This document shows, one piece after another, positions 1-64,000 of a DNA stretch of 64,000 nt; position 1 is the first letter of the stretch, and each line of letters opens with the position of its first letter. The translations under genes were made by a program, and so were the position numbers. The notes beneath the pieces are model-generated. The model was given only the letters and a program-made list of their open reading frames with translations. It had not been told where the DNA came from and did not search any database. This DNA comes from an uncultured Planctomycetota bacterium. GTDB taxonomy: Bacteria > Planctomycetota > Planctomycetia > Isosphaerales > Isosphaeraceae. Where the stretch lies: contig CAVTTN010000002.1 in assembly GCA_963737655.1 (NCBI GenBank), forward strand, positions 1,792,001 through 1,856,000, in the 5' to 3' direction.

Positions 1-1
1 A

Positions 2-301
2 GAGCTCGTCCGGCTCCAGCTGGAAGTGGCCAGCGTCGAGGCGCAGGTCGAGAGCGCCACGGCCCGGGTCCAGTCCCGGACCCAGGAGAAAAACGACCTC
101 CTGAAGGAGAGGCGGATGGAGGAAGGGCGGGTGGCCGAGCTCAAGGACGAGAACACGCGGCTCCGCGGCGAGCTGAAGGGCATGCAGGATCAGTTCCTGG
201 GCACGATGGACGACAACCGGAAGATGGCCCAGAAGCTCCTGAACCGGCCCTCCACGGCCAACGCCCCCCGAACCCGGCTGGGCAGCCTGATCGCTCGCTG
301 A
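2..301 (+). CDS. C-terminal part of a coiled-coil protein (5' truncated by the window)
   Basis: Frame is open from the window edge to TGA at 299-301; heptad-like E/K/R/Q/L-rich sequence; followed by a strong hairpin. Confidence 0.7.
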   Translation, partial: ELVRLQLEVASVEAQVESATARVQSRTQEKNDLLKERRMEEGRVAELKDENTRLRGELKGMQDQFLGTMDDNRKMAQKLLNRPSTANAPRTRLGSLIAR

Positions 302-343
302 CCGCCCGTTTGGCCGGCCCCTCCGATCGATCCGCAGAGGAAA

Positions 344-379
344 GAGGCCCGGCCCGGACGTTGATCCGGGCCGGGCCTC
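344..379. terminator. Probable bidirectional terminator hairpin
   Basis: GAGGCCCGGCCCGGA-cgttga-TCCGGGCCGGGCCTC, a perfect 15-bp stem between convergent genes. Confidence 0.7.
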
Positions 380-410
380 GCGAATTTTCGGGGGCGAACC
401 GGGCCGGCGA

Positions 411-611
411 TCAGCCCGGGGCCGGCAGTGGTTCGAGGCCCTGGACGGCCTTGCCCGAGGCGGGCTTGACCGAGGCTGGTGTTGTGGGCAAGGGGGGCGG
501 CGCGGCCCCCTTCGGCGGTGTCGCGGCCTGGGGGCCTTCGGCGTCGCAGCCCAGCAAGGCGCCCAGGGCGAGCGAGGCCAGCCCGAGGCGAGCGGTTCGA
601 GGGGCGTTCAT
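411..611 (-). CDS. Small Pro-rich lipoprotein (66 aa)
   Basis: MNAPRTARLGLASLALGALLGC has a basic N-terminus, hydrophobic core and lipobox LLGC; lies directly downstream of a DUF1559 gene, a usual planctomycete arrangement. Confidence 0.7.
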   Translation of the reverse strand: MNAPRTARLGLASLALGALLGCDAEGPQAATPPKGAAPPPLPTTPASVKPASGKAVQGLEPLPAPG

Positions 612-649
612 CGGCGCGGGCCTCCGTCGAGGGGAAGGGATCGGTCGGG

Positions 650-1714
650 TCAGTACGAGCCGTTGTCGATGATCTCGCCGCCGGCGCGGGTGGCGAGCTT
701 CCGGTACACGCCGTGGGTCATCTGGCCGTTGTTGGGGTTCGGGCCGCCGACGACCTGGATCGAGTCCTTGAGGAAGTGGACGGTGCCGTCCCCGAACAGG
801 AAGTTCGCGCCCCCGGGATGGAGGCTTCGGAAGCCCCACTGGCCCATGTTCTGATAGGGCGTGCTCGCGTTGACGAACCAGTAGGGGCCGTTCGTGGAGT
901 CGGCCGGGAGGTCGGGCAGGAGCATCGGCGCATTGGGCCGGGGCATCGTCGAGGCCATCGCCTGGACCCGGCTCACGCCCGGGGTGTTCGACCCGTACCA
1001 ACCGGCGTTGGTCCAGAAGTTGAAGACGGTGTCCGGGTCGTTGTGGAACCGCGACATCTCGCCCACGAAGAGGGTGTTGCTCGTCCCATCGACCACGTCC
1101 GCGACTCGGTAGCCGAAGTCGTAGCCGAACATCCCGTCGGGCGGGATCGAGGGGGACGTGGCGTTCGGGCAGCCGTACCACCAGTGCCAGATGTCCGTGT
1201 TGCCGACGACTGCCGCGTAGGACGTCTGGGAGTAGCCCGGAGAGGTCATGGTCCGGGGCGTCTGGCCGTCCGACGGGCAGAGGAAGGCGGAGATCCTCGT
1301 GCTGTAGCCCGTGCTGTTCATGGAGGCGCCGTTGACGCCGGTCATCGACCACGGCCCGCCGGAATCGGCGGCCGGGACGGAGAAGTTCAGCGAGTCGAAG
1401 ACCTGCTTCTGCTCGGAGTACGGCAGGATCAGGGCGAACATGGTGTGCTGACGCTTGTCGGCGCAGTCGGCCCCGATGCTCGGCGCGTAGCCGATCGCCC
1501 CCGGGGGGAAGATCCCGTTGGCGCTCTCGTAGTTATGGAGGGCCAGGCCGATCTGCTTGAGGTTGTTGATGCACTGGGCCCGGCGGGCCGCTTCGCGGGC
1601 GGCCTGGACCGCCGGCAGCAACAGGGCGATCAGGACGCCGATGATGGCGATCACCACGAGCAATTCGATCAGGGTGAAGCCGCGGCGCGGCCTCCTGGAG
1701 GCGTGACTTTTCAT
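650..1714 (-). CDS. DUF1559 family prepilin-type N-terminal cleavage/methylation protein with H-X9-DG C-terminal motif
   Basis: GFTLIELLVVIAIIGVLIALLLPAVQAAREAARRAQCINNLKQIGLALHNY; DGTSNT; HPGGANFLFGDG. Confidence 0.95.
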   Translation of the reverse strand: MKSHASRRPRRGFTLIELLVVIAIIGVLIALLLPAVQAAREAARRAQCINNLKQIGLALHNYESANGIFPPGAIGYAPSIGADCADKRQHTMFALILPYSEQKQVFDSLNFSVPAADSGGPWSMTGVNGASMNSTGYSTRISAFLCPSDGQTPRTMTSPGYSQTSYAAVVGNTDIWHWWYGCPNATSPSIPPDGMFGYDFGYRVADVVDGTSNTLFVGEMSRFHNDPDTVFNFWTNAGWYGSNTPGVSRVQAMASTMPRPNAPMLLPDLPADSTNGPYWFVNASTPYQNMGQWGFRSLHPGGANFLFGDGTVHFLKDSIQVVGGPNPNNGQMTHGVYRKLATRAGGEIIDNGSY

Positions 1715-1995
1715 CGAGAGGGCACTCCGGAAGGAAATCGTGGATCGGATCGGGCGGGTCGATTGTCGGGCGGGAGAGGAGGGTTTGGCGGGTTCCTGGG
1801 CTCGGTCCGCGAGGGTGCGAATCCTCCTGAAGATGAAGGACGGATAGCGTCGAGGGCGAGGCGATCGCCCCCTACCGAGTCACGGAGCTCCGCCGGATCG
1901 CGCCGGGGAAAAGCGACGAGGCCGGGGGAGACGAAGATGTCTCCCTCGGCCTCGTCGGAGGGGCCCGAGCGTCGCCGGATTGCCCGGCGATCGGC

Positions 1996-3450
1996 TTACT
2001 TGTTGTTGGCGGTCACGCCCGGCCAGTCGTCGGTGCGGAAGGGATCGACGGGGAGGCCGTCCCGGCTGTAGAGGTTGCAAACCGGGTTATCCGCCCAGGC
2101 GTAGCGGACGGCCACAGGGTCGCTCACGCCGTCGGCCGAGACTTCCACCTTGTCCTTGCCGACGATCTTCGCCTTGGCCCAGACGAACTTCTTGTCGGCG
2201 CCGGCGATGGCGAAGCCTTTCGGCTCGGGGGTGTCGAAGGCGTAGAGGCCGGGGCCGACGTGGTCGAACGTGAGGACGATCTTGTCCCCCTTCTTCTCCA
2301 TCGACTTGTAGGTCGGGCTCTGGTGGGCGATGTTGATGCCGTAGTCCTTCGCCAGGGCCCAGCGGGCGAGGCGCATGGCCACGTCCTGCTTGTTCCTGGG
2401 GTGGATGTCGCGGCCCTCGCCGATGTCGATGATCACGGCCTGGCCACTCTTGGGGAGCTTCTGGGTCATGGACTGCGCCTCGCGGAGCTCCGCCCAGGCG
2501 CTCTCGGCCGGCTCGGGCTTCTCACCCATGAAATCGGCGAGCTGGACCCAGTAGAACGAGAAGTCGCCCAGGCCCCACTCGTCCCGCCAGCTCCGGATCA
2601 TCAGAGGGAAGAGGTCGCGGTACTGGTAGGCCCGGCCGGCGTTGGTCTCGCCCTGGTACCAGATCGCCCCGCGGATGCCGTAGCCGATGGTGGGCTTGAG
2701 GACGCCGTTGTAAATGTTCGCCGGCTGCTGATTGCCGTTGTCCTTCTCCTGGCCCTTCCAGCGGTCGAGGAGTTCCTTGTACTTGCCGTCCTTCTCCAGG
2801 ACGTCCCGGCTGATCCACGCCTCGCACGCCGAGCCGCCCCAGGAGTCGTCGATCAGGCCGATGGGGACGTCCAGCGTCTGATAGAGCTGGCGGCCGAAGA
2901 AGTAGCCGACGGCCGAGAAGCCTCGGGCGGTCTGCGGGGTGCAAACTTCCCACTTGCCCTGGAAGTCGGACTTCGGCTCCTGGGTGCCGACCTGGGGGAC
3001 GGAGATCAGGCGGATCCTGGGGTACTTGGCCGAGAGGGTCTCCAGGTCGGCGTCATTGGCTCCGCCGACGTCCCATTGCATGTTGGACTGGCCCGAGCAG
3101 ACCCAGACCTCTCCCACGAGGACGTCGTCGATCTTGACCTCGTTCTTCCCCTTCACCACGAGGGTATGGGGGCCTCCGGCGGGCATGGGGTCGAGCATCA
3201 CGGACCACTTGCCGTCCTTGTCGGCCTCGACGCTCTTGGACTGGCCGGCGATCGAGACGGTGACCTTCTCTCCGGCCTCGGCCCAGCCCCAGACCTTGTC
3301 CTTCAGGTCGCGCTGGAGGACCATGTGATCGGTGAACAGGGCCGGCATCTTGACGTCTGCGTGGGCCCGATTGGGGGCGATGGCCAGGGCGGCCAGGGCC
3401 AGGCCGACGGCGATGGAACCGGCTGGGCCCGTCGTTCGGACTCGCTTCAT
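1996..3450 (-). CDS. Sialate O-acetylesterase (SASA/SGNH) family protein, secreted
   Basis: Signal peptide; [42 protein letters not shown] motifs. Confidence 0.92.
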
Positions 3451-3661
3451 GGGAGGACGTTCCTCGGGGTGGGTGGGGCGTCGATCTCGGCGGCCTCGCG
3501 AGCCGGCCCGATCGGCGGGGGACCGGCGGCGCCGATCGCAGCACTATAACCCGGGGAACCGCCGAGTAAACGGGGTCGTGGATCGTGGGACGAAGGAACC
3601 GCCCGACGGGAGGGGGGCCGGGACTCGTCGGCCGATCCTCTTCCCGCCGGGGCGAGAACGT

Positions 3662-4531
3662 TCAGGCGAGGACCGGGCGGGACTCGCGACGCTCGGCGCG
3701 CCGGGCCTGCGATTTGGGCGTCTCCTGGTCCTTCGGCGGCGGTTCGGCGGCCTTCGGCGGCTCGGCCTTCTCCGGGGCGTCGGCCGCCTTTGGCTCCTCG
3801 GCTTTCGGCTCCTCGCCCTTTGGGGTGTCCGCGGCCTTGATCGACCGGGGGGTCAGGATGACCTTGCCATCCTTGACCTCCAGAGACGAAATCTTGCGGA
3901 TCATCTCCCGGTTCTTCTCTTCCTTCATGTACTCTTCGGCCAGGTTCTGGTTCGTCAGCGAGGTCTTGAACTGCGGGGGCAGGTCCTTGCCCTTGACCTC
4001 GATCGAATCCATCCGCACGTCCAGGACATCGTTGATCAGGGACACGCGGAGGACGGCCGTCCCGTTGATGTAGCGACCGACGAGCTCCTTGCTGAGGTTC
4101 AGGGCCCCCAGCGGGAAGCTGATGTCGGCCTTGATCTTGCTGCCGTCGATCGAGACGTGGGCCTTGCCCTTCATGTCGGGGTTGTCGTCGATCATGGCGT
4201 TGAGGTCCTCGGCCGTCAACACGATCGGCTCGGCGGGCTTGCCGGCGTTCACGGCCTCGCGGAAGGCATCGACCCTTTGATGGAGCTGCTCTCGCTCGGC
4301 CTCGGGCATCGTGACCGGGGGCATCGCCATCGGGGCCGGCTCGCTGTACTCCTTCAGCGTGTTGACGCCGTATCGGTAGAGGAAGTAGCCCCCCGTCACG
4401 ACGGCGATCGCCCCGACGACGAAGAGGATGATCAGGGTGATGCAGCCCCAGAAGAAGCAGCCCCGGGACTTCTTCTCGGGGACGGAGGGGCCCTTGGTCG
4501 GCTCGGCGTAGAACATCGGGTCGTTGGACAT
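3662..4531 (-). CDS. Single-pass membrane protein of unknown function
   Basis: MSNDPMFY...KKSRGCFFWGC followed by a TM helix; Pro/Lys/Glu-rich tail. Confidence 0.75.
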   Translation of the reverse strand: MSNDPMFYAEPTKGPSVPEKKSRGCFFWGCITLIILFVVGAIAVVTGGYFLYRYGVNTLKEYSEPAPMAMPPVTMPEAEREQLHQRVDAFREAVNAGKPAEPIVLTAEDLNAMIDDNPDMKGKAHVSIDGSKIKADISFPLGALNLSKELVGRYINGTAVLRVSLINDVLDVRMDSIEVKGKDLPPQFKTSLTNQNLAEEYMKEEKNREMIRKISSLEVKDGKVILTPRSIKAADTPKGEEPKAEEPKAADAPEKAEPPKAAEPPPKDQETPKSQARRAERRESRPVLA

Positions 4532-4770
4532 CGTCGGTCTCGGAAAGGCGGGGGTTCGGTGGCGGCGCCCGCGACGGATTGTCGCGACCGGGCCGCCGAC
4601 CGGCAAGATGGCGGCGACGGCCCTCGCCGGGGAATTCGCCGATCGGGCGAGAATCTTCTCGGGACCTCGGGCCGATGGGTCCGACGGCGTTGTCAGCCCC
4701 TCGGCGATCGCGTACCCTGGGGGCGGGCCGATGGCCCCTCTCCGCCCCGAATCGTCCCGAGCCTCTACCG

Positions 4771-5292
4771 ATGCATCGGATCTTCCTCGCCCTGGCCGTG
4801 ACCGTCGGGACGCTCCTGGTCGTCAGCTTCGGCTCCGGGTTCCTCGTGCCGACGGGCCGGGGCGGGGCCCTGCACGACGTCCATTTCCTCCTCTCTCTGA
4901 TCACGACGATGGGCGTCCTGCTCGTCCATTCCGTGGCGTTCACTTACTTCCTCGGGACGGGGAAGTGGGTCAAGGAGGTCGTCCGGGTCTACCGGCTGCC
5001 GGAGTGGGTCCACTCGCAGGCCCTGAAGAACAAGAGGAAGGCGTTCCCGTTCGAGCTGGGGAGCATGCTGTTCATCGGGGCGGCGGCGTGGCTGGGGGGG
5101 GCGTCGGACACCCGGGCGAACTTCGACCCGAACTGGCACCTCGGCGCTTCGGCCATGGCCCTGGCGTTCAATCTCGGATCGTTCTTCGTCGAGTATGCGG
5201 CGATCGTGGCGCAGGCCCGGCTGTTGATCGAAGTCAAGGACCAGGCGGACCGCCTCCGAGAGGCCCAGGCCGCCGGCCTGACCGGGGCGTGA
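4771..5292 (+). CDS. Four-TM hypothetical membrane protein
   Basis: MHRIFLALAV start; four hydrophobic segments with His residues in the helices. Confidence 0.75.
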   Translation: MHRIFLALAVTVGTLLVVSFGSGFLVPTGRGGALHDVHFLLSLITTMGVLLVHSVAFTYFLGTGKWVKEVVRVYRLPEWVHSQALKNKRKAFPFELGSMLFIGAAAWLGGASDTRANFDPNWHLGASAMALAFNLGSFFVEYAAIVAQARLLIEVKDQADRLREAQAAGLTGA

Positions 5293-5328
5293 TGGAGAGA
5301 GCCTCCGCGTCGAGGGGATTCATCGCCG

Positions 5329-6524
5329 ATGTCGCCTCTGGTGGTCGTGGTCCTGATCGTCCTGGTGGATTTGCTGGGGTTCACCATCGTGATGCCGTTG
5401 CTCCCCCCCTGGGCCGGTCCCGGGGGTATTCGCCGGAGCAGATCGGCCTGCTCTTCGCGGCGTACCCGATGTGCCAGCTCGTCGCCGGGCCGATCCTCGG
5501 CCGGCTGAGCGACCGCTTCGGCCGTCGGCCCGTCCTGGCGATCAGCCAGTTCGGCACGGCCGTCTCGTTCGTGATCCTGGCCCTCTCGACCAGCTTCCCG
5601 ATGATGCTCCTGGGCCGGATGCTCGACGGCGCCTCGGGCGGGAACATCCTGGTGGCCCAAGCCTACGTGGCCGACGTGACGAAGCCCGAGCATCGCTCGA
5701 GGAGCCTCGGCCTGATCGGCGCGGCGTTCGGGATCGGGTTCGTCCTCGGTCCGTTGCTCGGCGGGTTCCTCGTGGAATTGCCGGTGGCCGAGGGGTGGCG
5801 GCTCCGCCTGCCGTTCCTCGTGGCGGCCGGGTTCTCGACGATCGCCTGGATCCTCGTCCTGACCAGCCTCCCCGAATCGCTCTCGAAGGACGGCCCGAGG
5901 ACCGAGGCCCGCGTCCTGTCGTGGCGAGGGGTCGCCGACACCCTGTCCGACGGCCGCGTCGGCGGCCTCGTGACCCTGGGAGGGCTCACCACGCTGGCAT
6001 TCGCCGCCCTGGAAGGGACGTTCAGCGAGTTCCTCGGCATGCGGATGGGCCTGAAACCGCGGGAGGCGGCGTACAGCTTCGCCGGGCTGGGGTTCGTCAG
6101 CGCCTGCATCCAGGGCGGGCTGATCCGCCGCCTCGTCCCCCGGTTCGGCGAGCCGAGGCTGATCCTGGCCGGGATCGCGATCTCGGCGGCCGGGTTCGCG
6201 ACGATGGCGAATGTCTGGAACGCGCCGATGCTCGTCCTCGCGATCCTCTTGACCGGGATCGGCACCGGCCTGACCGCGCCGAGCGTCCAGGGCCTGCTCT
6301 CGAAGTCCACCCCGGCGAGCGAGCAGGGGGCCGTCTTCGGCACGCTCACGTCGGCACAGACGCTTGCGAGAATGATTAATTATGCCCTGGGGGGATATCT
6401 CCTGGCGAAGCTCGGGCCGTCCGGGCCGTACTGGGAGGCGGCCGGAGTGGCCCTCCTGGCGCTGGGGCTGGCCGTCGCGGTCGTCCGGCGTCGAGTCGTC
6501 GAGCCGGTGGCCTCGGGAGCTTGA
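5329..6524 (+). CDS. MFS transporter, TetA/DHA1-like (frameshift at the C-run ~5403-5409)
   Basis: TM1 LIVLVDLLGFTIVMPLL lies in one frame; GRLSDRFGRRPVL, AYVADVT and GFVLGPLLGG lie in the next. The start could be the ATG at 5292. Confidence 0.88.
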
Positions 6525-6547
6525 GGACGAGACTTTAGCAAGCCGCC

Positions 6548-8842
6548 TCAGAGAGGGCCGCCGATCGAGTCCGGATCGGTATAGCCGTAGCGGAGGAGGA
6601 TCGCCCGGAGGGCGTCGGGACGCTGGATCGCGATCTCGACGGCCTCTCGGACGGCCTCGGGTCGGATTCGCAAGAGGGTCTTCGCGCGGTCGGGATAGCG
6701 ATTCATGAGGTCCATCAGGCGTTCGGCGCCCGGGTGGCCGGCGACCGGCTCGCGGCGGGCGATCCGGTCGCCGGCGGCCCGGAGGCCCTCGGGGTCGGAC
6801 TTCGCCCAGTTGAGCAGATCGGGCTGGACTCCGAGCCGGCCCGAGGGCGTGAGGCCGTCGCCCCAGAGCCGGGCCAGCGGCTTCAGGTAGGTTCGCACCC
6901 ACTCCGGGGATCGCGGCGGAGGGGGCTTCGAGGTGTCCCTGCGGTCGAGCAACAGTTGCAGGGCCCAGGCCCGCGAGTGCGCCTCCGGGTCCGCGACCGT
7001 AGCCACGCGGAGGCCGCCGAGCTGCCTCGGGCGGAGCGCCCACCACGGCTTCATCGCAAAGAGGAGCCGGGAAACAGCGTCGGCCTTCGAGTCGTGCGTC
7101 AACAGGATTGCGAATGGGAATGAATCGACCGGTGGCGAGATCTCCAGGTCGCCTCGGAGGACGCCCAGGGATTGCTCGTCTTCCAGGACCATGACCGGGT
7201 TCGACTGCCCGTTGACGAAATCGAGCTTCGCGCCCTCGGGCAACTTCTCGTTCAGGTCCGAGTATGCGTCCGTTGTGAAGGCGTCGTACCAGTACGAGAG
7301 CTCGAAGCCCTCTCGCCAGGCGCCTCGGGGGCCACCGATGAAGGCGTTGTAATACGAAAGCTCGAACGGGTGGATGCGAACAAGGTCCACGGCGGCCGGA
7401 GCGAGGACGAGGAGGGCCAGGGCCGGCGTGGCCGAGCGATGGCGGAGGAGCTTCGCCAACCCAACCGTTCCCCACCCGGCGAACGCGGCGAGGAAGGCGA
7501 ACGCGGGGAGGAACAGCCGGACCCCGTCGTGGGCCGGAGTCTCGAACATCCTCATCACGGGGAGGGTCGCGAGGTTCAGGAGGAAGAACTTCGGCAGGTC
7601 CTCCCGCCACGGGGCGAGGATCAGGCCCGCCACCGCCGTAACGAGGATCGTCGCCGGGACCGTGATGGCGATCAGGACCCAGGCATTCGGCCAGGGGAGC
7701 GAATATTCGTAATTCTGCCCGAAATAGAGGACCTGGATGTCCGGGAGGACCCCTCGTCGGGTCGTCGTGATGGCGTAATAGTGGGCGAGCCGGGGGAGGG
7801 CCTCGCGCCACCACGCCGGGTTGCCCAGCCACGCCACGGCGGGGGCGAATGCCAGGAGCGCCTCCCACATTTCCAGCCCCGGGCGCTCCCGGCCCCACAC
7901 CGGATTCCCCTTGAGGAGCCGCCCGATCGCTCGACGGACCAGCCACACGCCCAGGGGGCACAGGAGGAAGGCGCCGGGCATCCAGGTCGAGGGGTGATCG
8001 CGGAAGAGGTCGGTCCTCGCGGGCGTGCGGAGGCCGGGATTCAGCCCCATCGCGACCTGGATCCTCAAGAATTCCTCGCTCAAGCGGCGGACTTCGAGAT
8101 AGGCGACCGCCAGAGGGGCCAGCAAGGCGGCCGAGGTCACGAGACCGTCGATCCAGGCGGCCCGATCGGCCTTGCGGAGGCGGGCGAGGACGAGCCATCC
8201 CAGGATCGGCAGGACGACGAGGACCGCGCCCATCTTCTCGACGAACGCCAGGCCCAGGAGGACGCCCGCGAGGACCCGCCACAGCCCGGCGCCCTCCTCG
8301 GTGATCCCCTTCCACGCCGCGAACGACGCCGCCACCCAGATCAGGAGGCCTGGCGTGTCGGTGTCGATCAGGTGGGCCTGGCCGTAGAGCCGAGGCATCA
8401 GCAAGAGCGAGCCGGCCGCGATCGCGCCGACCCACGGGCCCGATCGCCTCGCCAGGAACCCGAAGAGGAGGGCCACGGTCGCCGAGAATTCGAGGACCGA
8501 GGCCATCCTCCTCGCCGGGATGTCCTTCAGGAAGCCGCCGAAAAGTTCATACGTGAGCAGGTTTAACTGGCCGCCCAGGGGAGGGTGGAAGTTGATCCCG
8601 TGGCGGCCGTAAGGCCAGTAATAGAGCAGGGCGTCCGGGTCGAGGATCGCGTCGAGGTCGGCCGACGACCGGGCCTCCGCGAGCCTTTCCCACCACTGGA
8701 CCGAGACCATCTGGCTATGGCGATAGGCCGGCTCGTCGTAGGTCAGGCCGAAGTCGGCGACGGTCGGGGCTGTCGCGACCAGGGCGACGAGGAAGGCGCC
8801 GATCGTCGCGATCTGCCACGATCGGCCGGTCAACCCATTCAT
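6548..8842 (-). CDS. GT-C fold glycosyltransferase (ArnT/PMT, GT39/GT83-like)
   Basis: TYDEP and HPPLG motifs, many TMs, HDGVRLFLP, LSYYN...GG. Confidence 0.85.
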   Translation of the reverse strand: MNGLTGRSWQIATIGAFLVALVATAPTVADFGLTYDEPAYRHSQMVSVQWWERLAEARSSADLDAILDPDALLYYWPYGRHGINFHPPLGGQLNLLTYELFGGFLKDIPARRMASVLEFSATVALLFGFLARRSGPWVGAIAAGSLLLMPRLYGQAHLIDTDTPGLLIWVAASFAAWKGITEEGAGLWRVLAGVLLGLAFVEKMGAVLVVLPILGWLVLARLRKADRAAWIDGLVTSAALLAPLAVAYLEVRRLSEEFLRIQVAMGLNPGLRTPARTDLFRDHPSTWMPGAFLLCPLGVWLVRRAIGRLLKGNPVWGRERPGLEMWEALLAFAPAVAWLGNPAWWREALPRLAHYYAITTTRRGVLPDIQVLYFGQNYEYSLPWPNAWVLIAITVPATILVTAVAGLILAPWREDLPKFFLLNLATLPVMRMFETPAHDGVRLFLPAFAFLAAFAGWGTVGLAKLLRHRSATPALALLVLAPAAVDLVRIHPFELSYYNAFIGGPRGAWREGFELSYWYDAFTTDAYSDLNEKLPEGAKLDFVNGQSNPVMVLEDEQSLGVLRGDLEISPPVDSFPFAILLTHDSKADAVSRLLFAMKPWWALRPRQLGGLRVATVADPEAHSRAWALQLLLDRRDTSKPPPPRSPEWVRTYLKPLARLWGDGLTPSGRLGVQPDLLNWAKSDPEGLRAAGDRIARREPVAGHPGAERLMDLMNRYPDRAKTLLRIRPEAVREAVEIAIQRPDALRAILLRYGYTDPDSIGGPL

Positions 8843-10500
8843 CGCTTGACCTCGTCGTCAGGGAAGGCCCAGATCAGGGGGACGCCGAACTTCTCGACGA
8901 GGACGCATCGCGGGCCGAGCCGGGCGATCAAGGCGCGATCGATCGGGCCGAGCGCCCCGGGCCGGTTCTGGACGACGTACCACGCCGGAGGGCCCGGATC
9001 GATCGGGAAGAGGCCGAATTCCATGACGCCTTCGCGACGGAGGTAGACCCAGGACGTCGGGAACGTGGCGAACCGAACGGTCCGGCCCGATGGAGTCTCC
9101 CGGGCGAGGCGGTCGAGGGCGTCTCGCGAGAGGGCGTCCCAGAAGTACGTCGGTTCCATCCCCAGACGCACCGCGCCGGGCAATCCGCCGACGATCGGGC
9201 TGAAATACGAGAGCGGGACCGGCCAGATCAGGACCAGGCTCACGACCGCCTCGCCGATCGCGGCCACGACCAGCGCACGGCCCCACCGCCCCCATCGCGA
9301 CGCAGCCAGAGCGGCCCCCTCGCCGGCCATGAGCGCCAGGCAGCCGAAGGCCGGGAGGAACTGGCGGATGCCGTCGTGCCCCGGGGTGTTCGGCAACGCC
9401 CTCAACGCGAGCAAGAACGCCCAGTTCGCCAGGGCCAGGGCGGGCAAAGGGTCGGCCGAGAGGCGGGCCCTGAGAGTCCGGGCCGTGCCGATCAGGGCCA
9501 GGACCAGGAACAGGACGGGCGATGCCAGAGTGGTCCAGACCAGCGTGTTGTACGGCGGGAGCGACTGCTTGGGCGTCTGGTAGATGGTCCCGAGGAACTG
9601 GATCGGGATCGGGATCGTCCGCGCCCTGGACAGGTTCGAGCGGAAGAACCGCTCGACTCCGGCGATCGGATCGGGCCACCACGGCGGGTTGAAGGCGTAC
9701 AGCGTGGCGAGGGCGATGGCCCCGCCGACGGCCAGGGTGCCCAGGCCGCGACGGCTCCTCGTCAGGGCCGTCCAGACGAGGAAGGGCAGGGGCAGGAACC
9801 AGCCGGTTAGCTTCGTGTCGGCGGCCCAGCCCAGGAATAGGCCGAACAGGACGACCGAGCCCCATCGAGGTCCCTCGACGGCCCGGGCGAAGGCGAGGAT
9901 CGCCCCGACCCACAGGGCCGAGAGCAGGGCGTCATACGTGGCGTAATGCCCCAGGGCAAACATCTGCGGCGAGAGGACCCAGGCTCCCATGGCCGCCGAG
10001 GCCGACCACGGCCCGGACCTTTTCAGGAACGCTCCGAAGATCGCCCCGGCCGCGAGGCTGAAGGCGATCATCGGCCCGAGGCGGGCCCGGGGCAGTGGCG
10101 CCCAGCCTGGGGCGAGGACGTCGCCGACCATCCCCACGAGGGCGTAGAACGGAGGGTGCCCGTGCGGTTCCTCGCGGCCGAAAGGCCAGAACCAGGCGAG
10201 GTTGCGCGGCGAGAAGAGTCTCGGCCGGGTGTTGATCTCGGGGGCCGTCGGCGGCCTCATCGTGTCGTCCACGAGGCCGTCCAGCGGCTTCGGCGGGACC
10301 CACGAAGCGGAGAACTCCTCGGGGTCGCGCAGGGCCCGGAACCAGAGGCGAATCCGGGCCTCGCGACCGAGCGTATACCCCTCGTCCCAGCCCATCGCCA
10401 GGCCCGGCTCGGTGGCGACCATCAGGGCGAATGTCGCGAGGGCCGCGACGATCGGGGCGACGACCATCGGCCATCGGCGGGTCTTGGGGCGCTCGGCCAC
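8839..10500 (-). CDS. GT-C fold glycosyltransferase (paralogue of the adjacent gene)
   Basis: GWDEG, GHPPFY, HDGIRQFLP, LSYFSPIVGG; 4-bp overlap with the downstream gene. Start (GTG 10500) uncertain. Confidence 0.82.
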   Translation of the reverse strand: MAERPKTRRWPMVVAPIVAALATFALMVATEPGLAMGWDEGYTLGREARIRLWFRALRDPEEFSASWVPPKPLDGLVDDTMRPPTAPEINTRPRLFSPRNLAWFWPFGREEPHGHPPFYALVGMVGDVLAPGWAPLPRARLGPMIAFSLAAGAIFGAFLKRSGPWSASAAMGAWVLSPQMFALGHYATYDALLSALWVGAILAFARAVEGPRWGSVVLFGLFLGWAADTKLTGWFLPLPFLVWTALTRSRRGLGTLAVGGAIALATLYAFNPPWWPDPIAGVERFFRSNLSRARTIPIPIQFLGTIYQTPKQSLPPYNTLVWTTLASPVLFLVLALIGTARTLRARLSADPLPALALANWAFLLALRALPNTPGHDGIRQFLPAFGCLALMAGEGAALAASRWGRWGRALVVAAIGEAVVSLVLIWPVPLSYFSPIVGGLPGAVRLGMEPTYFWDALSRDALDRLARETPSGRTVRFATFPTSWVYLRREGVMEFGLFPIDPGPPAWYVVQNRPGALGPIDRALIARLGPRCVLVEKFGVPLIWAFPDDEVKR

Positions 10501-10576
10501 GGGCAATCCTCGGGGTCGGGGCCCCGTCCCTCCGCCCGAGGGGGGACCGGGGCCCGTCCGGAGATTGTCGCCGATC

Positions 10577-11089
10577 CTAGCCGGCCGAGGCAACGAGTGC
10601 ACCTTCCTCGACCTGCTCCGCCCTCGGCTCCGGCTCGACCGAGCGGATCAGGGCGACCTCGTGGCACGAGGGGAACAGAGGGCAGCGGACGCACTCGTTC
10701 CAGATCTTGTGGGGCAGCTCGGACTTCTCGATCCGGTGATACCCGCACTTCTCGAAGAACTCGGCCACGTACGTGAGGGTGAAGACCGTCCCGATCTCCA
10801 ACTCCCTGGCGGCGTCCCAGCACCTCTCCACGAGCTTCCGCCCAACGCCCCGGCCCTGGGCCTTCTCGGAGACGGCCAGGCATTTGAGCTCGGCCAGGTC
10901 GTCCCAGAAGACGTGGATCGCGGCGCACCCGAGGATCGAGCCGTCGTCATCGACCGCCACGAGGAACTCGCGGATCGACTCGTAGAGTTCCCCCAACGAA
11001 CGGCGGATCATCAACTTACGATCGGCGAACGTGCGGATCAGGTCGCAGATGGCCGGCACGTCACCAACCCGGGCGGGACGGATGTTCAA
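10577..11089 (-). CDS. GNAT N-acetyltransferase, short ArgA-like (amino-acid N-acetyltransferase)
   Basis: LYESIREF, LAELKCLAV, QGRGVG, VFTLTYVAEFF, LPHKIWNECVRCP; TTG start inferred. Confidence 0.85.
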   Translation of the reverse strand: MNIRPARVGDVPAICDLIRTFADRKLMIRRSLGELYESIREFLVAVDDDGSILGCAAIHVFWDDLAELKCLAVSEKAQGRGVGRKLVERCWDAARELEIGTVFTLTYVAEFFEKCGYHRIEKSELPHKIWNECVRCPLFPSCHEVALIRSVEPEPRAEQVEEGALVASAG

Positions 11090-11382
11090 TCGAGGAACCC
11101 CCAAGCCCCGGGCCGAGGCCCGGGCGTTCTTGCCAGATCGTCCGGCGACGGGGGACGACCCCCGGCCCCTCGCGGACGAACGGATCATTTTATCGGCGAC
11201 AGGGGGGGAATCAAGCGACATTTCCGATCCAATCGACATGGGCTTGTGCGACCGCGGCCGAGAGCTTCGGTCGGTCACGGAGGGCGGCCGAGGGTATCTT
11301 TTCCATGTCCGATCGAGCAATATGCTGCGATCCCCAACTCGGCCCATCCTTCAGGTTCCACGATCCGGCCCGGAGTCGTCCC

Positions 11383-13077
11383 ATGATCATGAGGTCCCGC
11401 CTGAATACGGCCCTTGTTCTCGCCCTCGGGGGCCTTTCGGGATGGCTGGTGGGTTCGGCCCGGATGAGCGTCCCCGTGAAGGCCGCGGACGGTCCTCCGC
11501 CGGCATCGCTCGCTTCTGCGCCCCTGCCGCCCCGCTCGACGGGGACGGCTCAGGGCGCCAGGAAGCCGCACATCGTCATTATCTGGGGCGATGACATCGG
11601 CCAGTCCAATATCAGTGCTTATACGCACGGACTGATGGGCTACAAGACGCCGAACATCGACCGGGTGGCCCGCGAAGGGATGATGTTCACGGACTACTAT
11701 GCGGAGCAGAGCTGCACGGCGGGCCGGGCGTCGTTCATCACCGGCCAGCACGGACTCCGCACCGGGCTGACGAAGGTTGGCATGCCGGGTTCGCCGCTCG
11801 GCCTGAGGAAGGAAGACCCGACGATTGCCGAACTGCTGAAGCCCCTGGGCTACGCGACGGCCCAGTTCGGCAAGAACCACCTGGGCGACCGCAACGAATT
11901 CCTGCCCACCGTCCACGGCTTCGATGAGTTCTACGGGAACCTCTACCACCTCAACGCCGAGGCAGAACCCGAGAACCCGGACTATCCCAAGGACCCGGCG
12001 TTCCGCGCCCGCTACGGCCCTCGGGGAGTGCTCGACTGCAAGGCCAGCGACCGCGACGACCCGACCGTCGATCCCCGGTTCGGCCGTGTTGGCAAGCAAG
12101 TCATCAAGGACACGGGCCCGTTGACCCGCAAGAGGATGGAGACGATCGACGACGACGTCGCCGAACGCTCGGCCCAGTACATCAAGAGTCAAGCGAAGGG
12201 GGACAGGCCGATGTTCGTGTGGGTGAATTTCACCCACATGCATTTCCGAACCCACGTCAAGCCCGAGAGCAAGGGTCAGTCCGGCCGCTGGATGAGCGAA
12301 TATTCCGACGCGATGATCGACCACGACAAGAACGTCGGCACCGTCCTGAAAGCGATCGAGGACGCGGGGATCGCCGACAATACGTTCGTCATGTACAGCA
12401 CCGACAACGGCCCGCACATGAACACCTGGCCCGACGGCGCGATGACCCCGTTCCGCAACGAGAAGAACTCGAACTGGGAGGGGGCCTATCGCGTCCCGTG
12501 CATGGTCCGCTGGCCCGGCAAGATCAAGCCGGGGACCATCTCGAACGAGATCGTCGGCCACCACGACTGGCTGCCGACCCTCCTGGCCCTGGCTGGCGAA
12601 GACCAGGTCGCCGAGAAGCTCCTGAAGGGAGACAAGGTCGGCGAGATGACCTACAAGGTCCACCTCGACGGATTCAACCTCGTCCCGTACCTGACGGGCC
12701 AGGCCGAGAAGTCCCCCCGCGAGTCGTTCATCTACTGCAACGACGACCAGCAGGTGACCGGCCTCCGCTACGACAACTGGAAGCTCGTGTTCCTGGAACA
12801 GAGGGCGCCGGGGACGTTGCGGGTCTGGGCCGAGCCATTCACGACGCTCCGGGTCCCGAAGCTCTTCAACCTGCGGCTGGACCCCTACGAGCGGGCGGAC
12901 GTCACGTCGAACACCTACTATGACTGGTTCCTCGATCACGCCTTCCTGTGTTTGCCGGCCCAGGACTACATGGGCAGGTTCCTGATGACGTTCAAGGAGT
13001 ATCCCCAGCGCCAGAAGGCCGCGAGCTTCAACCTGGACGAGGTCATGGAGAAGCTGAAGGCAGCTCCGACGAAGTGA
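11383..13077 (+). CDS. Arylsulfatase (formylglycine-dependent)
   Basis: PHIVIIWGDDIG, SCTAGRASFITG, FGKNHLG, STDNG; signal peptide. Confidence 0.95.
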   Translation: MIMRSRLNTALVLALGGLSGWLVGSARMSVPVKAADGPPPASLASAPLPPRSTGTAQGARKPHIVIIWGDDIGQSNISAYTHGLMGYKTPNIDRVAREGMMFTDYYAEQSCTAGRASFITGQHGLRTGLTKVGMPGSPLGLRKEDPTIAELLKPLGYATAQFGKNHLGDRNEFLPTVHGFDEFYGNLYHLNAEAEPENPDYPKDPAFRARYGPRGVLDCKASDRDDPTVDPRFGRVGKQVIKDTGPLTRKRMETIDDDVAERSAQYIKSQAKGDRPMFVWVNFTHMHFRTHVKPESKGQSGRWMSEYSDAMIDHDKNVGTVLKAIEDAGIADNTFVMYSTDNGPHMNTWPDGAMTPFRNEKNSNWEGAYRVPCMVRWPGKIKPGTISNEIVGHHDWLPTLLALAGEDQVAEKLLKGDKVGEMTYKVHLDGFNLVPYLTGQAEKSPRESFIYCNDDQQVTGLRYDNWKLVFLEQRAPGTLRVWAEPFTTLRVPKLFNLRLDPYERADVTSNTYYDWFLDHAFLCLPAQDYMGRFLMTFKEYPQRQKAASFNLDEVMEKLKAAPTK

Positions 13078-13094
13078 TCGCGGGAGCCGTTCGA

Positions 13095-13118
13095 CCGGCC
13101 CGCGACGTCGCGGGCCGG
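13095..13118. repeat. 24-bp perfect palindrome between the two sulfatase genes
   Basis: CCGGCCCGCGACGTCGCGGGCCGG is self-complementary. Confidence 0.7.
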
Positions 13119-13148
13119 CGCTCATGACGTCGAACCGGAGATGCCGCC

Positions 13149-13805
13149 ATGATCCGCCCGAGATGGTCGCTCGCCGTCGCGGCCCTGCTCATCCTGAACG
13201 CGGTCGCCGCAGCCGCCGACCGGCCGAACATCGTGATCCTCCTCGCCGACGACCTCGGCAACGCCGACCTCGGCCATCGCGGCAGCGACATCAAGACCCC
13301 GAACATCGACGCGTTGGCCAGGGGGGGCGTGAGGCTGGAATCGTACTACGGCCTGCCGGTCTGCACGCCCGCCCGAGCGGCCCTCCTGACCGGCCGCTAC
13401 CCGATGAGGCAGGGCCTCCAGACCCTCGTGATCTTCCCCAGCCACAAGTACGGCCTGCCGACCGACGAGAAGACGCTCCCCCAGGCCCTGAAGGTCGAAG
13501 TCTTCCGGGGCGCGATCCGCAAGGGGAACTGGAAGCTGGTCAAGACCGCCACCCTACCCGGCAAGACCGAGCTCTTCGACCTCTCCAGCGATCCCGGCGA
13601 GACGCAGGACGTTTCGGCCAAGCATGCCGAGGTCGTCGCGGACCTGGAAGCCCGGCTGATGGCCTACGCCCGCGAGCAGAAGCCGAGCTTATGGATGAAG
13701 TCGCAGGTGGACTACCTCGGCTTCCAGGGGGCGACCGTGCTCGACCCCGATTACAACATCGACGGCGGCCTGCCCACCGAGAAACCGGCCCTTCCGAAGC
13801 CGTAG
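13149..13805 (+). pseudogene. Arylsulfatase B-like gene with a large in-frame internal deletion (218 aa)
   Basis: N-terminal PNIVILLADDLG and CTPARAALLTGRY join at LPQALK|VEVFRG directly to C-terminal GNWKL...ELFDLSSDPGE; the central GKWHLG and SDNG motifs are missing. Confidence 0.75.
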
Positions 13806-13837
13806 GACGACTCCCCGACCCCGTCGGAGGAGAACGC

Positions 13838-14461
13838 TCAGCGACGGGCCGAAGTCTCCGAGGTCCGGGCCGCCCGGCGGGGCAGGACGCGCTCCTCGTA
13901 GAAGCGCTTCATGTGACGATAGTCCGGGCCCTTGTCCACGGCGACCAGGCCGAAGGTCTTCGAGACCTCCTCGGTCGCCTGCTCGAGGGTCCATCCGCAG
14001 TACATGGTCCGATAGGCGATCTGGACCATCGAGGCGCGGTTGATCCCGTGATGGCAGTGGAAATAGACGGGCTGATTCGCCGGGTCGGCCAGGGTGGTGG
14101 CGGCCCGTTCGAGCTGGTCGGAGACGGTATCGATCCGGTCCCCGGTCCGTTGCTCTTGCTCGACGATCGGGATGTGCACCCAGCGGACCCCCATCTCGTC
14201 GGCCAGGGCCTTCTCACGGACGGCCAGAGGGTGCGAGGGCGGGTGGGCCAGCGCCACGATCGTCTTGAAGTGGTAGTCGCGGATCAGTCGTTTCATCGGC
14301 CAAGGCTGCTGCCAGGCGCCCCGGTAGACCTTCCCGGGATCGACGGCGGCGAACTTGTCGGCGAAGACGTAATCCTGCCCATGCCGCCAGAGTTGCTGGA
14401 GGGCCAGGCTCAGGAAGCCCAGGAGGGCAACGCGGCGGAGCCACACGCGACGACGGCTCAT
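13838..14461 (-). CDS. Dual-specificity/tyrosine phosphatase family protein
   Basis: P-loop PVYFHCHHGINRAS (HCxxGxxR); N-terminal membrane anchor. Confidence 0.88.
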   Translation of the reverse strand: MSRRRVWLRRVALLGFLSLALQQLWRHGQDYVFADKFAAVDPGKVYRGAWQQPWPMKRLIRDYHFKTIVALAHPPSHPLAVREKALADEMGVRWVHIPIVEQEQRTGDRIDTVSDQLERAATTLADPANQPVYFHCHHGINRASMVQIAYRTMYCGWTLEQATEEVSKTFGLVAVDKGPDYRHMKRFYEERVLPRRAARTSETSARR

Positions 14462-14708
14462 GGCGGGACGGACTCCGGGACAGGGGACGGACCGTCGGGG
14501 GCCGGGACTTTAGCAGCGGACCCCCGAATCGGCAAGGTCGGTCGATGCTGGAGCGGGTTACCCTCGACATTCTTCGTCCGGCCGGGGCGGCCCGGTCCGA
14601 GGAAAAACGGGCGAGGCTCCCGATTTGGAGTCGCCACGATCGGCAGAATCCGTATGATCTCTCGCCGCCCCCCCACCCCGCCCAGATGAACGGAAATCGG
14701 GTCGAATC

Positions 14709-16276
14709 ATGGATGATCGTCGGGCCTTGTGGGGCGTCGTCGCGGTGGCGGCGGCGCTGAGGTTAGGCTTTGCCGCGACGGTGGGCGTCGGCAACGACGA
14801 GGCCTATCATGCCCTGCTCGCGATCCACCCGGATTGGAGCTATTATGACCATCCGCCGATGCTGGCGATGGTCGGTCGGTTGGGGCTGTGGTTGGGGGGA
14901 GGGGCACTGTCGCCGCTGACGCTGCGGCTGGGGTTCGTGGCCCTCTTCGCAGGCTCCACCTTGCTGATGGGCCGCCTGACCAGTCGGTTCTACGGTCCAC
15001 GGGCCGGATTTGCGGCGGCGCTCTCGCTGAACGCCACGGCCTATTTCGGGGTGGCGGCCGGGACGTTCGCCCTGCCCGACGGTCCCTTGCTCTTCTTCTG
15101 GCTCCTGACTCTCGACCGCCTGGCCGCCGCTCTGTCGGAGCCGGGACGCCTGGGGCCGTGGATCGTCGCCGGGCTGGCATGGGGGGCGCGTTACTCAGCA
15201 AGTACCATGCGGTCTTCCTGCCGGTCGGGACGCTGGCGTTCCTTCTGGCCACCCCGGGGGGCCGGCGGATCCTCCTGAGGCCGGGGCCTTATCTCTCGGC
15301 GGCGATCGGGATGGCGATCTTCTCGCCCGTGATCCTTTGGAACGCGGCGAGAGGCTGGGAATCGTTCGCGTTCCAGGCGGGTCGAGCGGCGGGGGGAGGA
15401 GCGTTCCGCCCGTGGCTCCTCCTCGGCGCGATCGGGGCCCAGGCCCTGTACATCCTGCCCTGGCTCTGGCCTTTCGTGGTGTCGGCGCTTGGGCGGGCGG
15501 CATTCCGGTCGTGGAGGCGTTCTGAGCCGGGTCCGGCGTTCGACGCCGATCGGTTCCTCGTGATGCAGGCCCTCCCGCCCCTCCTCGCGTTCTTCCTCGT
15601 CGCGTGCCGACGGCCGGTGTTTCCTCACTGGGCGTTGATCGGGCTGGTCCCGGCCTTTCCCTTGTTAGGCAGGGACTGGGCCTCGCGATGGCCTGAGGGC
15701 TCGAATCGCCTCGGCCGACGGTTGTTCGGCGTCTCGGCGGCGACGCTCGCCGGGGTGGCGGTCTTTCTGGTCCAGGCGAAGACCGGGTTCCTCCAGCCTG
15801 GCCGGCTCGGGCTGCTGCCGCCCCGGAATGACCCGACGGTCGAGATGTTCGGCTGGGACCAGGTCGTCGGAGAGATCCGCCGCCGGGGACTCCTGGAACG
15901 CCCTGGACAGTTTGTGTTCACGAGCAAGTGGTATTACAGCGGGCATCTAGCCTTCGAGACAGGCAATCGCGTGCCTGTCCTCTGCTACGACCCCCGGGGC
16001 GGTCACGCCTTCGCCGAGTGGGAGGACTCGGCCGACTGGGTCGGCCACGACGGGCTCCTCGTGACTATGGATCGTTCCGGGATCGAACCCGCGATGTTCG
16101 GCCGGTGGTTCGCCTGGATCGAGCCGGTCGGCGAATTCGACGTCATCAGGGCCGGCGAGCCGGTTCGGAAAGTCCGCCTGTATCGGTGCTTGAAGCAGAT
16201 GAAGCCGTTCCCGGCGAAGGACGTAAGGACCCGGATGGCCCGCTCCGACTCGGCGGGGGATGGCCGCCTCCGGTAG
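14709..16276 (+). CDS. GT-C fold glycosyltransferase (ArnT-like), frameshift at the G-run 15181-15186
   Basis: GNDEAY, YYDHPPM, LPDGPL in the first frame; LLSKY, SPVILWN, HWAL in the second. Confidence 0.85.
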
Positions 16277-16295
16277 AATGGGCCGAGGAGGGCCG

Positions 16296-17707
16296 ATGCC
16301 GAGACACACGACCGTCGAATTGGGGGCCGATCGAAGCCCGGGGCAGATGTCCAAGGTCGTCGGCCTCTATCAAATGCTCCTGAGGCGGGCCCTGGAGCAT
16401 TTTTTCCCGGACGCGAGGCTGGAAACCCTTGGCGATCGGAGCTTCATCGCCCTGGAACCGACTCCGGGCCGGCCGGAATTCTGCCTGACCGATGATCCTG
16501 ATGGTCCGGGGCTGGAGTTGGAGTGGTTCCGGACCCTCTATCGCTTCACCCCCGGGAGCCCCCGGCCGTTTCAGGAGGCCGAGAGGCGGCTGATCGAGTC
16601 GGCCGTGAGGGTCCTCGACCGCCGGTTCCGCGCCCTGTTTGATCCCGAGGCGGCCCATCGGGAGGAGATGTTCCATTACGCCGTTGAGGATTTCATCGTC
16701 GCCGACGACCTGGACTCCCCCGACGCCGTCCGGGTGCCGGCGGCCCTGGAGGCGCTGAGGGTCGCGGCCCTCTCGACCTATGAGAACCGGAGGGTTTCCA
16801 CGGGTGTCCTCCTCCTGGGGACGGAGCATGACCCGGCCGACCCCGAACGAGTCAATCCCCCGGGGCCCCCCGTTACAACGTCCGATTGGCGGCGATCAAG
16901 ACCCTCCACCGGATGTGCGATGGTTTGAAGACGCTGTTCGTCGTCGATCGCTCGGGCGACCTGGCCTGGGCCGTGGATGTGGAGCGGTGGGCCGACCGGG
17001 CCCAGGGAGATCTGCCGCTTCCGGCACCTTGCCCCAGACCGTACATCCACCATGCTCGGGCCACCCTCACCGGAGGCCACGTGGTCCTGGTGCTCTCGCC
17101 GTCTCAGGAGATCCGCGTGTTTGCCGGAGGGGCCCCGGTCTTTGCCTTCAGCGACGCCCGGTGGCGCCTCCTGGACGTCTCGACCAAATTCGCGGCGTGG
17201 TGTCGAGGGGTCGGCGACTCGTGCCCGTCGGACCTGGCGACCAAGATATTTCAGGCGGCGTTGAACCTCGGCGAGGAGAGGCGAGGGGCCCTGTTCGTGG
17301 TCCTGAGGGACCCCCGTCACTCGCTCCCTCTGCTCGTGGCCCCGGGCGACCGGATCTCGGACGACGCCGCGGGAGACACCCCGGACCCCGACGGCCTGTC
17401 TCCCCGGCTGGCCAAGAAGGCACTTCACCACCTGACCCGGGGCCAGACGCTCCATTCGATGGACCCCTCGATCCTCGAATCGCTCGCCGGGATCGACGGG
17501 GCGGTCGTGACCGACCCGTCGGGCCGCTTGCTGACCTTCGGCGCGATCCTCCGGGTGGCACCCGAGGTCGTCCTCTCGCCCAGGGCCGTCGAGGGGGCGA
17601 GGACCACCGCGGCGCTCGCCGCCTCGCTCCACGGGCCGGTGCTGAAGGTCAGCGAGGACGGCTTCCTGACGATGTTCCTCGGCGGCCAGAGGGTCTGGGA
17701 ACTTTGA
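16296..17707 (+). CDS. DisA_N/diadenylate cyclase (DAC)-domain protein with N-terminal extension, frameshift ~16862-16870
   Basis: RRGALFVV, LAGIDGAVV, FGAIL, EGARTTAA, KVSEDG match the DAC fold pattern; TYENRRVSTG upstream. Confidence 0.78.
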
Positions 17708-17831
17708 CGACCGATCCCAAGGCCATCTCGGAAGCCGTTCGCCGAGGATTCCTCCTCTTGTAACCGTGGAGCGAACCCCATCTGGCGGGGCCTGGTCGCA
17801 TTTCCCGAAGGCAGAGTCTGACTTCCGGGAG

Positions 17832-18227
17832 ATGCCCATGAAGACGCGCAGCGGGAAACGAAGAGGTCCCGTCAAGGAGTAGTCCTGGCGGCGCACGATC
17901 GACGACCAGGCTCGATCGGGATTATCCGTCCGCGCTCTCAGCGAACGGAAAGGCTTGGAGGCCTGGAACTCCCATCGGTGGCGCAGAGCGCTGGCCCGTC
18001 GCGAGGGTGAGATCCCACCGTCCCGGGCAGTCAGACGCCCGAACTCGATGGCCGTAGTGCCCATTCCCTCGGCGTTCTTGCCGGTTCGTGTCGTCCAGGA
18101 TGCCACCAAGCCGATGGCAACAACGACGCCGATCGAGATCCTGCTGCCCGCCGGGCCGACGGTCCGGGTCACGAAAGGCTTCGTCGCCGTCGCCCTCGCC
18201 GCGGTGCTGGAGGCCCGAAGATGCTGA
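17832..18227 (+). pseudogene. tnpA: IS66 TnpA remnant
   Basis: WRRTIDDQARSGLSVRA, FLPVRVV, IEILLPAG; in-frame TAG at 17880. Confidence 0.75.
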
Positions 18228-18580
18228 GCTTGCCTCCCTCCGTTCGCATCCTTTTGGCACGCCAACCGGCGGACATGTGCAAGGGATTCGACGGCCTCTC
18301 ACACCTCGTCCGGAGCGTGCTCCGAGAGGATCGCCCGAGCGGGCCTCTCTTCGCCTTTCGGAATCCTCGCGGCGATCGCGTCAAGCGTCTGTGATGGGCC
18401 TCCGACGGATTTCTCATCGCCTCCAAGCGTTCGGGAAAAGGCACCTTCCGTCTTCCGGCTCCCGGCGACGCCGACGCGACGAGCGTGGCGGTCAACGCGA
18501 CCGACCTGATCATGCCGCTCGATGGCGTCGATCTCCGGAGCCTCAAGCGACGTCCGCGACCCCGAATCGCGTGCGGACTT
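18221..18580 (+). pseudogene. tnpB: IS66 TnpB accessory protein remnant
   Basis: PADMCKGFDGL, RGDRVK, GKGTF; in-frame TGA at 18392; end approximate. Confidence 0.8.
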
Positions 18581-18630
18581 TTCGGGGTTAGCCCCCTAGT
18601 CGGACACGTGCTTGCGCCTGCCATGTCGCC

Positions 18631-19503
18631 ATGAAGGACGTCGAAGTCGGCCTCCCCGACGACGTGGCCCGCTGCCATGAGCGGATCCGCCGGCCGGCGG
18701 ACTCCCTCGACGAGGCTCGGCGGCGGATCGAGCGACGCGGATCATCTGGACCGATGCCACCACGGTTCCGATCCGGGCCGCGACGCTCCCGAGGACGCGA
18801 AGTGTACGACTTCACGCCGCGTCACAGCGCGACGGGCCCGAGCGGTTCCTCGAAGCCTTCTCGGGTTATCTCCGGGCCGATGCCTTCGCCGGGTACGATC
18901 AGCACTGCACCGGGGCGGACCTGATTCGCGTGGCTTGCCGGGCTCACGTCCGTCGCAAGTTCTACGACGCCCGGCACACGCCCCCGTTGACGGCCCACGA
19001 GGCAATGGCTCGATCCGGGCAACTCTTCGAGATCGAGAGGGCGTGCAGCGCTCTCCCGGCCGAGGATCGTTGCATGATCCGACAACGGGATGCGATCCCG
19101 CTCTTGAAAGCATTCGGCGAGTGGTTGGACGAGCCAAGTCGAAACGTTTCCCCCAAGAGCCCTGTCGGTCAGGCGATTTGGTATGCACGAAATCAGTCGG
19201 AATATCTTCAAACCTACACCCGAGATGGCGAGTTGAGCATCGACAACAACGTCTCGGAGCGTGCGGGCCCAGGCCATTGGACGTAGGAATTCCTTGTTCG
19301 TCGAGAGTGATCGCGGCGGCCTGGCTGCGGCGACCTTGTACTGCGTTGTGGGAAGCTGCAAGCGGCACCAGGCCGATCCGTTCGACTTCTTCAAGGATGT
19401 CCTGGAATGGCTACCGTCCCATCCCCTCAATCGGCTGGGTGAACTCTTGCCCGACGCCTGGGTTGCGGCCCATCCCCAGGCCAGGCACAAGGTCGCGTCG
19501 TAG
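18631..19503 (+). pseudogene. tnpC: IS66 TnpC transposase remnant (internally deleted, frameshifted)
   Basis: GYLRADAFAGY, CRAHVRRKF, IDNNVSER, AIGRRN, ELLPDAW fragments spread over several frames. Confidence 0.85.
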
Positions 19504-19648
19504 CTCGGCGCTGCTGGAGAACCGCGGGGATGTTCGAGCACGGACGCACGGAGCGACTCGGCCGATGTAATGCCTCGTCGAGTTCCCGGGCTGTCATCAT
19601 CCGCCGGTAGGGCGACTGGGCTCGTCGGGGAGGGTAGATTCGTATCTT

Positions 19649-20194
19649 ATGTCCCAGATCACCCAACTCCTGGATGCTGCCGCGACCGGCAACCGCCAAG
19701 CCGCGGCCCAGATCCTGCCGCTCATCTACGACGAGTTGCGGAAGCTCGCCGCCGCGCGCCTGGCGGCGGAGGCCCCGGGCCACACCCTCAACGCCACTGC
19801 GCTCGTTCACGAGGCCTATCTGCGGCTGATCGGCGACCAGCAGTTCGACGGCCGCGGCCACTTCTTCGCGGCCGCGGCCGAAGCCATGCGGCGCATCCTG
19901 GTCGATCACGCCCGCACACGCACGGCCGCCAAGCGCGGGGCCGGACGGCGGGTGACTCTCGATCTGGAGCGCGTCTCCGGTCCCGATCCCGACGCCGATG
20001 TCCTGGCGGTCCACGACGCCCTCGATCGGCTGGCCGCCGTCGACCCGAGGGTGGCCAAGCTCGTGAGCCTGCGATACTTCGGCGGCCGGACCCTCCGCGA
20101 AGCGGCGGAGGACCTGGGCATTGCCCCGCGGACCGCCGACGCCTGGTGGGCCTACGCTCGGGCCTGGCTGGCGGCCGACCTGTCCCGCGGATAA
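19649..20194 (+). CDS. ECF sigma factor, planctomycete kinase-associated type
   Basis: LPLIYDELRKLA, TLNATALVHEAYLRL, HFFAAAAEAMRRILVDHAR, WAYARAWL. Confidence 0.93.
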   Translation: MSQITQLLDAAATGNRQAAAQILPLIYDELRKLAAARLAAEAPGHTLNATALVHEAYLRLIGDQQFDGRGHFFAAAAEAMRRILVDHARTRTAAKRGAGRRVTLDLERVSGPDPDADVLAVHDALDRLAAVDPRVAKLVSLRYFGGRTLREAAEDLGIAPRTADAWWAYARAWLAADLSRG

Positions 20195-20274
20195 AAGATA
20201 TTTTGAAAACCAATGCGCGTTTCGGCGACAGATTCCGCATTGGGTGGGACGAACCACCACGCAGGAGCGTTTCC

Positions 20275-23200
20275 ATGAGCGAGATCGAACTCTTCACCGA
20301 AGCCCTGAACCGGACCGATCCGGCCGAACGAGCTGCATTTCTCGACCGGGCGTGCGCCGGGGATGCGGAACTGCGGCGACGGATTGATGAGCTGCTGGCC
20401 GGCCACGCCCGGAGCAGCCCCCTCGATCGGCCGCCGCTCTCGCCCGGGGAATCCTCGGAGACCGTGGACCGGGCGACGGCACTCGCGACCGGGGAGCATC
20501 GACCCCACGAGGGGACGGAGACCCTGGCTCACGTCGATCCCAGGGCCACCCCGGACGGGAAATCGGGGGCCTCCGCGCCCTCGACCGACGCGACCGGCGA
20601 GTTCCGACCCGACCGGGCGGCGGCCACGATCGATCACGCCGACTCGGATGCGACAACGGCTACGCCGAAGGCCCCCTCGTCCCACCAGGCCCTGGTCACG
20701 ACGGGCGAAGGGATCGGCACCGTCATCGCCGGACGGTACACGCTGGTCGAGGTCATCGGCGAAGGCGGCATGGGCTCGGTCTACCTGGCAAGTCAGACCG
20801 AGCCGGTGAGGCGGCAGGTGGCGTTGAAGCTGATCAAGACCGGGATGGATTCGCGGGGAGTGCTGGCCCGGTTCGATGCCGAGCGGCAGGCGTTGGCCCT
20901 GATGGATCACCCCAACATCGCCCGGATCTACGACGGCGGCGTCACCCCGGCCGGCCAGCCGTTCTTCGTGATGGAGCTGGTCAAGGGCGTCCCGCTCACC
21001 GACTATTGCGACCGGAAACGGCTGTCGGTCAAGGCCCGGCTGGATCTCTTCGTCTCGGTCTGCCTGGCGGTGCAGCACGCGCATCAGAAGGGGATCATCC
21101 ACCGCGACCTCAAGCCGGGGAACGTGCTGGTCACGGAAGTCGACGGCAAGCCGACGCCGAAGGTGATCGACTTCGGCGTGGCCAAGGCGAAGGAGGTGAA
21201 GCTGACCGACATGAGCTTCTCGGACGTCGGGGCGATCGTCGGCACGCCCACGTACATGAGCCCCGAGCAGGCCGACCCGACCTCGATGGATATCGATACT
21301 CGTACCGACGTGTACGCGCTCGGCGTGATGCTCTACGAGCTGCTGACCGGTTCGCCGCCGATCGACGCCAGGCAGTTCCAGCGGGGGGCCATCCTCGAAA
21401 TGCTGAGGATGGTGCGCGAGGTCGATCCGCCTCGGCCCAGCACCAGGCTGAGCACGGCCGAGGCCCTGCCGAACATCGCCGCGAATCGGAGCATCGAGCC
21501 GGCCCGGCTGTCGAGGCTGCTGCAGGGGGAGCTCGACTGGGTGGTGATGAAGGCGCTGGAGAAGGACCGCAGCCGGCGCTATGACACGGCCAACGGCTTC
21601 GCCCGCGACATCCAGCGTTACCTGGCCGACGAGGTCGTCGAGGCCCGTCCGCCCAGCCGCGGCTACCGACTCAAGAAGTTCGCCAAGCGGAACAAGGGGC
21701 AGGTGGTCGCGGCGAGCCTCGTCCTGATCACGCTCCTGGCCGGGATCGCCGGGACGACCTTCGGGATGATCCGCGCCGAGAAGCGGCGCGAGGAGGCCGA
21801 GCGGAACCTGGCGTTCGCCAGGAAGGGGAATGAGATCCTCAGTTCGGTGTTCACCGGGCTGGACCCGAGACGGACCTACGCCAACCTGAGCGAACTGAAG
21901 GAGGCGCTCGCGGACAACCTCGCGAACGCCGTGAAGGAGCTGGACGGATCGGCGATCGGCGACCCGCGAGAAGTCGCGACGATGCAGCACGAGCTTGGCC
22001 AGTCGCTCGTGGGGCTCGGTCGATTCGATCCCGCGATCGAGGTGCTGAAGAAGTCGTCGGATACGATGGTCGCCTGGCTCGGCCCGGACTACCCGGGCAC
22101 ACTGACCACGCTGAACAGCCTCGCCGTGGCGTACAACAACGTCGGCCGGTCTCCCGAGGCCATCGCCATCCTCGTGCGCGTCCGCGACGCCCAGGAGCGC
22201 ACGCTCGGTCCCGACCATAACGACACGCTGAACACGCTCAACAACCTCGCCGTGGTCTACATGGAGGCCTCGCGACTCCCCGAGGCGATCGCCACGCTCG
22301 AGCGCGCCCGCGACGCCGCGATCGCGAAGCTCGGCCCCAATCACCTCGGGACCCTGACCACGCTTTCCAACCTCGCCCAGGCGTACCAGCTGCTCGGCAG
22401 GACTTCCGAGGCCACCGCGATCCTCGAGCGCGTCCGCGACGCCAAGATCGCCACGCTCGGCCCCGACCATCCCTCGACGCTGAGCACGCTCAACAACCTC
22501 GCCGGAGCGTACTCCGGCGCCGGCAAGCTCCCCGAGGCGATCGCCCTGTACGAGCGCGTCCGCGACGCCCGGGTCGCCACGCTCGGCCCCAATCATCCCT
22601 CCACGCTCCAAACGTTCAACAATCTCGCCGTGGCGTACAAGGCCGCCGGCAGATCCTCCGATGCGGTCGCGGTGTATGAGCGCGTCCGCGACGCCCAGGT
22701 CGCCAAGCTCGGCCCCAACCATCCCGACACGCTGAGCACGCTCAACAACCTCGCCACGTCGTACACGGGCGCCGATCAGCTCCCCAAGGTGATTGCCCTC
22801 TACGAACGCGTCCTCGAAGGTTCGATCGCCACGCTGGGTCCCGACAACCCCAATACCCTGGCGACTCAATCCAACCTCGCCCAGGCGTACGAGGCGGTCG
22901 GCAAGCGCTCCGAGGCCATCGCGATGTTCGAGCGAGTCCGCGACGCCGTGATCGCCAAACTCGGGCCTGATCATCCCTCCACGCTGACCACTCTCAACAA
23001 TCTCGCCTCGGCATACTTGAGCGCCAATCGGCTCACCGAGGCCATCCCCCTGCTCGAACGCATCCGCTCTGCGCGGGCGGCCAAGCTCGGTCCAGACCAC
23101 CCCGACACACTCGTCGCGGAGCACAACCTCGCGGCGGCCTACAAGGCCGCGGGGAAGCTGCCCGAGTCGATCGCCCTGTTCGAGCGCGTTCGCGACCGCC

Positions 23201-24360
23201 AGATCGCCACGCTCGGCCCCAACCACCCCACGACGCTGTTGACGCTCCACAACCTCGCCACGGCCTACCTGCTCGTCGGCAGGGTGCCCGAGGCGATCTC
23301 GATCCTGGAACGTGTCACCGACGCCTCGAGCGCCAGCCTGGGCCCCGACCATCTCGATACCCTGCGTATGCTCGGGGAACTCGCCGATGCGTACCGGGCC
23401 TCCGGCAAGCCCGCCCAGGCGGTCACGCTCCTCGAGCGCATCCGCCGGGGCCAGGCCGCCAAGCTCCCCCCCGACCATCCTCAGGTCCGCATGACGCTGG
23501 AGTATCTCAAGGCGGCTTACAAGGACGCGGGCAGGCTCCCCGAGGCAATCGCCCTGCTGGAGCAACGCCGCGATGATCAGACCGCCAGGCTCGGCCCCGA
23601 CGATCCCGCGACCCTCAGCACGCTCAACCAGCTCGCCGTGATGTACTGGAAGACGAAGCGGCTCGACAAATCCGTGCCGTTGTTCGAGGAGTTGGTCAAG
23701 CGGGGCGAGGCCAAGGGCGGACGCCAGGATCCGCAAGTCCTGCTGAACGTCGGCAACCTCGGGGTGAACTACATGGATGCCGGCCGGCTGGGGGAGGCCA
23801 TCCCGCTCCTCGAAGAAGCCTATCGAGCGTCGAAGCAATTCCCCTCGCTTCGCGACGTCGCCAACCCTTTGATCGAAGCCTACAGGAGGTCGGGCCAGGA
23901 CGCCAAGCTCGTCGAGTTGATCCGCGAGCGATTGCCGGAGGCCCGGAAATCGCTGCCCGAGGACAGCCCGGAACTGGCCGGGATGCTCACCCAGCTCGGC
24001 CTGAGCCTCCTCCAGCAGAAGCAATGGATCGAGGCCGAATCGCACCTCCGCGAGTCCCTGGCCATCCGCGAGAGGAAGGAGCCGGACGACTGGCGGACCT
24101 CCAACACGAAGTCCGCAGTCGGTGGGGCTCTGCTCGGCCAGAAGAAATTCGCCGAGGCCGAGCCGCTGCTCCTCGCCGGCTACGAAGGGATGAAGCAGCG
24201 CGAGGAGAGCATCCCCCCCGGCGCCACCCGCATCGCAGAGGCCCTCGACCGGCTGATCGAGTTCTCCATGGCCACGAACAGGCCGGACGACGTCAAGAAG
24301 TGGCAAGCCGAGCGGGCGAAGTACCCGAAGGCGGCCCCGAGGCCGGGGGAGAAAAAGTGA
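20275..24360 (+). CDS. Hanks-type Ser/Thr protein kinase with TM helix and long TPR array
   Basis: GEGGMG, VALK, HRDLKPGN, DFG, GTPTYMSPE; TM segment; many 42-aa LGPDHPxTLxTLNNLA repeats; GGAG RBS. Confidence 0.95.
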   Translation: MSEIELFTEALNRTDPAERAAFLDRACAGDAELRRRIDELLAGHARSSPLDRPPLSPGESSETVDRATALATGEHRPHEGTETLAHVDPRATPDGKSGASAPSTDATGEFRPDRAAATIDHADSDATTATPKAPSSHQALVTTGEGIGTVIAGRYTLVEVIGEGGMGSVYLASQTEPVRRQVALKLIKTGMDSRGVLARFDAERQALALMDHPNIARIYDGGVTPAGQPFFVMELVKGVPLTDYCDRKRLSVKARLDLFVSVCLAVQHAHQKGIIHRDLKPGNVLVTEVDGKPTPKVIDFGVAKAKEVKLTDMSFSDVGAIVGTPTYMSPEQADPTSMDIDTRTDVYALGVMLYELLTGSPPIDARQFQRGAILEMLRMVREVDPPRPSTRLSTAEALPNIAANRSIEPARLSRLLQGELDWVVMKALEKDRSRRYDTANGFARDIQRYLADEVVEARPPSRGYRLKKFAKRNKGQVVAASLVLITLLAGIAGTTFGMIRAEKRREEAERNLAFARKGNEILSSVFTGLDPRRTYANLSELKEALADNLANAVKELDGSAIGDPREVATMQHELGQSLVGLGRFDPAIEVLKKSSDTMVAWLGPDYPGTLTTLNSLAVAYNNVGRSPEAIAILVRVRDAQERTLGPDHNDTLNTLNNLAVVYMEASRLPEAIATLERARDAAIAKLGPNHLGTLTTLSNLAQAYQLLGRTSEATAILERVRDAKIATLGPDHPSTLSTLNNLAGAYSGAGKLPEAIALYERVRDARVATLGPNHPSTLQTFNNLAVAYKAAGRSSDAVAVYERVRDAQVAKLGPNHPDTLSTLNNLATSYTGADQLPKVIALYERVLEGSIATLGPDNPNTLATQSNLAQAYEAVGKRSEAIAMFERVRDAVIAKLGPDHPSTLTTLNNLASAYLSANRLTEAIPLLERIRSARAAKLGPDHPDTLVAEHNLAAAYKAAGKLPESIALFERVRDRQIATLGPNHPTTLLTLHNLATAYLLVGRVPEAISILERVTDASSASLGPDHLDTLRMLGELADAYRASGKPAQAVTLLERIRRGQAAKLPPDHPQVRMTLEYLKAAYKDAGRLPEAIALLEQRRDDQTARLGPDDPATLSTLNQLAVMYWKTKRLDKSVPLFEELVKRGEAKGGRQDPQVLLNVGNLGVNYMDAGRLGEAIPLLEEAYRASKQFPSLRDVANPLIEAYRRSGQDAKLVELIRERLPEARKSLPEDSPELAGMLTQLGLSLLQQKQWIEAESHLRESLAIRERKEPDDWRTSNTKSAVGGALLGQKKFAEAEPLLLAGYEGMKQREESIPPGATRIAEALDRLIEFSMATNRPDDVKKWQAERAKYPKAAPRPGEKK

Positions 24361-24428
24361 CCCCCATCGACCACCTCCGCGCGAGGATCCGGCCACCCGA
24401 CCGAGTTGGCTAAACGCTTGCCTCCGCT

Positions 24429-25802
24429 TCAGGTATCCAGCCTCTGGATTCGCTTGTTGATGTCCACGTTGACCGAGTAGTAGGGGTGGGTCAGGCGACC
24501 GGTGTCGAAGATCGTTCGGAGGTCCTCGACGTCGTCCGCCCCCAGGGCGTGGCCGAAGATGGTTCGGAGGTATTCGATCCCCTTGGGCGAGGGCTGGAAC
24601 CTCTTGGAGTCGTAGAACGACAGGGCCAGGGGGCGGGCGTGGATCGTGTTCCAGCGGTCCCGGAGCTTGTTCGCGTCGATGCTCTGGTAGGTGAATCCGC
24701 CGTCTCGGTACTGGAGGATGGCCACGCAGTTGTGGAGTCCCTCGACGAGTAGATCCACGGCTTTGCCGCCGAGCTGAGTGGCGTGGAAACGGTCGAAGAG
24801 GATGGGACGGCCGCCTCTCTGGGTATGGCCGACTTTTCGGACGAAGATGGCGGCGTCGGCGCTCTCGTTGCGCCTCTTGTGGGTGAAGAACTCGTTGCCG
24901 ATTCTTTCGACCAGGAGCCGCTTGACGGCCTCGGCCGCCCCGGTGTACTGGACGTTGCCGGCGGGGTCCTTGCTAGCGGTCAGGGCGCCGAGGCTCTGGC
25001 CATCGGGGCCGACCACGCCCTCGGAGACGCACAGGACGGCGTGCTTCTGGTTGTCCAGGACGGCCAGGACGCGCTCGACCAGGGCGTCGGGATCGACGGG
25101 GCTCTCGGGGACGAGGATCAGGTCGGGCTGGCCGTAGGCGGTGCCCAGGGCGATCATCCCGCTGTCCCGGCCCATGACCTCGATGATCGCGACCCGGCGA
25201 TGGCTCTCGGCCGTCGTCCGGATCCGCTGGACGCTGGCCGACGATACGTAGACTGCCGTGGCATAGCCCGGGGTAACGAAATTGACCATCTCATCGAGGG
25301 CGAAGTCCCGGCCGGGCCTCTTCTTGTACTTGTACCCCTTGGGATTGTCGGCCGGCTCGCGGACCCACTCGGTGTGCTCGTCGGGGTAGTTCAGGCCGAG
25401 GTCGTTGTCGATCGTCTTGGGGGCGAGGACGGTGGGGAGGTGCCGGGAGAGGGGTTGCATCCCGTTGATGGTGCCGTCGCCTCCGACGCAGATCAGGCCG
25501 TCGAGCTTCAGGCGCGCCAGGCGGTCGGCGACCTGCGAGATGGTCTCCACGTCGTCACCGTCCACGTAATCGCGAGAGGCGCCGAGGATCGTTCCTCCGT
25601 AGGTGGCCTGGAGCTCCGGGATGCCCTGGAACAAGGGGTTGAGGTGGACGTGAGGCACCTGGGGGTTCAGCAGGCCGCTGAACCCCTTGATGATGCCGAA
25701 GACCTCGATCCGCAGCTGGTTGGCCCTCTGGACGGCCCCGAGGATGGTGGCGTTGAGGGCGGGGGTGTCTCCGCCGGCGGTGAGGATGCCGATCCGTTTC
25801 AT
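24429..25802 (-). CDS. pfkA: 6-phosphofructokinase (PfkA family)
   Basis: TAGGDTP, GGTILG, GGDGT, PKTIDND, EVMGR, GHTQRGG. Confidence 0.92.
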   Translation of the reverse strand: MKRIGILTAGGDTPALNATILGAVQRANQLRIEVFGIIKGFSGLLNPQVPHVHLNPLFQGIPELQATYGGTILGASRDYVDGDDVETISQVADRLARLKLDGLICVGGDGTINGMQPLSRHLPTVLAPKTIDNDLGLNYPDEHTEWVREPADNPKGYKYKKRPGRDFALDEMVNFVTPGYATAVYVSSASVQRIRTTAESHRRVAIIEVMGRDSGMIALGTAYGQPDLILVPESPVDPDALVERVLAVLDNQKHAVLCVSEGVVGPDGQSLGALTASKDPAGNVQYTGAAEAVKRLLVERIGNEFFTHKRRNESADAAIFVRKVGHTQRGGRPILFDRFHATQLGGKAVDLLVEGLHNCVAILQYRDGGFTYQSIDANKLRDRWNTIHARPLALSFYDSKRFQPSPKGIEYLRTIFGHALGADDVEDLRTIFDTGRLTHPYYSVNVDINKRIQRLDT

Positions 25803-26032
25803 GGGGTGTCCTGCTCGGCCCGGGTGAGGATCAGGGAGGGGCCGCCTTCAAGGCTCACGGCGTCGCCGAGGGCCATCTGGCGGCGTTTCCGCAATTCGAC
25901 CTCGCCGTTGACGCGGACCTTCCCCTCGGCGATCAGGGCCTTGGCCTGACCGCCGTTCTCGACCCAGTTGGCGAGCTTAAGCACCTGGGTCAGGTTGATC
26001 TCGCGGTCACCGACGGGGAGGGTCTCGATCAT
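25799..26032 (-). CDS. S4-domain RNA-binding protein (YaaA/YbcJ-like)
   Basis: INLTQVLK...GGQAK...VRVNGEVELRKRRQ. Confidence 0.9.
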   Translation of the reverse strand: MIETLPVGDREINLTQVLKLANWVENGGQAKALIAEGKVRVNGEVELRKRRQMALGDAVSLEGGPSLILTRAEQDTP

Positions 26033-26693
26033 TGTTGTCCCCAACCCGCTCGATCTCGTCCTTGACCGCGTCCCCCACGGCCTTGCCCAGGCGGGAGCGC
26101 CCCTGGCGGACGAGGTCGGGGACCGAAGGGGCCTCGGAGGACGGGGCGGGGCTGGCCGACGGACCGTCGGCAACGGAGGAAGGAAGGGCCTGAGCGTCGG
26201 AGAGATGCGCCCAGAACGGCAGGACCACGCCGCGGACCTCGTCGGGGAGGACCGGCCCGACGGCGTCCATCACCCGGCCCACGAAATGGCCGGTGGGGCT
26301 GGCGAAGATCGGCCCCCGGGTGCTCGGCGCGAGGCTCGCCACGAACATCGTCCCGACCAGACCGAGAATGGCTCCCTCGGCGCCGCCCAGGAGCATTCCG
26401 AGGTGGCGGTCGTACGCCTCGAACTTCATCTTGCGGAGGGTCGCCCGCACGGTCCAGGCCACGAGGAACACGCCTCCGGAGACCACGACATAGGCCGCCA
26501 GCATCGACCCGGCCCTCTGGACAGCCGGTTCTCCCGGCAGGTACGGGGCGAGCCGGGCCGAGACGGCATGCGAGCAGAGATACCCCAGGACGAGCGAGGC
26601 GATGCTGGCGATTTGCCATGTCACCCCCCGGATCGCCCCCCAGACCATTCCTGCCAGGACCAGGCCGATCATCACCGCGTCATAGGGCGTCAT
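26007..26693 (-). CDS. CvpA (colicin V production) family membrane protein
   Basis: D...GAIRG N-terminus, DRHLGMLLG, four TMs. Confidence 0.85.
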   Translation of the reverse strand: MTPYDAVMIGLVLAGMVWGAIRGVTWQIASIASLVLGYLCSHAVSARLAPYLPGEPAVQRAGSMLAAYVVVSGGVFLVAWTVRATLRKMKFEAYDRHLGMLLGGAEGAILGLVGTMFVASLAPSTRGPIFASPTGHFVGRVMDAVGPVLPDEVRGVVLPFWAHLSDAQALPSSVADGPSASPAPSSEAPSVPDLVRQGRSRLGKAVGDAVKDEIERVGDNNDRDPPRR

Positions 26694-26784
26694 CCCTGAC
26701 CTCCCGGTGTCTCGTGGGCGCGATTCCCTCCGCGTCCTCATGGTAACCGGTCGGCCGGGCGGGGCAAATGGCGATTTCGGGCTC

Positions 26785-27327
26785 TCAATGGAACCCTTTG
26801 CGGCGGTGGCGGCTATATCGTTGGAGAGAGTCCTCGATGACCGGCATGGCGGCCTCGGCGGCCTGGAACTCGTCCACCTCGACCGACTTCCCTTCCAGGA
26901 GCTTGTAGTCCTGGAAGAAGCGGCGGAGCATCGTCAGACGGTGGACCGGCAGTTCACCGGCCTCCTTGAAGCTGTTGAACTCGGGGTCTCCGACGGCCAC
27001 GGCGAGGATCTTGTGGTCGCGCTTGCCGCTGTCGATCATCGTCATCAGCCCGATGGCCCGGGCCGTGACCAGGGTCATCGGCGCCACGGCCTCCTGGCAG
27101 AGGACCAGGACGTCCAGAGGATCGTCGTCCTCGGCGTAGGTCTGGGGGATGAAGCCGTAATTGGCCGGGTAATACACGGCTGAATAGAGGACACGGTCCA
27201 TCCGGAGGAGGCCGGTCTTCTTGTCCAGCTCGTATTTGACGCTCGACCCCATCGGGATCTCGACCAGGGCGTTGAACTCCTGGGGCAGGTGCTCGCCGGG
27301 GGTCACGTCGTGCCAGGGGTGCAGCAT
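26785..27327 (-). CDS. ppa: Inorganic pyrophosphatase, family I
   Basis: HPWHD, KYELDK, YPANYGFIPQT, DDDPLDVLV, FFQDYK. Confidence 0.96.
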   Translation of the reverse strand: MLHPWHDVTPGEHLPQEFNALVEIPMGSSVKYELDKKTGLLRMDRVLYSAVYYPANYGFIPQTYAEDDDPLDVLVLCQEAVAPMTLVTARAIGLMTMIDSGKRDHKILAVAVGDPEFNSFKEAGELPVHRLTMLRRFFQDYKLLEGKSVEVDEFQAAEAAMPVIEDSLQRYSRHRRKGFH

Positions 27328-27548
27328 CGCGGTCGGGCTTCCAGGGCGAATGGGGAAACATTTGCGGTCGTGGCTTGGATTGTACCATCGTCGGGTTCGG
27401 AAATCATCAGGGGATGGCTCGACGTGATCGTGTGTGCATTGGGCGGGAGAGGATCTCTTCCTTGACCCGAATCGGTGATCGCGTCGCCGGTCTGCCTCGA
27501 TGATGTGTTTGGAGACAAAAATCCAAGTCACCGGGCCCTCCGCCATTT

Positions 27549-29093
27549 ATGCTCCGACTCGATCGACTCCGCCCATGCCAGATCGCCGACGCTCCCCCTC
27601 GGACGCCCGAGGGGCTGTGGGCTTGGGTCCTCGCCTTCACGGGCATTCGGATCGCCCGGGAGCCGGTCTGCCCGGGGCATTGTTCGCCCTGGAAGTTCTT
27701 CTCGGAGATGTACTTCGGGAGGCCCTCTCTGGCCGTCGTTCTCGGGGCTCGGGGGGCCGGCAAGTCGTTCCTGTCGGCCCTGGATACCCACATGACCAGC
27801 CGGTTCCGGCCGAGGCACGGGACGCGCATCCTGGGCGGGAGCCGGTCGCAGTCCGAGCAGGTCTATCGCGTCCTCCGCGAGACGATCCACGACGGGTCGG
27901 GGCCTCTGGGGTCCGATGCGTCCTCGATCGCCCGACTGTTGAAGACCGAGGCCCGGTATCGCAACGGTTCGGAGGTCGCGATCCTCGCGGCGTCGAGCCG
28001 GAGCGTCCGAGGCCCGCACGTCCCTAGCTTGAAGCTCGACGAGGTCGATGAAATCGACATCGAGCTGCGAGAGGCCGCGATGGGGATGTGCATGGCCCGG
28101 GGCGGCTCGTCCGCGTCGGTCCTGATGACCTCGACGTGGCATCGCGTGGGAGGACCGATGGAGGGCCTGGTCGAGCGGGGCCGGGCCGGGGAATTCCCTC
28201 TCTATACCTTCTGCGCCTTCGACGTCCTCGAACGCTGCCCGGAGGAACGCTCGGGACCTAACCTGGAGAAATGCCCGGCGTGCCCGCTGGTGGCGTATTG
28301 CCACGACGTCAGCGACGGCGGCCCTCCTCTGGCGAAGCGATCCGACGGCCATTATGCCATCGACGCGTTGATCCAGAAGGCTCGGACGACGGCCTCTCGG
28401 ACGTTCGAGGCCGATTACCTCTGTCGAGGGCCCAAGGCCGATGGCCTCTGGTTTCCGATGTTCCGGCCCGAGACCCACGTGGAACTTCGGGCCGAATACG
28501 ACCCGGCGTTGCCGGTGCATCTGGCGATCGACTCGGGAGTGTTCACCGGAGCGGTCTTCTTCCAGGTCGCCCTGCGGATGACGACCGAGGGCCTCGTGGA
28601 GGAGGTCCGCGTGTTCGCCGATTACCTGGCGGAAGGCTCGACGGCGGAAAATCATGCCAGAGCGATCATGGACGTGGCCCGATCTCGATGTAACGGAAGG
28701 GTGGACGTCGCTTCGACCGACCCGGCCGGAGGGGCGAGGAACCCAGTCGGCCCGACGGTGATCGCCGAGTACGAGCGGGTCGGTCTGCGCCCTCTTCGGC
28801 GATGGCCGTTGGGGGCGGTGGCCGACGGCCTGGCCCTGGTGGAGTCGTTCGTGAGCCCGGCCGACGGCCGCCCCCGCCTGCTCGTCCACCCGCGATGCGT
28901 CGCCCTGACGAACGCCCTCCGGGGTTATCGCCGGGCGAGGCGCGGTGGCCAGTGGCAGGATTATCCCGAGGACCCCCAGCACCCCCACGAGGACCTCGTG
29001 GACGCGCTCCGGGGGGGACTGCGTGCCTGTTTCCCCGAGGGACGTTCGTCCCGTCCGACCCTCGCGAGGGTCTCAGCCCGACAGGTCTTCTGA
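27549..29093 (+). CDS. terL: Terminase large subunit
   Basis: Walker A GARGAGKS, NGSEV...SVRG, Walker B LKLDEVDE, coupling motif MTST; RNase H-like LAIDSG, DPAG, HPRC, HEDLVDALR. Confidence 0.88.
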   Translation: MLRLDRLRPCQIADAPPRTPEGLWAWVLAFTGIRIAREPVCPGHCSPWKFFSEMYFGRPSLAVVLGARGAGKSFLSALDTHMTSRFRPRHGTRILGGSRSQSEQVYRVLRETIHDGSGPLGSDASSIARLLKTEARYRNGSEVAILAASSRSVRGPHVPSLKLDEVDEIDIELREAAMGMCMARGGSSASVLMTSTWHRVGGPMEGLVERGRAGEFPLYTFCAFDVLERCPEERSGPNLEKCPACPLVAYCHDVSDGGPPLAKRSDGHYAIDALIQKARTTASRTFEADYLCRGPKADGLWFPMFRPETHVELRAEYDPALPVHLAIDSGVFTGAVFFQVALRMTTEGLVEEVRVFADYLAEGSTAENHARAIMDVARSRCNGRVDVASTDPAGGARNPVGPTVIAEYERVGLRPLRRWPLGAVADGLALVESFVSPADGRPRLLVHPRCVALTNALRGYRRARRGGQWQDYPEDPQHPHEDLVDALRGGLRACFPEGRSSRPTLARVSARQVF

Positions 29094-30697
29094 TGCCCAA
29101 AGACACCCAGGACCTCGAACTGATCGGCCGCCGCCACCCCGAGTGGCGCGAGCACCAACTCCGCTGGCGATGGCTCCTCGACTCGCTCGAAGGGGGTGAG
29201 CGCTACCGCCAGGCGATTTATGGATATGACCGGCGCGGCCTCCCCGTGAGGAACCTCGTCCGTCACAAACGCGAATACCCCGACCCTCGCGACTGGACCG
29301 GAACGACCCTCGACGGGATGACCATCCCTGCGACTGGTCCGGACTCGATCGGCCTGACAACCGACGACGATTACGAGCTCCGGAGGGCACGTACCCCGGT
29401 GCCGACGTTCGTCGCCGAGGCCGTCGAGACCCACCTGGCCCGGGTCTACGCCCGAGAGGTTACCCGACGGGGCCCCGAGCGCCTCGTCGAATGGTGGAGG
29501 GACGTGGATGGCTGCGGGACGACGATCGACCACTGGATGGCCGAGACGATCGCGCCCTTGCTGCTGACGCTCGGCCAGCTCGACCTCTGCTTCGATCATC
29601 CCCCCGCCTCGGAGGGCGAGGAGATCGAGACGAGGGCTGATGTCCAGAGGCTGGGCCTGGATCGGTGCGTGGCCTCGTACATCCTGCCGGAAAACCTGCT
29701 CTGGTGGTCCTTGGACGAGTCGGGCAACCGGTACCGGGAATGCCTCGTCCGCGAGTTTCGCGAATCCGACGACGGGCCGGTCGCGCTCTACCGCCACTGG
29801 ACGGCCGAGGGCTGGACCCTCCTCGACCCGGAGGGTGAGACCCTCGCCTCGGCCGATCACCCGTTCGGTCGGGTGCCGATCGTCCGCGTGTTCGACGCGA
29901 GGAAGCCGAGGTGCCTGAACGTCGGCCAGTCGCGCTACGAGGGCGTCGCCGAGAGGCAGCGAGAGTACTACAACCGAGACTCCGAGCTGATCCTCTCGGA
30001 CACGACCCAGGCCCACCCGCTGCTCCAGGGCCCCGAGGACTTCGTCCAGAGCGACGGCACGATCCCGATCGGGCCGAGCTGGCTCCTGCCCAAGAAGAAG
30101 AACGTCCAGGGCAACGGCGCGACCTACGAGGGGTTCTCGGTCGTCGATTTCCCGAAGGACGGCGCGGAGTCGATCCGCAAGAACAAGGCCGACATCCGGG
30201 ACGACGTGGACCGAGACTCGGCGCTGGTCCGTCCGGCGGGGGCGTCGGGCCCGGCGCAGTCGGGACTGTCGAAGCTGGTGGACCTTCGCGACGGCAACAA
30301 CCGCCTGGCGAAGATCGCAAAGGTCCTTTCCCGAGCGGAGCACGCCGCGGCGGAGATGGCCCTGCTGGTCCTGGGCGACGGCGAGGTCGATCCGGCGATC
30401 CGCTCGGAACTGGTGATCAATTATCCGGCCGACTTCGATCTTTTCACTGCCGGGGACGTTGCCGGAGCCACGGCGGATTTCCAGGCGCTGGTGGCCCGGG
30501 CCGGGAGCCTGCCAGAGACCGAGGGCCTCATGCTCTCGCGATTGATGAGGCTCTGCCTGCCGGGATTGACCGATGCCCAGTACGCCCGGTGCGATGAGGA
30601 GGTCATGACGCTTCTGGCCGAGAGGAAGTCCACGCAGAAGTCGACGGCCGGGGAGGGTCAGTTGCAGTACCAGGACGTCAGGCGATGGACGAGCTGA
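29093..30697 (+). CDS. Probable portal protein (534 aa)
   Basis: ATG overlaps the terL stop (TGATG); portal-typical size and position; HPEW...W...D..EGG start, DVDGCGTTID, HPFGRVPIV, QSGLSK, INYPADFD. Confidence 0.78.
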   Translation: MPKDTQDLELIGRRHPEWREHQLRWRWLLDSLEGGERYRQAIYGYDRRGLPVRNLVRHKREYPDPRDWTGTTLDGMTIPATGPDSIGLTTDDDYELRRARTPVPTFVAEAVETHLARVYAREVTRRGPERLVEWWRDVDGCGTTIDHWMAETIAPLLLTLGQLDLCFDHPPASEGEEIETRADVQRLGLDRCVASYILPENLLWWSLDESGNRYRECLVREFRESDDGPVALYRHWTAEGWTLLDPEGETLASADHPFGRVPIVRVFDARKPRCLNVGQSRYEGVAERQREYYNRDSELILSDTTQAHPLLQGPEDFVQSDGTIPIGPSWLLPKKKNVQGNGATYEGFSVVDFPKDGAESIRKNKADIRDDVDRDSALVRPAGASGPAQSGLSKLVDLRDGNNRLAKIAKVLSRAEHAAAEMALLVLGDGEVDPAIRSELVINYPADFDLFTAGDVAGATADFQALVARAGSLPETEGLMLSRLMRLCLPGLTDAQYARCDEEVMTLLAERKSTQKSTAGEGQLQYQDVRRWTS

Positions 30698-30882
30698 ACC
30701 TCATTGATGGGGATCGGGGGTCCAGGGCCGACGGCCCGGGACCCTCCGAGGAGATAGACCGAATGGTTCCGAGGGAAGTCTCTTCTCTGGCCGCCGCGAT
30801 GGTCGCGGTGGTCGCGGCGGCGGCGGTCGTCCGAGGGCTGATCGCCCCGGCGGTCCTGGGCCTGTTCGACCGGCGGAAGTGA
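30685..30882 (+). CDS. Small protein with one hydrophobic helix (65 aa)
   Basis: Overlaps both neighbours; acidic N-terminus, hydrophobic stretch, basic end DRRK. Confidence 0.45.
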   Translation: MDELNLIDGDRGSRADGPGPSEEIDRMVPREVSSLAAAMVAVVAAAAVVRGLIAPAVLGLFDRRK

Positions 30883-31472
30883 GCGATCCGATGATGGCGG
30901 GAGACTCGGGGATGCAGACTGAACCGACGACCTTCGAGCCGGGCGACCCGGGGCCGAGCGGCCCCTCGGCCGACGAGATGGTCACGATCTCGCGCTCGGA
31001 GCTGGAGGCGCTGAGGGCTCGGGCCGGGTCGCCGGCCGGCCGGCCCGAGGAGGCCGCCGAGGCTGACCGCCGTCTCGCCGAGCTGGAGAAGGCGTACCGG
31101 GGGGCCGTCCTGGATCGCGAGCTGGCCACGGCGCTAGCCGGACGGCCCCTGGTGCCGGGGGCGGCGGCTCAACTCATCAAGCTGTGGCGCGAGGATTTCG
31201 ACGTGTATGAATCCGACGGCTCGCTCCGGGCCGTCTCTCGCGAGGGCAAGCCGCTGGCGAAGGCGGTGGCCGAGCGGCTGGCGGAGCCGGAATTCGCCCA
31301 CTTCCGGGCCCCATCGTCGCGAGGAGGGGCAGCGGCCCGAGGGGCGAATCGCCCTCCGGGGCCTGAGCCAATCGGCGCGAAGACCCTGGGCGAGGCCGCA
31401 CTGATCCGCTGGCGGGAAGCCGCCTCGGGTCCAACCGGGGCCGCCCAGGCCATCGGCCTCCGCCGTCGCTAG
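30879..31472 (+). CDS. Probable capsid scaffolding protein
   Basis: Directly upstream of the MCP; acidic/Pro N-terminus, coiled coil, then HF...RGG motif and flexible tail as in phage scaffolds. Confidence 0.62.
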   Translation: MSDPMMAGDSGMQTEPTTFEPGDPGPSGPSADEMVTISRSELEALRARAGSPAGRPEEAAEADRRLAELEKAYRGAVLDRELATALAGRPLVPGAAAQLIKLWREDFDVYESDGSLRAVSREGKPLAKAVAERLAEPEFAHFRAPSSRGGAAARGANRPPGPEPIGAKTLGEAALIRWREAASGPTGAAQAIGLRRR

Positions 31473-31578
31473 GGGCGGGTCGAGTCATGAACGGTCCGGT
31501 GGATGAACCGCCGGCGTCCCTCTCGGAGCGAGCCGTCACCGCGGAGATTCGTCCGCTTTTCCGGGAGATCGTCTCGTC

Positions 31579-32722
31579 ATGCCGAATGCGTACTTGCAGG
31601 GGATCCAGGGGTCGCTCGACAACCAGGCCCAGATCCGCAACGACATCAGCGTGGTCGCCATCAACTGGTTCGTCAACCGCTGCCCGCTGGTCACGCGAGT
31701 GCCCCGCGTCCCGTGCGGGTCGACGACCTTCACGATGGTCAGCCGATCGTTCCGCAGCCGGACGGCCCAGCTCGCCGCCCCGGCCCTGGCGACCGATACT
31801 CAGCTGACCCTGGCCGACGCCAGCGCCTCTGATGAACGGCGACGTCCTGGAGCTGGCCTCGGGCGAGCGGGTCGAGGTCGTCGCCGACCCGATCCTCGCC
31901 ACGAATACCGTGCTGATCCGCCGAGGAGCCGAGGCCACCACGCCCGCTGCTGGCTCGGCCGGGGACACGATCCGCCTGATCGGCAACAGCCGGACTGGAG
32001 GCGAGGTCCTGCAGAACGCCGTGGCCTTCCGGCCCACCGGCGTGACCCAGTACTGCCAGACCTGGCAGCACCCGGTGCAGGTCAGCGGGTCGCTCCAGTC
32101 CTCGCTCGGCTACCAGGCGGCCCAGGGCGCCCGGACCCCGTTCGAGCAGACCAAGATGGACGCCCTCCAGAATCTCATGGACGACATGGAGTATTCCTCC
32201 TACTACGGCCGGGGTGAGGATCCCAGCATCTCGGGCCGACCGAAGCAGAAGGGCGTGCGGACCCTGGTCACCCCGAACCTCACGACGACCCCGACCAACG
32301 CCGGCGCCTACAAGCCGACGGACCTGATCCGCGACACGCTCGAGAAATGCCGGATCGGCGGCGGCGACCCGGACGTGCTGATCGTCTCGACGAACTTCAT
32401 GACCGGCCTGGCCACCTGGGGCCACGCCGCCCAGAGGATCAACGCCGGGACGAACGTCTTCGGCACGCCGATCGACGTCTTCGAGGCGCCGTTCCTCGGC
32501 GGCGTTTCGCTGATCGAGGCCCCGCTGCTCAAGCCGTTCACCGCCATCTGCCTGACCTCCTCGGAGGTGAGGATGAGGATGAAGCGGAACGAGTTCTGGA
32601 ACCCGCGAGGTATCCGCGGCGACGCCCTGGAAGGGGACTGGATCGCCGAGGGGGCCGTCGAGGTGGACAACCCGTCGCACCACGCCTGGGTCGAGGGGAT
32701 CACGGCGTTCTCGGCGACCTGA
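31579..32722 (+). CDS. Major capsid protein, SU10-like/DUF5309-type HK97 fold (frameshift ~31826-31831)
   Basis: QYCQTWQHPVQVSGS resembles the N-x-x-Q-I-F...V-S-G motif; DMEYSSYYG, KGVRTLV, FGTPIDVF, RGDALEGDWIAEGAVEV; ~380 aa once the two frames are joined. Confidence 0.78.
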
Positions 32723-32745
32723 TCGAGGGCGTCTCGATCGTCCGA

Positions 32746-32776
32746 CCGCCCCGGGCGAGGCCGGCGCCCGGGGCGG
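32746..32776 (+). terminator. Hairpin directly after the capsid gene
   Basis: CCGCCCCGGGCG-aggccgg-CGCCCGGGGCGG, a perfect 12-bp stem without a U-tract. Confidence 0.55.
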
Positions 32777-32819
32777 CCGCTCCAGTCCCGTCCCCTGTCC
32801 TCGATGAGGTGTCCTCACC

Positions 32820-33166
32820 GTGATCGGCTACCAGTTCCCCGGATATCCCCCGTATCTCGAGGCCGCCGTGACGGGAATGGGCCGGCCCGTGTCGGAAGCG
32901 ACGGCGAGGCGGTCGTCGGCCCTGGCGGCGGTCTCGAACCTCTGTGCTCAGGCTTCGCTGGCCCCATCGGGGCACGTCGCGGGCATCCTGGCCGAGGCGG
33001 AGGCGCTGCGGGATGGCCTCGAAGCCGCACTCCGGGCTGCTGACCTGATGCTGGCCGACGTCCGGCAAAGCCGGGGGGGACGGTCCCGTCGTCGGGCCGG
33101 CCTTCGCCGCCTTGCGAGACGAAGTCCCCACGCCGGGCCCCGGGCCCCGAATCGAGGAAGCCATGA
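32820..33166 (+). CDS. Hypothetical protein of the phage-like operon (probable frameshift at the G-run ~33073-33079)
   Basis: GAGG RBS then GTG; helical Ala/Leu-rich N-terminus; a one-base shift would end it in an ATGA overlap with the next gene. Confidence 0.45.
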
Positions 33167-33834
33167 CCTCCATCTCGTTCGCAACCGACGAAGACGTGGC
33201 CCTCGCCGCGTCGTCCGATTTCTGCCTGATTTGTCCCCGAGACCAGAAGCTGGCGTGTGGGACCGACGGGTACTTCGACCCGACCGATCGCTGGACATTG
33301 CAGTCCCCCTCGGCCGACTTCGCGGCCCTGGGCGTGACGCCGGGGATGGTCGTCCAGCTCACCGGCCCGACCTCGGCATTCCGCCCTCCGGGCGAGCTTC
33401 TGGTCATCTCCAAGGTGGCGCCGGGCTCGGCCACGCTCCGCCGCAAGGGCCAACTCGCCGGCTTGGGGCAGCCTCCGAGCCCGGTTTCCGGTCTGGTTGG
33501 CGTGGAGTTCCTGATAACGTCGCTCGTTCCCCAGATCGCTCGGGCCTCGGACGAGCTGGGATGCCAACTCGGCCTGGGCTCTTGCGCCTCGATGACAGGA
33601 CCGGCTCTCTCTTCGGGAGAACTCCGGGAACTCCGCGATTTGACCGTCCTGACCGTTATCGTCCGCCAGTATCTGGACGTTTGCCGCGACCCCGGCGGCA
33701 AGCCCGACGCCCTGGCTGCCAAGGCCGAGGCGGTCCGTGCCGAGCTCGACGAGAAGATGGCCCGGGCGACCGTCCGCCGGGGAGGCGGGACGGCCGGGGA
33801 AGCCCTGAGGTTCTCCTCGCGGATCTCTCGCTGA
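33163..33834 (+). CDS. Putative head-tail adaptor/head-completion protein
   Basis: N-terminal FATDEDV resembles the YATxxD start of adaptor proteins; helical C-terminus; position after the MCP. Confidence 0.55.
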   Translation: MTSISFATDEDVALAASSDFCLICPRDQKLACGTDGYFDPTDRWTLQSPSADFAALGVTPGMVVQLTGPTSAFRPPGELLVISKVAPGSATLRRKGQLAGLGQPPSPVSGLVGVEFLITSLVPQIARASDELGCQLGLGSCASMTGPALSSGELRELRDLTVLTVIVRQYLDVCRDPGGKPDALAAKAEAVRAELDEKMARATVRRGGGTAGEALRFSSRISR

Positions 33835-33931
33835 CGACCCTCCAGGGCAGGAGCGCCCCGGAGACTCCTCACACCAGGCGACGCGGGCCGAGGCTCGGCC
33901 AGCGTTCCGGTCCCTTCCGCAGGTGACCTTC

Positions 33932-35317
33932 ATGGCTCTTTCCGCAACCCAGGTCTGGGAGGTCCGCGCGACCGGCAACGACGCCAACGGCGGGGCCTAC
34001 AACTCCGCGAAAACCGGCGTCGCCGGGTCGCTCGATTATTCCCAGCAGGATTCCCCGCAGGTCACGATCGACAACTCGGCCATCGTCTGCACCACGCCGG
34101 GCGCGAGCTCCAACGTCCTCACGTTCACCTCGGGCTACACCCCCACCGCCGCCGACGTCGGCAACGTCGTCAACGTCACGGCCGGCACCAACGTCAACGC
34201 CGGCCGGTACGAGATCACCGCGTACACCTCGACGACCTGGACCTTGACCGGGGCCGCGAACCTCACGACGGCCGGAGGGGCCGGATCGGCCATCGCGGGC
34301 CGGATGGGCGGCGCCCTGGCCTCGCCCGGGGCCGCCGCCGGGGCCGGGATCGTCGCGGGGAACGTGGTTTATATCAAGTACAACGCGACCCCCTACGCGA
34401 TCGGGTCGGGGACCGCCAACACGTCCGGCAACCGGCCCGCCCCGGCCGCCCAGTCGAGCTGGATCGGCTACGTCGCGGCCCGTGGGGACGTCGCCCTCTG
34501 GGGGACGATGCCGAGCCTCCAGGCCACGGGCATCTCCTACGCGATCTTCACCGTGGCGGCCAACGACATCGCCGTCGAAGGGCTGGAGTTCGACGGCAAC
34601 AGCAAATCCGGCGTGTCCGGCATGACGGCGTCGGGTGCCTTGCGTTTGCGGGGCTGGAACTGCCGCGCCAAGAACTGCACGACCTCCTACGGGTTCGGCT
34701 CGACCGGCGTGGGCGTCCTGCACTACTGCGAGTCGATCAACAACAGCGTCGGGTTCTACCTCAGCGCCAGCTTCCGCCGCTGCGTGTCGCGGTCCAACGC
34801 CAGCGACGGGTTCCGGGTGGCCACCACGGCCACCTTCACCGAGTGCGTCGCGTACTCCAACGGCGGTGACGGGTTCGGCAACGGCTTCTCGGTGATCGCC
34901 TCGCGGTGCGCGGCGATCGCCAACACCGGGGCCGGGTTCAACCTCGACAACGCCCTGTGCGTGGCTGATTCCTGCATCGCCTACGGCAACACGGGGATCG
35001 GCTTCGCCTGCGCGACCACGGCGCGGCCCGACGTGAAGGTCTTCAATTCCGCGGCCGGGGCGAATACGGGCGGCAACATCTCGGCGAACCTCTCGGCGGC
35101 CAACGCGCCATTCGTCCTGACGATCGACCCGTTCGTGAACCGCGCGGGGCTGAACTTCGCGCTGAACAGCACAGCCGGTGGCGGGGCCTTGCTGCGGGGG
35201 ACTGGGACGGGCGCATACCCGGGCGGTTTCACGACAAGCTTCTCCGACGTGGGTCCGGCGCAGCATCAGGACGCGGGCACAAACTCGGTTTCCAACGGCT
35301 CTTGGATGGAGGGTTAG
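33932..35317 (+). CDS. Right-handed beta-helix protein, putative virion spike/decoration
   Basis: GNDANGG start; repeated C..xxNxxxGF units; no signal peptide. Confidence 0.68.
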   Translation: MALSATQVWEVRATGNDANGGAYNSAKTGVAGSLDYSQQDSPQVTIDNSAIVCTTPGASSNVLTFTSGYTPTAADVGNVVNVTAGTNVNAGRYEITAYTSTTWTLTGAANLTTAGGAGSAIAGRMGGALASPGAAAGAGIVAGNVVYIKYNATPYAIGSGTANTSGNRPAPAAQSSWIGYVAARGDVALWGTMPSLQATGISYAIFTVAANDIAVEGLEFDGNSKSGVSGMTASGALRLRGWNCRAKNCTTSYGFGSTGVGVLHYCESINNSVGFYLSASFRRCVSRSNASDGFRVATTATFTECVAYSNGGDGFGNGFSVIASRCAAIANTGAGFNLDNALCVADSCIAYGNTGIGFACATTARPDVKVFNSAAGANTGGNISANLSAANAPFVLTIDPFVNRAGLNFALNSTAGGGALLRGTGTGAYPGGFTTSFSDVGPAQHQDAGTNSVSNGSWMEG

Positions 35318-35319
35318 AC

Positions 35320-36441
35320 GTGGCGGACAATACGCAGCTGGGCTCGGGGATCGGCGGGGACGTCATCAAGACCGAGGACGTGGGCTCGTACAAGCTGGCG
35401 GTGTCGAAGATCTACCTCGGCGCCCACGGCGTGGATGGCGGCCCGGTGACATCGAGCAATCCCCTGCCGGTCTCGGTGGGGAATTTCCCGGCGACGCAGG
35501 GCGTGGCCGGGACGGTGACGGCGAACGCGGGGACGGGGACGTTCGCGGTCTCGGCGGCGAGCCTTCCCCTGCCTCTCGGGGCGGCGACGGCGTCGAAGCA
35601 GCCGGCGCCCGGTTCGGCGGGTTCGTCGTCCTCGGACGTCCTGACGGTCCAGGGGATCGCCGGGATGACGCCGATGAAGGTGGACGGCTCCGCCGTGACC
35701 CAGCCGGTCAGCGGGACCCTCTCGGTGGGGAATTTCCCGGCGACGCAGGGCGTGGCCGGGACGGTGACGGCGAACGCGGGGACGGGGACGTTCGCGGTCT
35801 CGGCGGCGAGCCTTCCCCTGCCTCTCGGGGCGGCGACGGCGTCGAAGCAGCCGGCGCCCGGTTCGGCGGGTTCGTCGTCCTCGGACGTCCTGACGGTCCA
35901 GGGGATCGCCGGGATGACGCCGATGAAGGTGGACGGCTCCGCCGTGACCCAGCCGGTCAGCATCTCGGGGACGCTCGCGACCAACTCGAGCCTGATCGTC
36001 GGCGGTCTGGCGGTCTCGGCCGGCAACCCGATCCCGGTGGCCAACACGAACCCATTGCCGGCGGGCACGAGCCTGATCGGAGCGGTGATCTCGTCGCTGA
36101 CAACCGGGGCGATCTACAACGGGGTGACGGCCCTCACGCCACAGTTCGCGCCGATCTCGGCCTCGGCCTCCGGGGACAACACCGTGGTCGCGGCCGTGGC
36201 TGGCAAGAAGATCCGAGTCCTGAAATACACGATCCTTGCCAACGGGACGGTGGCGGTCAAGTTCCGCTCCCCCTCGGTGGCGGATCTGACCGGGCTGATG
36301 ACCCTGGGGACGAACTCGGGGGTTGGGGGCGCGTTCTGCCCAATCGGCCTGTTCGAGACGGCCGCCGGAGACCCTCTGATCGTGAACCTCTCCGGGGGGA
36401 CCGGCGGGGTGGCGGGGCACTTGACATACGTTCAGGTATAA
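35320..36441 (+). CDS. Gly/Ser/Thr/Ala-rich beta-strand repeat protein, putative fibre
   Basis: Repeats such as GTVTANAGTGT, KVDGSAVTQPVS, NPLPV; C-terminal VAGKKIRV domain; internal 83-aa duplication. Confidence 0.65.
   Translation: MADNTQLGSGIGGDVIKTEDVGSYKLAVSKIYLGAHGVDGGPVTSSNPLPVSVGNFPATQGVAGTVTANAGTGTFAVSAASLPLPLGAATASKQPAPGSAGSSSSDVLTVQGIAGMTPMKVDGSAVTQPVSGTLSVGNFPATQGVAGTVTANAGTGTFAVSAASLPLPLGAATASKQPAPGSAGSSSSDVLTVQGIAGMTPMKVDGSAVTQPVSISGTLATNSSLIVGGLAVSAGNPIPVANTNPLPAGTSLIGAVISSLTTGAIYNGVTALTPQFAPISASASGDNTVVAAVAGKKIRVLKYTILANGTVAVKFRSPSVADLTGLMTLGTNSGVGGAFCPIGLFETAAGDPLIVNLSGGTGGVAGHLTYVQV
35471..35961 (+). repeat. Perfect in-frame tandem duplication, period 249 bp
   Basis: 35471-35712 and 35720-35961 read as identical over 242 bp. 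Confidence 0.95.
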
Positions 36442-36443
36442 TC

Positions 36444-36548
36444 ATGGGATTCATTCTCCTGCTCATGGCCGCGCTGACGCGGCCCGACGGCGCCCCGGTC
36501 CGGCGGCGTTGGTACCCCGGTCTCACTCGCCGTCACGGCGGCCGATAG
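36444..36548 (+). CDS. Small 34-aa protein
   Basis: MGFILLLMAALTRPDGAPVRRRWYPGLTRRHGGR fills the gap between two operon genes; its stop abuts the AGGAGG RBS of the next gene. Confidence 0.5.
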   Translation: MGFILLLMAALTRPDGAPVRRRWYPGLTRRHGGR

Positions 36549-36561
36549 GAGGCGTTCGCGC

Positions 36562-39500
36562 ATGGGATCTGCTCTCGGCTTCTCCCCGGCGATGTCCGCC
36601 GTCCGCGACCACGGGTCGGGTCGGGCCGACATCCGCGACTTCGGTGCGGTGTCGTACCCGACGGGCACCCCGCCCACCGCGGCCGTCCAGGCCACCCGCG
36701 CCGCGTTCCAGGCGGCCATTGACAGCTTCAAGAGCAGTCCCAACGGGGGGGTTGTTTACGTCCCCGGAGGCAAGTGGTTCCTCGACCGCCCGGTCTTCTG
36801 CGACCTGTCCAATGTCGCGATCGTCGGCGAGGGGCCGTCGGCCAGTCTCGTCTACGCGACGACGGCCCACGATATGTTCGTTTATGGCGTTGCCCGCCAG
36901 CCCCAGGGGGTGGCCCTCACGGCCGACCACTTCGTCGATCTCTTCACGGGGGGACCGGGGGGGGCCTCGTACCTGGACTCCAGCGCCGTCAACGGCTCGG
37001 GCCAGCGCTGGGCTCTGCGGACCAAGGGAAACTGCCATATCGCCCAGCAGGGCGGGGCATTCGACACGGTGATGGGGACCTACTACAAGGGGCTCCAGGT
37101 CCTGACTGTCGAGTTCGCCATCGATCTGACGAACAATCCCGGCGCGGCCAACGGCTCGAATCAATACTCCGGCTTCGGGCTGAACGACGGCCCGACGCCG
37201 ATGCCCTGGCTCCTCGACATCGCTCGCGGCCGCTTCCAGGTTATGTTCTCGACGTCCGACAAGGTCTTTCGCCTCTTCCAATTCTACACCGTCCCTTCGA
37301 CGCCCGGGTTCGTCCGTGGGGCCTTCCAGATCGACCTGGCGAACGCCCAGGTCGCCGCCTGGATCAACGGGGTCCAGGTCGCCACGACCAACAGCCTGGG
37401 CTCGGGCTTCACTGCGTCGGCGGGCTTGACGTTCCTGCCCAATCAGATGAGCCCGTTCGGGATCGGCTCCAACGCCTTCGAGGCTAGCGTCGTCACCGAT
37501 TATTACGGCGGCCCCTCGGACCTGACCTTCTGCGGACTGAAGGTCAGCAGTGCGCTGCTGTACACGGCGGCCGGGGTGGGCACGGCGAAGACTCGGATCG
37601 ACTCCAAGACGGTCAACGACAACCTGAGGTACTTCACCGTCGAGACGTCCACGATCGGGCTGCTCCCGCTGACCGACGACCCGGCGATCTCGACCATCGA
37701 TCGGGTCCTCTCGATCCAGGGTTATTACCCCTACCCCAGCACCGGCTATTTCCTCGACAACGCGGGCCACGGCAGCCCCTGGGCGGGGATCAACGCCGGC
37801 CCGATCTCGGGCTTGTTCGTGCGATGCGCGAACGCCTACTTCGGTCGGTCGATCGTGACGGGCTGGACGGGGAGCCTCAACGTCCGGGGATGCACCCTCT
37901 GGGGCGGTAGCCACGCGATCGGGACACTGAACTTCGGGGCGAACTACCCGATCGTCATCTCCGACTGCTCGCTCTACGGGAGCGACGCCGGGATTAGCCT
38001 CTTCTACTCCTCGAGCGTCACGATCCGCAACATCCAGTTCCTCAGCCCTTCCTACCGGGCCGTCATCCGGCTCTACGAGAGCCACCTGGTCCGGGTCGAG
38101 GGCCTGTTCGTCGCCGGGTACTGCGCCCCGGACTACATCGTCTGGGCGAACAAGAGCGACCTCGATCTCGACCGTGCGAACTTCGACTTCGAGGGCAGCG
38201 ACCAGGGCCCGACGATCGCCATGATCTACGCCAGCAGCGACTCGTTCCGCACGATGTCCTCCACTCTGCGCCTGAGCAACATCGAGTGCGGCATCATCCA
38301 GGACTCGGCGGTCGTGATCATGCTCGACGACCTGGGCGTCGAGGACGGCTGGGGCAGCACTCCCAGCACGTTCTCGATGCGGGACGTCTACATCGAGGGC
38401 CAGGTCTTCCGATCCTGGGTCCAGACCAATGGGACGAGGTGGCGTGCGGAGTTCGAGGCCGAGAACGCCAGGCTCCGCCCGCGATGGGTGGAGAACACGG
38501 CCGGGGTCGGCTCGGTGGTGGCGAGGCACCCGTATTACTTGGGGCCGCCCCGTGATGGGACCTGGGACCGGAACGCGAACATCCTCCGCCCCAAGAACCC
38601 CACCGACGGCCAGTTCACCGAGTGGCGATGCCTCGCCACCGGCTCCTACGGGACCCCGACGCCCCCGTCGTGGTTCGGGCTGAGTCCGATCGATACGAAC
38701 GGGACGGCCCTGGCGGCCTATGTGTCGGACAACGCCTACTGGGCGTCCTCCGGGGCCCCGGTCGGCGCCCAGGGGGCCTTCTCCAACTCGGTCCACTCGA
38801 TGGGCCTGAATGCCCTGTTCGGTGGCTCGGCAACGACCCTGCCGTCGCCGCTCTCGATGGCCCTCAATGCCTATAAGGCGACCCGATCCACCTACCTCGG
38901 CGAGATGTCCGGGGGTGGGTACGCCCGGGTCCCTGTGCCGACGACGAGCTGGGGGGCGTCCTCGGGCGGGACCATGATCAATGTCCAGGCGATTTCGTTC
39001 CCCCAGGCCTCAGGGCCCTGGACCTTTGGGACGTTTACGCGGTGCCAGTCGCTCTGCCTTCTGGATCCTTCGAGCCACCCCATCGCCGCTGTCGATATCG
39101 CCCCCCTGACCGTCACGTCCGGGATGGCACCCTCCTTCCCGGTCGGGTCGATCACCATCGCCCCGGCGGTGGCCTCGACGCAGGGGGGATTCGCCACCAT
39201 CGTCCACGACATGCTGAACAACGCCTGGCTCCGAGGGACGCTCCTGGCTCCGCCGGCGGTGTACCTGGCGCTGTCCACCTCCGCAGCTACCACCGCGAGC
39301 GCCCCGGTTGAGCCGTTCGGCGGAAGCTACGCCCGGGTCGCCACGAGCCCGGCGAGCTGGACCTCGGCCCTCCCCGGCAACCTCACCAATAGCTACGGGC
39401 CGGTCGGCAACACGGCCGTTGTGACCAACGCGGTGAGCCTGTCATTCCCGGCCCCCACCGGCTCGTGGGGGACGGTCCAGAGCGTCTATCTGATGGATTC

Positions 39501-39615
39501 CTCCAGCGGCGGGAACGTCCTGGCCGCGGCCAACCTGACCATTCCCCGGACGGTCAAGGCCGGCGGCCCGGCCAACGCGTTCGCGCCGGGAGCCCTGTGG
39601 ATCTGCCGCTCGTAA
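36562..39615 (+). CDS. Tailspike-like protein: pectate-lyase-3-type beta-helix, LamG-like insert, two C-terminal phage fibre-like domains
   Basis: DIRDFGAV...AAFQAAID...GGVVYVPGGKW; AWINGVQV; duplicated E.SGGGYARV / EPFGGSYARV domains; AGGAGG RBS. Confidence 0.75.
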   Translation: MGSALGFSPAMSAVRDHGSGRADIRDFGAVSYPTGTPPTAAVQATRAAFQAAIDSFKSSPNGGVVYVPGGKWFLDRPVFCDLSNVAIVGEGPSASLVYATTAHDMFVYGVARQPQGVALTADHFVDLFTGGPGGASYLDSSAVNGSGQRWALRTKGNCHIAQQGGAFDTVMGTYYKGLQVLTVEFAIDLTNNPGAANGSNQYSGFGLNDGPTPMPWLLDIARGRFQVMFSTSDKVFRLFQFYTVPSTPGFVRGAFQIDLANAQVAAWINGVQVATTNSLGSGFTASAGLTFLPNQMSPFGIGSNAFEASVVTDYYGGPSDLTFCGLKVSSALLYTAAGVGTAKTRIDSKTVNDNLRYFTVETSTIGLLPLTDDPAISTIDRVLSIQGYYPYPSTGYFLDNAGHGSPWAGINAGPISGLFVRCANAYFGRSIVTGWTGSLNVRGCTLWGGSHAIGTLNFGANYPIVISDCSLYGSDAGISLFYSSSVTIRNIQFLSPSYRAVIRLYESHLVRVEGLFVAGYCAPDYIVWANKSDLDLDRANFDFEGSDQGPTIAMIYASSDSFRTMSSTLRLSNIECGIIQDSAVVIMLDDLGVEDGWGSTPSTFSMRDVYIEGQVFRSWVQTNGTRWRAEFEAENARLRPRWVENTAGVGSVVARHPYYLGPPRDGTWDRNANILRPKNPTDGQFTEWRCLATGSYGTPTPPSWFGLSPIDTNGTALAAYVSDNAYWASSGAPVGAQGAFSNSVHSMGLNALFGGSATTLPSPLSMALNAYKATRSTYLGEMSGGGYARVPVPTTSWGASSGGTMINVQAISFPQASGPWTFGTFTRCQSLCLLDPSSHPIAAVDIAPLTVTSGMAPSFPVGSITIAPAVASTQGGFATIVHDMLNNAWLRGTLLAPPAVYLALSTSAATTASAPVEPFGGSYARVATSPASWTSALPGNLTNSYGPVGNTAVVTNAVSLSFPAPTGSWGTVQSVYLMDSSSGGNVLAAANLTIPRTVKAGGPANAFAPGALWICRS

Positions 39616-39624
39616 GGGGGCTTC

Positions 39625-41274
39625 ATGGCACTGCGCATTCGATTCCAATACGGGGCTGGCGCCTCGCTCGGCGTCTCCATCGAGCGCCTGGCCGACGGCC
39701 TGTTCTACGACTTCGCTGCGACCGGATCGACGGCCGGCACCTTCACCGGCTCCCCGACGACCCCGATCCGTGCCCTGCCGGCCGACACGGACACGGCCCA
39801 CTTTCCCAATCGGTACCGGCTCAACGTGACGCCCACGTCGAATTCCGTGTTCCTGGACGGTGATTACTGCGTGACGATCCACGACATGGCCTCGGCCAAC
39901 ACGGTGGTGGCCGAGCTTTCGGCCGTCATGCACAACGGAGACGACGCCACGGTGATCCCCTCCGGGGCCGGGGCCGACCCGTGGTCCCAGCCCCTGCCCG
40001 GGTCGTACACCCCGGGCAGCGCGGGGTATCTCCTCGGCTCGAACCTCGACGCGAAGATCTCCACCCGCCTTGCGTCCTCAAGCTACACGGCCCCGCCATC
40101 AGACTATCAGCAAAGGGGCCAGGCGGTCGTGCTCCCGGCCGTGGCGCCGAGCTGGTACGTCCAGGCGATGTCACCGCCGACAGTGGCTCAGATCGTCTCC
40201 GGGGTCTGGGACGAGCCCAAGGCGGGCCACGTCCAGCCCGGCTCGTTCGGCTCGCTCCTGGACGCCTCGATCAGCTCCCGGCTGGCCGGTTCCACCGACA
40301 CACCGGGCACGACCACGCTCCTGTCTCGGCTCTCGACCTCGCGGGCCGCGTACCTCGACAACCTCAATGTCGGCGGCCCCGTGGCCAGCCATTCCGACGT
40401 CGCCGCGATCGGCAACAACACGCTCATCCGAATCTTCGTCCCCGACGTGGTCCAGAAGCCGGCCTCGGGCTCGACGGCCCGGATCATCTATCTCTACACC
40501 TACGACGAGCAGGGCCAAATGGCCACGCCCGATAGCCTGCCGACGGTCACCGTGAGCAACGGGGCCGGCTCCAGCCGCAACACCAACCTCACCTCGACGA
40601 CGATGAGCAAGGTCGCCCCGGGGCAGTATCAGACCCTCTATACCCTCAACGCGACCGATCCGACGGAGCAATTGCTCTGGAGCTTCACCGTCCTTCAGGG
40701 GGGGGTGGCTCGACAGTACGGCGGGACGACCGAGGTTGTGGACATCGCATCGGTCGATTTCAACGCGACGGACCGCGCGAACCTGAACTCCCTGGTGGCG
40801 ATGGCCGGGACCAGCGGCGTGATGGTCGCGTCCTCGTGCCGGTCCGGCTACTCGCTGTCTCCCGACGAGCACGCCGCGATCACCGCGGACGCCCTGGCCG
40901 CGCTGAACGCCTCGATCCCTGCCAGCCCGGCGTCGGGATCGGTCTTCGACCGGCTTGACGTCAAGGTCTCGACGCGATCGACTTACAGCGGAGGTCCCGT
41001 CGCCTCGGTCACCGCGCCGGTGACCGTGGGCCAGATCAACGACAAGACCGGCTACTCTCTCGCGCCGACCGGCCTCGACGCGGTCCAGGTCGAGCCCGGG
41101 ATCAACGCCCGCCAGGCCCTTGCGCCGATCCTCGCGGCTTGCGCCGGGGTGGTCAGCGGGGCAGGGACCGGCACGATCAGCATCAAGGGCGGCAACTCCG
41201 CCACGACCCGGATCATGGCGGCGACCGACGCCCAGGGAGACCGCACCGCGGTCGTCCTGACCCTGCCGAACTGA
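39625..41274 (+). CDS. Putative virion structural protein (549 aa)
   Basis: Ser/Thr/Gly-rich; repeated PGSxGxLL...LDAxISxR units, AQIVSGVWDE, C-terminal RIMAATDAQGDRTAVVL; no signal peptide. Confidence 0.62.
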   Translation: MALRIRFQYGAGASLGVSIERLADGLFYDFAATGSTAGTFTGSPTTPIRALPADTDTAHFPNRYRLNVTPTSNSVFLDGDYCVTIHDMASANTVVAELSAVMHNGDDATVIPSGAGADPWSQPLPGSYTPGSAGYLLGSNLDAKISTRLASSSYTAPPSDYQQRGQAVVLPAVAPSWYVQAMSPPTVAQIVSGVWDEPKAGHVQPGSFGSLLDASISSRLAGSTDTPGTTTLLSRLSTSRAAYLDNLNVGGPVASHSDVAAIGNNTLIRIFVPDVVQKPASGSTARIIYLYTYDEQGQMATPDSLPTVTVSNGAGSSRNTNLTSTTMSKVAPGQYQTLYTLNATDPTEQLLWSFTVLQGGVARQYGGTTEVVDIASVDFNATDRANLNSLVAMAGTSGVMVASSCRSGYSLSPDEHAAITADALAALNASIPASPASGSVFDRLDVKVSTRSTYSGGPVASVTAPVTVGQINDKTGYSLAPTGLDAVQVEPGINARQALAPILAACAGVVSGAGTGTISIKGGNSATTRIMAATDAQGDRTAVVLTLPN

Positions 41275-41290
41275 CCAGAGGAGGCCGCCT

Positions 41291-41843
41291 GTGCCTTTGG
41301 GGAACTACCTGGCTTCCAGCTACTTTCCGCCGACGTATTACGGGGCGTCCGATCCCCCGCCCTCGGGCGGGGGAACGGGTTCCGGGCCGACCTCCTCGTA
41401 CCGGGACCGCGACGCCTTCGCCGGTCTCCAGGCGGCCCTTCGCGCCTCGGGACGGTTCGCCGACGTGATCTTCCCCGGCCCGATCGACGCCGAAGCCGTC
41501 GTCGGGGGCCGTTGTCCGGTGGCTGTGATCGATCCGGGTGAATGGACCGAGGCTCCCGACGCCACCCCGGGAGTCCTCCTCCGGCATGTGACCTTCACCC
41601 TGACCCTGGCCAGCCGAGCCGGATCGGCCCGAGACCGCTTCGAGATCCTGGATCGCCTCTCCGGCTTCGCTCAAAACGTCGTCGAGGGGCTCGACCCTCG
41701 GCGGTAATTGCCTCTCCGCCCTGACACAGCTTCGGGCCGGCAAGTACCAGCCGGCTCCTGGGCATCCCGAGCTCCGTCTGGTGCTCCAGGGCGGATTCAG
41801 TTACCCGGTGGCCTCGGCCAACGGGCACGACACGTCCCCCTGA
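41291..41843 (+). CDS. Putative neck/tail-completion-like protein (frameshift ~41695-41697)
   Basis: GGAGG RBS; LQAALRASGRFADV...PVAVI...FTLTL...LDRL pattern continues as LGGNCL...GGFSY in the next frame to TGA 41843. Confidence 0.5.
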
Positions 41844-41885
41844 CCGGCCGGCCGGCCGCGCCGGCGCCCCTGGGAGCCCTATGCC

Positions 41886-42125
41886 ATGACGCTCGTCCGC
41901 CTCGGCCAAGTCATCGTCAACTTCGACCTGGTCACCCACGTCCGGGACATGTCGGCCCCTGGCGCCGCGACCTCTGGGCCGTTTCTCGTCGAGTTCGTTC
42001 GGGGCCACTCGATCCAGGTGACCGCCGCGGCGGCTCCCCTGGCGGCCTGGCTTGCCGGGCACCTGACAGACCTGACCCCCTCGCCGGTGCTGCCTGTCCC
42101 GGTGACTCCTTCTCCCTCCGCCTGA
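41886..42125 (+). CDS. Small hypothetical protein (79 aa), last gene of the operon
   Basis: GGAG RBS; VIVNFDLVTHV...VEFVRGHSIQV beta-rich pattern. Confidence 0.6.
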   Translation: MTLVRLGQVIVNFDLVTHVRDMSAPGAATSGPFLVEFVRGHSIQVTAAAAPLAAWLAGHLTDLTPSPVLPVPVTPSPSA

Positions 42126-42141
42126 ACCACGTCGGCGAACG

Positions 42142-42180
42142 AGGTCGACCTCGGCTGGAACCCTCAGCCCAGGTCGACCT
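42142..42180. terminator. Hairpin between the phage-like operon and the convergent Trm112 gene
   Basis: AGGTCGACCTcGGCTG-gaaccct-CAGCCcAGGTCGACCT, 16-bp stem with one mismatch, overlapping the Trm112 stop. Confidence 0.55.
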
Positions 42181-42388
42181 TCGCGTCTCCCGAACGGACG
42201 CACTCCAGGGCCGAGAGCGACGGACAGCCCTCCGGAAGTGTTGCCTCCTCCAGAATCATGTTCGGGATCTCGTCCTCGATGGCGAACCGAGGCCCGCAGC
42301 GGGTGCAGACCAGCGAATCCTCCTCCTGGCGGAGGGGAGCGTGTCCTAGGGGGCAAACCAGCAGGTCGAGTAGATCCTTCTGGACCAT
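42164..42388 (-). CDS. Trm112 family protein
   Basis: LLDLLVCP...LVCTRCG..FAIEDEIPNM. Confidence 0.88.
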   Translation of the reverse strand: MVQKDLLDLLVCPLGHAPLRQEEDSLVCTRCGPRFAIEDEIPNMILEEATLPEGCPSLSALECVRSGDAKVDLG

Positions 42389-43005
42389 CGTCGTTGATCC
42401 CCGATCCTCGGAACGGAAGAGCACTGAGGAAAACCCGTCGCGCTACCCGGCGTTCACCGGGACCCTCACGATGGTCGAATTGCCGGACCTCTGCAACCCC
42501 AAGCCCGGCCCACCGCGAGCGACCGGGTTCGCTTTCCGTCCTGAGACGGCTCTCGACGCTCGGACCAGGGCGCGAGTCGGGGCTGGCCACGATCCAAAGG
42601 AGGTCGCGTTCTCATGGCCGTTCCTCACGGGGGTCGGGGGCGGGTCGGAAGGGGAGAGGATACCGATCCACCCGATCGGGACCACTCATCCTGTCTGACG
42701 TGGATGTTACAATCATCTCTTTGCTGCGCCTTGCCGGAGGCTGCGATTTTCGCCATCGGACTGCCTCTGGTCGAGGGCCTGCTGGGAAAACGCGGCCTTC
42801 CCAAGAACCCTGGGGGATCGGCTCGGAGTGCCACGCACCGGGTGATTGATTCGAAATCGTGCCTCAGCGTCGGGGCGGAGGGGTTCGCGATCGGGCCGGA
42901 ACGCCGTAGGATGGAAGATCGGCCCCGGTTATACTCGGTCCTGTCGGCCCGAACGTGCCAGCCGCCGCGTCCGCGTGACTGCTCGCCAGGAAGGCGTCTC
43001 CCGAG

Positions 43006-43860
43006 ATGGTGAAGACCTACATTGTCCGCCACGGCCTGATGCGCTTCCTCGGCGAGTTCCGGGCCCTGGACGGCCAGGACCATCCCCGAGGCCAGCGAGT
43101 GGTTGTCCGCAGCGACCGCGGCCAGGAGATCGGAGAGGTCCTCTGCCCGGCCACCGACCGGACGGCCCTGTTCCTTGAGAATCCGGCCCGAGGCGAGATC
43201 CTCCGCCTGGCCTCGGCCGAGGACCTCTCGGCCGAGCGTCTGCTCTCGGCCAAGCAGAAGGACGGGTTCGCAACCTGCCAGGAGTTCATCGGCCGACGGA
43301 AGCTTCAGATGGATCTCGTCGATGTTGAGGCGATCCTCGGCGGCGAGCGGATGGTCTTCTACTACCTGGCCGAGAAGCGGGTGGATTTCCGCGAGCTGGT
43401 CAAGGATCTCGCGCGGACCTTTCACACCCGGATCGAGATGAGGCAGATCGGCGTCAGGGACGAGGCGAAGCTCCTGGCCGATTATGGTGACTGCGGGAAG
43501 CCGGTCTGCTGCAATACCCACCTCTCCCGGATGCCCCCGGTCTCGATGAGGATGGCCAAGCTCCAGAAAACCACGCTGGACCCCTCGAAAATTTCCGGGC
43601 GTTGTGGTAGGCTCAAGTGCTGCCTCCGCTACGAGTTCGACACCTACCAGGCCCTCGAGCGCGACCTCCCGGCCGTCGGCTCGAAGGTGGTTACCCCTCT
43701 CGGACCAGGCCGGGTCCTCGCCCTGGAAGTTCTCGCCCGGAAAGTCGTCGTGGAATTCGAGGACCGAAGGCGGGTCATCGTCGGCCCCGACGAGATCCTC
43801 GGTGTCGAATCCAGGGGACGGCCTCGCAAGGGGGAGAACGACGATCGCGTCGATCGGTGA
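43006..43860 (+). CDS. PSP1-domain / RicT (YaaT) family protein
   Basis: RVDFRELVKDLA...TRIEMRQIGVRDEAK, CGKPVCC, KISGRCGRLKCCLRYE. Confidence 0.93.
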   Translation: MVKTYIVRHGLMRFLGEFRALDGQDHPRGQRVVVRSDRGQEIGEVLCPATDRTALFLENPARGEILRLASAEDLSAERLLSAKQKDGFATCQEFIGRRKLQMDLVDVEAILGGERMVFYYLAEKRVDFRELVKDLARTFHTRIEMRQIGVRDEAKLLADYGDCGKPVCCNTHLSRMPPVSMRMAKLQKTTLDPSKISGRCGRLKCCLRYEFDTYQALERDLPAVGSKVVTPLGPGRVLALEVLARKVVVEFEDRRRVIVGPDEILGVESRGRPRKGENDDRVDR

Positions 43861-43894
43861 TCGCTCGACGCCCCGGACAGAAAGGGACTTCGTC

Positions 43895-44308
43895 ATGAGC
43901 CTCCGCGACGAATTGGCCCGGGTCCTGGCCCGCGACAGCCGGTATCCGGTCCAGGCTTACGCCTTCGTGTTCGAGACCCTGGAGCACGCCAAGCTCCTCA
44001 AGAGGCGCGCACGGGCCAGGGCCCGCCGCGCCCGAGGGTCCGAGGGATCCCATCATGTGACCGGACAGGAGCTGTGCGAGGGCGCCCGCGACCTGGCCCT
44101 CCGCCAGTACGGGCTGATGGCCCTGACCGTCCTGGCCCAGTGGGGCATCCGCTCCACGGCCGACATCGGCAACATCGTCTACAACCTGATCGCCTCGGGC
44201 GACCTGGAGAAGACCGAATCGGACTCCCGGGCCGACTTCGACCGCGTCTTCGACTTCGACGAGGCATTCCGCCGCGGCTACGTGCTGGTCCTGGACGACG
44301 TGGCCTGA
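43895..44308 (+). CDS. Minf_1886-family (PVC-restricted) protein
   Basis: DSRYPVQAYAFV, HVTGQELC, WGIRSTADIGNIVYNLI. Confidence 0.85.
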   Translation: MSLRDELARVLARDSRYPVQAYAFVFETLEHAKLLKRRARARARRARGSEGSHHVTGQELCEGARDLALRQYGLMALTVLAQWGIRSTADIGNIVYNLIASGDLEKTESDSRADFDRVFDFDEAFRRGYVLVLDDVA

Positions 44309-44491
44309 GCCGACCCGGAAAGGAGTGACGGATGGCCCGGACGGATGGTTCGCGGTTGTGGTTCATTGTCTCCTTGGTGGCCTTCGTGGCCTGGGTTTCG
44401 GCGCTGGGCGTGATGGCCGTCGCCTCCGGAAGTTGGCCCAAGGCACCCAAGGCTCCCGCGAAGGCCGAAGCTCCCGGGCCGAGGTGACTCG

Positions 44492-45214
44492 ATGCGGTCC
44501 CCCTTGGTCCCTGGGCGTCGTCACGACCCCGAGCTCATGGATGCCCCCGGCCTGCCCGAGGCCGAGGTCGCCGACGCCTATCGAGTCCTCGAACGGGTCA
44601 ATCGCCAGTTCTTCGGGAATCGTCGGCCCCTGGACCGCGAGATCGCCCGGTTTCGGTCCCAGGAAGCCGCCGGACTCGGCGTCTGCACCCTTCTGGACGT
44701 TGGATCGGGATCCGGGGACCTGCCCCGGTCGGCGGTCGAGTCACTCGCTCGCCGGGGCCTCCCGGCTCTGGCCATCCCCCTGGATCGCGATCCCGTCGCG
44801 ATCGCCCTGGCCGCCCGGGCCGGCTCGCCGGCCGTCCGGGGTGACGCCCTCCGCCTCCCGTTCCCCGATCGCTCGATCGACCTGGTCACCGCGGCCAAGT
44901 TTGCCCACCACTTCGACGGCCCGGCCCTGCAACGTCTGATCGCCGAGATGGCCCGGGTGGCCCGGAGGCGCGTGATCGTCCTGGACATCCGCCGCCACTG
45001 GTTCGCCTACGCCGGCTTCGTTGCCTGGAGCCGCCTGTTCACACGGAACCGCCTGGTCCGGTTCGACGGCCCTCTGTCCGTCCTCCGGGGATTCACGGCG
45101 GGCGAACTCCTCGCCGCGTCCGCCGGTTGCAGGGCCTTCCGGTGGTCGGTCCGACGTTATTTAGGCTTCCAAATCGCCCTGATTGGACGACGGATCGAAC
45201 CAGATCAGGGATAG
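44492..45214 (+). CDS. SAM-dependent methyltransferase
   Basis: ELMD, LLDVGSGSGD, FAHHF, DGPLSVLRGFT. Confidence 0.88.
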   Translation: MRSPLVPGRRHDPELMDAPGLPEAEVADAYRVLERVNRQFFGNRRPLDREIARFRSQEAAGLGVCTLLDVGSGSGDLPRSAVESLARRGLPALAIPLDRDPVAIALAARAGSPAVRGDALRLPFPDRSIDLVTAAKFAHHFDGPALQRLIAEMARVARRRVIVLDIRRHWFAYAGFVAWSRLFTRNRLVRFDGPLSVLRGFTAGELLAASAGCRAFRWSVRRYLGFQIALIGRRIEPDQG

Positions 45215-45321
45215 CGAAGATTTTTCTCAACGGATGCTGGCGTCCGTGTCTGCTCGATTGTATCCTCTGACGCCTGCTGGGGAGATTCGACGCGGAATCC
45301 TAATGATAGGGGAAGGTTGCG

Positions 45322-45726
45322 ATGAACTCGCCGCGCATTCGTTTCGTCGCCATGGGGTTGGTCATGACGGTCCTGGCGGCCCTGGGAACGATCTCCGCCC
45401 AGGAGCCGACGGGAGAGCCCAGGCCGACCGAGAAGAAATCGACCCTCGGCCGTCGAGTCCCGCCGAACTTCAACAAGGTCGGCGTCACGTCCGAGCAGAA
45501 GGAGCAGATCTACACCATCCGCGCCAAATACCAGGAGCGAATTCTCTCGCTTCAAGCCCAGATCGACGAGTTGAAGATCAAGGAGCTGGCCGACTGCGAG
45601 GCGGTCCTGACCGAGGCCCAGAGGAAGACCCTGGAATCGCTCCGGGCCGAGGCCAAGCCGAAGGGCTCGGCCGTCAAGGAAAAGGACGCTTCCAAGTCCG
45701 TCGGCGAGGCCAAGAAGGGCGAGTGA
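45322..45726 (+). CDS. Secreted helical protein (Spy/CpxP-like)
   Basis: Signal peptide; VTSEQK and VLTEAQR (LTxxQ-like) motifs. Confidence 0.75.
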   Translation: MNSPRIRFVAMGLVMTVLAALGTISAQEPTGEPRPTEKKSTLGRRVPPNFNKVGVTSEQKEQIYTIRAKYQERILSLQAQIDELKIKELADCEAVLTEAQRKTLESLRAEAKPKGSAVKEKDASKSVGEAKKGE

Positions 45727-45822
45727 CTCGGCCCTCCGGCCTTGATCTTCGGTCGATCGCGGACTAAACAGACACCCGAGGGGTATTTGATCGGCACGCC
45801 CTTCGGAGGTCACCGCGACTCC

Positions 45823-47028
45823 ATGACCCATGTTTCGACCGAGGCGTTCGATGTCGCGGTCGCCGGCGCCGGGCTCGCCGGAGGCTTGCTGGCGGTCCTC
45901 CTCGGCAGGGCCGGGGCGCGGGTTGCTCTGATCGATCCGGGCCGATTCCCTCGCGAGAAGCTCTGCGGGGAGTACGTGAGCCCCGAGGGGGTGGCGGCCC
46001 TCGATCGTCTCGGGCTTGGAGCGGCGGTTGGCCGACTCGGCGGACATCCGATCCGCCAGGTCCGGCTGACCACGCCCAACGGGCGGTCTCTCGAAGCCCG
46101 GGTCGGCGGTCCGGACGGCCCCGACGGCCTGGGTTTGTCCCGGTCCTCGCTTGATGACCTCCTCGTCTCCGAGGTCCGGACCGCCGGCGCCGAGGTGTTC
46201 GAGGAGACCCGGGTCGGCGGGGCGATCGTGGAGGAGGGGCGGGTCGTTGGTCTTCGGGCCCGATCCGCCCGGCTCGGCCCGATCGAGCTTCGGGCCCGGA
46301 TCTGCGTCGCGGCGAACGGGCGCCATTCGGCCCTGGTCCGGCAGACCGGCACGACTCGACGACGGAGCCTCTTTCGCCCCCCTCTCTTCGGCCTGAAGCA
46401 CCACGTTCGCATCGAGGCCCCGGGCGCCTCCGAGCCCGAGGGGGCCGTCGGCCTCCATCTCGTCCCCGGCGGATACGTGGGGACGTGTCGGGTCGAGGGC
46501 GGGCTGACGAACGTCTGCGGGATCTTGCCCGAAGCGACGGCCTCAACCTATCGCGGCGATCTCGAACGTCTCGCCCACGACCAGTTCGCCCGGAACCCGG
46601 CGCTCGCCCGGCTCTGGGGCGCCTCGACACGGGCCGGGGAGTGGAAGACCGTCGCCGGGGTCCGCGTGGAGGTCAGCACCCCTCGGCTCCCGGGGATCGC
46701 CTTCGCCGGCGATTGCCAGGGGACGGTCGATCCTCTCGGCGGCCAGGGGATGACGATGGCCCTCCTCGGCGCCGAAGGCCTCGCCCCACGGCTCCTGGAG
46801 GCCCTCGCCGAAGGGACGCTCTCCCCGGCCCGGCAACGTCAAATCCAGGGGGCCTGGCACCGGCGGTTCGACGGCCGGGTGGGGCTCTGCCGCCTCTTCC
46901 ACCACGTCCTGTGCCATCCCGGGTTGATCGACGTGGCCTCGACCTCGAAGGAACTGGCCCCCCGCCTGCTGGCGGCCTGCTTCCGCCTGACCCGGGATCG
47001 ATCGATCTCGACCGATCTTTCCGCCTGA
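45823..47028 (+). CDS. NAD(P)/FAD-dependent oxidoreductase (geranylgeranyl reductase/monooxygenase-like)
   Basis: GAGLAG, FPREKLCGE, AANGRHS, GDCQGTVDPLGGQGM. Confidence 0.9.
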   Translation: MTHVSTEAFDVAVAGAGLAGGLLAVLLGRAGARVALIDPGRFPREKLCGEYVSPEGVAALDRLGLGAAVGRLGGHPIRQVRLTTPNGRSLEARVGGPDGPDGLGLSRSSLDDLLVSEVRTAGAEVFEETRVGGAIVEEGRVVGLRARSARLGPIELRARICVAANGRHSALVRQTGTTRRRSLFRPPLFGLKHHVRIEAPGASEPEGAVGLHLVPGGYVGTCRVEGGLTNVCGILPEATASTYRGDLERLAHDQFARNPALARLWGASTRAGEWKTVAGVRVEVSTPRLPGIAFAGDCQGTVDPLGGQGMTMALLGAEGLAPRLLEALAEGTLSPARQRQIQGAWHRRFDGRVGLCRLFHHVLCHPGLIDVASTSKELAPRLLAACFRLTRDRSISTDLSA

Positions 47029-47093
47029 TCGACAAACGGGCGAGGGCCGCGGAAGTCGGCGACCTCCGCGACCCGAACGAAGATCGCCCGAGA

Positions 47094-47957
<864 letters not shown>

Positions 47958-48218
47958 CGGTCGGTTCCCTCCCCGGCCCGGAAGCCCACCGAGACCGGCA
48001 CCCCAGGGCGGCCGGGGCCCGAGGCAGGCCGGAGCCGGGAGGGTCATGATAGCGGGCCTCTCCAGGGAAGGCGAGATGCCGGACCGTCGAAGCGAGGCCG
48101 TGGAAAAGGGCGGCCCGCAATTCGAGAGTGCGTGAAACGACTGGCAGAACCTTGCGCCAACTGCTAAAATTGCTATTCGTAGCACTTGGTTGGCAGTTGC
48201 CCGAACGCGTAAAATGCC

Positions 48219-49565
48219 ATGAAGTTACCTCGAAATCCGCCGCCATCTGAGGAGTTTCTGGGATTTTTCTCCGACCCTGCGAACCTGATGCGAGTCCTGG
48301 GAACCGTGAGGGCGGCCACGGTCAGGGGCCAATACCTGCACTGGGACAATCTCCGCCATCGCGAGCCGCCCCCCGGCCTGTCCTTGAAGGAATGGTGGTT
48401 TGGCCTGAAGGTCGGACGCCTTGGAGGACGAAAGGTCATCCCGCTCCACGACAAGGGCCAGCATCCGTTTCACTATTGTATGATCGATCCCTTGCCCGAG
48501 AGTCTGCACCGGATCGATCTCGGGGCCGGCGGCACGATCCAGATGCCTGAACTCGTAATGACCCCGGAGACCCAGAAGCAATTCCTCGTGCGCTCCCTGA
48601 TCGAGGAGGCGTTTACGTCGAGCCAGCTCGAAGGCGCGGCCACCACCCGGGAACGGGCGAAGGAAATGATCCGCAAGGACCAAAAGCCCCGGAGCCTCGG
48701 AGAACGGATGGTCCTGAACAATTACCGGACGATGGAGCACATCCTGTCACTTCGCGAGGAAAGGCTCACGAGGGAAGTGATCTTCGAGATCCACCGGATG
48801 GTGACCGACGGCACGCTCGACGACCCCTCCGGCGCCGGCCGACTCCGTCGCTCCGACGAGGTGAGGATCGTCGGCGACGCGATCGACCCCGAGGTCGTCT
48901 ATCATGTCCCGCCCGACGCGGGGGAACTCGACGCGAGGATGGACCGGATGTGTGCCTTTGCCAATGGTGAAGGAGACGAGGGGTTCATCCATCCCGCCAT
49001 CCGGTCCATGATCCTCCATTTCTGGCTGGCCTACGATTACCCGTTCATCGACGGGAACGGCCGGACAGCCCGTGCCTTGTTCTACTGGTCCATGCTCCAT
49101 CGAGGCTACTGGCTCTTTGAGTTTGTCTCGATCTCCAACATCATCCTCAAAGGACCGATGAAGTATCAGAGAGCGTTCCTGGAGACCGAAACGGACGACA
49201 ACGATCTCACGTACTTCTTGATCTACCATTCCCAGGTGATTGACCGGGCCATCGACGAGCTGTACGCGTACATCCGCCGGAAGGTGGGCGAGGTCCGGTC
49301 GGTCTCTGCCGGGTTGCGGGGGATGACGGGCCTCAACCATCGACAGAGGGCGCTCATGGTGGAGGTCGTCCGCCATCCCGACCGGCCCACCACGGTCGAA
49401 TCACATCGCCGGACGTTCGGGGTCGTGACCCAGACGGCTCGCAACGACCTGATGGACCTGATGGATCGGGGATTGATGCGCATGGAAAAGGCCGGCCGGG
49501 CATTCCAGTTCGTGCCCGTGGCCGACCTTGAACAACGACTCCGGGACGGGCCTCCTCAGGCGTAG
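48219..49565 (+). CDS. Fic-domain protein with C-terminal wHTH; Tyr in place of the catalytic His
   Basis: SSQLEG inhibitory-type motif; [21 protein letters not shown] tail. Confidence 0.9.
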
Positions 49566-50857
49566 AGCCTCTGCCCGTTGGTCCTCACGTTCGCGCCGTT
49601 CTCGCTGAGGAAGTCGAGGCAGCGGCGGGGGAGGCGGCAGTCCAGGCGGACCCGGTCCTCGTCGTACACCCGGTTTCGGATCTGGGCGTGCTGGGCGAGG
49701 TAGGCCAGGACCCGGCCGTTCTCGACGCCGGTCTCGACCTCGGCGTCCAGGGCCCGTTCGTGCAGCGCCTCGCGGACGGCCTGTTCCAGCCGGTCCAGGC
49801 CGTCGCCCGAGGCGGCGCTGATGGTGACCGATTCGTCGTGATGGGCCTTCAGGACGTCCAGGAACGAGCGGTCGGGCACCCTGTCCGCCTTGTTCAGGAC
49901 GAGCAGGGTCGGCTGCTCGGACAGGCCGAGCTCCTCCAGGACCGCCTTCACGGCCGAGATCTGCTTCTCGGCCTCGGGGCTGGAGGCATCGACCACATGC
50001 AGGAGCAAGTCCGCCTGCCGGGCTTCTTCCAGGGTGGCCTTGAACGAGGCGACCAGCTCGTGGGGCAGGTTGCGGATGAAGCCGACGGTGTCCGACAGGA
50101 GGACGTGGCCTCCTCCGCGGAACTGCCAGCGGCGGGTCCGGGTGTCGAGGGTGGCGAACAGCTTGTCCTCGACCAGGACGTCGGCCCCGGTCAGGGCGTT
50201 CATGAGCGTGCTCTTGCCGGCGTTGGTGTAGCCGACGAGCGACACGGTGGGCACGTCGCCCCTCGCCGCGACCTCGCGCTCCTTCCGGCCCTGGACCTTG
50301 TCCAGCTTCGCCTTGAGGTCCTGGATCCGGTGGGCGACGATCCGGCGGTCCTCTTCGAGCTGCTTCTCGCCGGGGCCTCGGACGCCGATCCCGCCCTTGT
50401 AGCGGGAAAGGTGGGTCCACATCCGCTTCAGGCGAGGCAGGGCGTACTGGAGCTGGGCGAGCTCGACCTGGAGGTGGGCCTCGTGGGTCCTCGCCCGGGT
50501 GGCGAAGATGTCCAGGATGACCTCGGTGCGATCGACGACCTTGACCCCGAGGGCCTGCTCCAGGTTGCGGACCTGGGCCGGTCCGAGGTTGTTGTCGAAC
50601 GCCACGAGGTCCGCCTCGTGGGCCTCGACCAGCTCCTTGAGCTCCTGGACCTTGCCCGAGCCGATGTAGGTGGCGATGTCGACGTCGTGCCTCTTCTGCA
50701 GGAGGCTGCCGACGACGACCAGCCCGGCCGTCTTGGCCAGCCCTCGGATCTCGTCCAGGGGGTCATCGGGGTTATAGTCGCCGTCGGGGAGGAGGACCCC
50801 GACCAGGATGGTCTTCTCTCGACGATCGAGCCGCTGGGTGCTCTTGAGATCGGTCAA
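49556..50857 (-). CDS. hflX: GTPase HflX
   Basis: GPGEKQLEEDRR, GYTNAGKS, DKLFATLD, DTVGF, NKAD; TTG start inferred. Confidence 0.96.
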   Translation of the reverse strand: MTDLKSTQRLDRREKTILVGVLLPDGDYNPDDPLDEIRGLAKTAGLVVVGSLLQKRHDVDIATYIGSGKVQELKELVEAHEADLVAFDNNLGPAQVRNLEQALGVKVVDRTEVILDIFATRARTHEAHLQVELAQLQYALPRLKRMWTHLSRYKGGIGVRGPGEKQLEEDRRIVAHRIQDLKAKLDKVQGRKEREVAARGDVPTVSLVGYTNAGKSTLMNALTGADVLVEDKLFATLDTRTRRWQFRGGGHVLLSDTVGFIRNLPHELVASFKATLEEARQADLLLHVVDASSPEAEKQISAVKAVLEELGLSEQPTLLVLNKADRVPDRSFLDVLKAHHDESVTISAASGDGLDRLEQAVREALHERALDAEVETGVENGRVLAYLAQHAQIRNRVYDEDRVRLDCRLPRRCLDFLSENGANVRTNGQRLYA

Positions 50858-51040
50858 GGTGGGTGGTTCCCTCTTTCGGGAAGAGAAGATGGGAGGAGGC
50901 GGACGAGGCGACGGATCAGGCCGATTGTAGGAGGGCCGCGCGCCCCCCGTCAACGCCTCGTCCCGGCTTCGGTTCGGACACGCGGGCTCTCCTCTTAGTT
51001 CGCCCCGGGAGGCCGCCGAGTTCGAGGAATTCCGCCCGAT

Positions 51041-51936
51041 TTACCCCGGGCCGCCGGCCAGGACTCGCCGGGGCGCGATCCGACCGGCCTCGGCCTCGCC
51101 CACGGCGACGAGCGAGCCGTCCGGGCCGAACAGGGCGACCTCGCCCGGATCGACGCCGGGGGCGTCGATCGCCTGCCCCCGGATCACCCGCGACACGTCC
51201 CCGGCCGCGATGGTCTGTCGCCTTAACCCGGCCACCGCCTCCGCCGAGGGCGCAGGAGGCCGGGGAGGGTCTCGCTCGTGAGCGCCTCCGGGTCCAGGGC
51301 GTCGGGCAGGAGGAACGGGCCGATCGCCGTCCGGGTGAGGACCTCGATCAGCCCTCCGCACCCCAGGGCCTCCCCCACGTCCCGGGCGATCGACCGGATG
51401 TACGTCCCGCTCCCGCAATGGACCTCGACCTCGATCCGGGGCCATTCATACAAACGCAGGTCGATCCGATGGACCTCGACCGGCCGGGGCGCGAGCTCGA
51501 CCTCCCGGCCGGCCCGAGCGAGGTCGTAGGCCCGCCGCCCTCCCACCCTCAAGGCCGAGTACTGCGGGGGCAGCTGCTCGATCGTCCCGACCTGCGAGGC
51601 GAGGGCCTCGCGGACCTGGCACTCGGTCGGGACCGGGGGATTCTCGGCCTCGACCACCGTGCCGTCGGCGTCCAGGGTGTCGCTCGTGGCCCCGAGGCGG
51701 ACGACCGCGCGATAGGTCTTGGGCATCCTCTGGACGTACTCGATCAACCGGGTCGCCGGCCCCACGCAGACGACCAGGACGCCCGAGGCCAGCGGGTCGA
51801 GCGTCCCGGCATGGCCGACCTTGACCTTCCTCAACGGCCGGGACACGCGATCGACCACGTCTCGCGAGGTCACTCCGATCGGCTTGTTCAGGTTCAGGAG
51901 GCCGGACAGCGGGCGCGATTCGGACGGCGGCATCAT
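51041..51936 (-). CDS. truB: tRNA pseudouridine(55) synthase (frameshift ~51248)
   Basis: KVGHAGTLDPLASGVL, PPQYSA, CGSGTYIRS; PUA-like tail continues in another frame to 51041. Confidence 0.92.
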
Positions 51937-51964
51937 TCCTCGGACTCACTAAGACTGCGGTATA

Positions 51965-54354
51965 TCAATCTTTTTTGAAGTTCACGGCGACGTTCAACGT
52001 CGCCGGGGCCAGGCATGCGCGGTCGTTGCACGGCTGGTACTTGAGGACGATCTCGGCTTCGAGGGGGCCGGCGTCCGCCTTGTCGTCCAGGCGGACCCTG
52101 GCCCGGATCGTCGCCCGGCCTTCGTACACCTTCGCCGATTCGTCGGTGCCGGGGGCCCGGAAGGTCTTGCCCTCGGGATAGGTCACCTTCACGATCGTCA
52201 GGGGAGAGCCCGGGGCGATCGTGACCGTCGTGGGCTTGAGCGTCTCCGAGCCGCTCGGGTTCGCGGAGATGTGCCAGCCCGGGGCGATCTCGAGCGCGAT
52301 CGTCACGTCGAACTCGTCGCCCGGGGCGACCTTCGCGACGTTCCCGATTGCCTCGGCCGAGAGGACCGAACCCGGCTCGGCGAGGTTCCCGGGGGCCTTC
52401 GCGGGGCCGTCCCCTCGCTTGTTCAGGTAGTCATTCAGGCCGACGAGCATCAAGGGCACGCCCGTCGGCGCCCGCTTCATGACCGCGCTGAACGATTCCA
52501 GGGCCTTGCCGGCGGCATCCAGGTACTTCGCTTCGCCCGTGAGCTCGGCCATCGCCACGAGGTTGCGGATCGCGACGCTGTTGGCCCCGGGCAGGGCGCC
52601 GTCGAAGGGGTCCTTCATCCGGGCCAGGAGGGTCTCGTGGCCGTCGGCCGTGAAGAAGAAGCCGCCGTCCTTGTCGGAGAACTCGGCGAGCATCCGGTCG
52701 GTCAGCTCCCGGGCCTGGGCGAGCCGGTTCGCGTCTCCGGTGGCGGCGTGGAGCCGGATCAGGCCGTGGGCGAGGAAGGCATAGTCTTCGAGATAGGCCG
52801 CGCCCTTTGCCTTGCCGTCTCGGGAGGTCCGCAGGAGCCGGCCGTCCCCGTCCCGATGGACTTTGAGCACGAAATCGGCGGCCTTTTCGGCCGATTTTCG
52901 GCATCGGGGGTCTTTCAGGACGCGGAAGCCGTCGGCGTACGCGGCGATCGCCAGGCCGTTCCAGGCGGTCAGGACCTTCTCGTCCTTCCTCGGGGCGGGT
53001 CGCGCCTCTCGGACGGCCAGGAGCTTGGCCCTCAGAGGGGCGAGCCTCGCTTCGAGGGCCTCGGGCGTTGTCCCCAGGGCCTCGGCCGCGTCTTTGCGGG
53101 AGAAGGATTCGCGGAGGACGTGCCGGTCCCCCTCGAAGTTCGCCGGCCGGTCCAGGCCGTAGACTTTTGAGAAGGCCCGGAGGTCGTCGCCGTCGCCCAG
53201 GGCCCTGGCGACCTCCTCGTTCTTCCAGACGTAATAGGCCCCTTCCTCGCCCTCGGTCTCGGCGTCGAGGGCCGAGAAGAATCCGCCCTCGGGGGCCGTC
53301 ATCACGCGGTCGAGGAAGGCGAAGATGCCCTGGGCTTCGGCCTTCCAGCGCTCGTCCTTCGTGGCCTCGAAGGTTTCGAGGAACACGGTGGCGAGCTGGG
53401 CGTTGTCGTAGAGCATCTTCTCGAAGTGGGGGACCGTCCACGAGCGATCGACGCTGTAGCGGTGATAGCCGCCGCCGAGGTGGTCGCGAATCCCGCCTCG
53501 GGCCATGTGGTCGAGCGTCGCGAGGACCATCGCCCTCGGGTCCGGGCCCTTCAGGAGGCCCAGCCGCTTCGAGGCCGGCAGGCTGGCGCGGCGGAGGAGG
53601 AATTCGAGGTTCGACGGCTCGGGGAACTTCGGCCTCCGGGGGCGGTCGGGGTCGAAGCCGAACCCGCCGAAGTCGGGGTCGAAGTCCTCGGCCAACGCGG
53701 CCTGGCCGGCGTCGAGCAAGGACCGGGTCAGGGGGACGCGGTCCTTCTCGGCGGCCGCTCGGGACGACGTGCGGACGGCCTCGGTGAGCGTGTCGGCGTC
53801 GCGGTCGAGCTCGGCGCGGTGGTCCCGCCAGGCTTCGTGGATCTTCTCCAGCAAGGTGTCAAAGCCGGGGTTGCCTTCGCGGTCGTGAGGGGGCAGGTAC
53901 GTGGCGGCGAAGAACGGGCGGCCGTCGGGGAAGAGGAACAGGCTCATCGGCCAGCCGCCCGAGCCGCTGAAGCTCTGGAGGGCCGCCATGTACACGGCAT
54001 CCACGTCCGGCCGTTCCTCGCGATCGACCTTGATGCAGACGAACCGGGCGTTCAGGACCTTGGCGATCGCGGCGTCCTCGAACGTCTCGCGCTCCATCAC
54101 GTGGCACCAGTAGCACGACGAGTAGCCGACGGAGAGGAAGATCGGCTTGCCTTCCTTCTTCGCCTTCTCCAGGGCCTCGGGCCCCAGGGATACCAGTCCA
54201 CGGGGTTGTGGGCGTGCTGGAGGAGGTACGGGCTGGTCTCGCCGGCCAGGTGATTGGGGGGATGTTGGGTCCTGGGCTTCGGGTCGTCGGCCGAGGCCGG
54301 CAGCGTCAGGGAGAGCCAGGCGGTCGCCGCGAGGAAAACCAGCAGTCGTCTCAT
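51965..54354 (-). CDS. DUF255/YyaL (SSP411) thioredoxin-domain protein with C-terminal DsbD-N-like domain (frameshift ~54180)
   Basis: [21 protein letters not shown], then [33 protein letters not shown]-terminal GWHI...[12 protein letters not shown]. Confidence 0.9.
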
Positions 54355-54720
54355 GGCGAAGGTCCCGGGTCGGCGAGGTTCGATCGGTGGGGCGATTCTA
54401 CGCCGGGGACCGGGAGGGCGCCCACCTCCTCGACGGCCCGGGGCGTCGGGCCGCCTCGGATTCGAGGGCGGTTTCTTGGGCTCGGTTTCGTGGCGAATTC
54501 CTGATCGTCTGTCGTTGCAAGTGCTGATCGGAGAAGGGATTCGGCAAAAACGAACAATTTGTTTCGGAAATCTGAGGATGGGAAAAACTCGCTCTTCCGA
54601 GCGGCCGTCCCACGGGATCGGGACGGCCTCCCAAGGAAACAGGATCGCGAACGGAGCGGGTTGCGATCACCCGATCCGGGCGATTCGGCCGCCGAATGGT
54701 CGGCCCAAGGGTCGAGAATC

Positions 54721-54956
54721 GGGTGGCATGCTTACGTCTTTGTCACGCGACACGAAGTTATACCCCCGCGCCGCGATTGTATTTTCAGGCGTTTCTTCGT
54801 ATAAACGCTTGAAAGATCGTCGGTTGCGTCCGAAGGCCCTTGAAATTGTCGAACAATTCAGGGGGTATAACTTCGTGTCGCGTGACATCTTCGTCAGCAT
54901 GGCTTCGGTTCGAGCTGGGCCTAAGACATGCTTACGAAGACGTAAGCATGCCACCC
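54721..54956. repeat. REP doublet (REPIN-like) interrupted by a MITE
   Basis: GGGTGGCATGCTTACGTCTT ... AAGACGTAAGCATGCCACCC, 20-bp perfect outer inverted repeat; homologous to 56912-56997. Confidence 0.85.
54741..54887. mobile_element. 147-bp MITE with 27-bp perfect TIRs and 4-bp TSD (TCTT)
   Basis: TGTCACGCGACACGAAGTTATACCCCC / GGGGGTATAACTTCGTGTCGCGTGACA; TCTT at 54737-54740 and 54888-54891; absent from the paralogous site at 56912. Confidence 0.9.
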
Positions 54957-55012
54957 AAAATGGCAAGTTCTCTGGGGCGATCCATCGCCGATTCACGAGT
55001 TGGAGGCCTGGC

Positions 55013-56839
55013 CTAATTTGGCTCGTTCACCCGGGTGGTGATGGAGTAGGTCCGGGCGTCGTCCTCGTCGTGGGCGAAGTGGACGGTGCAGATGGCGGTG
55101 CCCTTCTTGGTGGCCTTCACGCGGAGGGTCAGCACCTGGTCGGCCCCGGAGGCGAGGTCGAAGGGGGTGAACATGGCGTCGTGGCGGGGCTGGCCCTCCT
55201 GGGCGGCGGAGGCGGCCTTGGTCGGCCCGCTGGTGTCGATCAGGTCCATGTTGTCCGTGAGCTTGGCCGTGACCAGGAGCTTCTTCGCGTCGAGGGAGCC
55301 GACGTTCTTCATGTGGATCTCGTAGACGGTCTCCTCGCCCACGTCCAGGACGCGCCGCTTCTCCTCGACGGTGCACTTGATGTCGGGCATGCCGACGACC
55401 TCGGTGGTGCATCGGTCGTCCTTGCGGGGGCAGGTGTCGGCCTGGATGGCGGCCTTCACGTCGTACCGGCCGGCGCCTCCGACGGTCATCAGGAAGCTCA
55501 GCTCCCGGGGAGGGGCGTTGGGCTCGATCTCGCCCAGGGGCCAGAAGAGGCTGCGGTCGCTGGCGCCGTACTTCGCCCCCGGGGGGACCGCCTCGAGCTT
55601 GCCCCCGAGGGGAAGCCAGATCTTGGCCCGGGCGTTCTTCGCCGTGGCGGTGCCGGGGTTCGAGATGGTCAGGGTGTATCGGGCGACGGTGTCGGTGTAC
55701 TTGGTCTGCGAGCCCTTGAGCTTCAGCTCGAGCTTCGGCTCGACGACCTCGACGCCCGCCTCCGCGTGGGCCTCGGGCCGGTCGGTCACGTCGGCGCTCT
55801 CGGCCCAGACCTCGCATTTCTGGAGGCCGCCGGCGCCGGCCTCGACCTCCAGGGGGAGGGTCTCGCTCTCGCCGGAGTTCAGCGCCTCCCGGCCGAGGTC
55901 TTCCTTGAACTTGACCTCGACCTCGCTGCCGTACTCCTGCTTCAGCCCCGGGCTCAGCTTGGCGTGGACGATCACGTTGCGGGCCGTGCCCGAGCCGTTG
56001 TTCGTGACGTGGACGGCGAACGTGACGAACTTGCCCTTGAGGACCTTGCCGCTCTCGTCCTGGGTGATCTCGACCTTCAATTTCGGCTCTTTCACCAGGG
56101 TCCGGGCGCGGCTGCCGGTCAGCAGGCGGACCGTCGGCGCGTGGTCGAAGTCGCCGGTCCTCGTGGGCTTGACGGTCACGGTGATGACCTTCTCGGCGCC
56201 CGCGGGGAGGCTGTCGAGCTGCCAGACCAGCATGTCCCCGATCGGGTCCATGGGCGCGGGTTCGGCCTTCTCGAACAGGAGGCCCTCCGGGAGCCGGTCG
56301 TACACGGCCACGCTCATGGCGGGCGAGGCGCCGGTGTTCTTCACCACGATCTTGAACTTGGTGGACTTGTTCACGTTCGCCGTGGCCGGGGCCTGGACCT
56401 CGACGGTCACCGCGGCCGAGCTCGGGGCCAGGGGCAGGCGGTCCGGCGACAGGATCCACGGCATCTTGCCGTCCTGGGTCGAGCCGGCCGGGCTCGCGGC
56501 GGCGCCCCCGGGAGGCTCCTTCGCGGCGGGCAGGGGGTCGGCCGGGTCTTTCGGAGGGGCCTGGACCTTCAGGAGGTCATCCCGCTTCGGGATCTCCTCC
56601 TCGCCGGGTCCGGGTTCCACCGGGGGAGTGGCCTTGGGCTTCGCTCCGGCCTTCGTCGATCCGCCGGAAAGGGCCGGGGGGGCCTCCGGCTCGTCGATCG
56701 GGTCCGCGCCCTCGGGCCCGGGAGGGGGCGCCGGGGCGGGCCCGCTCAGGGCGGGCGGCTCGTCCTGAGCCGAAGCGCCCCGCCACGCCCCAGGAAGGGT
56801 CAGGGTCATCACGACCGCGATCAGCAAGAGCCGGGTCAT
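55013..56839 (-). CDS. Secreted DUF11/Ig-like repeat protein (OmcB-like)
   Basis: Signal peptide, Pro-rich linker, four repeats with VKNTG / VTNNGSG / ISNPGT / MKNVGS and DxLPxGL-type motifs. Confidence 0.82.
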   Translation of the reverse strand: MTRLLLIAVVMTLTLPGAWRGASAQDEPPALSGPAPAPPPGPEGADPIDEPEAPPALSGGSTKAGAKPKATPPVEPGPGEEEIPKRDDLLKVQAPPKDPADPLPAAKEPPGGAAASPAGSTQDGKMPWILSPDRLPLAPSSAAVTVEVQAPATANVNKSTKFKIVVKNTGASPAMSVAVYDRLPEGLLFEKAEPAPMDPIGDMLVWQLDSLPAGAEKVITVTVKPTRTGDFDHAPTVRLLTGSRARTLVKEPKLKVEITQDESGKVLKGKFVTFAVHVTNNGSGTARNVIVHAKLSPGLKQEYGSEVEVKFKEDLGREALNSGESETLPLEVEAGAGGLQKCEVWAESADVTDRPEAHAEAGVEVVEPKLELKLKGSQTKYTDTVARYTLTISNPGTATAKNARAKIWLPLGGKLEAVPPGAKYGASDRSLFWPLGEIEPNAPPRELSFLMTVGGAGRYDVKAAIQADTCPRKDDRCTTEVVGMPDIKCTVEEKRRVLDVGEETVYEIHMKNVGSLDAKKLLVTAKLTDNMDLIDTSGPTKAASAAQEGQPRHDAMFTPFDLASGADQVLTLRVKATKKGTAICTVHFAHDEDDARTYSITTRVNEPN

Positions 56840-56911
56840 GGAAACGCTCCCCTCCTTGGGAACGGCCCTCGCGGGAAATGGGCGGTGGCGAGGCGTCCGT
56901 GGTCCGTGATC

Positions 56912-56997
56912 GGGTGGCATGCTTACGTCTTCGTAAGCATGGCTTCGGCCGGGCTCGGACCCAAAGACATGCTTACGAACACATAAGCATGCTGCCC
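56912..56997. repeat. REP doublet (REPIN-like), uninterrupted copy
   Basis: GGGTGG-CATGCTTACG-TCTT-CGTAAGCATG, spacer, then an inverted and slightly diverged second unit. Confidence 0.85.
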
Positions 56998-57086
56998 GAC
57001 CCGCGAAGTACGGACAACCGACGACTCGCGACCGTCCTTTCACAACCGAAGGCTCCAAATAGCATAAGCGGGCGATCTCGAAAAGC

Positions 57087-58025
57087 TCAGATCGGCCGGT
57101 CGATGGCCTCGGCCAGCCTCCTCGCGGTGGCCTCCGGGGGTTCGTCGTCGGGGACGGGGAGGGGTCGGCATTCGGCCAGCCCCCGGAACCACGTCCCCTG
57201 GCGCTTGGCGAACTGGCGGGTCCGGGCCTGGGTCTTCGCCACGGCCTCGGCCAGCGAGGATCGCCCGTCGAGGTGATCGATCGCCTCGCGATACCCCACG
57301 CCCTGGCTCGGGACCGGATTCAGCGGCCTGGAGGCGGACCGAAGCGCCCGAACCTCGGCCAGCAGCCCATGTTCGAACATGGAGACCACCCGGCGATCGA
57401 TCCGGTCGCGGAGCGTCTGGCGAGGTCTCTCCAGGGCGAACACCCGGGCGTCGCGGTCCGGCTGATCGTGGGAGGTCTGGAAGTCGCTCAACGGCCGGCC
57501 GGTCAGTTCCAGGACTTCCAGGGCGCGAATCACCCGGCGGCGGTCCGCCGGATGGAGCCGGGCCGCGGAGACCGGGTCGCCCTGAACCAGACGCGCATGG
57601 AGGGCCTCGCCCCCGAGCCGATCGGCGTCCGCTTCGAGCCTCGCCCGGAGGTCCGGGTCGGCGCCGGGCCCGTCGAACAGCCCCCGGAGGAGCGTTTTCA
57701 GGTAAAGGGCCGTCCCGCCCACGAACAACGGCCGCCGCCCCCTCGCCTGGATGGCCTCGACGGCCGACAGCGCCCAGGCCCGATAGTCGGCCACGCTCGC
57801 CGATTCCCAGGGATGGAGGAGGTCGAGCAGGTGATGGGGGACCCCTCGCCTCTCCTCGACCGACGGCTTGGCCGTGCCGATGTCCATGCCTCGGTAGAGG
57901 GTCATGGAGTCCATCGCCACGACCTCCGCCCCCAGGATCTCGGCCAGGGCCACGCCCACGGCCGTCTTGCCCGAGGCGGTGGGGCCGGTCAGGTACAGGG
58001 CCTGGCGGAGCGGGTCGTCGGTCAT
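57087..58025 (-). CDS. miaA: tRNA dimethylallyltransferase
   Basis: GPTASGKT, DSMTLYRGMDIGTAKP, VGGTALY, RQFAKRQGTWF. Confidence 0.96.
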   Translation of the reverse strand: MTDDPLRQALYLTGPTASGKTAVGVALAEILGAEVVAMDSMTLYRGMDIGTAKPSVEERRGVPHHLLDLLHPWESASVADYRAWALSAVEAIQARGRRPLFVGGTALYLKTLLRGLFDGPGADPDLRARLEADADRLGGEALHARLVQGDPVSAARLHPADRRRVIRALEVLELTGRPLSDFQTSHDQPDRDARVFALERPRQTLRDRIDRRVVSMFEHGLLAEVRALRSASRPLNPVPSQGVGYREAIDHLDGRSSLAEAVAKTQARTRQFAKRQGTWFRGLAECRPLPVPDDEPPEATARRLAEAIDRPI

Positions 58026-58186
58026 GGGCGGGGCCGTCTGCGAAAGGGTCGGAATTCCACGGTGGGTCGGGTCGGGAGAACCGATTCTATCGACATCCTT
58101 CGGCGTTTGCGGCATGTCCCGGGCTTCGGAAGGCCAGGGCCGGGAGAGTTCCGGCCGAAACCCACCACGCAAGCAGTGAGGACGAG

Positions 58187-58633
58187 ATGCCCATCGCGCG
58201 ATCGGCCCTGGAGATCCTGGACGAAGTCACGATCCCTGTTCCTTGCCCGGCGTCCTGGTCGGACATGACGGGCGGCGATCGGGTCCGCACCTGCTCCGCC
58301 TGCGAGAAACCGGTGTTTGACCTGTCGGCGATCACGACGGTCGAGGCCGCCCGGCTCCTCGGGGATGCCGATCGCCTGCCGTGCGTCCGGGTCCGCCGGG
58401 GAGAGGACGGCCGAATCCTGACCGCCGACGGCCCGGCCGGGTTCCGGGAGCGAATCCGGCGGCGGCTGGGTCGTCACGCCGGGTGGGCCGCGGCCCTGTT
58501 CGCCCTGGTCTTCCTCCCGGGATGCACGCGAATGTTCACCTACGGGGCGCCGGCCCGGATGATCAAGGAGCCGATCCATGCCCCGGACGGCGGCCACGAG
58601 CATCGAGGGCCCGATCCGGCGGCCGAGCGATGA
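58187..58633 (+). CDS. Hypothetical protein with Cys cluster and TM segment
   Basis: PCPASWSDMTGGDRVRTCSACEKPVFDLS...CVR pattern; GAGGA RBS. Confidence 0.75.
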   Translation: MPIARSALEILDEVTIPVPCPASWSDMTGGDRVRTCSACEKPVFDLSAITTVEAARLLGDADRLPCVRVRRGEDGRILTADGPAGFRERIRRRLGRHAGWAAALFALVFLPGCTRMFTYGAPARMIKEPIHAPDGGHEHRGPDPAAER

Positions 58634-58870
58634 GGAATTCCCGACTCGACCGGAAGTCTTGGCCGGATCTTGGCATCCGAATTGCCGGCCTCGGGGGTCG
58701 CCGGCTCCTCCCTTGTCTCGGCCCCGGGTCGTGTCTATAGCTTGACACGGGGCGTCGCCCTCGCCGGGGAAGGCGAGAGGGGGGCGCCGGAGCCGGCGGA
58801 GGCCGCCCGATCCGGTCGGGAGGCGGGCCGGAGATATGTCCTGGTCCCGAGCCCGAGGTGCCCCTTGTCG

Positions 58871-59881
58871 ATGAACGCCCCGATCCGGACCATCCCCAAG
58901 CGCCTCTCGATCGTCCGGGTCCCCGAGGCGAGCCCTTCGCAATCGTTCGCCCAGGCCGTGAGGAGCGGCCTGCTCGCGGAGCCCAAGACCTTGCCCTGTC
59001 AGTTCTTGTACGATGCCGCCGGCTCCGAGCTCTTCGAGAAGATTTGCTCCCTCCCCGAATACTACCTGACCCGGACCGAGGACGCGATCCTCCGCGATCA
59101 CGCCGACGCGATGACCGCCGGCCTGCCCGATGGCCCCGCCCTGATCGAGCTCGGCAGCGGCAGCTCGACGAAGACCCGGCGCCTGATCGAGGCGGCCCTT
59201 GAGGCTTACGGCGACGTGCATTACGTCCCGATCGACGTCTCGCCGACGATCCTGGAGGACTCGGCCCGAGGGCTCGTCCGCGACTATCACCGGCTGAGGG
59301 TCACGGGCTACGCGGGGGATTATCGGTCCGCCCTGGGGGAGGTCGCCGCGAGGGTCCGGCGGCCGAAGCTGGTCGTCTTCCTCGGGTCCAGCCTCGGCAA
59401 TTATACCGACGAGGACGCGGCCGACCTGCTCGCCCACGTCCGCCGGACGATGGGCCCCGACGACCGATTCCTGCTGGGGACGGACCTGGCTAAGGGTCGA
59501 GAAATCCTCGAACCGGCCTACGACGACGCCCAGGGCGTCTCGGCGGCGTTCAACCGCAACCTCCTGACGAGGATCAACCGCGAGCTCGGCGGGGAGTTCG
59601 ACCCGATGAGCTTCACCCACCGGGCGGTCTACCGGGCCGAGCCCGGGAGGGTGGAGATGCACCTCGTCAGCCAGACGTCGCAGGTCGTGCGGGTCAAGGC
59701 CCTGGGGATCGAGGTCCCCTTCGCCCTCGGCGAGTCGATCCACACGGAGAACTCGCGGAAATACACGGTCGAGGTGCTCGATTCGCTCGCCCGGACCGCC
59801 GGGTTCGTCGAGGAGGCCGCCTGGACCGACGCCTCCGGGGCCTTCCGCGTGCAGAGGTGGCGGCCGTCCCGGGCGCAGTAG
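58871..59881 (+). CDS. egtD: L-histidine N-alpha-methyltransferase
   Basis: KTLPCQFLYDAAGSELF, EYYLTRTE, ELGSGSSTKT, FLGSSLGN, AYDDAQGV, IHTENSRKY. Confidence 0.93.
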   Translation: MNAPIRTIPKRLSIVRVPEASPSQSFAQAVRSGLLAEPKTLPCQFLYDAAGSELFEKICSLPEYYLTRTEDAILRDHADAMTAGLPDGPALIELGSGSSTKTRRLIEAALEAYGDVHYVPIDVSPTILEDSARGLVRDYHRLRVTGYAGDYRSALGEVAARVRRPKLVVFLGSSLGNYTDEDAADLLAHVRRTMGPDDRFLLGTDLAKGREILEPAYDDAQGVSAAFNRNLLTRINRELGGEFDPMSFTHRAVYRAEPGRVEMHLVSQTSQVVRVKALGIEVPFALGESIHTENSRKYTVEVLDSLARTAGFVEEAAWTDASGAFRVQRWRPSRAQ

Positions 59882-59982
59882 ATCGGCCCTGGGGTCGGGC
59901 CGGGAGGCTCGACACCCGGCCCTCCCGCGCCCATAATCCTTCCTCGGGGGTCGAGTACACTTCGGCGAGGCTCGGTCGTCCC

Positions 59983-60132
59983 ATGAGGCGATTCGTCCTG
60001 ATCGTTCTGTTGATGGGGCTGGTCGGCTGCTCGCCCAAGGAGAGCGGCCATCGGGACGGCGCCCCCTCGGGAGCCGGGCCGGCCCCGTCGCCTCCTTCGC
60101 CTTCGCCCTCGACGAAGATCCCGATGCATTGA
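59983..60132 (+). CDS. Small lipoprotein (49 aa)
   Basis: MRRFVLIVLLMGLVGC, a canonical lipobox; Pro/Ser tail. Confidence 0.6.
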   Translation: MRRFVLIVLLMGLVGCSPKESGHRDGAPSGAGPAPSPPSPSPSTKIPMH

Positions 60133-60149
60133 CCGCTCTTGATTGATGG

Positions 60150-61222
60150 ATGGACAGCGAGGGGAGGCCCGCGGTGACGGATTCTCGGCCCCTGGTGGCC
60201 CTCACGCTCGGGGACGTCGCCGGGATCGGGCCGGAGGTCGTCGCCCGGGCGTGGTCCGAGGCGTCGTTGCGGACGATCGCCCGTCCGTTCGTCGTCGGCC
60301 ATCCGGCGAGCCTGGAACAGGGCATCGCGATCGTCGGCGGGACGATCGAGGTCCGCGTGATCGACCGCCCGGAGGACGCCCGGCCCGACTCCCGGACGAT
60401 CCCCTGCCTCCTCGGCACCGATCAGGCCCTGGCGGGCCTGCCGCTCGGCAAGGTGGACGCTCGGGCCGGTCGCGCCGCCCATGATTTCCTGGTCTCGGCG
60501 ATCGACCTGGCCCTGGAGGGCCGGGTGGACGCGATCGTCACGCTCCCCTTGAACAAGGAATCGCTCCGGGCCGGTGGGGTGAGGCATCCCGGGCACACGG
60601 AGATCCTCGCCGAGCGGTGCGGCGTGTCGGATTTCGCGATGATGCTCTACCTCGGCCCGCCGACCGGGGGCGGGGACGCCGGGCTCGGCGTGGTCCACGC
60701 GACGCTCCATGTGCCCCTGCGAGACGTCTTCCGGCTCCTGACCATCGACCGGGTGGCCGAGACCATCGCCCTGGCCGATCGCGCCCTGAGGCCCCTGACC
60801 GGGGGGCGGGCCCGAGGGTCGCCGTGGCCGGATTGAACCCCCACGCCGGGGAGAACGGCCTGTTCGGCGACGAGGAGATCCGGGTGATCGGCCCGGCCGT
60901 CGAGAGGGCCCGGGCGATGGGGATCGACGTCGCCGGGCCGATCGCCGCCGACACCCTGTTCGTCCGCGCCGTCGGCGGCGAGTTCGACGCGGTGGTGGCG
61001 ATGTATCACGACCAGGGCCACGTGGCCCTGAAGACCCTGGGATTTGACCGCGCGGTGAACGTGACCCTCGGGCTGCCGATCGTCCGGACGAGCGTGGCCC
61101 ACGGCACGGCCTTCGACATCGCCGGCTCGGGCCGGGCCGAGACGTCCAGCCTGATCGAGGCGGTCCGCGTGGCCGCGAGGATCGTCGCCGGCCGTCGCTC
61201 GGAGGCCCTGACCCGATCATGA
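60150..61222 (+). CDS. pdxA: 4-hydroxythreonine-4-phosphate dehydrogenase (frameshift ~60801-60813)
   Basis: [45 protein letters not shown]. Confidence 0.92.
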
Positions 61223-61857
61223 CCCGGATCTACCTCGTCCGCCACGGCGCCACGGCCGCCAATCGCGAGACGCCCTATCGCATCCAGGGCCGGGGATCGA
61301 ACCGGCCTCTCGACGAGGTCGGGCTCGCCCAGGCCGAGGCCGCCGCCGGCGCCCTGGCCTCGCTGCCGATCGCCGCGGTCTTCACCAGCCCGATGCTCCG
61401 GGCCGTCCAGACCGCCTCGGCCATCGCCGGGCGCTTCGCGCTCGACCCGGAGACGGTCCCCGAGATCACCGAGGCCGACGTCGGCCGGTGGGAAGGGCTC
61501 ACGTGGGACCAGGCCGCCGAGAAGGACCCCGAGCAGGTCGCCCGGTTCCTGGCCGATCCCGGCACCGTTCCGTATCCCGACGGGGAGTCGTTCCGGGACG
61601 TCCAGGGACGGGTCACCCCGGCGATCCTCGCCCTGGCGGCGAGGCATCCGGGAGGGCGGATCGTCGTGGTCGGGCACAACGTCGTCAATCGCGCGTTCCT
61701 GGCCCCGTGGCTGGGCGTCCCGATCGAGAAGGCCCGGGGGCTCCGCCAGGCCAACGGCGGGATCAGCGTCGTGGTCGTGGAGAAGGACGGCAAGGCCGTC
61801 GTCGAGACCCTGAACTCGACCCTACACCTCGATGTTCCGGGGCTTCCGTGCGGATGA
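61219..61857 (+). CDS. Histidine phosphatase (phosphoglycerate mutase family)
   Basis: LVRHG, SPMLRA, GES, VVGH; ATGA overlap with pdxA. Confidence 0.92.
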
Positions 61858-62244
61858 GCGGTCGCCGATCCAGGGCGACGCATCCTTCCCCCACCAGAAG
61901 GCGAAGAGGGTGCCGAACCCGACCATGATCCAGGTGACGTTCTCGACCGTCGCCGGATGGGTCACGAAGTATTCGAGCGAATCGTTGTTCCGGGGGAAGA
62001 ACTTCCACTCGCTCAGGAGGCCGACGAGGGAGGCGGCGACCCCGGCCACGGCGCCCCGGACGATCGAGCGCCGCCGAGAGAGCAGATTGCAGCCCAGGCC
62101 GAGCATCGCCCCGGGGATGACCAGCCCGTAATAGCCCCGATGCTTCAGCCAGACGAAGAGGAACACGCCCACCGCCGCCCCGATCGCCGCCCCGACCAGG
62201 CTCATCACGGCCTCAAGCAGCGTCTTCACCATCGTCCCCTCCAC
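61822..62244 (-). CDS. Small multi-pass membrane protein
   Basis: Four Gly/Ala-rich hydrophobic segments. Confidence 0.7.
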   Translation of the reverse strand: MEGTMVKTLLEAVMSLVGAAIGAAVGVFLFVWLKHRGYYGLVIPGAMLGLGCNLLSRRRSIVRGAVAGVAASLVGLLSEWKFFPRNNDSLEYFVTHPATVENVTWIMVGFGTLFAFWWGKDASPWIGDRSSARKPRNIEV

Positions 62245-62951
62245 GCTCGGTCTCGCCCCGGTCCTCGATCTCCGAGATTATTCAGGGTCGGGGCCGTGGG
62301 GGCAAGTCGGGCCGAGGAGAATTCGGCGACGCCGGGGCTGACCGTTGACGAGCGCAGGGGACTTCACATGGAGATTGAAGTCTTTGGAGAAATCATGGAT
62401 TCGAGCGGAAGTCGATTCGAACCGAACCCTCGGTTGATGTAAATAGGCAAAAAACCCGAAAGGTAACATTCGATTGGTTTGCAGATCTCAACGTGGTTTC
62501 GGCCCGAAACGAGCCGATTGGGACGCCGAAAAAAATGACATTTTGGGGTTGACCTCGGCGAATCGCACCTCGTAGGATCAGCCCGCACGTTCGAATTCGC
62601 CATTTTCGGTGAATCCCAAGCTCAGAAACTTCGTCGTGCCCGAGTTGCGTCACGTCCCCTGGATCGTGAGAGGGTCCGTCCGTCGCCCGCGAGCGATCGG
62701 CGGTGTGCAAGGCGCCGATCCCGCAGGGCGTCCCGATTAATTTGGCCGATCGGCCTGCGTCAAGGGGTCCCCTCTTCGGTTGAGGGGGCGTCCTTGTCGT
62801 CGAGGTCGCGCCGCGTCTGGGGCCCGGCCGAGGGGGGACCTCGGCCGGGATCGTTCGTCGTCCGCGCCCCGTTGGGTGCCCTCCGTGAGACGGGGCCCCG
62901 GCGGGGCTCGTGCCTCGTCGCGCCTCGAGTCTTCCGACCCCGGAGCCCCCC

Positions 62952-64000
62952 ATGACTGCGATGTCCCCCCCGCAAGCGAACTCCCGCCAGACCCCGGCCG
63001 ACCCCTCGACGGGTCCGCGACGACGGGAGGCGGCCCGTCGTCGCGCGAAGAAGCTCATGTTCGAGGTGCTCGAAGGCCGGGTGATGCTCGACGGCGACCT
63101 CGCCTCGGCCCAGCAGGCGTACAACCAGGCGATGACTCAGGCCGCCAGCGACGAGCAAGCGGCCAACGACGCCCGGAACGCCGCCGTGGCCGCCGCTCAG
63201 ACCGCCCTGGACGGCGTGACCCAGCAGGCCAACGCCGCGTGGTCGGCGAGCGAGGCCGACGCCTGGTCCACGTATCAGAGCGTCGTCAGCGCCGCCGACT
63301 CGACCTACTGGAGCGCGGTGAATCCGGCGTGGTCGGCCTATCAGGACGTCCTGAACAACGCCCAGACGGCCTACAACGCGGCGGCCTCGGCGGCCGACGG
63401 CAAGCAGTCGGCGGCCAACGCCTCGGCCGAGGCGGACTACCAGCAGGCCCAGACCGACGCCCAGGCGACGTACGACGCGGCGGTGGCCTCGGCCGACTCC
63501 ACGTACAACGACGCCTCGGCCGCGGCGCAAGCGGCCTTCGCCGTGGCCTCGGCGGCGGCCGACGCCACGCGAGACCAGGCCGAGGCCACGGCCCAGGCGA
63601 CCTCCGATGCCGCCGTGGCGGCGGCCAACACGGTCTACCAGGCCGCGAGCGACGGCGCGTTCGCGAGCTATCAGGCGACCGTCGCGGCCCTCCAGGCGAC
63701 GATGGACGGCGCGATCGCCGCGCTCGGGGTCACGCGAGACGCGGCGGTGGCCGCCGCGGGCTCGGCCCACTCCGCGACGATGGCGACGGCCCAGGCGGCC
63801 CACGATTCGGCGGTGGCGACGGCCCAGGCCGGCTTCGACGCCGCCCAGACCGCCGCCGGGACGGCCCGCGACTCCGCCAACGCCGCCGCGGAGGCCACCT
63901 ACAACGACGCGCTCGCCCAGGCCGCGAACCAGTACGCCGCCGGGGCCCAGGACCAGGGCCAGACCGCCCCGCTGAACCTCGACGCCGACCCCGGCTATCA
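62952..64000 (+). CDS. Large Ala-rich helical protein with planctomycete export motif (3' truncated by the window; not in the ORF track)
   Basis: GGAG RBS; RRRAKKLMFEVLEGRVML matches the E-x-L-E-x-R-x-L-L N-terminal motif; frame stays open to the window end with A/Y/D-periodic repeats. Confidence 0.85.
   Translation, partial: MTAMSPPQANSRQTPADPSTGPRRREAARRRAKKLMFEVLEGRVMLDGDLASAQQAYNQAMTQAASDEQAANDARNAAVAAAQTALDGVTQQANAAWSASEADAWSTYQSVVSAADSTYWSAVNPAWSAYQDVLNNAQTAYNAAASAADGKQSAANASAEADYQQAQTDAQATYDAAVASADSTYNDASAAAQAAFAVASAAADATRDQAEATAQATSDAAVAAANTVYQAASDGAFASYQATVAALQATMDGAIAALGVTRDAAVAAAGSAHSATMATAQAAHDSAVATAQAGFDAAQTAAGTARDSANAAAEATYNDALAQAANQYAAGAQDQGQTAPLNLDADPGY

Follow-up and report, generated by a model that had tools for sequence, protein, structure and literature searches.

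Closest described systems

RcGTA is a particle of phage-type structural make-up, Dd1 has a podovirus-like shape, and capsid-forming phage-inducible islands (cf-PICIs) carry genes for terminase, portal, scaffold, capsid, and head-tail connectors, with no tail. The genomic criteria given for gene transfer agents (GTAs) in PMC9662315 include endogenization, missing replication and integration functions, single copy, vertical co-diversification, and purifying selection. The locus described here, at positions 27549–42125 (+ strand) of a 64-kb window (i.e., the whole stretch of DNA analyzed) on contig CAVTTN010000002.1 of an uncultured Planctomycetota bacterium (Isosphaeraceae), resembles GTAs (RcGTA and relatives, BaGTA, VSH-1, Dd1, and VTA) in its endogenized phage structural and packaging genes, in the absence of replication and integration functions, and in being single-copy, vertically inherited, co-diversified with its host, and under purifying selection. 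It differs from them in host phylum (Planctomycetota), in its SU10/podophage-type capsid (PF17236), and in the absence of a tail tube, tape measure, and recognized TerS, the core being head and neck genes with an exchangeable spike cassette. We consider it fairly probable that Isosphaeraceae domesticated these phage-derived genes as a vertically inherited operon, whose product would be a short-necked capsid filled with DNA; given vertical inheritance at one site and maintained selection, the cluster has the look of an undescribed DNA-packaging particle owned by the host, and thus of a candidate GTA, and not of a dead or an active prophage.

Compact variants of the cluster have the same gene set as cf-PICIs, but the cluster lacks integrase, regulator/derepression, and replication modules, is immobile, keeps to a single chromosomal position in different genera, and diverges together with its host. 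Among podophages, SU10 (Kuravirus) is linked through the major capsid protein (MCP), which matches Pfam SU10_MCP, and Ralstonia phage GP4 through a spike C-terminus matching its fibre I Gp80 domain, while the adaptor model aligns to tail-complex chains of both (VIA-align Z of 6.5 for the SU10 tail and 6.8 for the GP4 portal-tail chain). However, sequence identity is very low (tblastn with the MCP gave no match in 50,697 phage genomes), and the cluster is chromosomal, inherited, and without nozzle, needle, ejection, replication, or lysis genes.

Prophages of the same family (clades B and C; e.g., IMGVR_UViG_2889415604_000004, 38 kb) carry homologous TerL, portal, scaffold, MCP, and adaptor genes in the same order. 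In contrast to the close lineage (clade A, with full-length MCP at 67–83% identity), they show 33–58% MCP identity, lie at other loci, are 33–54 kb long, reach up to nine TerL-like matches per genome, and carry a serine recombinase, phage DAM/GNAT methylase, or D5-like primase-helicase. These more distant relatives are true prophages; homologues inside real prophages, which the earlier note had named as a point against domestication, belong to other, more distant branches.

Gene content and organization

The cluster contains 13 co-oriented genes of phage head, packaging, neck, and spike type, listed here in order with the adjoining non-coding features:

27472–27506, + strand: conserved non-coding motif (TCGGTGAT ... 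CGATGAT), ~45 nt upstream of TerL
27549–29093, + strand: TerL (ATPase and nuclease); phrog_2, 1.6e-12
29096–30697, + strand: portal protein; phrog_145, 1.6e-32; start codon uncertain, homology from 29111
30685–30882, + strand: tiny single-pass membrane protein, 65 aa; translationally coupled
30879–31472, + strand: head scaffolding protein; phrog_206, 5.1e-7; collinear in relatives
31579–32722, + strand: MCP, SU10 type; PF17236 SU10_MCP, 2.6e-34 on 31832–32722
32820–33165, + strand: small conserved protein; ~115 aa in relatives, in 26 of 43 clade-A loci
33163–33834, + strand: head-to-tail adaptor; HK97 gp6-like helical core with inserted beta-barrel (AF2 pLDDT 85.5)
33923–35317, + strand: spike-like protein; parallel beta-helix-type repeats visible in the sequence
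35302–36441, + strand: fibre-like protein; homologues in 3 of 20 loci
36562–39615, + strand: large tailspike; PF23140 (1.4e-33), PF12708 (1.1e-7), PF13229
39625–41274, + strand: modular fibre-like protein; modules recur in other genera
41291–41843, + strand: tail-terminator-like neck protein; split in the assembly
41886–42125, + strand: last small gene; GC3 0.85, homologues with the same end position in four relatives
42141–42154, no strand: perfect 14-nt palindrome between the operon end and convergent Trm112, read directly from the sequence

GC3 frame analysis and PHROG/Pfam matches bore out the layout from TerL to a neck-like gene proposed in the earlier note; the tally is 13 genes, against about 14 in that note. 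The composition of the cluster is that of the host (GC 0.67–0.70, GC3 0.80–0.94). As that note described, the divergent ppa gene starts ~220 bp upstream, and the hairpin shared with the convergent Trm112 gene corresponds to the palindrome, which may represent a two-way terminator; it was missed by a terminator scan, which requires a T run.

The ATPase and nuclease motifs of TerL were correctly described as intact; 71 columns are invariant in 42 homologues, including GxRGxGKS, LxLDEVDE, ST, three Asp, and a Cys/His cluster. The portal shows 75% identity to same-genus orthologues, and relatives keep the 65-aa membrane protein between portal and scaffold, with its C-terminal hydrophobic helix and LGLFxRR end. 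The adaptor model gave VIA-align Z scores of 9.4 for the phage 812 neck, 9.1 for the Mu neck, 8.0 for the JBD30 connector, and 6.0 for HK97 gp6; Foldseek alone gave no match for this model at E ≤ 0.001. The ORF previously called adaptor-like (32820–33926) is a false long frame (GC3 0.64) overlying two real genes, i.e., 32820 to ~33165 and the true adaptor. For the terminator-like protein, an Atlas model of an orthologue matched the tail-terminator families PF23818 and PF23840 (TM 0.76–0.80), and the orthologue matched phrog_4204 ("tail terminator") at E 0.005. No small terminase (TerS), lysis gene, tube, or nozzle was recognized.

Distribution and chromosomal slot

The genome that contains the window has a single TerL and a single MCP, as the earlier note's single-copy check called for. 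Clade A is single-copy in its carriers, which number at least 37 among 120 other Isosphaeraceae species genomes and include the cultured Tautonia sociabilis GM2012, Tautonia sp. JC769, and Tundrisphaera sp. TA3; five further high-identity MCP copies are split, in assemblies in which rpoB is also split. Across all lineages and with partial hits included, TerL was matched in 82 of 101 family genomes; MCP was matched in 90 of 121. Outside the family, 400 other planctomycete genomes yielded one weak match (23% identity, 8.8e-11) and no clade A. The 43 clade-A loci include portal in 41, scaffold in 40, TerL in 39, adaptor in 35, and the terminator-like gene in 27.

Where flanks are visible, the usual clade-A slot lies between PFK-methyltransferase and Trm112-PSP1 and is common to several genera. 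The upstream ppa/CvpA/PFK/methyltransferase neighbors were found in 19 of the 32 loci with enough upstream DNA, Trm112/PSP1 was seen downstream in 13 loci, and the deepest genus (g16) shows neither flank. Synteny, a check proposed in the earlier note, held for the common slot but not for the upstream neighbors of every locus; conservation extends to the carriers counted above (67–83% MCP identity) but is not universal, as some lineages have lost the cluster. Clade A is patchy at family scale, is missing from single species inside carrier genera, and is missing from one whole species clade (g17, g31, g28, g40, and others), where a related element lies at another locus. The cluster was lost by deletion in some lineages. 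One genome (G021) presents an empty site, with PFK, methyltransferase, and PSP1 adjacent and no element, and a congener of Tundrisphaera TA3 (G040) presents a scar that retains the first (HTH) and last genes 1.2 kb apart and adjoins a DDE transposase.

A common insertion slot can also result from site-specific integration, and relatives with a serine recombinase exist; an active temperate phage that enters many hosts through one common att site is nevertheless extremely improbable and already conflicts with what was observed. The ORFs of the 64-kb window gave no match to an integrase, repressor, or replication family, and there is no tRNA at 15–52 kb of the window and no att-like repeat flanking the cluster, in agreement with the absences listed in the earlier note; the sole mobile-element match in the window is an IS66_C fragment (19261–19503). 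Furthermore, the element spans 7.5–15 kb, less than a complete tailed phage needs; clade A was found in neither the phage genomes nor IMG/VR, where relatives reach 45–53% identity or less, and clade-A trees and dS track the host.

Co-divergence and selection

Element trees agree with rpoB at all well-supported nodes, the outcome the earlier note had associated with domestication; deep nodes of the element tree lack resolution. The TerL tree recovers all supported shallow rpoB clades, and a TerL, portal, and MCP concatenate from 13 genomes shares 6 of 10 bipartitions with rpoB, including all three strongly supported element branches. Mantel tests against rpoB gave r = 0.62 for MCP (0 of 5000 permutations as high, n = 13) and an only moderate r = 0.44 for TerL (43 of 5000, n = 22).

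Since dS is near saturation, the dN/dS values (NG86) are approximate: 0.07–0.32 for TerL, 0.08–0.22 for portal, 0.15–0.38 for MCP, and 0.31–0.39 for adaptor, with 0.22 for the modular fibre-like protein and 0.58, the highest of the cluster, for the large tailspike; host genes gave 0.05–0.23 (flanks, leaving out one partial PSP1 alignment with 33% identity and dN/dS 0.55) and 0.05–0.13 (rpoB). The cluster as a whole (0.07–0.58) is well below 1, in line with the earlier note's reading, and its dS (0.42–1.63) is similar to that of the flanking host genes over the same pair set (0.65–1.80). Every computational check proposed in that note favored domestication.

Frame breaks in this assembly

The claim that the cluster has no premature stops did not survive comparison with orthologues. 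The MCP is split by a +1 frame break near 31828, with the N-terminal 83–104 aa in the other frame (relatives have one ORF of 380–413 aa covering profile positions 8–292); the small gene after it loses its frame or stop near a G7 run (33072–33078), an orthologue giving a 54% tblastn match over 32829–33062; and an extra G near 41686 breaks the terminator-like gene in two. Assembly indels are the probable cause; the breaks fit the assembly error rate because rpoC, secA, and gyrA of the same genome are each split as well (three breaks in ~13.5 kb of essential genes, three in the 14.6-kb cluster).

A tiny LuxR/sigma-region-4-like HTH gene, a likely operon switch, heads the operon in most genera (in 27 of 31 strong hits, 83–632 bp ahead of TerL). 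This leader has been lost from the window's genus, which retains the conserved motif before TerL, a candidate promoter/operator on the basis of its conservation in 4 of 4 genus-level relatives with differing upstream flanks. Given the three frame breaks and the missing leader, the window copy could be freshly inactivated. That the cluster is an old defective prophage remnant, without host function and persisting by chance or slow decay, is highly improbable; the frame breaks, the lost leader, and an upstream flank rearranged near the IS66 fragment would fit decay, as would losses in several lineages and the absence of lysogeny, replication, and lysis modules, but long ORFs stay open in dozens of genomes at saturated synonymous divergence (dN/dS 0.07–0.4), the break density equals that of rpoC, secA, and gyrA, and conserved non-coding motifs precede the operon.

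Proposed particle and its spike cassette

From these genes we infer the formation of a particle, its packaged DNA, release, and delivery to other cells, for which a GTA is the closest functional model. Scaffold and SU10-type capsid protein would assemble a procapsid on the portal, TerL, with its motifs intact, would pump DNA in and then cut it, and the adaptor and terminator-like protein would close the portal channel. As the element lacks functions for replication, excision, and integration, the cargo would be host DNA or its own locus; we propose that the host lineage retains the cluster because the particle is useful.

The conserved unit consists of head and neck genes only, the spike half being a swappable cassette outside it. 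This would also suit a fixed satellite-like capsid module, no longer mobile, whose core makes filled heads and uses tails and spikes from related phages, in a way that would resemble cf-PICIs; such a module might benefit the host by interfering with those phages or through lateral transduction of neighboring genes. We regard this reading as unlikely. Compact versions are strongly selected (TerL 0.07), parts such as the terminator-like neck protein typically dock onto tails assembled beforehand, and prophages with homologous adaptors (37–46% identity) circulate in the same family; however, the analysis turned up neither an integrase nor a replication or derepression module, its fixed site and co-divergence set the cluster apart from mobile satellites, the window's spikes are encoded within the operon, and a compact genome (G097, 99% complete) has one TerL and one MCP match and therefore no resident helper of that kind.

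In the domesticated operon of this genome, the four spike/fibre proteins (beta-helix depolymerase-like and Gp80-type) would sit on the neck and bind cell-surface polysaccharide. The large tailspike has a pectate-lyase-like N-terminal part and a C-terminal Gp80 domain; N-terminal (1–148) and C-terminal (430–549) modules of the modular fibre-like protein are found separately in other genera. What 10.64898/2026.07.19.739414 describes for the RcGTA tailspike offers a parallel to such fast-changing polysaccharide-binding spikes. Depolymerase-like spike genes that evolve quickly (dN/dS 0.58) and swap modules fit a cell-surface arms race as well, and with it a stress-made killer or defence particle that harms competitors or aborts infection, its packaged DNA being incidental. 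This decidedly improbable alternative is modelled on PBSX-like behavior. Against it, the catalytic motifs of TerL are invariant and strongly selected, which argues that DNA packaging itself is maintained; spike-less lineages retain the core, and no toxin or lysis gene was recognized in the operon.

In several lineages, the queries found no spike gene anywhere, which leaves these without apparent machinery for delivery to recipient cells; some lineages that lack spikes entirely are still strongly selected. The spike-like protein at 33923–35317 has homologues in few relatives only, one of which is annotated PF13229 Beta_helix. The adjacent fibre-like gene (35302–36441) holds a perfect tandem duplication (249 bp × 2) at 35471–35961.

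Gene Content and Layout

GC3 frame analysis and family searches identified 13 co-oriented genes on the + strand between positions 27549 and 42125; the head-to-spike order described in the earlier note was recovered. The genes, with the evidence for each, are as follows.

27549-29093, +, TerL (phrog_2, 1.6e-12)
about 29096-30697, +, portal (phrog_145, 1.6e-32)
30685-30882, +, 65-aa membrane protein (position and TM helix conserved)
30879-31472, +, scaffold (phrog_206, 5e-7)
31579-32722, +, SU10-type major capsid protein, MCP (PF17236, 2.6e-34)
32820 to about 33165, +, small protein (match to orthologue)
33163-33834, +, adaptor (fold match)
33923-41274, +, four spike/fibre genes, the largest with a pectate-lyase-like N-terminus and a podophage GP4 Gp80 C-terminus (PF23140, 1.4e-33)
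41291-41843, +, terminator-like neck protein (fold match, orthologue)
41886-42125, +, last small gene (GC3, end position)

The start of the divergent ppa lies about 220 bp upstream of the cluster, as had been claimed and as the coordinates confirm, and the hairpin said to be shared with the convergent Trm112 gene could be traced to a 14-nt palindrome between the operon and that gene. Elsewhere in the 64-kb window, every ORF is a housekeeping or ordinary planctomycete gene; an IS66_C fragment (19261-19503) is the sole trace of mobile DNA. Consistent with the earlier reading, no integrase or replication gene was found in the window, no tRNA was found at the cluster, and no att-like repeat was found flanking it; its composition is host-like. 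A scan for σ70 promoters and terminators returned signals no commoner than in shuffled sequence.

The ATPase and nuclease motifs of TerL, previously described as intact, are invariant across 42 homologues; these comprise Walker A (GxRGxGKS), Walker B (LDEVDE), the ST motif, and three nuclease Asp residues. A Cys/His cluster between the ATPase and nuclease domains (C222, C230, C242, C245, C251, and H252; residues 222-252) is also invariant across these homologues and is possibly a zinc-binding insertion.

Frame Breaks and Assembly Quality

Alignment to orthologues identified breaks in three cluster genes of this assembly, contrary to the claim that premature in-frame stops are absent. The MCP, which is a single ORF of 380-413 aa in relatives, is broken near 31828; the small gene is broken near a G7 run (33072-33078); and the terminator-like gene carries an extra G near 41686. 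Loss of the small gene's stop creates a false 368-aa ORF (GC3 0.64), which had been taken for the adaptor-like gene; the true adaptor occupies 33163-33834. The genome containing the window is 87.7% "complete" in three contigs, and its contig C2 also contains, outside the window, rpoC (6635601-6639726), secA (320726-323886), and gyrA (5791798-5794253), each split by frame breaks; its rpoB is intact. Because the break density in essential genes (3 in about 13.5 kb) is similar to that in the cluster (3 in 14.6 kb), the cluster breaks are likely assembly indels; a small tblastn sample of about 9 kb of host genes showed zero breaks. From the three split essential genes, the assembly has an indel roughly every 4-5 kb in coding regions, so genes in this genome should be labelled "pseudogenes" only with caution. 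The closest named relative (L079) is gap-rich and its DNA is only about 76% identical to that of the window, too poor a match to bear on whether the breaks are real.

Structure Predictions

The AF2 model of the adaptor (pLDDT 85.5) matched phage head-to-tail adaptors in VIA-align, including the necks of phage 812 (Z 9.4) and Mu (9.1), JBD30 (8.0), GP4 (6.8), SU10 (6.5), and HK97 gp6 (6.0); Foldseek against the PDB gave no match for this model at E ≤ 0.001, and the sole match of the adaptor profile to PDB sequences was judged to be due to chance. For an orthologue of the gene at 41291-41843, the Atlas model matched tail-terminator families (TM 0.76-0.80), in agreement with a weak PHROG "tail terminator" match (E 0.005). 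TerL had no match among PDB sequences. Pfam, PHROG, and Atlas searches of the cluster proteins revealed no tube, nozzle, tape-measure, TerS, or lysis protein, and they gave no significant family for the HTH protein, the last gene, the 115-aa protein, or three of the spike/fibre genes (of four).

Genomic Position in Relatives and the HTH Leader

The clade-A consensus, built from 43 loci, begins with ppa, CvpA, PFK, an EgtD-like methyltransferase, and an 85-aa HTH gene, and continues with TerL, portal, the TM protein (in parentheses in the consensus), scaffold, MCP, the small gene, the adaptor, and a spike cassette of 0-9 kb; the terminator-like gene, in some loci a further cassette, and the last gene follow, and the order ends with the convergent Trm112, PSP1, a methyltransferase, and a FAD oxidoreductase. 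Where 7.5 kb or more was available left of the MCP (32 loci), the upstream host genes were seen in 19, and Trm112/PSP1 was reached in 13 clade-A loci. The synteny that had been proposed for examination extends to a slot common across genera; in loci of the deep genus g16, neither flank was seen.

The window has its ppa-CvpA-PFK block (24429-27329) in inverted orientation, adjoining the IS66_C fragment, and the EgtD-like methyltransferase, which lies ahead of the element in other genera, is found here at 58670-59881, 16.5 kb downstream of the cluster. The HTH gene is absent from the window and from the other three genomes of the genus, in searches where positive controls matched. The layout in the window suggests that the region was locally rearranged and lost the HTH leader in the process. 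All four genomes have in common a TCGGTGAT...CGATGAT motif before TerL.

Family-wide, the HTH gene is positioned 83-632 bp upstream of TerL in 27 of 31 strong matches. Foldseek of the HTH model against the PDB placed LuxR/NarL-type and ECF σ region-4 domains at the top (E 0.26-1.3), with no match at E ≤ 0.001, and among PDB sequences no match of the HTH profile had an E value under 0.39; that the product may be a LuxR/σ-region-4-type DNA binder is a lead, not an assignment. In about 15 of 23 loci (e.g., L045, L047, L054, L057, and L079), the HTH gene is preceded at 20-70 nt by an A-rich motif, AAAAAC-N-GGCC, conspicuous against the GC-rich DNA; this motif is a candidate for a conserved operon promoter element.

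Several genomes lack the element at this slot. G040, a congener of Tundrisphaera sp. TA3, has a deletion scar of the element (locus L138, G040:C1:3186000-3205500), at which all that survives is the HTH gene and, 1.2 kb away, the last gene. A DDE_3 transposase separates the two, and a 10-kb insertion with IS1595- and DDE_Tnp_1-type transposases comes next. PFK, the methyltransferase, and PSP1 are adjacent in G021, the slot is filled by 14 kb of unrelated genes in G074, and nothing lies beside Trm112-PSP1 in G080, which belongs to a species clade with the other lineage. Losses of the element are explained by deletion.

A Head-and-Neck Core with Variable Spikes

In G085 (same genus as the window), G097, both Tautonia genomes, and others, the adaptor is followed directly by the terminator-like gene, the last gene, and Trm112, giving spike-less loci of about 7.5 kb; the two largest spike/fibre genes had no homologue anywhere in G085, G049, or G097. 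Where spike cassettes are present, they differ between genera, lie before or after the terminator-like gene, and have only N- or C-terminal modules in common. TerL and portal in the G097 lineage show the strongest constraint measured (dN/dS 0.07-0.11). Comparison of these loci indicates that the conserved unit is head plus neck. Because the core is strongly selected even in spike-less lineages, the putative particle may not need a conventional attachment organ of its own, or it may borrow one.

Distribution and Distant Relatives

TerL and MCP occur once each in the window's own genome, as the proposed copy-number check had anticipated. TerL was matched in 82 of 101 and MCP in 90 of 121 family genomes (the order searched contains Isosphaeraceae alone), with one weak match among 400 phylum genomes beyond the family; the cluster MCP had no match among 50,697 phage records. 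Full-length clade-A MCPs (67-83% identity) were found in 37 of 120 other genomes, and five further high-identity copies are split, in error-rich assemblies that also split rpoB. Nothing in IMG/VR exceeded 53% identity to clade A.

The distant branches (MCP 33-60%) occupy other loci, with up to nine TerL-like matches per genome, and include real prophages. One distant prophage with a serine recombinase has a layout identical to that of a 38-kb IMG/VR prophage, and a distant remnant adjoins an integrase and IS91. Another distant prophage (L130, G052:C1:2523800-2543770) encodes a phage DAM-like/GNAT-like protein and an ADP-ribosyltransferase-domain protein; the latter (ORF 4891-7137, − strand; 748 aa) belongs to the virion module and carries an ADP-ribosyltransferase-exoenzyme domain at its C-terminus (PF03496, 6.6e-26). 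A clade B element in G080 (L033, L142, and L143; G080:C1:2067800-2127600) extends over about 33 kb, bounded by a UvrA-like gene on one side and an M32 peptidase on the other, and encodes a σ70 region-2 protein and a D5-like primase-helicase; no integrase was recognised across this span, and the element may be either a prophage or a second case of domestication.

Co-divergence and Selection

Supported shallow rpoB clades were recovered by both the TerL and the MCP trees. When concatenated TerL, portal, and MCP were compared with rpoB in 13 genomes, six of ten bipartitions were common, all three strongly supported element branches were shared, and there were zero strongly supported conflicts. 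Mantel correlations were r = 0.44 for TerL (43 of 5000 permutations as high) and r = 0.62 for MCP (0 of 5000). The suggested comparison of gene trees with the species tree thus gave agreement: the element trees are congruent with the host at supported nodes, while deep nodes lack resolution.

Pairwise dN/dS, which had also been proposed, ranged from 0.07 to 0.58 across cluster genes and is not near 1, with ratios that are rough because dS is close to saturation. In a subset of these pairs, dS was 0.42-1.63 for cluster genes, like the flanks (0.65-1.80).

Table. Pairwise dN/dS (NG86; rough ratios, dS close to saturation; one out-of-frame rpoB pair left out)
TerL: 0.07-0.32
Portal: 0.08-0.22
MCP: 0.15-0.38
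Scaffold: 0.25-0.42
Adaptor: 0.31-0.39
Terminator-like gene: 0.34-0.52
Big spike: 0.58
Host flanks: 0.05-0.23, except a partial PSP1 alignment (33% identity), 0.55
rpoB: 0.05-0.13

Relationship to Gene Transfer Agents

An excerpt of PMC9662315 lists six GTA/viriform attributes, three of them genomic; the attributes include packaging of mostly random host DNA, a head too small for the whole GTA gene set, and delivery to other cells. The cluster shows the three genomic attributes: judged by its genes, it encodes caudovirion-like particle proteins (TerL, portal, scaffold, MCP, adaptor, terminator-like protein, and spikes); it is fully endogenized with no replication or integration of its own (no mobility genes, host-like composition, and a slot common across genera); and it has been inherited mostly vertically, co-diversifying with its hosts (congruence at supported nodes, dS like the flanks). 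An integrated temperate phage was rejected, as integrase/att, lysogeny control, replication, and lysis modules are missing from the window and from the 20-kb clade-A loci; prophage modules are present in distant relatives. A capsid-forming PICI or phage satellite, whose capsid-without-tail gene content is matched only by the compact clade-A variants, was also rejected, given the lack of integrase, derepression, and replication modules, the fixed slot, and the host-congruent trees. The head-and-neck-only core may nonetheless reflect a satellite-like dependence on foreign tails, or it may have a non-transfer role. Domestication as a particle system is the best explanation of the cluster, because an element with no means of replication, excision, or integration has stayed at one site, diverged with its hosts, and kept packaging genes with intact catalytic motifs under purifying selection.

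RcGTA-like GTAs (Rhodogtaviriformidae) have a homologous siphovirus-type head-tail cluster with a tail tube and tape measure. The cluster differs from these in its MCP, which is of the PF17236 SU10 type, and no tube, tape-measure, or hub family was found among its 13 genes. The different capsid lineage and the lack of a siphovirus tail rule out membership of the RcGTA family, and the cluster would be an independent domestication. We give slightly less than even odds to the full reading of a DNA-packaging particle that belongs to the host, descends from a podophage (SU10-like), and has been retained probably since the early Isosphaeraceae radiation, which would be the first GTA-like viriform of Planctomycetota and of a new build, with an invariant head-and-neck core, a tiny σ-region-4-like switch, and lineage-specific spike cassettes plugged or dropped.

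To our knowledge, only a handful of independently domesticated GTAs exist, none from Planctomycetota, and we know of few genetic tools for this phylum, in which gene exchange between members appears to us almost wholly uncharted. Full-text searches outside the subscription journals, judged by titles and abstract starts, found no paper on such a planctomycete element. Excerpts of a 2024 GTA review do not mention planctomycetes (PMC11841831), the GTAs of a Namib preprint are alphaproteobacterial, and "gene transfer agent" and "prophage" are absent from the excerpted text of a 2025 review of the phylum (PMC12673574). The element provides a well-delimited, testable GTA candidate in the cultured Tautonia sociabilis GM2012, Tautonia sp. 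JC769, and Tundrisphaera sp. TA3 (the last with the long form of the locus), with natural knock-outs (deletion scars and spike-less variants) and phage cousins within Isosphaeraceae as comparison material. If DNA transfer is its role, GTA biology would gain both a new phylum and a new capsid lineage, and planctomycetes possibly a DNA-delivery tool; if its role differs, a head-and-neck-only core under strong selection would represent an unexplained use of a phage capsid.

Additional Observations in the Window

A fibre-like gene (35302-36441) contains a perfect tandem duplication of 249 bp × 2.0 (35471-35961, 100% identity) that doubles an 83-aa module; it either arose very recently or is an artefact of assembly. 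Upstream of the cluster (19570-24360) lies the gene for a Ser/Thr kinase of 1596 aa that includes a long TPR array, and downstream of the cluster's neighbourhood (48219-49565) lies that for a Fic-domain protein; neither gene is kept beside the element in relatives.
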